Below, piece after piece: positions 1 through 55,092 of a stretch of 55,092 nt of DNA. The notes beneath the pieces were generated by a model. It had not been told where the DNA came from, did no database searches, and was given only the letters and a program-made list of their open reading frames with translations. The DNA is from Prorocentrum cordatum (lineage: Eukaryota): the NCBI GenBank assembly GCA_963575745.1, contig CAUYUJ010000185.1, positions 62,001 through 117,092 on the forward strand. Reading direction: 5' to 3'. How positions within the stretch are numbered: position 1 is the first letter of the stretch; every line of letters begins with the position of its first letter. The translations under genes and the position numbers were made by a program.

Positions 1-226
1 GTCGCTGCTAGGGCGCGGCAATGGCCACCTGTACCATGTGCGGGGATATCGCGCATGGGGTGCAATGTTTCTCTTTTTAGGTCGAGCGGTTGCACCTAGG
101 GACGACGACGGCGACGCCGAATGCGTGCACATGTGCTCACCTGACGACATGTCACCCCCAAACACCAACATTCCCACACATTCTGCAAAATTATCGTGCG
201 CGTCGTGTCCGGACTGCGCGCGCTAC

Positions 227-432
227 CGATGACCCACCGATGACCTACCGATGACGCGTCATCGATGAGCTCATCGATGAGCTCATCGATGAGCTCATCG
301 ATGACCTGCCCCAAACCATATATATATATACGAAAAGTGCGATGTCGCATCGATGACTTACCGATGACCATCGATGTCCTACCGATGATCCACCGATGAC
401 CCACCGATGACCCACCGATGACCTACCGATGA
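227..432. repeat. Array of CCGATGAC/CATCGATG motifs, including tandem 12-bp palindromes CTCATCGATGAG
   Basis: gtcatcgatgagctcatcgatgagctcatcgatgagctcatcgatgacc plus flanking accgatgaccc units. Confidence 0.9.
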
Positions 433-689
433 CACGCCGACAAGAGCTCCCAAACCGTGACACGATGCCCTCCTAAAGCATTATGATGTCGAAGGAATCG
501 AGATAGTGTACGACCCGCCCATGTATTCTACATCATATTGCAGACATCGTCGTCGTCGTCAGTGTTATCATCATCATCACTGGTGTTTAAGCTATTCTGC
601 ACACGCGGTAGGCACTACGATCACGCCATCGTTGCTCACTTGTTTGCACCATCGTGTTCAGAGCCGCGTTTGGCTCGATTAATTGGACC

Positions 690-3600
690 ATGGAGGTCCG
701 TAGGCGGCGCACCTTGTCACCGCCCGTGGCACCAGCTGCGAGGGCCGAATCTGGAGAGGCCCTGCTCGCTGAGTTTCAACGTTTATTTTGTCTCGGCACC
801 ATCACAGCCAAAAGCTTTTGCGAGCTCGCGTACCACGCAGCCCGAGCTGGGGCCGTCGGGGAAATCAAGCAGTGGGGTCTAGCGCCTCAGCCGCAAGCGA
901 ACAGTGGAAACTACAACAAGCTCATCGAACGCAAGATCCGTGATGCTGGTGTCACTGTTGTACAACCCGTTAGCATAGATGTGCCATGCCAGGCACGGAA
1001 ATCTCGCAGCAGAGCCATCATGCAAACTGGAGCGCGCCCATTCCACGAGCTTGTGAAATCTGAAGTTGCATCACCGTTGTCTGCATTGGTTATGCGAGAG
1101 CGCATCTCCGACCGATCGTGGCCCCCCGCGTTCAACGAACATCCTGTCAAGGTCGGTGCTGGCCCTGGTGTCCTAGTCATACCAGTCGGTTTGTTTGTGG
1201 ATGCAGCGCAATATGGTGGCGCTGCTGGCGCTGGTCGGAGTAAATCTGTCTTGGTGTTTTCAATTATCAATTTGGCGACCCAGCGTCGCCATGTGGGGAT
1301 CACGTTTCGGAAGCACCTTCATTGTAAATGCGGCTGTCGCGGCAATTGCTCATATGCCAGGCTGTTCACATTTGTACGCTGGTGCGCCGACGCAATGTCG
1401 ACTGGTGAATACCCTCGGTCCGACTGGGACGGGCGGCGGTGGGCGGACGCCGATGCGGCGCGACGTGCGCTCGGTGGTACAAAGTTGGGCTTCAAATGTG
1501 CGCTGATTTACGTGATGGTAGACTGGGAAGCCCTGGTCAATCACCTTGGGCTGCCGCAGTGGAACTCGACTGTGGGATCCTGCCCGCTATGTGATTCAAC
1601 GCTGGCGAACAGGCACAGTTACAGGTGAGCGTTTTTTTTTCCATTCATTCATGCCAGTCGCGAAGTCATCATCCTCACCCTTTGTTTCGTCGTCCTCCAT
1701 TTCCTCCTACTCCTCCTTCCCCTCATCATCCTCCTAACCCACCCCCTTCTCGTCCCTCTCCCAACCCCTCCGCGACGGCGGAGGCGGCGACGACGTGCGT
1801 CCGGTTAGCATGAGTAATTCCAAACGCACGGTGCAACCAGCTCGACGCGCGCACGTGCATGCAACGAGACAATCCTTGCAGCAAGTGACGGGGGTATGTT
1901 GCAGCGCCTCGAGTAGGTCGCGTTTTTGATGTGTGGGCCCACATTAAAATTTAACCCCTGTGTACGCACATCATCCCTGGAGGATTGTCTCGTGACACGC
2001 TTGCTCCTGCTTGCAGCTTGGTAGAAGCATGCCGCTACCAGCCTTCTTCTTGAAGATGAGTCGCCCTGGGTAGATCACGATCAAGGTGACCACCTGGATG
2101 CGACGGCGCGCGCAACTGTGTGGGTCTTCATCGGATCAGAAACGGAACGAGCCGAGCTTTGGAGTTGTGCAGGCATGTATTTCGACAGGCGCAAGCGTGG
2201 TAGAGGCCTGACTGTCGGACGCCCCGTGCCCCCGATCAACGCTGCCAGTGCCGCTTTGGTTCCTGGGGACCGACTCTTCCCCCAGACTGGTTTGGAAGAT
2301 GTGGCGACGTACGCCGTTGTTGATTTCCCTGGTTGGATTAAGTTCTGGCGGCCTTCCAGGGCGACAATCGTAACTCAACCAAATCCTATCTGGGAGACAG
2401 GGGCAGGACAAGTCAGCGTTGTTGGTTCATATGCTATAGACTTTCTGCACACCGTTGCCCTTGGGGTGATGGGATCGGTAGTATGCTCGACGGCGTGGGC
2501 GGTGCTCGCATCTGATGTGTTTGCTCCGAAGGGCTTGGACAAGTCAACTCGGCATTCTCTCGGGATTGGACGTTTGAATGCATTGCTGGATGCTTGGTAT
2601 TCTGAAGAAGCCCGACAAGGTCGGACACCAAATCAAGTGGAAGGGCTTGTACCGACAATGTTCGGATCCCCAGGGAAACATGCAGTGAAAACGAAGGGGG
2701 CAGAAACGATAGACTTGTTTCGCTGGTGTGTCGAATCTATTTTGCCTGTCTATGCTGCTCGTATCCAGCATGGGGAGAACTTGTTATCGTGTGCGCAAGC
2801 TTTGTACGATTGGTATACATATCTCAAACAACAACCCGATTGTGTCCCAGATGATGCATGCGAGAATTTGAAAACGCTTGCCCTTCGACACCTCGTTCGG
2901 TTGCGAGCTGCACGAATTGTTTTACGTCCAAAGCACCACTTGTTCTGGCACCTGAATGCAAGGACCACATGCCTCTCCCTTGCGGTGATCGTTCAATGGG
3001 GGAGGGTAACATTTGACTCAGTGGTGAGGGTCAGGACGAACAGGAGGAGGAGGAAGAGTAACAGGAGGAGGAGGTGGGGGGTGATGAATGACGACTGCAA
3101 CATTCAAAACACAAACATGGGGACGGCGCGACGAATGCAGCAACGGTGTGGTCCGTTTGTCCTACTTTCCACACGAGATCAGACCTCGTACCATTCGCAT
3201 CGATGATGCATCGGTGGTGTGTCGATCGTGAATCATTGACGCATCGATGACGCATCGATGACGCATCGACGAGGCATCGATGATGCATCGATGATGCATC
3301 TGCGTCGAATCGGCGATGCATCGGTGGTGCATATGTGGCGATCGTCGTGCCGCAGTCGGTCGGACATAGCGTACACGCGTGAGTCCTTAGGTTGGTGGGG
3401 GGCTTGCGTTCTTGCTTACCAGAGCTGTACGTTAGTTTCGTCAGTGTGGACCCCGTGGGCCAAATAGATGCGGTGCCTCCCGAAACACGTGTTCTCCAAT
3501 CACCAAAGACAGTGCATCCCCATCAATGCGTGAGTCGGGCAATCGACACACCTTTCTCTGGCCACTCGCCATGGGACATCCTCGCAACGCCACCTGGTAA

Positions 3601-4088
3601 TAGCCAATATGATTCAATATCCTTATTCTGTTCTACTTCCCCTTCGGTCCCTCTTCATTGCTACTGTTGTCATTATACGCAGCTCCTCCCTCTCATAACC
3701 CTCCTCTCGCACATCTCCCACTGCTCAGCACGGGGCGAGGGGCCTTCACGAAGGCCGATCCGACGCCTCGCCGTCTGGTCAACGCCCCCCCCCCCCCCCA
3801 ATCCACGTCTCCGTGCCCTCTCACTCGGGGCAGTCTCCCTCACATCACCCTCTGATCCTCCTCTCCCCTGACCCCCATCAAATCCATCCATCGCCTCCTG
3901 AGCCCGAGAGGATTTCAGTTTTCGGGCACCCGCGCCTCTATGCCACCTGGCGGGATGAAACGCTCAATGCTCTCATAGCAAATTTGGCTGAAGTGAGTCA
4001 CAGTGCACAGTTTGAACGTGGTATATTCCAACGGCTTGATCTACAAGCCGCCTTGAACATCGGTGCGTCGCGACCACGCTTGCCCTGA
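690..4088 (+). CDS. Spliced DDE transposase, CMC (CACTA/Mirage)/Plavaka-like; exons 690-1624, 2042-2962, 3911-4088 (~677 aa)
   Basis: The exons join in frame (AG|GTGAG...CAG|C and AG|GACC...GAG|G). Motifs occur in the expected order: GLFVDA (D at 1200), CKCGCRG, VMVDWE (D at 1521), CPLC (1581), IDFLHTVALGV (2439), PKHHLFWHL (2931), GHPRLYATWRDETLN (E at 3957). Confidence 0.8.
3198..3325. repeat. GCATCGATG motif array inside transposase intron 2
   Basis: gcatcgatgacgcatcgatgacgcatcgacgaggcatcgatgatgcatcgatgatgcatc. Confidence 0.85.
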
Positions 4089-4160
4089 TTATCCTGATAG
4101 GTATTGCATCGCCTGGTATATCGTCTCCAGTTCCTACGTGGGTTTCGGAATTGGCCTCAG

Positions 4161-5217
4161 GCAATGATGACCAGTCGTATTGGGGACAAGTGCAGTATGT
4201 GGCTAGAACGGTGCCTTCTTTACTACACACAGGTGCACATGTGGCAAATGCTCGTGACGCACGTGACCCTACCCCCTCCCCAGTCCATCTTGCGCGTCGC
4301 CACGGCTGGAATCATATCGAATTCTAGCATGCTCACTACACGTCGGGGCGTGCGTTTGTTGCGAAGTGTCAGCCAGGTGCTATCGTACGGGACCTGGACT
4401 TCGCTCATATTTTCAGTGGGCGGGACTCACCTGGACGAGCCGCCCGCCGCAGGTCTTTGTCAGTTGACACCTTTGACATTCTAGATGACCCGAGTCTCGA
4501 CATCGCAACGTGTGCTGGGATGCTGTGGGCGGCCATCATGTGTGCCAGAGTTCGCCGTTCTGGCATGGTGCATTTCGGCATTGATTGCAGAAGCTTTGCT
4601 TGGATCTCTCGTTGGCAGAGTGGCAGGACCAAATCAGATCCAGTTGGGGACGACGGTTACCATCTATCTGCTCTCGGTAACCTCATGACGCTGTTCGTGA
4701 GTTGGGTTGGAACGTACCTGCATCTGAACGGAGTGTACTTTGGAATCGAGCAGCCAGTGTGCTCGATCATGAAGCATCATCCTGCGTTTTTGAGCCTGTC
4801 GCGGCGAATTAAGATCAACACTCTGTGCACGTGGTTGGGTGCGTTTGACAGCAAGCTCCCAATCCACAAAGGCATCCATATCTTTTCCAGCGCTTCGCGC
4901 AACTCCGAACCACGCATGCATCGAGATCTAACCCCCTTGGCCCCAACGCACCACGCCGCGTTCTGTTACCACGCGCTTCTCGCTCTGATTGCAGAGCAAC
5001 GGACACCACAGCGCCCTTAGACATCGTGAGTCGCTATTTGCGCAGGGCTAAGCCGAAGAAGGCGAAGTCGCGCAAGAGCCGTTCGTCTCACTGGACGCAG
5101 GTTGGAAATTGCGTCGTGGGTGGCCCAGCGCTGAAAGGTTCTGGTGCGTACCCTAGGGCGTTCGGAGAAAGCATGGCCAGGATGATCGTTCGTTTGCTCG
5201 CAGCTGATTCGCGCTGA
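4161..5217 (+). CDS. C5-cytosine DNA methyltransferase of the divergent transposon/virus type; exons ~4161-4232, 4377-~4889, ~5012-5217
   Basis: Motif I RDLDFAHIFSG (4388-4420), motifs II/III VDTFDILDDPSLDI, motif IV FGIDCRSF (Cys at 4586), GN helix, motif VI GIEQP (4742-4756), TWLGAF...HKG, and C-terminal SGAYPRAFG (~5140-5166). The 5' start and last intron boundaries are uncertain. Confidence 0.75.
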
Positions 5218-6261
5218 CTGTCATTAGCCGCTGTTGAGATTGAAGCGCGCATGTGCAAGTGCCGCAATTCGGAGTTATTTTATTCCAGCTGCTGTGTGGT
5301 ACTGGTGCTGAGCATTCCTACGCACGTGTGGAAGCATGTGTGGGCGTGTGTGCTCTCGTGAACTTGTATTTCGCCTTCGGTTCCAGACTGCTAATTCGCA
5401 TCGCCGTCCAATCATCTCTTTAAAGGGGGGGCGCTCTGATGTATCAGCGATGTACAACGCGCGAACATGCATCGGCGATGTCGTCGCTCCTGGGTCCTAA
5501 CTTGCGCACCAAGCCCCCACCATCATCACCATCATTATCATCATCGTTGCTGCCGCCATCATCGTCACCGTCGCACTCACTCAATCACGATTCCCTCTCT
5601 CCTCCACCAACAGGGTAGCATTCTTGCGGTGCGCGTGGTCTCAGATCCCGACCAGATACTGGAATGCCTCCATCAACGATGCATCGGCAATGCGTCGGCG
5701 GCGGTGCATCGGCGAGCGGGGGTGCGTCCGGTAAAGATCTGGCACCGTTCAATTGGCAGGGCGGCGGGCGCCTGCCCCGTGACAGGATGAGCACGCGTGC
5801 CTGGCAGCGCGCGGCGTTGGATTGCCTCTGCTCCGACCCGAACTGTCGCAACACCGTCTCCCCGACTCCCCATCATAGCTATCACTTCTGTCTCTGCTAC
5901 TCTTCTTCTCTGATTCTCAATTCCCTCCACCCTCGCCATCATGCGAACGCTGCGCGTGCCACACCTGCAGGGGTTGGAAGAGGAGGGAAGTAAATATGAG
6001 AGGGCGGAGGATGAGGAGGAGTTGGGTGCGGAGGGAGGGGAGGAGGAGGACGAGAACGATGATCCAGATAAAGATGAGAATGAGGCGGAGGCCTCGTCTT
6101 TCTGTCGCGGCCTTGGTCCGACCACCAAACTAACATTTGCATGGCCTACAATTCCACGCTACTTCGGCCCCCGCGCTCCTGTCCGTAGCACTTCATCTCA
6201 AGCCTTGCATTTGAGCGAGTTGAGTTTGTGTACGGTACTTCAGCCTTCAGTGGCTGCAGTG

Positions 6262-7166
6262 ATGAGCGCTCAGCAGCAGTTCCTGCTGAAGGGCCAGAAC
6301 GTGAACATTTCGAGAGTGGCCTGGATGCACGTGTACCTGGAGAATCTCCAGACGTGGGGCTTCTTCCCATTCTCTTGCGTGAACCAGGCCATGGGCGAGA
6401 AGAGTAACATGAGCGCAGCCGATGGCGAGCCTGAGGAGACTGCATTCGGAGTGTCGCCATCGGCTGTCAAGAACGAGCTCGGCATATACTTGTCGGAGTA
6501 CACGGATCCCACCGTCATCAAGATCTACATTGCTTACGGCCTCAAAGACGGAACCATCCCGAGGAAGGGCGGCGCCGAATACGGTAGCCATGATATCATC
6601 AGGCCAGAAACGTGGTTGTACATCGAGACTTCAGTTGCGCCACAGACGCCAGATTCGTGGAAGGACGCAGCGTGGCCCGATGATGACTACAATAACACCT
6701 TGGCCGAGAGCGCAGACGGCGTCGGCTCCGTGACGGTGTTCATCCAGGAGAAGGACGACTGGGAAACGATCATGCCCCCGCCCAAGGAGGTTCGCACAAT
6801 CAAGGGCACGGGCGTCGTGACGAACTACAACACGATTGTGCTCAAGAAGTGCGTGGCAAGCACGATGGGTATCGACGCCACTTCGAAAGGCGCCGTGAAC
6901 CAGATCCGCGTCTACCGCACCGAGGAGAGCGGCCAGGCAACGGGCTCCCCGTTGAAGGGCAACGTCTTGATCAACACGAAGCTGTCGTACGTGGTCGCGA
7001 TCGAACCAGACACTGTCGTGGAGGTGTTCGAGAAGAATGTGCTCAGCTGGGACATCGGCGACAACACGATGCTGGACGGGCCTCAGTGATCAAGCACGTC
7101 TTCAACGAGACGGTCATCTTTGCTCGCCATCGGACGAGCACGCCGCGACGCCGCTTGACGGCATAA
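6262..7166 (+). CDS. Uncharacterised accessory protein of the transposon cassette; possible frameshift near 7075-7090
   Basis: Non-repetitive ORF with strong C/G third-position bias from the ATG at 6262 to the stop at 7089. Coding-like sequence continues in another frame (ASVIKHVFNETVIFARH) to 7166. There may be additional upstream exons around 5670-5850. Confidence 0.55.
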
Positions 7167-7427
7167 GAGCTACAGCGCTCACCAACGGCACACCGACCTC
7201 AGCCGCCGTGGGTGCACCGCAAAAACGAGGCCAACAGTTGCATCAGCATCACCACACCTGTGCCATCATTGTTGCTACGCTTGTCTGCGTAATGTCTTAA
7301 CAGATTCGTTCAGCCCGTGTCGTTGTTTACGCAGCTGCCACCGCGTCCGGTATCCCTCTCTGGATCCCCGTGCCTCGCTGGGGTCTGCTACGCTCGCAGA
7401 GCTCGACGTGATCGAGCGTGGGCCAGA

Positions 7428-7752
7428 GATGCATCGGCGAGCAAACGATCATCGATGCGTCATCGATGACCTCATCGATGACGCGATGATGCATCGGCGA
7501 CGCATCTGCAACTACGGGACGACTACTGAACCTGGAACCTCGCAGCGTAGCAACGCCACCCTTATTCCGACAACTACCACTCCTCCCTCACTCGCCTCCC
7601 ACTCTATCCATCCTACGTCGTCTGCACCCGTTTCTTTCCACGCTCAATCCCCTGTTCCCGAGTCGGCAATGCATCGGCGCGGCAACCATCGATGAACTCA
7701 TCGATGTGTCCTTGACGAAATAGAGCAGTGCATCGGCGATGCATCGACGATC
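7428..7752. repeat. CATCGATG motif clusters between accessory ORFs
   Basis: atcatcgatgcgtcatcgatgacctcatcgatgacgc (7448-7485) and ccatcgatgaactcatcgatg (7686-7706). Confidence 0.85.
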
Positions 7753-7949
7753 CGCTTGACTACCCCGACGGATGTGGGGCCCATCAATTACACGGATGGA
7801 TGTTGGTGAGATCAATGGGCAGGTGCAGTTCAACACATATTGCGGATGGGGGCGGCTCGTTTGCAATTGTTTCAGACGTGAAACGAGTACGGGCCATCAA
7901 GGGTGATAAACATGATGATGATGATGATGTTGGTGACGATGGTGTAGCC

Positions 7950-8696
7950 GTTTTTGGGTTCGAGCTGCCGTTCGAGAGTTGCGATAGCTCCGATTGCAAC
8001 GAGCGCGACGCGCCAGCTGTGCGCCTCAACATCGCGTCGCACCCAGCGGCGTCGCACGAAGCTCGCACGTGGGCGCAGTACGGGGTTCTTCGGGCTACTG
8101 CAGCACAGGTGGGCGACGTCGGCGACGTGCAGGTCAACGGGAACATCAGCAACGACAACGAGCATTTCGGGCCGACCGAATACGAGCTATTCGACCCTGA
8201 CGACATGAGCCCGTCGGAAGGTGACGACGAACAGATGCCTGAAGCCGAAGGCGGCTCCAACGGGCCCGACGACACGGCGCAGCACGACAAGACGGAGAGC
8301 GGCACCGAGCAGCACGTGAAGCAGCATCATCAGCAGCAGCACGAGGATTCAGAGCTCGCCGTGACGAATGATGCCAACATGAAGGCGTTCGCTGAGGAAG
8401 TGGCCGCCTGGGATACGACGCTCGAGACGATGCGGGGCCACGTCGACGCCATCAAGGTACTGACCGAGAAGAACGAGCAGGCGGAGAAGAAGAAGCTCGA
8501 TCGCCTGCTGAAGCAGGTGAGGCCGCCCGCTGGCCCACTCGCCGACCTCGTGGCGCCTGCTGGCGCGCTCAGCGGCCTGGTGGGCAACGCGGAGCTCACC
8601 ACGGCTGCGCCGCCGCCGCCGATCGAGCCGCCCGCGATGGCCGAGCCGATCTCGTGGCCGTCGCCTACGTCGCCGACGGCAGACGAGCTCGCGTAG
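7950..8696 (+). CDS. Uncharacterised acidic/coiled-coil/Pro-rich protein (3' part of ORF 7728-8696)
   Basis: Codon-biased ORF with an acidic region, a heptad-like segment (MKAFAEEVAAWDTTLETMRGHVDAIKVLTEKNEQAEKKKLDRLLKQ) and a Pro-rich tail. The start is uncertain. Confidence 0.5.
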   Translation, partial: VFGFELPFESCDSSDCNERDAPAVRLNIASHPAASHEARTWAQYGVLRATAAQVGDVGDVQVNGNISNDNEHFGPTEYELFDPDDMSPSEGDDEQMPEAEGGSNGPDDTAQHDKTESGTEQHVKQHHQQQHEDSELAVTNDANMKAFAEEVAAWDTTLETMRGHVDAIKVLTEKNEQAEKKKLDRLLKQVRPPAGPLADLVAPAGALSGLVGNAELTTAAPPPPIEPPAMAEPISWPSPTSPTADELA

Positions 8697-8772
8697 GTCG
8701 AGGATTGCGGCGGCATTCGAACAAACGAGTGGCGATGGAGAGGATGAGGAGGATGATGGTGGTGATGATGAT

Positions 8773-8803
<31 letters not shown>

Positions 8804-8939
8804 AGGAAGGGGACGATGATGAGTAGGATGAGGAGGAGGCGGAGGAGGACGAGGAGGCTGAGGAGGCTGAGGAGGGGCAGGAGGAGGAGGAGGATGATGA
8901 GGAGGAGGAGGATGAGGATGAGGCGGAGGAGAAGGATGA

Positions 8940-8970
<31 letters not shown>

Positions 8971-9029
8971 GAGGAGAAGGAGGAGGAGGAGGAAGAGGAG
9001 GAGGATTGTTGGGGTCGGTGGCACGTTGA

Positions 9030-9090
9030 CGCATCATCGATGAGTCATCGATGAGTCATCGATGACGCATCGATGACGCGTCGATGCGCC
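9030..9090. repeat. CATCGATG array at the right end of the cassette (11-bp period)
   Basis: catcatcgatgagtcatcgatgagtcatcgatgacgcatcgatgacgcg. Confidence 0.9.
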
Positions 9091-9679
9091 GCCGACCGGT
9101 TCCCTGCTTCTCGCCCCCCTGCGCCCCAAAGGAGTGAGCTGCCGCGGAGCCTGCGCGCCGCGCGCGCTGCCCGTCGCCTGTCGCGGCGGAGGGTGTTTCC
9201 AGAGGGGAGGAGTGACACCGAAGGCGCTCCTCTTCCTCCTCCTCCTCCTCCTCCTCCTTCTCCTCCTTCTCCTTCTCCTCCCCCTCCCCTCCTCCTCCTC
9301 CTGCTCCTGCTCCTGCTGCTGCTGCTGCTGGTGATGCTGCTGCTGCTGCTGCTCCTCCTCCTTCTCCTCCTCATCCTCCTCCACCTCGTTCTCTTCATCC
9401 TGCTGCTGCTGCTGCTGCTGCTCCTCCTCCTCCTCCTCCTCCTCCTCATCATCATCCCACCGTTGAGGTCCCTGAGGCTGAGGAGGAGGAGGAGGAGGAG
9501 GACGAGGGGGAGGAAGAGGAGGATGAAGATGAGGAGCAGGATAATCAGGAGGAGGACGATCAGGAGAACGGGGGAGGGGGAGGGGAAGGTGGGGGGGCGA
9601 GGGGGGGGAGGAAAATGAGAAGGAGGAGGAGGAGGAGGAGGAGGAGGAGGACGAGGAGGAGGATGGATACGAGAACGGT

Positions 9680-9842
9680 GCAACCCACCGCAAACAGCGT
9701 ATGGTAGCCATCACGTCTTCAATAGATATGGCCACCCACCACAAACAGTGGATGGTAGCCGTCGCGTGTTTCACTCCATATGGCAACCCACCGCAAACAG
9801 TGGATGGTAACCGTCACATGTTTCACTCTATCTGGCAACCCC
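9680..9842. repeat. Minisatellite, ~52-bp unit x3
   Basis: GC(A/C)ACCCACC(G/A)CAAACAG..ATGGTA(G/A)CC repeated three times. Confidence 0.85.
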
Positions 9843-10569
9843 GGCTTTGTAGTCTGAGGTGAAGTTCGATAACATCGTCGAATTTCCTGGGATTTCGCTT
9901 GTAAAAAAAACAGCCGTTTTGGACTGAGAACCACGCGATATCGCGGCGGAAGTAAGTACAGTGTTTGAGACTCGCCATTCGCGCTTTACTGAACAACATC
10001 TGCTTCTCCTCCTCCTCGTCCTCCTCTTCCTCCTGCTCCTCCTCCTGCTCCTCCTCCTGCTCCTCCTCCTGCTCCTCTTCCTGATCCACCAGCTCCTCCT
10101 CCTTCTTCCGTTCCTCCTCCTTCTCATCCTTCGCCTCATCCCTCTCCTCCTCCTCCTCCTCCTCCTCCTCCTCTCCTCCTCCTCCTCCTCCCCTCCCCTC
10201 CCCTCCCCTCCCCTCCCCTCCCCTCCCCGCCCCTCCCTCCATCTCGCTCTCGACTTCTCCTCCTCCTTCTCTTCGTCCTGCCCCTCCCTCCCTTCTTCGG
10301 AGCGGCGGGTGGCCTCGATCTCGTAGTGGAAGTGCTCGGTGAATAAGTACGGCGCCGCTCTGCGAAGACATGGCCAGGGGCAGGCGGCACAGACAACAGC
10401 CGATTATCATATTTTGGGAAGGACCAGAAGTCTTTTTCGACGCAAGCGTTTCGCCTGATGAATCTTCACAGAATTTCCGAACGAATTCCTAAAACGATCA
10501 ATATGTTCATGCCTAACTCGCTGAATTCCGATGCAACAGCCATCATTACCCACTACATCGAAAGCTCAC

Positions 10570-10657
10570 GTCTTAGAATAGCACTTCAAGTCCTAGAATA
10601 GTACTTCATGTCTTAGATGATACAAATCTAGCACTTGAGTCCTAGAATAGCACTTGG
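10570..10657. repeat. Short ~20-bp tandem repeat GTC(T/C)TAGAATAG(C/T)ACTT
   Basis: Three to four degenerate copies are visible. Confidence 0.75.
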
Positions 10658-13477
10658 ACCACGCATGCGAAGTCCAACGCTTGTTTTAGCAAGTGGCAAC
10701 CCTCTGGGGGCCTTGCGCCTTTGCCCGGCGCCTTAATCCGGCGCCTTAGCCCGGCGCCTCGGCCGCCTCAGCCGGGCGCCTGAGCGGGCCTTGAGCGACC
10801 GGGTCACGATTTGGAATGCATCGGGGGTCGCCTCGGTGCCATCCTGGGCAATCATAATGCTTCTTCGGGCCATCTCGGGACCCAGTCGCGTCGTTCTGGC
10901 GCTCTCTCCGGGTGTCTGAATGCCTCTCGGATAATTTTGGAACGACGTTCTGCCTTCCTGGGCGGCCTCGGACGCCCAGAACGCAGAAGAAGCGAACATT
11001 CTCCGAATCCGCCGACCCCGTCGGCGCGCCCGAGTCGCCAGTTCGTTTGACTTGCGCGCAAAACGGGCCGACATGCTGCGCGCGGGCACAGCTCAGCCGA
11101 AACCCGAACGTCCGACAATGGCACCGCCCACGCGCCCCACCCCCCACTCGCCCCCAGGCCGAGACGAGGGCCCCGTCGCGCGGCAAGTCAGGTCGAGATC
11201 GACAAGTCCTCAAACCAGACACCAGCATGCACGAGGACCGCGCAGGGCAGATCGCCCAAACCCAGATCGCTTGAACACTACGCCGAACGGCAACGAAGGG
11301 CACAGACTCACGCTTCGGGAGCACAACGCGCACGCAGGAGACGGGATACAGATGGGCAAACTATGACAAAACCGGGGGGGCGGGGAACCCGACGCAGCCG
11401 ACGTTATAACCTTTGGCGCAACCGCTGCCCCAACCAACGGCGCAGGCGGACAGAACGAACCTACTCGTGATTCGCGGGAACAAGAGCAATGACGCAACCT
11501 ACGGTCCACGGCGCAACTCACTCAGCAAAATGCGCCGCGTCGCCCCCGCCCCCCTCGGCAGCGCGATCACGATTGAAAATGAACGGACCGACCTGCTGCG
11601 CGCGGGCGCCCCTCAGCCTGCAACCGAACGCCCGACAATGGCGCGGCCCATAACTACTAGGCGCAATCAGGGGGGCAGCGCAGGGCGGAAACCGCGGGCG
11701 GAGCGGGCAATCGGGCCCACGTCGACGATAAGTGGGCGACTGGGCTATTGGGGGTCAACGCGCCCCCCCCTGGGCTTAGAAAAACATGCAAATTTTCCTC
11801 CCGCCACGCGCCCTCTACCTCCCCCTCCCCCCTGGCCAAGCCTAGGGGCCCGCGGCGTGGCCGGCCGAGCCAAGCTCGACTACTCCTCGAGCTGGGCTCC
11901 CAGAAGCCACCCAGATCCCCCGCTCGGACCGAAGCCCAGGCATCCCGGGCCGCAGCAGGCGGCCCCTCTAAGTCTCGAAGGCGCCAGCGGCGCCCTCGGC
12001 CAGGGCGCGCCCCAGGGCGCGCCCCGTCGCGCCAGGCGCGCCCGCGGGCCCCTCGGGGGGGCGGGGGCTCGGCGGGCGCGCCCGCCACCGCTGGCCGCCA
12101 ACGCGCGAGCGGTCGGCGGGCGGCGCCAGGTCGCCCCTGGAAGGCCGGCCGCCCACGTCCTCTGCTGGGACCGCGGCCAGCCCGCCCCGGGCCGCAGCGG
12201 GCGCGCCCAGGGCGCTTCGCCGGCGCCGGCGGCGCCCTCGGCCGGGGCGCGCCCCGGGGCGCCGGGCGCGGCCGAACCCCTCGGGGGCGGGCTCGGCGGG
12301 CGGGCCCGCCCGCCAGCGGCAAGCAGCCCAAGCTGGTCAACGCGAGGCGAGCGCCCAGAAGCACCCAACATGGCCCCCAAGGCCCCACAGAGCTCCAAGA
12401 GCGCCCCACTAGCAGAGAATCTGCACAAACTTTCGCGTCGCTGTCGTCGTCGTCGTCTGCGCTGTCGTCGTCGCCGTCGTCGTCGTCGCCGTCGTCGTGT
12501 CCTCCGTCCTCGTCTTGTCGCCTACCTGCCCAACAAGCGTCTTCTTCTGCGCCTCACCCCCCCCCCTGCCCCGCCCCCCCCCACCCGCCGCCCCCCCCCC
12601 CTGCCCCCCCCCGCAGCCCTCCCCCCCCCACTATTCCGCCCCCCCCCATGCGGCCGCGCATCTGGTGCGCGCCCGACGCCGAGTTCAGCGAGCAAGCAAG
12701 CGCCGCGGACAAGACGGACGCACCCCCCCCCCCCCGCGCCACGCCGCCGCGCGTGCCTCGCGAAGGCAACTTGCCAGGCGATTATGTTTGGATGGGCTGG
12801 CGGGGGCGCGCGAAGCGCGAAGCATCCAGATCGTCGCCCAAAATCGCAGCCGCCTCCGCGCTCGCGGTCGTCGAGCCGGCAAGCAGGGAGCGCGTCCCAC
12901 TGCGCGACTCCCCGCGCGGGACTGATACGCGCGTCGGGGCGTGCACAGCGGAGGCGGGGCCCTCTGCGCAGAGCGCCCAAGAGAAAGGCGCGCCCGAAGA
13001 CGCGAACCGCTTCGACGCGCATCCAGAGATGGCAGCTACAACCCCGTAGGACCGCGCGATCACGACGCGCATCTGCGCCCCGTCGCCACGCGCGATCCTC
13101 GCCGCAGCAGCACCGAGACGCGGCGTCGCCATGCACCTTTCGCTGACAGCCTCGACGTAACTCTGGCGATGGCTGCAACTCTGCCATGGCAGCAGGAGGC
13201 CGCGCGGGCCCTGGCGTCGCCGATGCAACCTGCAGACCGCGCAAACAAATCCGGCATCGCCTCGCACCTCCGTCGCGCACAGCATCAGAATTACACGCCG
13301 CGCCCTCGTAAGTACCCAGACTCGCTCGCGCCTGAGAGAGTCGATTTCCGCATTCGCATCCAGCGGCCACGCCTGGCGGGCGGGCGAAGGGCACGCCTGG
13401 CACGCAGACCTCGAACCACAAGTCGCCAGAGCAGAAGAGGAGGAAAAGGAAGAGGATGTGAGAGGATGAATATAGAG

Positions 13478-13512
<35 letters not shown>

Positions 13513-13589
13513 GGAGGATCGAAGATACTGGAAACTCTTGGACACACCCGCACAGCACGCGCCGCGTTTTCGAACCTTTTTCAGCCTCC

Positions 13590-14560
13590 CGGGGCGCGCT
13601 TTTATCGCCGCGACCGGATCCGACTCGAATCTCTGGCCAGAACTCACAGCCAGACATGCCCAGATCGATCTTTGCGGGGGGGGGAGATGGATGGAGAAGG
13701 AGGAGGAGGAGGAGGAGGAGGAGGAGGACGACGACGACGACGAGGAGGAGGAGGAGGAGGAGGAGGGGGAAGAAGAAGGCCGTTGTTTTCGGACGTACTC
13801 GGAGGCGCCGAACGGTCTTACACCGCCCCAGGACGCGCGGCTGTCCAACAAGATTCAACTGCCGACGCCCATGCTGCATCGTTGCGCAATAGGTGTTGAA
13901 ACGCACGTCAAATTCAACTGGCCACTTTAGCGGAATCCGAATTCACGTCCGCCGCGGCCCCGCGGGTCTCTGGGCGCGCGAGATTGCAAGGCGGCCCAAG
14001 AAACCCCACAGACGGCCCATCAGGGCGCCGCGACGGACCCAACTAGCACCCGCACAACACGAACTGCGTTCTCAAATCTATTCGAACCTCCTGGGGGGCG
14101 TTCTCATCGCCGCGACCGGGCCCGACTCGAATCTGAAACCAAAACGCACGGCCAGACAAGTCCAGAGGTCGATTCTTGAAGGGGGAGCAAACTGGACGGA
14201 CGCGAGAAGGAGGGGGACGAGGAGGAAGGAGACGGAGGAGGCAGAGGAAGGAGGAGGAGGAGGAGGGAAGAGGAGGGGAAGGAAGAGTAATGCGTTCGGA
14301 CGTGCTCGGAGGGGCCGAACGGCCTTACACCGCCACAGGACTCGTGGCGATCCATCAATATGCTGCGTCTGCCGACGCCCATCCTGCATCGTTGCGCAAT
14401 AAGCGTTGACGCGCACGTAAAAATTCAACTGGCCATTTCAATAGGATCGGAATGCACGTCCGCCGCAGCCTCGCGGGTTTCCAAGCGCGCGCGATCAGGA
14501 AGCCCCACGCGCGGTCCAGAAGGGCGCCACGACGGACCCAACTAAGGGCCCACAGAAACA
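13590..14560. repeat. Diverged tandem duplication, ~500-bp unit x2
   Basis: Both units share atcgccgcgaccgg..ccgactcgaatct, ccgaacgg.cttacaccgcc, ctgccgacgcccat.ctgcatcgttgcgcaata and aattcaactggcca. Confidence 0.85.
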
Positions 14561-16691
14561 CCCGAACAGACACGAAGACATCTCGGCGCGCACGGCGGAC
14601 ATGGACACTGTCAACCGCTGAGAACTGGGCTGGACAAGCCCAGGGCCCGAAAAGGATGCGCGGCAATGACAGGGAGACAGCGGGAGGTTGCTCGACGCGG
14701 TGTCTCAGAGGAGGACCGAAGCCGGACCGAACAAGCAAAACTCTACGCCCTTCTCCACGAGTCACCGAAACATCGTTCCAAAAACGCCTCCCCGACGACT
14801 CTGGCGAGGGCGCCGACAGCCCACTGTCACCCATGCTTCCAAAGCGTTTGCTGCATAATTTCGACGCGGTCACCTGCAGAACCCCCGAACGCTCCAAGGC
14901 GGCCCAAGGCGCCCGACACGTTCGCGGCGCCCCCTTTTGTCAGGCGCGCGCAAGCGGAGAGGCAGAAGACTGCCAATGAGCCAACGAGCCAACGATGCAA
15001 TAAAGCAGGGCAGAGGCGGCAGCCTCTAGATTACGCCGTCGGAATTCCCAGCGCCAAGGTTTCCCGCGCGCGGTCGTGGGCTCAACGGGAGGCGCCCCCC
15101 TTGCTGCCGCGGCCCGACGGGGCCCCCCTGGGGGCGCGCGGGGCACTGCGAGGCGCGAGATGGCGCGGGCCCCGCGTGAAATGACATCGGCGCGGCCCAG
15201 CGCGGCAAGGCGCCGGCGCGGCGCAGCACGGCATTGGCACGGCACGGCGTTCGCGAAGGGCGGTGGGGGGGGGCGTGAGCCAGAGGAGGACGGTGGAACA
15301 GGGCGGGGGGGGGGGGGCGGAAACCGTGCTTTTGGAAAACAAGAAACCCGCGTAGGACGTTGGGAAATCCCAACGCGAACGAACGTTGGGGCCTCCCCGA
15401 CTCCTGGGCCGCGGCGAGGACCCATGCCTGCCACCACCCCGCCCGCCCCGCGCCCTTGCCCCACTGCCGCGGGTGGCTGAACGAGTCGGCCTTGCCTTCG
15501 CGGCGCCGCGCCCACGGGGCAAGCCCCCCCTCGATATTCTGGAGGACCGCCACGGCGAAAGTGGCCCGCGAGGCTTGGACTCGCAGGATCACGTGATCCT
15601 GGCGCCAGCGCCCCCCCGACCTGGACGAAGGCCAGCGAACTGGCCTCCAAAGCGCATGCGTCCAGGTACTCTTCGCCAGAGTGCCACCTGCGATTGCCCT
15701 TGAGATGGCCGGACGGACTGCACACTCCGGGGTAATCTCGGGCAGGGTCCGCGCGCGCCTGCTCCAGCATCAGCTGCGCGAGCGACTCGAATGTCCGCTG
15801 CCAGGTCCGACGTGAAAGCCTGCATGCGCGCAAGTTCAGAACCCTTCCCCACGGGACGCCCGCCCTGCCGCGGATGCCTCGCGCCAGGAGAAAAGCACGG
15901 GCAACTGCTCTAGGCCTGTTCGCGGTAACACCTGGGCCCTCCGAGCCAGCCACCGCTTCAACAAAAGCGATCATCTCCACCATCTCGGGCACCAGCGCGA
16001 ATACCTTGGAGACGACACCCGCACGCACCAACTCATCGGGGAGGCGCGGATCGGGGACCACGGCGCGCCGCCCAGGCCCCGTTGGCGCCCAGCGGGCGCG
16101 CCGGCCGCGGCACCAGCAGCGGCGGGAGGCGCGGCACAATCACCCTGCGCGAACCCCGCGCGCGCGCCCGCGCGCTAGGTGGGCCAGGTTGCACGGAATG
16201 CCGCGAGCCCGGCTTGACCCTAAAAGGCTACGGTTCAACTGATCGCGCCTCCCGGGGTTGTGCATCCACTGACCCTAAGTCTGGGGCCCAAGGGGGGGCT
16301 CGGAATCCACCATCCCCGCGTCTGCGGCTTCTGCGCATTGTTTCGCATCGCTCTGCCGGGTATTGCTTGGCACTGCTTGGAATTACGGCTCATCGCTTTG
16401 CATTGCTGTGCACCGCACCACATCGATTGCGTCTCGTTAAGTATCCTTTCTAAAAAGAAAATAGACTCTACCCCCCCGGACTTAAGGCTTCCACCTGGGA
16501 TAATATAATTTCATATATATATATATGTGTATATATATAGATTCTGCACACTCGTCTCTCCTAAATATGAAATCATACCATCCCAGCTAGACCGGTGTCC
16601 CCCCCCCCCTGAGGGCCCCGTGTAAAAGACACTATGCGGTGACATTTTTTGTTTTAGCATAACACTTGTTCGCGAATCCCTTGCAAAAAAA

Positions 16692-17125
16692 GACGAGGTG
16701 CACACGCGCGCGTCGTCGCGCGCGCATGCCGAAATCCTTCAAAAACCTTCGGTGCTGGAAGGATTTCGCAATCGAGTTGCCAAAAAAACATACAAAAACA
16801 CATGGTTTCGCAACACTGATTTGCTAAAAAAGCTTCCGCGCGAGCTCTTGCGAAATCTTAAGAAAACCATGGGTTTTCAAGATTTTCACAAAATGCTACC
16901 AAACGGGCGTCGCGCGCGCGCATGTCGAAATCTGTCGAACGCCCTTGCGCGTGTGCCGTGGCGAGAACCCTCTGCAAAAAAAAAAAAAAAAAAAAAAAAC
17001 GAAGTGCAGACGCGCGCGTCGTCGCGCGCGTACGCCGAAATCCTTCGAAACCCATCGGTTTCGGAAGGATTTCGAAATCGCGCGTCCAAAAAACCTACCA
17101 AAACCCAAGGTTTCGCAACACGGAT
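16692..17125. repeat. Diverged direct repeat (~120-bp unit, ~306-bp spacing) with internal hairpins
   Basis: acga.gtgca.acgcgcgcgtcgtcgcgcgcg..gccgaaatccttc...gaaggatttcg occurs at ~16692 and ~16999. Confidence 0.8.
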
Positions 17126-19129
17126 TTTCAACAAAAGCGTGCGCGCGCGCTCCGGCGTCGTCGTCGTCGTCGTCGCCGTCCTCCCTCCTCCCGCGTCGTC
17201 GCCGCCGTCGTCGCCTACGTCGTCCTCTGTCTTTTCTCGTGTTCGTCGTCGTCGTCCTCTTTGGCGTCGTGGTCGTTTCCGTCGTCGTTGTCGCCGTGGT
17301 CGTCTTTCCTCCTCCTCCCACGTCGTCGTCGTCGTCCGTCGTCGGCGTCTCGTCGTCGTCCCTCCTATTTCGTCGCCGTCGTCGTCGTCGTTGTCGTCGT
17401 CGTCTTCCTCCTCCCTCGTCGTTGTCGTCGTCGGCGTCGCGGTCCTTCCTCCTTCGTCGTCGTTCGCGTCGTCGCCGTCCTCCCTCCTCCCTCGTCGTTG
17501 TCGTCGTTGTCGTCGTTGTCGCCGTCGTCGTCCTTCCTCCTCCCTCGTCGTCGCCTTCGTTGGCGTCGTCGTCGTCTTCGTCGTCGTCGGCGTCGGCGTC
17601 GTTGTCGTCGTCGAAGTCGTCGGAGACGTCGTCGGTGTCGTCCTAGTCGTTGTCGTCGGTGTCGTCGTAGTCGGTCTGAACAGGTTTTGCAAACCAAGTT
17701 GCGGGTGGGTGGGTGGGATGTTTGCACAAGCAGTGGAGAGGACAGCTTTCAGACAGTCAAAGTGGACTGCACCACCTAGACTGCAACGCGTTGATTGCAC
17801 CACCGAGATTGCACCATATTGACTGGACCACCGCGAATATTGTACGATGTCACTGTGTGGGGCCCACGCTAACTAGCATGTTTCGGCAAAGATAGGAGCT
17901 CCAAATGGCAAGCATGGATGTGATAGTTTTCATACATCAACATACACGTACCCATATAGACAGCAAGACAGGCAACTAGAATGTGCATACATGATTATAG
18001 AATGTGGGAAGGCCAGCCGAACTCTAGGCAAATACACAGAGAAACAAGGAGGCAACGATAGAAACCTCTAGATGTCTGCTGCTAGATTCAATTATGCACG
18101 GCTGCTGGATACAGGTACAAATAACGGCGTAATACGTTATCTCTCTACATATATATATATACATACATATAGAGAGGCATACGAATGTAATAATCTGCAC
18201 GTACACAGGTGTGGGCATTGGCATAATTACATGTATAGTGGAGCACTGCAAATAGAACCACAAATAATCAAACATCTACCAGTGTCGTACATGAATGCAC
18301 GTACGCCGGCATATCAAACATATGCGCGTAATAGGCACATGCGTACATGTGCGTGTGCAGAGACGTTTGTTCGTAGATACCGTCCCTCATATACGAATTC
18401 GGATTCCTGTACACATATAGAGAGTACGAAAAAAATGTTGTGTAAATATATACACACATATACATATATATATATATATATATGTACATTCAATATTATA
18501 TGCACCCCTTATAGACATATGCATACATATGTGCATACATTGATGCGCAACTACATACAAACATGCTACCCGGTCCTCGGCATCGCCATGATCAGATTCA
18601 CGAGCACATTCACCACCATCACCGACGTGAACGAATCGTGGTCGTCGGTTCAACGGTGCTGGTTCGGCGTTGGAAAAAACCTCGAGGGAGCCCACTCACG
18701 GCGAACAAAGCAAGAGAAACTACGTGAACTGAGGGGGGCGCCGCGCCCATCCCCCGCCCCCCGCAGGGCGGTCTTGTTAGTAAACTCATCTTGTTCTTCA
18801 TCCCCGTCCCGCTTCCTCCTCCTCCTCCTCCTCCGCATCATCATCATCACCACCACCATCATCACACCCAGACCCATACCCATACTCATACTCATACGCA
18901 TTATCATAACCATACTCAGACTCACACTCACACTCACACTCATACTCATACTCATACTCATACTTGTACTCGTCCTCGTACTCGTCCTCCGCCTCCCCCT
19001 CCTCCTCCTCCATCTCCTCCTCCTTCTCCTCCTCGTTCGACTGATTCACGTCCACGCATCCCCTACCCCCCAGCCCCGCGATGACAACGGGGACCGCGGG
19101 GCGCGCGAGAGCGCGCCGGTGACTGCGGT

Positions 19130-46866
<27,737 letters not shown>

Positions 46867-47271
46867 CTCCCCACCGGGGCGGCCGGGCCAAAGCGCGCCG
46901 GAGGGAAGGGGGGAAGGGCAGACCGAACTCCCCTCGCGTCCGCCGAACCCCCGATTGCCAGGGGCGGGAGGAGGAGTTAGAGGAAGAGGAGGAGGAGGAG
47001 GAGGAGGAGGCAGGGAGGACCAGGAGGACGAAGAGAGGAATGCGGCAGAGGAGGGAAGAGGAGGAGCACTTTAGGAAGAATGCAAAGGAAACGAAAGAAA
47101 AGGCCAACCATGCCGCACAAGAGAGCAGCCATGTGAAAGACTCAGCTGCAGAGGAGCAGGACCAGGGGTGAGGGGAGACGGCAACAACGGCGACGACGAC
47201 GACGACAACAGCGGCGGCGGCAGCGGCGGAAACGGCGGCGGCGGCCGCGACGACGACGACGACGACAACGA

Positions 47272-47315
<44 letters not shown>

Positions 47316-48265
47316 ACGACAGCGGCGGCGGCGGCGGCAGCGGCGACGGCGACGGCGACGGCGACGGTGGTTACGACTGCGACGGCGGCGGCGACGGCGA
47401 CGGTGAAGACAACGGCGACGGCGACGAGAAGCAGTACCGGAATGCCGCCGATGATCACGGCGAGGGGAAGGGGCAGCAGAGCCAGCGGCCGTGGCGACGA
47501 TCGCTGGCTTTTCTTCCAGCGAGAGGCGGACAGTTCGACACCACAGCTGCACACGAGCCTACACAACTACTTCGCTACCCGGGGGCCGCGGCCGAACTAC
47601 AAAGGCGAGGACGGGGAGAAGTGCGGGCACGGAGCAGGTTCGAGCCGAGGCAGGGCAGGATGCTCCAGGACGAGGACCAGAGCTGGTGGGCAGCAGAGCC
47701 TGTGGCGCTGCTGCTCAAAGTCACGAACCCTGCACTGCGCGTGGATGACATGTGCCTCGAGAGAGGCACCTCTGAACACAAGTTTGATACAGTCCACAAA
47801 AAGCCTTCCACAAGAAACCCGACCCTGAGACCCCAGGACGTCCATTGGTTTTTGGTGGGGGAACGTCACGCTGTCCATGGCAAAACCATCGAAACAGAAG
47901 AAACCCAGGGCACCCTGGAGGCAAGCAGGGTGTTGCTCGGCATGGGCCTCCACTGCAACACAATATTACAAAGCAGGAGTCATGCACGCTTTTGCGCTCG
48001 CTTCCACGAAGCAGGGCCCAATGTCCCAGGCCCCCAGGAGGTGGTCCCTACGCATTGATATGATCGCTTCGGGAGGGGCCAAAGATATCCAGATCCACCG
48101 CCCCCTGGTCCTGATCACAATCCCTGGCTCCTCCGACGACGACGACGACGACGACGAGGACGACGACTGACGACCGACGACCGACGACCGACGACGACCG
48201 ACGACCGACGACGAGGATCGAGGATCGACGACCGACGATCGCCGATCGACGACGACAACGACGAC

Positions 48266-48296
<31 letters not shown>

Positions 48297-48299
48297 GCT

Positions 48300-48349
<50 letters not shown>

Positions 48350-48678
48350 AACTCCGCTGAGGCCGTCGCCTGTGCGGGAAAGGGGAGCAGCGGGCCGCCC
48401 CCCCGCCCCGGTGCTGGAGCTCGGCCGGCCGGCTGCCTCGCGTCAGCTCCACCTGGCCTGGGGTATCAGCTCCACCTTCGGGGGAGGGGGGGGGGAGGGG
48501 GCAGCGAGGCGGAGGGCGAGGAGGCAGGAGGGAGGAGAGGGGAGGAGAGCAGGAGAGGGGGTGGGGGAGGGAGAGGGAAGGGAGAGGAGGGCAAGGGAGG
48601 GGAGAGGAGAGCAGGGGGGGACTGGAAGGAAGGGCACCCAGGGAAGAGAAGACGAGAGGACTAGAGGAGAGAGAGGAT

Positions 48679-48714
<36 letters not shown>

Positions 48715-49506
48715 GACGGAGAATGGAGAGGAGGGAGGGGGGAGGAGAGGAGAGAGGAGAATGCACGGAAGAACGAGGAAAAGAAGATAGGGGCGAGGAG
48801 GGGACACAAGGATGAGGATCCCAGGTTAGAGGAAAGGCCACGTCCAACAAGCTGTGGTCGCACGGATGAGGAAGGGGAGGAGAATGAGTAGAAGGGGGGC
48901 CAGGAGGTGGACGAGGACGAAAGTCGGGACAATGAGGGGAAGGAGGAGGAGGAGGAAAGAGGAGAAAGAGGAGGAGGAGGAGGAGTGAAGGAGGAGGAGG
49001 GAAGGAGGAGGAAGACGAGGATGAAGATGGGAGGTGGAGGAGGAGGAGGAGGAGGAGGAGGAGGAGGAGCACGACGATGACGAAGCGAAAGGAGAAGGAG
49101 GCGAAGGAGTAGGAAGGTGGGCAGCAAGTAGAAGAGGACGAGGGTCAGAGCGAGGGTGAGAAAGAGAAGAAAGGAGAGAGGATAGAGAAGAGAGACAAAC
49201 CAGGTGCGCGCGCCATATATGACATCCCACCCCGCCGACCCATCTCTTCCCATTGCGCCGACGTTTAATCCCACAAGCCCCATTGGCGGGGGTGGTTTAT
49301 ATTCCATATTACCTCTTCCACTTCGTCTGGGGGGCTGCCCGAAAGGCCTGGGGTAGGCCAAAATCCTTAGGAGTGGGGGGCGTTGTTTTTTTCCGGCGTC
49401 CCCGGCCCTATGAAAAAATATGAATATGTGCAAAGGTGTATATATACCTATACGACCACCCTGCGGGTGATAAGGAGGTGAGGGGGGAGGGGGAACCAAC
49501 GTCCTC

Positions 49507-49826
49507 AATCGATCTCGCTATCGATCTCACAATTGATCTCACATTCGATCTCACTATCGATATCACTATCGATCTCGCTATCGATCTCACTATCGATCTC
49601 ACAATCGATCTCACAATCGATCTCACATTCGGTCTCACAATCGATCTCACTGTCAATCTCACTATCGATCTCACAATCGATCTCACAGTCGATCTGACAT
49701 TCGGTCTCACATTCGGTCTCACTATCGATCTCACTATCGATCTCACAATCAATCTCACGATCGATCTCACAATCGATCTCACATTCGGTCTCACTATCGA
49801 TGTCACAATCGATCTCACAATCGACG
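49507..49826. repeat. 12-bp minisatellite ATCGATCTCAC(A/T), ~26 copies
   Basis: atcgatctcactatcgatctcacaatcgatctcaca... Confidence 0.95.
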
Positions 49827-49851
49827 TCATCATCATCATCAACAACACCAA

Positions 49852-49954
<103 letters not shown>

Positions 49955-49966
49955 GCCATCATCACC

Positions 49967-49998
<32 letters not shown>

Positions 49999-50019
49999 CA
50001 CAATCATCCACATCATCAT

Positions 50020-50336
50020 CGGGACACCGACGGGACACCGACGGGACACCGACGGGACACCAGCGGGACACCGGCGGGACACCGCGCGCCACCGGCCGCC
50101 CGGAAGAGACACATTTGGTCTGGCCGCGCCTCAGCCACAGGGACACCGACGGGACACCAGCGGGACACCGGCGGGACACCGCGCGCCACCGGCCGCCCGG
50201 AAGAGACACATTTGGTCCGGCCGCGCCTCAGCCAAAGGGACACCAACGGGACACCAGCGGGACACCGGCGGGACACCGCGCGCCACCGGCCGCCCGGAAG
50301 AGACACATTTGGTCCGGCCGCGCCTCAGCCACAGGA
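50020..50336. repeat. Compound tandem repeat: (CGGGACACC..)n plus ~98-bp unit x3
   Basis: cgcgcgccaccggccgcccggaagagacacatttggtc.ggccgcgcctcagcca occurs three times. Confidence 0.92.
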
Positions 50337-50527
50337 GACTTTCTCTCGCCCGCCCGCGCAGCTTCGCCTCGCCCGCAAGCACGGCACGCACGAACACGAA
50401 ACCGAAATCGATTTCCCGGTAGGGGGGCTCTCCGTTCCACTTCGATCTCACCCCCTCACCTCCGATATATGTGTGCATGCACATCAAAGTATATCAAATA
50501 TACACACGCACACATCGATACAACTAT

Positions 50528-51292
50528 ACATGCATGCATGGATGTATGTATGTATGTATGTATGTATGTATGTATGGATGGATGGATGTATGTATGTATG
50601 TATGTATGCATGTATGTATGTATGCATGTGTGCATGTATGTTTGTATGCGTATGTGTATGCGTAAGTGTGTGTATGTATGTATGTACGTACGTACGTACG
50701 TACGTATGTATGTATGTATGTATGTATGTATGTATGTATGTGTGTATGTATGTATGTATGTATGTATGTATGTATGTATGTATGTATGTATGTATGTATG
50801 TATGTATGTATGTATGTATGTATGTATGTGTGTGTATGTATGTATGTATGTATGTATGTATGTATGGATGTATGTATGTATGTTTACACGTATGTATGTA
50901 TGTACGTATGTATGTATGTATCTATGTACGTGTGTGTATGTACGTATGTGTGTATGCATGTGTGTATGTATGTATGCATGCATGCATGTATGTATGCATG
51001 CATGCATGCATGCATGCATGTATGTATGCGCGTATGGCTGTGTATGTGTGTGGGCATGCATGCATGCATGCATGCATGCATACATGCATGCATGTGTATG
51101 TATGCATGTATGGGTATGTGTATGGTTGCATGTAGGTATGTATGTATGATTGTGCGTGTCTGTCTGCCTGCCTGTCTGTCTGCCTGTATGGATGTGCGTG
51201 TATGTGTGTGCGTATGTATGTATGTATGTATGTATGGATGGATGGATGTATGTATGTACGTGTATATGCGCGTAGATATACATATATGTATA
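50528..51292. repeat. (TGTA)n/(TGCA)n microsatellite
   Basis: Direct reading. Confidence 0.97.
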
Positions 51293-51834
51293 CGCATACT
51301 ACCACAAAAAATTGCCGTCGGAGATCTGGGTGTGCTGCTCGTGCTCTCCTTCTGGGGGACTCGCAAGCGCGTGCACGCGCTCACCTGGCGGGCCTGCCCC
51401 AGCTCCACGCCGCCCGCGCCCGCGTCGTCCACCGCCTCCCGGCCGCTGCCGCCACCGGCCGCGCCTGGCGGATGCGAGGGGCTCGGCTTTCCCCGAAAAC
51501 CTTGGCTTCGCAGCAGACGTACGGTAGAGGGAAACAATTAGTGGGCACTCCCGCGCTCCCCCAACTCAAAGTTAGCACGCGCGGGGAAGACTGCGATCGA
51601 AGTGCAGCTCCGTCAACCCACCGCCAACATTGATCATCGGGGGCGCCATTGACGGATGAATGCGGCATGGGTGTTCGCTGATTTCCGAGGCCTGTAGGAA
51701 GGAGGAAACGCACCACCACCACCACCACCGACGGGCGGATGGAGGCAGAGAGTGGTCCTGGGTGGTGGTGTGCACCGTTTCGAGCGCTCTCGCGGGACAT
51801 CATGCGCTCCTGCGTCCCGCAGATCAGCTAATTC

Positions 51835-51930
51835 TTAGGTCGGGCATGTTCTCCTACAGACGGATCTTGGAAGACCCGTTTTCGAAAGTCAAAAGTATTC
51901 GAAAATGGCCAAACATAATCGAGAAATCAC
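51835..51930. mobile_element. MITE family A solo left end
   Basis: ttaggtcgggcatgttctcctacagacggatcttgg; no right TIR seen. Confidence 0.6.
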
Positions 51931-52149
51931 CGTCCGAGGCGGCTCGGGCGGATGAGCTGGCCCTTCGGAAGCAGGTCGACATCCCCGGACCCCCGCCGCT
52001 TGACCAAACTGCGACGCTGGAGGAGAGGGTCCTTTGGAGGGGGCATCGCGCAGCGCGCGCCGACAGACCCGAAGGCGTGGATGTCGGCCTCGACGAAGCC
52101 GACGGCAAGGATGACGACAAGGACGGCGACGACGACGACGACGACGACA

Positions 52150-52195
<46 letters not shown>

Positions 52196-52230
52196 CGACA
52201 ACAACGACGACGACGACGACGGCGACGGCA

Positions 52231-52267
<37 letters not shown>

Positions 52268-52679
52268 AGGCGACCAGAGCAGCTCCAAAGACCTCCGAGC
52301 GTCTTTAAAAATCGCGCCCGAGGCCTCTCGCCATCTCGGCCTTGTGGGGTGGTCTCCAGGCCCAGAGCTCGCTGCTGTCCGAGCTCGGGTTGCTGAGAGG
52401 GACAGGCAGCGGGACTAAGTCAGGGGGCAGATTCATGGTGTTACTAGTTCGGCCAAGTGTGCCCAACAAAAAAAACAGGCCCCGAAGAGGCCTTTGAAAG
52501 GACTCCACGCCATCGCCCTCCTGACAGGGGACTCCACTAACGGGCGCTGTGGCCAGCGACCTGGCGAGCCCAGTGCCTCCCGACGTGGGACAGTGCCACA
52601 GTGCCCGAGAGAGGCCCCAAAGCGACAACTCTCGGCTGGCTTCCAAGAGGTGCCCGTCGCCAGCGGGTACCGTACCCGA

Positions 52680-53459
52680 TCTCCTCCTCCTCCTCCTCCT
52701 CCTCCTCCTCCTCCTCCTCCTCCTCCTCCCTCCTCCTCCCTCCTCCTCCCTCCTCCTCCCCTCCTCCTCCTCCTCCTCCCTCCTCCTCCTCCTTCCTCCT
52801 CCTCCTCCTCCTCCTCCCCTCCTTCCTCCCTCCGCCGCCTCCTCCTCCGCCTCCGCCTCCGCCCTCGCCTCCGCCTCCCTCTCTCCTCCTCCTCCTCCCG
52901 TCCTCCGTGCCTCCTCCTCCTCCTCCTCCTCCTCCCCTCCACCTCCTCTTCCCCCCGTTCCTCCTCCCCTCCTCCTCCTCCTCCTCCTCCTCCTCCTCCT
53001 CCTCCTCCTCCTCACTCCGCCTCCGCCTCCCCCTCCACCTCCTCTCCTCACTCCTCCTCTCCTCCTCCTCCTCCTCCTCCTCCTCCTGCCTCCCTCCTCC
53101 TCCTCCTCCTCCTCCTCCTCCTCTCCGCCTCCTCCTCCTCCGCCTCCTCCTCCTCCTCCTCCTCCTCCTCCTCCCCTCCTCCTCCTCCTCCTCCTCCTCC
53201 TCCTCCTCCTCCTCCTCCTCCTCCTCCTCCTCCTCCTCCTCCTCCTCCTCCTCTGGTCCGCGCCGCCTCCGCCCGAAACCGCCGCGACTCTGGCCAGCAT
53301 CGACCCGCGTCGCCGCGCCACGACCAGCGCCACGACCAGCAGCAGGCTCAGCTCGTAGAGCGAGATGATGCTGAGGAGGACGACGTCCCCCGCCTCGGCG
53401 AGACGGCGAGGAGGACGGGCGGGCGGGCGGACGGACGGACGGACGGACAAACGGACGGA

Positions 53460-53501
<42 letters not shown>

Positions 53502-53621
53502 AACGACGACGGCGGTGGCGGCAGCGGCGGAGGCGGAGGCGGAGGCGGCGGCGGCGAAAGCGACGGCGAGGACGGCGACGACGACGAACGAACGAACGAA
53601 CGAACGAACGACGACGACGAT

Positions 53622-53676
<55 letters not shown>

Positions 53677-53900
53677 ACGGCTGCGGCGGCGGCGGTGGTG
53701 ACGACGGGTGGCACCTGGTCCCCATCGGTTGCTTGTCCACGAGAGGACTGAGAGGAGGTGGCCTCAGGAGGAGATGAGGGAGATGAGGAAAAGAGAGGAG
53801 GAGGGAGAGCAGGAGGAGGAGGAGGAGGAGGAGGAGGAGAGGCGGGAGAGGAGGTGGCCCAAGGAGGAGATGAGGGAGACGAGGAGAGGAGGAGAGGAGG
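52680..53900. repeat. (CCT)n, (GAC)n and (GGA)n low-complexity block
   Basis: Direct reading. Confidence 0.95.
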
Positions 53901-55092
53901 AGAGGAGGAGGAGGGAGAGGAGGTGAAGAAGGAGGGCCGCCCCGAGCTGCTTGCCGCCGGCGCCGACGTCGGCCGGCTCCCGGGAGGCAGTGACGTGTGC
54001 GCGGCTCGGCCACACGGCGCTCCGTCGCCGGGTCGCGGCGGGCGAGGGTGCGCCGCGGCGCTCGCGAGGGCCGCACCTAAAACGGCCCCCGCTCCCCGCA
54101 CAGGGAGAGCGATTGAAGAGAGGAGGGCTCGGTGGCGGGACCGCCATGCTGCGGAGCGCGACGCAAAGAGCCATCGCCATCGTGAGATGCCTCGGCCGCG
54201 AGCCCGGTCCGACGCCAGGATCGCAAACCGGAGACAGACAGACAGACGGGAACCGTGCCTAGACGGCACATCGGTTGCAGATCGAGTGTATGTACAATCG
54301 CACTCCAGCTCCAGATGGGATTATGTATAAATCTGCTCGGTCATGCCCGACCCCGCCAAGAGGCCCACAAGGTGGACGACCCGGAAGAGCAGCAAGCCGG
54401 AGGCCGAGCCCAACCTGCTCCTGCCCCCCCAAAAAAGACAACCCAGCAGAGCACCCTTGATGGCAGCAGAGGTGACGAGGCGCGTCGAGGAGGAGGTCGG
54501 CGAGTTCAAACGTGCTTGCCTATGTATTCCGAAGGATTCCGAGGAAACGCACGAAGGGCGGTAGGGTGTGGTTCACTTCTGGGGAAACCAGAAGGTACCG
54601 ATACCGCTACTCCACGGACCTCTCCCAAGATGCGTTCTGACCAGAACCTCGAGGCGAATCCAGCGGCGGCGACGAGGGCCTCCCAGGAGGCCCAAGCGGG
54701 GGAAAACTGGGGTAGGGTAGCGGTATGGGCACCCTTTCCTCCTCTGAACTTTTGCGTCAGAAGCGAACGCGGGAATGGACTTCTGGCAACACGAAGAGCC
54801 AGAAGTGCGGCAGGGTGTGCTCTGATGTTTGAGAACCGCACGCGGGAGCGGAGCCATGGCAACATGAAGAGCAGGAATAACACTGAGAGCACGGCCATGT
54901 GCACCTCAGTTTATGTTGCTCCCATCGCACTTCAGGACCACACCCAACAAATAATGTCGAGCACCCAGAAAAAGTATCGAAACATGGTCGAACGAGTATC
55001 GCCTCCCAGGTCCCGACACGTGAAAACCCTCAAAGTTCGATACTTGCCTGGTGCTCGAAATTCTTCCTGGCGATCAAGGCTAGAAGAGCTTG

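What the first reader, a model, noticed from the sequence alone, without database searches (positions are those of the whole stretch)
227..9090. Palindromic CATCGATG arrays punctuate the cassette: candidate methyl-sensitive binding sites
The CG-centred palindrome CATCGATG and its half-sites (CCGATG, CATCGG) cluster before the transposase (227-432), inside its intron 2 (3198-3325), after the DNMT (~5468, 5680-5715), between ORFs (7428-7752) and at the right end (9030-9090). They have 11-12 bp periodicity, about one helical turn. The arrays avoid the exons and are not seen in this form elsewhere in the window. CACTA elements use 12-bp subterminal repeats bound by TnpA in a methylation-sensitive way. 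Here the motif could be the target of the linked DNMT or of an accessory ORF, forming a self-contained epigenetic switch.
Basis: partly seen in the sequence, partly recalled or inferred. Interest (0 to 1): 0.72.

Follow-up and report, generated by a model that had tools for sequence, protein, structure and literature searches.

The report
Phased palindrome arrays marking a transposon
Short CG-centred palindromes, repeated once per turn of the DNA helix, fill the non-coding parts of a multi-gene jumping gene from a marine protist and recur in a distant relative, so they are most likely docking sites for one of the element's own proteins: a known kind of transposon feature in a new setting.

Summary
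All 20 CATCGATG sites of the 55-kb window lie in 260-9075 (1.29 expected). They form 11-12-bp arrays confined to non-coding DNA.

ORF A is an intact three-exon gene. Its family has 1180 relatives and no Pfam hit. A relative's model (pLDDT 93) matches the RAG1 core at Z 14.7. It is therefore a RAG1/Transib-like DDE transposase.

The key evidence is one metagenome relative, L001, 51% identical in exon 1. It carries the same 11-bp CCGATGAC array, in the same orientation and split by the same spacer, upstream of its transposase gene. The flanks do not align.

The "DNMT" is not confirmed. Pfam, PHROGs, NCBIfam and PDB gave nothing, hhalign gave probability 0.15% and the fold failed.

No terminal inverted repeats were found, and no methylation data exist.

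Best reading: these are clustered recognition sites for an element-encoded protein, like Spm TnpA sites and VANDAL21 VANC sites (confidence 0.55). The methylation-switch idea stays speculative.

Earlier scan notes on other pieces of this genome describe RAG1-like multi-gene transposons and a methyltransferase-like gene behind a transposase. None mentions CATCGATG arrays.

The parts
167..214 (+). Upstream words shared with the relative L001: AACATTCCCA (167-176) and TCGTGTCCGGAC (203-214, containing the palindrome GTCCGGAC)
   Evidence: Each occurs once in the window and once in L001, in both cases upstream of the array. Homology therefore extends left of the arrays.
226..304 (+). Array 1a: three CCGATGAC half-sites at 11 bp, then four full palindromes (TCATCGATGAGC) at 12 bp
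   Evidence: As single-stranded DNA it folds into a 21-bp-stem hairpin, z -6.7.
305..339 (.). Spacer with CCAAACC (311-317) and a (TA)n run (318-330) between the two halves of the 5' array
   Evidence: L001 has the same layout: CCAAACC at 815-821, then an AT-rich 18-bp perfect palindrome at 820-837.
340..433 (+). Array 1b: nine CGATG units at 10-11 bp, all in + orientation, two of them full palindromes (348, 369)
   Evidence: It has no hairpin potential, z 0.36.
690..4088 (+). ORF A, a RAG1/Transib-like DDE transposase gene. Exons 690-1624, 2042-2984 and 3903 (or 3919)-4088. Intron 1 is 1625-2041 and intron 2 is 2985-3902
   Evidence: The spliced model (tested with acceptor 3918) has 683 codons with a single stop at the end. 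It aligns over 20-680 to the full-length relative P0020. Homologues. Fold.
3198..3326 (+). Array 2, inside intron 2 of ORF A: five CATCGATG in 11-bp GCATCGATGAY units, plus two TGCATCGGTG half-sites (3207, 3317)
4079..5217 (+). ORF B, a methyltransferase-like gene of uncertain family. The conserved frame runs 4079-4945 with an in-frame TAG at 4325-4327 and no ATG before the conserved N-terminal part. A probable C-terminal exon lies within 4995-5217
   Evidence: P0007 residues 2-290 align to 4079-4945 in one HSP at 50.5% identity. Relatives P0006 and P0007. No family hit.
5448..5714 (+). Array 3: two small clusters (5448-5480, 5677-5714) with three TGCATCGGCR half-sites and flanking CGATG
6262..7089 (+). 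ORF C, 275 codons, no introns seen, no family match
7430..7749 (+). Arrays 4 and 5 between ORF C and ORF D. 7430-7499 holds three CATCGATG flanked by two TGCATCGGCG. 7670-7749 holds two CATCGATG and two TGCATCGGCG
   Evidence: The fold of 7425-7505 gives z -4.2.
7800..8696 (+). ORF D (first ATG at 7800), an acidic, low-complexity protein with no family match
9035..9086 (+). Array 6: four CATCGATG at 11 bp plus CGTCGATG. It is the last array of the window
   Evidence: Fold z -5.4. It aligns to 253-304 equally well directly and inverted (score 78 against 78), so it gives no evidence of a terminal inverted repeat.

Best explanation
The arrays are clustered, helically phased recognition sites that belong to a multi-gene DNA transposon. 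That transposon carries a RAG1/Transib-like DDE transposase (ORF A). The recognised word is the pentamer CATCG/CGATG. It occurs as a half-site (CCGATGAC in the 5' region, TGCATCGGYG inside the cassette in the opposite orientation). It also occurs as a head-to-head full site (CATCGATG). The 11-12-bp repeat puts successive sites on one face of the helix, which favours cooperative binding of several copies of one protein. I infer that the binder is encoded by the element: the transposase itself, or ORF C or ORF D acting like an accessory protein. I also infer that binding marks the element's own non-coding DNA. At the 5' end the sites flank an AT-rich core about 360 bp before the transposase start codon, which is the expected place for its promoter. 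There they would control transcription and help assemble the transposition complex, as TnpA does at Spm ends. In the intron and between the genes they would act on chromatin or methylation across the element, as VANC21 does on VANDAL21. What is shown: the arrays, their phasing, their restriction to non-coding DNA, their polarity, the transposase fold, and conservation of the 5' array in one relative. What is inferred: protein binding, the identity of the binder and the effect of binding.
For: - **Enrichment and clustering.** 20 of 20 CATCGATG lie in 260-9075 against 1.29 expected. There are 36 phased pentamer pairs inside 1-9100 and 0 in the other 46 kb.
- **Same word in six separate non-coding places.** The other 265 tandem-repeat rows of the window do not have this unit.
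- **Conservation.** L001 encodes an exon-1 relative at 51% identity. It carries 9 CCGATGAC (10 CGATGA units), all on +, at 762-918, which is 460-620 bp before its ATG. Most units sit at 11-bp spacing, one is a full palindrome, and the array is split by a spacer with CCAAACC plus an AT-rich palindrome, as in the window. The 8-bp core is constant, the 3-bp linkers differ (CCY in the window, ACA/ACT in L001) and the flanks do not align.
- **The motif, not a hairpin, is the common feature.** Palindromic arrays fold (z -6.7, -4.2, -5.4), but the conserved half-site array does not (z 0.36).
- **Intact transposase of the RAG1 structural class.** Model pLDDT 93.3. Foldseek finds RAG1 at E 6.2e-6. VIA gives Z 14.7 over 464 residues. 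The spliced ORF is open and keeps D171, D278 and E640.
- **Published precedents.** TnpA of Spm binds clustered CG-containing motifs at element termini and causes CG hypomethylation (bioRxiv 10.64898/2026.08.24.746577, section 4 read). VANC21 binds motifs that form tandem repeats in introns, intergenic and terminal non-coding regions of VANDAL21 (PMC5735166, two sections read).
Against: - Only one related locus with DNA could be obtained, and it covers only the 5' region. Conservation of the intron, intergenic and 3' arrays is untested.
- No terminal inverted repeats or target-site duplication were found. It is not shown that the 9 kb is one element, or that ORF C and ORF D belong to it.
- No ORF has a recognisable DNA-binding domain. 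The RAG1 match starts at RAG1 residue about 460, so no counterpart of the nonamer-binding domain is seen.
- Tandem arrays can grow by slippage without any function.
- In run X1 the bins holding arrays are deeper than the gene bins (86.6 and 20.6 against about 2-12). This could mean array-like DNA exists elsewhere in the genome, unlinked to the element. These depths are sums over contigs and are not copy numbers.
Confidence: 0.55

Rival explanations
1. ORF B is an active cytosine-5 methyltransferase that targets the central CpG of the arrays. An element protein reads the methylation state, so the element sets its own epigenetic state.
For: - The motif is centred on CpG.
- ORF B follows the transposase gene directly.
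- Its family keeps a G-P-D-C-x-S-F stretch that hhalign pairs with motif IV of known enzymes.
- By eye, stretches resembling motifs I, II, III, VI and VIII appear in the canonical order and at roughly similar spacing. This is my own reading.
- The ESM Atlas puts ORF B next to a cluster auto-named as a C5-methyltransferase family (0.96) and at 0.86 to a PF00145-bearing cluster. This is a lead only.
- An earlier scan note (e1-7629118, unchecked) calls a similar gene methyltransferase-shaped.
Against: - No Pfam, PHROGs or NCBIfam hit for ORF B or its 2 relatives at E up to 10.
- hhalign against 8 known C5 enzymes gives probability 0.15%, E 0.38, over 12 columns only.
- PDB sequence searches found no methyltransferase.
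- The AlphaFold model was unusable, pLDDT 35.
- The canonical PC, ENV and QxRxR residues are replaced.
- This copy has an in-frame TAG and no start codon before the conserved part.
- CpG observed/expected is about 1 in the cassette (1.06) and the flank (0.92), so there is no footprint of methylation decay either way.
Confidence: 0.1
2. The arrays are passive minisatellites. A slippage-prone 11-12-bp unit has expanded repeatedly in the element's non-coding DNA and has no function.
For: - The window is extremely rich in tandem repeats (290 TRF rows).
- Linkers within each array are homogeneous, as local expansion predicts.
- Short 11-bp CCGATGAC tandem repeats turn up in 73 unrelated prokaryote loci, so such units can arise anywhere.
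Against: - The same core recurs in six separate places within 9 kb and nowhere else in 46 kb.
- The core, orientation, split layout and position are kept in a relative with 51% protein identity, while linkers and flanks have changed.
- Two site types show consistent strand polarity.
Confidence: 0.15
3. The arrays are gene-control modules read by a host factor. Each gene of the cassette would have its own promoter, enhancer or terminator built from a host transcription-factor site.
For: - Arrays lie before ORF A, before ORF C, before ORF D and after ORF D.
- The 5' array flanks a TATA-like AT-rich core that is conserved in layout in L001.
Against: - No such arrays occur in the remaining 46 kb. 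However, no gene could be recognised there (0 of 20 ORFs had a Pfam hit), so the comparison is weak.
- One array sits in the middle of a 918-bp intron.
- Half-site polarity is opposite before ORF A and before ORFs C and D.
Confidence: 0.15
4. The arrays act through DNA structure, as cruciforms or as an origin-like iteron and unwinding element, and serve replication or recombination of the element.
For: - Three arrays can form long perfect hairpins (z -6.7, -4.2, -5.4).
- The 5' region looks like iterons around an AT-rich core.
Against: - The conserved half-site arrays have no hairpin potential (z 0.36).
- No replication protein is recognisable in the cassette.
Confidence: 0.05

Closest known systems
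Subterminal TnpA-binding repeats of En/Spm (CACTA) transposons
   Same: - A short CG-containing word is clustered at high density, in direct and inverted orientation, in the non-coding 5' region next to the element's promoter.
- The motif diverges between related elements.
- The transposase belongs to the wider CMCT grouping.
- Sources: PMC2613891 (passages); bioRxiv 10.64898/2026.08.24.746577 (section 4); PMC12730594 (outline and passages).
   Different: - No CACTA termini found.
- No Transposase_21 or other Pfam hit.
- Arrays also lie in an intron and between genes.
- The full site is a perfect palindrome.
- No TnpA-like protein is recognisable.
VANC21 target motifs of VANDAL21 (Mutator superfamily, Arabidopsis)
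   Same: Binding motifs are organised as fast-evolving tandem repeats. [quoted passage not shown]
   Different: - Different transposase superfamily.
- The VANC motif (YAGTATTAY) has no CpG and is not a palindrome.
- None of ORFs A-D has a VANC-type domain or any other Pfam hit.
- Binding and hypomethylation are shown experimentally for VANC and are untested here.
Transib, ProtoRAG and RAG1
   Same: - The whole catalytic core of the ORF A family superposes on RAG1 460-1007 (Z 14.7) and on BbRAGL (Z 13.4).
- Conserved D, D and E, and a C..C / H...H pair next to the second D and the E. As I recall, this is the spacing of the RAG1 zinc site. That is recall, not a test.
   Different: - As I recall, these elements use heptamer/nonamer-type terminal repeats and have no long motif arrays.
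- No such heptamer was found at the edges here.
- Sequence identity is only 9-12%.
Methyltransferase-carrying retrotransposons of Symbiodinium (SymbioLINE-Dnmt, SymbioDIRS-Dnmt3)
   Same: A mobile element of a dinoflagellate-like genome with a possible cytosine-methyltransferase-like gene (PMC5890265, passages).
   Different: - Those are retrotransposons whose DNMT domains match PF00145.
- ORF B matches no family.
- The element here is a DNA transposon.

Membership tests
CACTA / En-Spm (CMC) transposons | Transposase of the Tnp2/Transposase_21 type | tested here: not met
   No Pfam hit for the ORF A exons (E up to 0.1), for 5 exon-1 relatives (E up to 10) or for 28 of 28 longer relatives (E up to 0.01). 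The ESM Atlas gave only a rank-25 lead to a Plavaka cluster (0.91).
CACTA / En-Spm (CMC) transposons | Terminal inverted repeats starting CACTA, with a 3-bp target duplication | tested here: inconclusive
   No CACTA/TAGTG pair at the edges and no inverted repeat between 1-226 and the rest of the window. The left end may lie before base 1 of the window. The duplication cannot be tested without ends.
CACTA / En-Spm (CMC) transposons | Arrays of a short motif in the subterminal regions | tested here: inconclusive
   Arrays are present at 226-433 and 9035-9086. Because the ends are unknown, 'subterminal' is unproven. Arrays are also internal.
Transib / RAG-like transposons | RAG1-core-like fold with a DDE triad | tested here: met
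   Model of relative P0020 with 65 aligned rows: pLDDT 93.3. RAG1 at Foldseek E 6.2e-6. VIA Z 14.7, 464 residues aligned, rmsd 5.8. Nearly invariant D151 and D252 and a conserved DExxN. The window copy keeps D171, D278 and E640.
   No CAC..TG in 1-460 other than 461, and no CA..GTG in 8690-11000. The ends of the element are unknown.
VANC-type anti-silencing system (VANDAL) | Target motifs as tandem repeats in introns, intergenic and terminal non-coding DNA of the element | tested here: met
   Arrays lie upstream of ORF A, in its intron 2, between B and C, between C and D, and after D. 0 of 20 octamers fall in coding sequence.
VANC-type anti-silencing system (VANDAL) | Element-encoded VANC protein (DUF1985/DUF287) that binds the motif and lowers methylation | tested here: not met
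   No Pfam hit for ORFs A-D. Binding and methylation cannot be tested with these tools.
Cytosine-5 DNA methyltransferase (PF00145), for ORF B | Significant match to the family profile | tested here: not met
   No Pfam, PHROGs or NCBIfam hit for ORF B, P0006 or P0007. hhalign against Dcm plus 7 phage enzymes: probability 0.15%, E 0.38. tblastn against phages found none. PDB sequence searches found none.
Cytosine-5 DNA methyltransferase (PF00145), for ORF B | Catalytic motifs: PC (IV), ENV (VI), QxRxR (VIII), FxGxG (I) | tested here: not met
   The family has G-P-D-C (window copy G-I-D-C), I-E-Q-P, no QxRxR, and F-S-G-R-D. The motif names and consensus are recalled and also visible in alignment A6.
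Cytosine-5 DNA methyltransferase (PF00145), for ORF B | Methyltransferase fold | tested here: inconclusive
   AlphaFold on a 3-row alignment gave pLDDT 35.1, which is unusable. No further fold job was available.

The most novel reading that the evidence does not exclude
A DNA transposon with a RAG1-like transposase carries its own epigenetic module. A divergent cytosine-methyltransferase-like protein (the ORF B family) and a site-specific binder act on CpG-centred palindromes laid out in helical phase through all of the element's non-coding DNA. The element would then write or read its own methylation state and decide when it is expressed and moves. This would be the DNA-transposon counterpart of the DNMT-carrying retrotransposons of dinoflagellates and the mirror image of TET-carrying fungal transposons.
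Probability: 0.1. Interest if true: 0.85.

Novelty: new variant of a known kind. Interest (0 to 1): 0.5.

Why it matters
Motif arrays that let a transposon's own proteins recognise its copies are well studied only in plants (Spm/TnpA, VANDAL/VANC). Here the same design appears in a marine protist, probably a dinoflagellate. It is attached to a large transposase family (1180 cluster representatives) that Pfam does not catalogue and that folds like RAG1.

The site is short, palindromic, CpG-centred and conserved in one relative. This makes it directly testable by binding assays with methylated and unmethylated DNA and by methylation calls from long reads.

If binding is confirmed, it would give a first cis/trans handle on how DNA transposons are controlled in genomes where CG methylation is reported to be very high. 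It would also show that RAG1-like transposases can work with multi-site arrays and not only with a single heptamer/nonamer signal.

Tried and rejected
- **More related loci.**
  - Viral contigs by protein alignment found none (A1, A7).
  - Viral contigs by DNA pattern found 0.
  - Genome contigs by protein found none.
  - Genome contigs by the three-unit CCGATGAC pattern found 73 prokaryote loci with short 3-7-unit tandem repeats. None encodes a relative of ORFs A-D. I treat these as background unrelated to the element.
  - The single metagenome scan gave only L001.
  - No whole genome is held, and the genome search could not use L001.
- **Terminal repeats.**
  - The left and right arrays align equally well directly and inverted (78 against 78).
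  - Nothing but microsatellite matches links 1-226 to the rest of the window.
  - No CACTA or heptamer-type termini.
  - The right flank does not match L001's upstream region.
- **ORF B as a methyltransferase.** Pfam, PHROGs, NCBIfam, PDB sequence search, tblastn against phages, hhalign and AlphaFold all failed to support it.
- **Longer fused forms of exon 1.** None found (weak evidence, by the tool's own note).
- **Reads.**
  - No RNA holder was listed.
  - The laid runs are low-depth contigs. Depth peaks mostly sit on microsatellites. Array-to-array joints (434>7457, 3271>7449, 7750>3309) have short sides and cannot be interpreted.
- **Spliced-leader relics before the genes.** The only match in the cassette has 3 mismatches and lies inside exon 3.
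- **CpG depletion.** None seen: 1.06 in the cassette against 0.92 outside.
- **Rest of the window.** 0 of 20 large ORFs tested (out of 90 listed) had a Pfam hit.
- **Literature.**
  - A full-text search for the octamer returned only primer sequences among the 15 listed of 5,238 papers.
  - Searches for dinoflagellate plus Transib/RAG1/transposase and for DNA transposon, methyltransferase, Plavaka and CACTA listed no description of such arrays.

Full report
**1. The observation**

The octamer CATCGATG occurs 20 times in the 55,092-base window. All 20 lie between 260 and 9075. Dinucleotide-preserving shuffles give 1.29 on average and never more than 5.

Tandem Repeats Finder reports arrays of period 11 or 12 at 225-304, 340-440, 3197-3300, 5679-5719, 7449-7482, 7729-7751 and 9034-9086. 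Distances between same-strand CGATG pentamers pile up at 11 (16 pairs), 22 (10), 33 (7) and 44 (5), with a smaller series at 12, 24 and 36.

Pentamer pairs 11 or 12 bp apart number 36 in 1-9100 and 0 in the other 46 kb. Of the TRF rows, 11 of 25 in 1-9100 have CGATG/CATCG in the unit. Outside, 2 of 265 do, and neither is this unit. A pentamer cluster at 35299-35372 is only an ATC microsatellite.

- There are two half-site forms with fixed polarity. CCGATGAC occurs 8 of 8 times on the + strand in 226-433. TGCATCGGYG occurs 8 of 9 times on the + strand in 3207-7738. Read on one strand, both contain CATCGG, so the left arrays are inverted relative to the inner ones.
- The sites after ORF B (5468, 5680, 5705) are half-sites only.

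**2. The genes**

ORF A is a three-exon gene.
- Exon 1 (690-1624) has four metagenome relatives at 51-54% identity and one EukProt entry labelled Pyramimonas sp.. Four of the five end at the same YR, so the intron position is shared. The fifth (P0005) stops earlier.
- Exon 2 has 1180 relatives at E up to 0.001 in the 50%-identity library. Many are 600-800 residues long and cover exon 1, exon 2 and a short tail.
- A spliced model has 683 codons with a single stop at the end. It aligns over 20-680 to the full-length relative P0020. That test used acceptor 3918. Intron 1 is GT..AG. For intron 2 the canonical pairing is 2985-3902.

None of the 28 relatives tested has a Pfam hit. A model of P0020 built with 65 aligned rows has pLDDT 93.3.
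- Foldseek's 17 matches at E up to 0.001 are all RAG1 chains (best 6.2e-6). BbRAGL, the P element transposase and HzTransib follow.
- The second look gives Z 14.7 over 464 residues against RAG1 460-1007, 13.4 for BbRAGL, 9.3 for the P element and 8.0 for HzTransib.
- The alignment has nearly invariant D151 and D252, C272/C275 and a conserved DExxN. H579 and H583 are invariant in the 12-sequence alignment A7.
- The window copy keeps D171, D278 and E640.

ORF A is therefore an intact DDE transposase of the RAG1/Transib structural class. Kojima (PMC12730594; outline and passages seen) places that class with CACTA in 'CMCT'.

ORF B follows directly. The relative P0007 aligns to 4079-4945 in one stretch at 50.5% identity, across an in-frame TAG at 4325-4327. 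There is no ATG before the conserved N-terminal part. This copy of ORF B therefore looks damaged, or it needs upstream splicing.

I could not confirm that it is a cytosine methyltransferase:
- No Pfam, PHROGs or NCBIfam hit.
- No methyltransferase in PDB sequence searches.
- No tblastn hit in phages.
- An unusable fold, pLDDT 35.
- hhalign against E. coli Dcm plus seven phage enzymes gives probability 0.15%. It pairs only HFGpDCrSFaWi with the motif-IV stretch.

The ESM Atlas neighbours, the motif order I can see by eye and an earlier unchecked scan note (e1-7629118) keep the idea alive as a lead.

ORF C (6262-7089) and ORF D (7800-8696) match nothing.

**3. Where the arrays lie**

With these gene models, 4872 bp of 1-9100 are coding and 4228 bp are not. 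Coding sequence holds 0 of 20 CATCGATG, 0 of 9 TGCATCGG and 0 of 8 CCGATGAC.

The arrays sit in these places:
- before ORF A (226-304 and 340-433)
- in its intron 2 (3198-3326)
- between B and C (5448-5714)
- between C and D (7430-7499 and 7670-7749)
- after D (9035-9086)

**4. The relative**

The single metagenome scan returned one locus, L001 (2446 bp), whose exon 1 is 51% identical. From 762 to 918, which is 460-620 bp before its ATG, it has 9 CCGATGAC (10 CGATGA units), all on the + strand. Most sit at 11-bp spacing, and one is a full palindrome. The array is split by a spacer that holds CCAAACC and an AT-rich 18-bp perfect palindrome.

The window has the same plan: CCAAACC at 311-317 and a TA run at 318-330 between the two half-arrays. 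The 8-bp core is constant. The 3-bp linkers differ (CCY against ACA/ACT), and the DNA on both sides does not align.

Two words are shared upstream of the arrays, AACATTCCCA and TCGTGTCCGGAC. Each is unique in both sequences. The homologous region therefore extends left of the arrays.

This is the strongest evidence that the sites are under selection as sites. It rests on one locus and on the 5' region only.

**5. What they are not shown to be**

I found no terminal inverted repeats.
- The left and right arrays align equally well directly and inverted, because the unit is a palindrome.
- Nothing else pairs the first 226 bases with the rest of the window.
- There are no CACTA or heptamer-type termini.

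The limits of the element are unknown, and the left end may lie before base 1. Whether ORFs C and D are cargo of the same element is also unshown.

Hairpin potential is not the common feature. The palindromic arrays fold strongly (z -6.7, -4.2, -5.4), but the conserved half-site array does not (z 0.36).

Reads add little. One run holds 44% of the sampled words at about 3-fold contig depth over the genes. Two marine metagenome runs of another study hold pieces with no or one difference. Bins with arrays are deeper (86.6 and 20.6), but these sums are not copy numbers.

CpG observed/expected is near 1 inside and outside the cassette.

**6. Mechanism**

The best-supported reading is that the arrays are clustered recognition sites for a sequence-specific protein tied to the element. 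One site per helical turn places the sites on one face of the helix and favours cooperative binding. Full palindromes would take a head-to-head dimer.

The published parallels are close:
- Spm TnpA binds dense clusters of a CG-containing motif at element termini and triggers CG hypomethylation and transcription (bioRxiv 10.64898/2026.08.24.746577, section 4; background in PMC2613891 passages).
- VANC21 binds motifs that form fast-changing tandem repeats in introns, intergenic and terminal non-coding regions of VANDAL21 (PMC5735166, sections 7 and 9).

The distribution seen here matches the VANDAL pattern. The 5' array around an AT-rich core matches the Spm promoter pattern.

Binding, the binder and the effect are all inferred. 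The RAG1 match begins after the nonamer-binding domain. That leaves room for an accessory binder but proves nothing.

**7. Novelty**

Arrays of element-specific sites are a known kind of feature. Earlier notes of this scan describe similar transposon-end arrays in other genomes, and RAG1-like multi-gene transposons in other pieces of this genome. None mentions this motif.

What is new is the combination:
- a RAG1-like transposase family that Pfam does not cover
- a CpG-centred perfect palindrome
- arrays in every non-coding segment
- a marine protist host

I found no description of this in the searches. I rate it a new variant of a known kind, with interest 0.5.

Noticed in passing
window 4325-4327 and 4079-4520: The methyltransferase-like ORF B has one in-frame TAG inside a stretch that aligns to the intact relative P0007. 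It has no ATG before the conserved N-terminal part. Its conserved frame begins about 10 nt before the stop codon of ORF A.
   Followed up: partly
protein family of ORF A (P0008-P0157): This is a large family: 1180 cluster representatives at E up to 0.001. 28 of 28 tested members had no Pfam hit. It folds like the RAG1 core and has conserved C..C and H...H pairs next to the second D and the E.
   Followed up: partly
L001 820-837 and window 318-330: The spacer between the two halves of the 5' array is an AT-rich palindrome in both elements: an 18-bp perfect palindrome in L001 and a TA run in the window. Each is preceded by CCAAACC. It may be a promoter core or an unwinding site.
   Followed up: partly
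window 207-214; L001 651-658: The palindrome GTCCGGAC occurs once in the 55-kb window and once in L001, each time upstream of the array. L001 has two more TCCGGA(C) copies nearby (590, 601). This may be a second conserved site type.
   Followed up: partly
window 3993 to 4391: One contig of run X1, with depth 51.7, joins the predicted end of a GT-type site in ORF A exon 3 to the start of the conserved core of ORF B. It skips 397 bases, and what lies between is unknown.
   Followed up: no
window 9680-9841: A 52-bp tandem repeat (3.1 copies) lies just beyond the last array. It is flanked by long CTC/GAG microsatellites.
   Followed up: no
window 17156-23321 and elsewhere: There are very long trinucleotide microsatellites, for example CGT x170, TCC x106, TCA x139 and CCT x178. 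The window gives 290 tandem-repeat rows in all. 0 of 20 large ORFs tested outside the cassette had a Pfam hit.
   Followed up: no
L010-L082 (prokaryote genome contigs): 73 loci from many bacterial phyla hold short tandem repeats (3-7 units) of an 11-bp unit containing CCGATGAC. None encodes a relative of ORFs A-D. This is probably the background of 11-bp repeats in a very large collection, but no control pattern was run.
   Followed up: partly

What the first reader, a model, noticed from the sequence alone, without database searches (positions are those of the whole stretch)
690..9100. DNA transposon carrying its own cytosine DNA methyltransferase
Seen in sequence: an apparently intact three-exon DDE transposase is followed within ~0.3 kb, on the same strand, by a C5-MTase with FSG, DC, EQP and YP motifs, then by two unknown ORFs. 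Established knowledge: dinoflagellates have CG-biased methylation, and DNMT capture is described for their retrotransposons (LINE and DIRS elements in Symbiodiniaceae). Inference: this is an independent capture by a cut-and-paste CACTA/Mirage/Plavaka-like element, a combination I do not know to be described in this lineage. The enzyme might methylate new copies as host mimicry, or regulate transposase binding.
Basis: partly seen in the sequence, partly recalled or inferred. Interest (0 to 1): 0.9.

Follow-up and report, generated by a model that had tools for sequence, protein, structure and literature searches.

The report
Transposase gene paired with methyltransferase-like gene
A cut-and-paste-type transposase gene is followed directly by a gene for a very divergent DNA cytosine methyltransferase-like protein, and the same pairing recurs in distant marine relatives, so the two genes travel together.

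Summary
On the + strand there is a three-exon transposase-like gene (690-4088; my splice model gives 677 codons without a stop). It is followed without a gap by a three-exon gene for a methyltransferase-like protein (about 4079-5217), then by two unknown ORFs.

Pfam recognises none of them. The methyltransferase-like core folds with high confidence (pLDDT 95.5). Its structural neighbours are C5 cytosine methyltransferases, and a profile-profile comparison puts motifs I-IV in register. It belongs to a large unannotated family (1753 representatives).

The adjacency is not chance. A metagenome contig about 60-70% identical in protein carries the last transposase exon directly upstream of the same gene. 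dN/dS is 0.08-0.36.

Still open:
- Mobility is unproven: no target-site duplication, and no second copy in the window.
- Enzymatic activity is unproven: the family has P-x-C where true enzymes have Pro-Cys (I-D-C in this copy), the target-recognition region is small, and this copy has no ATG.
- The transposase superfamily rests on weak leads only.
- It is unclear whether ORF3 and ORF4 belong to the unit.
- No result supports a dinoflagellate host. The only named relatives come from a Pyramimonas (green alga) data set.

Verdict: a new variant of a known kind, a transposon-linked DNA-modifying enzyme. Interest is moderate to high.

The parts
225..440 (.). Left array of 11/12-bp repeats (ACCGATGACCC type, and four palindromic CTCATCGATGAG units at 253-304)
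   Evidence: TRF rows 225-255, 227-304 and 340-440. CATCGATGA matches. 253-304 pairs with 9082-9034 in inverted orientation, 92% over 52 nt.
690..1624 (+). Transposase-like gene, exon 1 (ATG at 690; canonical donor CAG|GTGAGC at 1624/1625)
   Evidence: ORF 612-1628; splice model.
2042..2962 (+). Transposase-like gene, exon 2 (3' edge uncertain by a few bases)
   Evidence: Six homologues at 57-61% identity. Their similarity stops right after KPKHHLFWHLNxRT in all of them. Splice models.
3190..3350 (.). Array of GCATCGATGAT-type 11-bp repeats inside transposase intron 2
   Evidence: TRF 3197-3300, 9.5 copies; repeat families D5, D7, D8.
3911..4088 (+). Transposase-like gene, exon 3 (...GHPRLYATWRDETLN...; stop at 4086-4088)
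   Evidence: 70% identical (40/57) to L002 121-291, E 1e-17. Frame-compatible splice model.
4079..4232 (+). Methyltransferase-like gene, exon A (conserved N-terminal region; no in-frame ATG; a CTG overlaps the transposase stop)
   Evidence: 43% identity to the N-terminus of P0002, E 6e-14. 40% identity to L002 312-467. Frames. Best donor CAG|GTGCAC at 4232/4233.
4377..4889 (+). Methyltransferase-like gene, exon B: catalytic core with FSG, FD, DI, (I)DC and EQP
   Evidence: 62% identity to L001 and L002. AF2 pLDDT 95.5. Foldseek and VIA matches to C5 methyltransferases. hhalign.
4997..5217 (+). Methyltransferase-like gene, exon C (basic KPKKAKSRKSR stretch, then the GAYPRAFGESMA helix motif; stop at 5215-5217). 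5' edge is 4997 or 5012.
   Evidence: 48% identity to L001 and L002 in a shifted frame, as in the window. GC-AG intron candidates.
5440..5730 (.). Degenerate TGCATCGGCGA / GATGCATCGG repeats downstream of the methyltransferase-like gene
   Evidence: Repeat families D8, D11, D16; sequence.
6262..7089 (+). ORF3, 275 codons from the ATG at 6262; unknown protein; GC3 0.81
   Evidence: ORF 5914-7089. No Pfam, NCBIfam or PHROG hit. No relative in viral contigs. GC3.
7430..7750 (.). Array with three TCATCGATGAC units plus TGCATCGGCGA variants
   Evidence: TRF 7449-7482.
7800..8696 (+). ORF4, acidic protein with a coiled-coil-like stretch; unknown; GC3 0.75
   Evidence: ORF 7716-8696. No significant family hit. 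GC3.
9024..9090 (.). Right array of TCATCGATGAG / CATCGATGACG 11-bp repeats; last occurrence in the window
   Evidence: TRF 9034-9086. Inverted match to 253-304. No CATCGATGA beyond 9076 in 55 kb.

Best explanation
The region holds one genetic unit of transposon type. A three-exon gene for a DDE-transposase-like protein (about 677 aa, CACTA/Plavaka-like by weak leads) is followed on the same strand by a three-exon gene whose first exon begins on the transposase stop codon. This second gene encodes a roughly 300-aa protein with the catalytic fold and motif order of C5 cytosine methyltransferases. The protein belongs to a large, unannotated family that is closest in structure to small (about 210-220 aa) phage and giant-virus DNA methyltransferase-like proteins.

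Shown:
- the fold and the motif register;
- the conserved linkage of the two genes in a relative that is about 60-70% identical in protein;
- purifying selection on both genes;
- arrays of a palindromic, CpG-containing 11/12-bp unit (CATCGATG core) that bound the 9-kb stretch in inverted orientation, precede every ORF in it, and occur nowhere else in the 55-kb window.

Inferred:
- the transposase moves the unit by cut-and-paste, using the arrays as subterminal binding sites;
- the linked enzyme methylates cytosines, most plausibly the CpG in those arrays, and so tunes transposase binding or the element's promoters. Models for this are the methylation-sensitive TnpA sites of En/Spm and the Dam control of IS10/Tn5. 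The En/Spm case is recalled from memory; the IS10/Tn5 references are cited in PMC3627910.

ORF3 and ORF4 may be cargo or neighbours.
For: Methyltransferase fold:
- AF2 of window 4370-4909 with a 110-sequence alignment gives pLDDT 95.5 and pTM 0.90.
- In Foldseek against the PDB, 49 matches have E<=0.001, and every row listed in the top 50 is a C5 methyltransferase (DNMT3A/B/C, DNMT1, MET1, DIM2, Dnmt2, M.HaeIII, M.HhaI). Best E is 5.4e-5 and TMq is 0.5-0.57.
- In VIA-align against 48,161 chains, rank 1 is M.HhaI (Z 9.5, rmsd 3.1, 146 aligned), rank 2 a prophage DNA-modification methyltransferase (Z 9.3), and rank 4 the Dnmt2 homologue EhMeth (Z 8.9).
- In BFVD the best hit has E 1.6e-7 and TMq 0.68. 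Other hits include the Lactococcus phage P087 putative DNA methylase and the Tetraselmis virus 1 putative cytosine DNA methyltransferase.
- hhalign of the family alignment against 8 annotated C5 methyltransferases gives probability 68%, E 4.7e-5 over 68 columns, with FSG on FAG, DI on DI(T) and Cys on the catalytic Cys.
- 13 of 110 family members hit phrog_757 'DNA methyltransferase' at E<=0.01 (best 1.9e-6).
- The ESM Atlas gives 0.96 to a cluster auto-named DNA (cytosine-5-)-methyltransferase family.
- C73 is invariant, and G17, E127 and P129 are at least 90% conserved in 110 sequences.

Linkage:
- L002 carries the transposase exon-3 homologue (70% identity, 121-291) directly upstream of exon A (312-467), the core (628-1158) and exon C (1293-1460), with the same frame changes as the window.
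- P0152 (methyltransferase-like) and P0183 (transposase exon 2) both list a longest contig of 4432 nt.

Selection: dN/dS between the window and L002 is 0.14 (core), 0.24 (exon C), 0.36 (exon A) and 0.08 (transposase exon 3).

Transposase:
- The spliced frame is open for 677 codons.
- Six homologue clusters form at least 5 lineages at 55-68% identity, with conserved exon ends.
- The nearest named ESM Atlas clusters carry Plavaka PF18759 (0.88) and Transposase_21 PF02992 (0.85).
- The longest structural alignments are to the RAG1 and ProtoRAG insertion domain.

Repeats: CATCGATGA occurs 28 times against 0.64 expected, always within 259-9076. 253-304 against 9082-9034 is inverted at 92% over 52 nt.
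Against: Family membership:
- No Pfam hit for any ORF.
- 0 of 47 family members scanned carry PF00145.
- The window's own core hits no PHROG.
- hhalign covers only motifs I-IV, at 68% probability.
- In VIA-align, other Rossmann methyltransferases (Dam Z 9.1, FtsJ 8.5) and dehydrogenases (8.3) lie within about 1 Z unit of the C5 enzymes.

Departures from active enzymes:
- The family has P-x-C where true enzymes have Pro-Cys, and this copy reads I-D-C.
- ENV is replaced by EQP.
- Motif I has one glycine.
- Only about 45-50 residues lie where a target-recognition domain should be.

This copy:
- Exon A has no in-frame ATG.
- 23 of 68 family members have a strongly hydrophobic N-terminal stretch, some of them signal-peptide-like, which is odd for a nuclear DNA enzyme.

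Transposase:
- The exon-2 model is poor (pLDDT 57.7), with no Foldseek match at E<=0.001 and VIA Z<=6.6.
- The DDE triad was located only by patterns recalled from memory.

Mobility:
- There is no second copy in the window.
- The contig depths of the runs laid give no sign of many copies (the tool warns that depth is not copy number).
- No target-site duplication could be defined, and the left array lies 225 nt from the window's edge.
- L001 and L002 lack CATCGATG arrays.

Other:
- CpG observed/expected is about 1 in the unit, so there is no trace of methylation-driven decay.
- The GC3 of ORF3 and ORF4 differs from that of the pair.
Confidence: 0.6

Rival explanations
1. The pair is a domesticated, immobile host gene pair. 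A transposase-derived gene and a neighbouring methyltransferase-like gene are kept by the host for a cellular function and no longer move.
For: - Strong purifying selection on both genes (dN/dS 0.08-0.36).
- No second copy in 55 kb.
- No sign of high copy number in the runs laid.
- L001 and L002, from two metagenomes, differ at 1 of 1146 bases, as one single-copy locus of one species would.
- No target-site duplication could be defined.
Against: - At least 5 transposase lineages at 55-68% identity occur in marine assemblies.
- At least two diverged methyltransferase-like paralogues over the same region (P0010, P0011) occur in one Pyramimonas data set. This fits a diversifying element family.
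- Inverted arrays bound the unit.
- Purifying selection is also expected between lineages of active elements.
Confidence: 0.2
2. The linked protein is not a DNA cytosine methyltransferase. It would be an RNA or small-molecule methyltransferase, or a non-catalytic SAM-binding or DNA-binding accessory factor that only keeps the fold. This is compatible with the unit being a transposon.
For: - It lies outside Pfam PF00145.
- P-x-C / I-D-C replaces Pro-Cys, and EQP replaces ENV.
- The target-recognition region is very short.
- Dnmt2-type tRNA enzymes are among the best structural matches.
- Hydrophobic N-termini occur in 23 of 68 members.
- PMC12344493 (passages read) notes that for orphan DNMTs it is hard to tell DNA substrates from RNA substrates.
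Against: - The Cys and Glu at the catalytic positions are invariant or nearly so across 110 diverged sequences.
- The sequence-level bridges lead to phage DNA methyltransferase families.
- The closest viral structures are annotated as DNA methylases.
Confidence: 0.25
3. The stretch is a fragment of an integrated virus or virus-like element (giant-virus or polinton-like insert). In that case the methyltransferase-like gene, ORF3 and ORF4 would be viral genes, and the transposase a passenger.
For: - The best structural neighbours of the core are small viral DNA methyltransferase-like proteins, including one from a green-alga giant virus.
- ORF3 and ORF4 have no known relatives and a different codon bias.
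- Mariner elements carrying a C5 methyltransferase are described inside giant-virus genomes (PMC3627910, passages read).
Against: - No relative of transposase exon 2 or of ORF3 was found in 2.9 million viral contigs.
- No viral hallmark family appears in the 8 ORFs of the region or the 58 ORFs scanned in the rest of the window.
- Both genes carry spliceosomal-type introns at positions conserved in relatives.
Confidence: 0.08
4. The adjacency is chance, or a nested insertion of two unrelated genes.
For: None beyond the fact that only one copy can be seen in the window.
Against: - The same order, strand and abutting arrangement occurs in L002, at 62-70% protein identity and with saturated synonymous divergence.
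- Two proteins of the two families list the same 4432-nt contig length.
Confidence: 0.03

Closest known systems
DNMT-carrying retrotransposons (SymbioLINE-DNMT and SymbioDIRS-DNMT3 of Symbiodiniaceae, Gypsy-DNMT3 of charophytes, EpiLTRs). Sources: PMC5890265 (abstract and passages read) and bioRxiv 10.64898/2026.05.21.726589 (passages read).
   Same: A mobile-element unit that carries its own cytosine-methyltransferase-fold gene.
   Different: Those are retrotransposons with reverse transcriptase, and their DNMT domains are canonical (Pfam-detectable, DNMT3- or DNMT4-related). Here the partner is a DDE-transposase-like gene, no reverse transcriptase was seen, and the enzyme lies outside PF00145.
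Mariner-1_OLpv, a Tc/mariner element in a giant-virus genome that encodes a transposase, a restriction-type endonuclease and a C5 DNA methylase. Source: PMC3627910 (passages read).
   Same: A cut-and-paste DNA transposon with a C5-methyltransferase gene as a companion.
   Different: [quoted passage not shown] Here there is no endonuclease, the genes have introns, the enzyme is divergent, and the transposase is of a different type.
KDZ / Plavaka / other DNA transposons of fungi that encode a TET/JBP dioxygenase. Source: PMC12730594 (summary and passages read).
   Same: Transposases of the CACTA/Plavaka-like kind linked to a gene for a DNA-cytosine-modifying enzyme.
   Different: The enzyme there oxidises 5mC. 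Here it would write it. The hosts there are fungi. Here the host is an unidentified marine eukaryote.
En/Spm (CACTA) of maize, with subterminal 12-bp TnpA-binding repeats whose methylation controls activity (recalled from memory; no paper was read for this).
   Same: Arrays of a 11/12-bp motif containing CpG near the ends of a CACTA-like element. A plausible link between methylation and transposase binding.
   Different: En/Spm relies on host methyltransferases. Here the element would bring its own. Binding and methylation of the arrays are untested.
Small viral DNA methyltransferase-like proteins of about 210-220 aa (Lactococcus phage P087 putative DNA methylase; Tetraselmis virus 1 putative cytosine DNA methyltransferase).
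   Same: The best structural matches to the core: TMq 0.58-0.68, E 1.6e-7 to 1.8e-4. They are similarly short, with little room for a target-recognition domain.
   Different: Sequence identity is only 12-16%. Their activity is not known to me either. They are not linked to a transposase as far as these tools show.

Membership tests
C5 cytosine DNA methyltransferases (Pfam PF00145 DNA_methylase) | Match to the curated family model | tested here: not met
   No PF00145 hit for the window ORFs at E<=1, nor for 0 of 47 family members at E<=0.01.
C5 cytosine DNA methyltransferases | Class I Rossmann methyltransferase fold whose closest structures are C5 enzymes | tested here: met
   pLDDT 95.5. All listed rows of the Foldseek PDB top 50 are C5 methyltransferases, best E 5.4e-5. 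VIA rank 1 is M.HhaI at Z 9.5, but other methyltransferases lie within about 1 Z unit. BFVD best E 1.6e-7.
C5 cytosine DNA methyltransferases | Motifs I (FxGxG), II and III (DI) for SAM binding, in order | tested here: met
   hhalign against 8 annotated enzymes puts FSG on FAG and DI on DI(T), probability 68%. G17 is at least 90% conserved. Caveat: the second and third glycines of motif I are absent.
C5 cytosine DNA methyltransferases | Motif IV Pro-Cys with the catalytic cysteine | tested here: inconclusive
   The cysteine is invariant in 110 sequences and aligns with the catalytic Cys. The proline, however, is one residue further away (P-x-C), and this copy reads I-D-C.
C5 cytosine DNA methyltransferases | Motif VI Glu-Asn-Val | tested here: inconclusive
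   E127 and P129 are at least 90% conserved as E-Q-P at the end of a strand in the model. hhalign did not extend to this region.
C5 cytosine DNA methyltransferases | Target-recognition domain between motifs VIII and IX/X | tested here: inconclusive
   Only about 45-50 residues, rich in Lys/Arg, lie between the last core strand and the C-terminal YP..F helix motif. No full-length model was made.
C5 cytosine DNA methyltransferases | SAM-dependent methyl transfer to C5 of cytosine in DNA | not testable with these tools
   Needs the recombinant protein or methylome data.
CACTA/Mirage/Chapaev and Plavaka/KDZ-type DDE transposases | Match to Transposase_21, Plavaka or KDZ family models | tested here: not met
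   No such hit for the exons at E<=1, nor for 7 of 7 exon-2 homologues at E<=10.
CACTA/Mirage/Chapaev and Plavaka/KDZ-type DDE transposases | RNase H-like catalytic fold with a DDE/D triad and an alpha-helical insertion domain | tested here: inconclusive
   The catalytic region is split over exons that could not be joined for folding. The exon-2 model is confident only for a helical bundle, residues 135-293. Best Foldseek hit is RAG1 at E 0.56. RAG1 and ProtoRAG give the longest VIA alignments, at Z 6.3-6.4, which is not significant. ESM Atlas leads: Plavaka 0.88, Transposase_21 0.85.
CACTA/Mirage/Chapaev and Plavaka/KDZ-type DDE transposases | Terminal inverted repeats and target-site duplication | tested here: inconclusive
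   Inverted 52-nt match of repeat arrays, 253-304 against 9082-9034, 92%. Because the unit is a palindrome it also matches in direct orientation. True termini and a target-site duplication could not be defined. The window begins 225 nt before the left array.
CACTA/Mirage/Chapaev and Plavaka/KDZ-type DDE transposases | Several copies in a genome | not testable with these tools
   No genome is held. There is no second copy in the window. At least 5 diverged lineages occur in metagenome assemblies.
DNMT-carrying retrotransposons (SymbioLINE/SymbioDIRS/Gypsy-DNMT3) | Reverse transcriptase (with endonuclease, tyrosine recombinase or integrase) in the same unit | tested here: not met
   No reverse transcriptase, integrase or recombinase family in the 8 ORFs of 612-8696.

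The most novel reading that the evidence does not exclude
A previously unrecognised, Pfam-invisible family of compact cytosine-methyltransferase-fold enzymes (at least 1753 clusters at 50% identity in marine eukaryote data) includes a lineage that is an integral, co-evolving second gene of a CACTA/Plavaka-like DNA transposon. On this reading the element writes 5mC on its own CATCGATG arrays to gate transposase binding or transcription. That would make it a self-methylating cut-and-paste transposon, the mirror image of the fungal transposons that carry TET/JBP erasers.
Probability: 0.3. Interest if true: 0.85.

Novelty: new variant of a known kind. Interest (0 to 1): 0.66.

Why it matters
Transposons that carry their own DNA-methylation enzyme are known among retrotransposons and in one virus-borne mariner element. 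Fungal DNA transposons carry the opposing enzyme, TET/JBP. A cellular cut-and-paste element with a tightly linked, selected methyltransferase-fold gene would add the missing combination.

It would also give a compact system for asking how an element uses cytosine methylation for its own regulation rather than suffering it as host defence.

Separately, the linked protein belongs to a very large family that domain-based DNMT surveys cannot see. Inventories of methylation enzymes in marine protists may therefore be incomplete.

My three literature searches and the passages read found no description of such a pairing. Subscription-only papers and all supplementary files were not examined.

Tried and rejected
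Searches that led nowhere:
- Pfam on the 8 ORFs, on 47 family members, on 7 transposase homologues and on 58 ORFs of the rest of the window: no meaningful hit.
- NCBIfam: nothing.
- Rfam on the whole window: nothing.
- PDB by sequence for the methyltransferase profile, the transposase profile and exon 1: nothing meaningful.
- Homologue search for transposase exon 2 among longer proteins: none.
- Viral contigs: no relative of transposase exon 2 or of ORF3. The family alignment was too variable to scan with.
- tblastn of the core against phage records: two chance-level hits.

Sequencing runs:
- No RNA holder is listed, so splicing and expression could not be checked.
- The runs laid are short contigs at low depth. 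They show 100%-identical pieces in two marine metagenome runs but bridge nothing. The joints listed fall in repeats.

Other checks:
- A recalled dinoflagellate spliced-leader motif gave one match with 2 mismatches at 28160, no better than 9 of 100 shuffles. It gives no support for a dinoflagellate.
- A second cluster of TCATCG hexamers at about 35 kb is a (CAT)n microsatellite, not the array.
- hhalign against Dcm alone gave only 15.7% probability. It rose to 68% with 8 enzymes.
- Fold of transposase exon 2: low confidence, and no significant structural match.

Not available or not done:
- I considered a frameshifted pseudogene for the methyltransferase-like gene and rejected it. Relatives show the same three-part structure with a frame change at the same place.

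Full report
**What is there**

The window is eukaryotic DNA and no genome is held for it. None of the eight ORFs scanned hits a Pfam family at a meaningful level.

**The transposase-like gene**

- Exon 1 runs from the ATG at 690 to a canonical donor, CAG|GTGAGC, at 1624/1625.
- The only GT-AG solution that keeps the frame uses the acceptor CTACCAG| at 2041.
- Exon 2 has six homologue clusters at 57-61% identity in public assemblies. In all six, similarity stops right after KPKHHLFWHLNxRT, which marks a conserved exon end.
- Exon 3 (...GHPRLYATWRDETLN..., stop at 4086-4088) was found through its 70% identity to a metagenome contig.
- The model 690-1624 / 2042-2962 / 3911-4088 gives 677 codons and then the stop. 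Intron 2 is GA-AG in that model. GC-AG variants a few bases away are equally open: one search found 74 frame-compatible GT/GC-AG combinations. Without RNA the edges stay inferred.

*Superfamily.* The support here is weak.

- There is no Pfam hit for the window's exons or for 7 of 7 exon-2 homologues.
- The ESM Atlas puts unnamed clusters first, at 0.94. The nearest named clusters carry Plavaka PF18759 (0.88) and Transposase_21 PF02992 (0.85), below the tool's 0.9 line.
- An AF2 model of exon 2 with 12 sequences is confident only for a helical bundle, residues 135-293 (mean pLDDT 57.7).
- Foldseek finds nothing at E<=0.001. RAG1 is first, at E 0.56.
- In VIA-align, RAG1 and the ProtoRAG transposase give the longest alignments (141-149 residues, over their insertion domain). 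At Z 5.8-6.4 these are not significant for a helical model.
- Sequence patterns that I recall from CACTA/Plavaka transposases are present: D..Q after a strand, S...NL...R, D..A followed by CxxC, D..H, and H..HL...G.P....W.DE. This comparison comes from memory, not from a test.

**The methyltransferase-like gene**

*Gene structure.*

- The core ORF (4328-5020) has two close relatives at 60% identity.
- The ORF just upstream (4040-4324, same frame) is homologous to the N-terminus of one of them (E 6e-14).
- The ORF downstream in another frame (to 5217) is homologous to the C-terminal part of full-length family members and of two metagenome contigs.
- L001 and L002 show the same three-part structure, with a frame change at the same places. 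The breaks are therefore introns, not decay. The in-frame TAG at 4325 falls in the first of them (best sites).
- One oddity remains. Exon A has no in-frame ATG in this copy. A CTG overlaps the transposase stop where L002 has an ATG overlapping its own transposase stop.

*The family.*

- A profile search of 1.84 billion representatives finds 1753 family members at E<=0.001 and 376 at E<=1e-10.
- They are mostly about 300-aa proteins from marine assemblies.
- None of 47 scanned carries PF00145.

*Fold.*

- With 110 of these sequences as the alignment, the window's core folds at pLDDT 95.5.
- Every listed row of the Foldseek PDB top 50 is a C5 cytosine methyltransferase (best E 5.4e-5, TMq 0.5-0.57).
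- The independent aligner ranks M.HhaI first (Z 9.5). However, Dam, FtsJ and some dehydrogenases follow within about one Z unit.
- Among viral models the best matches are short (about 210-220 aa) DNA methyltransferase-like proteins of phages and of Tetraselmis virus 1.

*Sequence-level bridges.*

- 13 of 110 members hit phrog_757 'DNA methyltransferase'.
- hhalign of the family against eight annotated C5 enzymes gives 68% probability. Motifs I, II/III and IV are in register and Cys falls on the catalytic Cys. Against Dcm alone the probability was 15.7%.
- The cysteine is invariant. The G of FSG and the E and P of EQP are at least 90% conserved.

*Departures from active enzymes.*

- P-x-C replaces Pro-Cys, and this copy reads I-D-C.
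- EQP replaces ENV.
- Motif I has one glycine.
- Only about 45-50 basic residues lie where a target-recognition domain should be.
- 23 of 68 members have a hydrophobic N-terminal stretch.

**Are the two genes one unit?**

Yes, as far as linkage goes.

- In L002 the transposase exon-3 homologue (121-291) ends a few bases before exon A of the methyltransferase-like gene (312-467). The core and exon C follow. This relative is only 62-70% identical in protein, and synonymous sites are saturated.
- dN/dS is 0.08 for the transposase exon and 0.14-0.36 for the three parts of the second gene.
- Two proteins, one of each family, list the same longest contig length of 4432 nt. This is suggestive only, because the contig could not be fetched.

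**Repeats**

- CATCGATGA occurs 28 times against 0.64 expected, always between 259 and 9076.
- The arrays have a period of 11-12 bp. They lie before the transposase, inside its second intron, after the methyltransferase-like gene, between ORF3 and ORF4, and after ORF4.
- The outer arrays match in inverted orientation, 92% over 52 nt. Because the unit is a palindrome they also match in direct orientation.
- The read-through tails of two transposase homologues translate to the same kind of repeat. L001 and L002 have none in the stretches held.

**Mobility**

Mobility is not shown.

- There is no second copy in the window.
- The left array is 225 nt from the window's edge.
- No target-site duplication could be defined.
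- The low-depth contigs that could be laid give no hint of many copies.

In favour of an element family:

- At least 5 transposase lineages at 55-68% identity.
- At least two diverged paralogues of the second gene in one Pyramimonas data set.

**ORF3 and ORF4**

ORF3 and ORF4 have no relatives that I could find. Their GC3 is much higher, 0.81 and 0.75 against 0.43-0.66. They may be cargo or neighbours.

**Host**

- Nothing in the window names the host: there is no Pfam hit in 58 further ORFs and no Rfam hit.
- The only named relatives of the methyltransferase-like protein are four fragments from Pyramimonas sp. CCMP1952, at 53-67% identity.
- The recalled dinoflagellate spliced-leader motif gave nothing beyond chance.
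- The dinoflagellate framing is therefore unsupported.

**Literature**

- DNMTs inside retrotransposons are described (PMC5890265; 10.64898/2026.05.21.726589).
- A giant-virus-borne mariner element carries an endonuclease and a canonical C5 methylase (PMC3627910).
- Fungal KDZ/Plavaka and other DNA transposons carry TET/JBP. SET-domain genes occur in Harbinger and MuDR elements (PMC12730594).
- Orphan DNMTs of viral origin are discussed in PMC12344493.
- I read abstracts and matching passages only, and no supplements. Three full-text searches turned up no cellular cut-and-paste element with a linked DNMT-fold gene.

**Verdict**

The second protein works like, and is distantly related to, C5 cytosine methyltransferases, but it is not a member of the curated family and its activity is unproven. 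The transposase assignment and the mobility of the unit are plausible, not shown. I rate it a new variant of a known kind.

Noticed in passing
family of the protein encoded at window 4079-5217 (proteins P0002-P0151): The methyltransferase-like protein belongs to a family of at least 1753 clusters at 50% identity that no Pfam model recognises. 23 of 68 members with a long N-terminus carry a strongly hydrophobic, partly signal-peptide-like stretch.
   Followed up: partly
window 8776-9005, 9227-9663, 10006-10287: Long GAG/CTC trinucleotide arrays form imperfect inverted repeats of about 200 nt (for example 8781-8991 against 10006-10216, 72%) just outside the right-hand array.
   Followed up: no
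window 9680-9841: A 52-bp tandem repeat, 3.1 copies, 83% matches. One contig of run X1 shows a diverged version (table 3).
   Followed up: no
window 10790-10850: A short stretch is covered at depths of 120-210 in all three runs laid, against about 2-8 elsewhere. It is probably part of a high-copy repeat shared with the marine metagenome runs. 13-bp GCGCCTT..CCCGGCGCCT repeats lie next to it at 10715-10781.
   Followed up: no
window 6185-6206: About 55 nt upstream of ORF3's ATG, a 20-nt stretch (CCGTAGC...CTCAAG) loosely resembles the dinoflagellate spliced leader as I recall it. It was not among the matches with up to 2 mismatches and may be chance.
   Followed up: partly
window 16626-19145 and 49537-51146: The longest ORFs outside the finding translate to low-complexity repeats (poly-V/S/R, poly-H, MYVC repeats from microsatellites). 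They are not genes. 58 ORFs of the rest of the window have no Pfam hit.
   Followed up: partly
L002 1700-1900: Downstream of the methyltransferase-like gene this relative has its own tandem motif (AAGCCACAxCTCCACCTCAC...GCGTAG...) instead of the CATCGATG arrays.
   Followed up: no
window 11062-11130 and 11582-11650: A direct repeat of 69 nt at 83% identity, 520 nt apart, in a very GC-rich stretch (family D12; GC up to 0.77).
   Followed up: no
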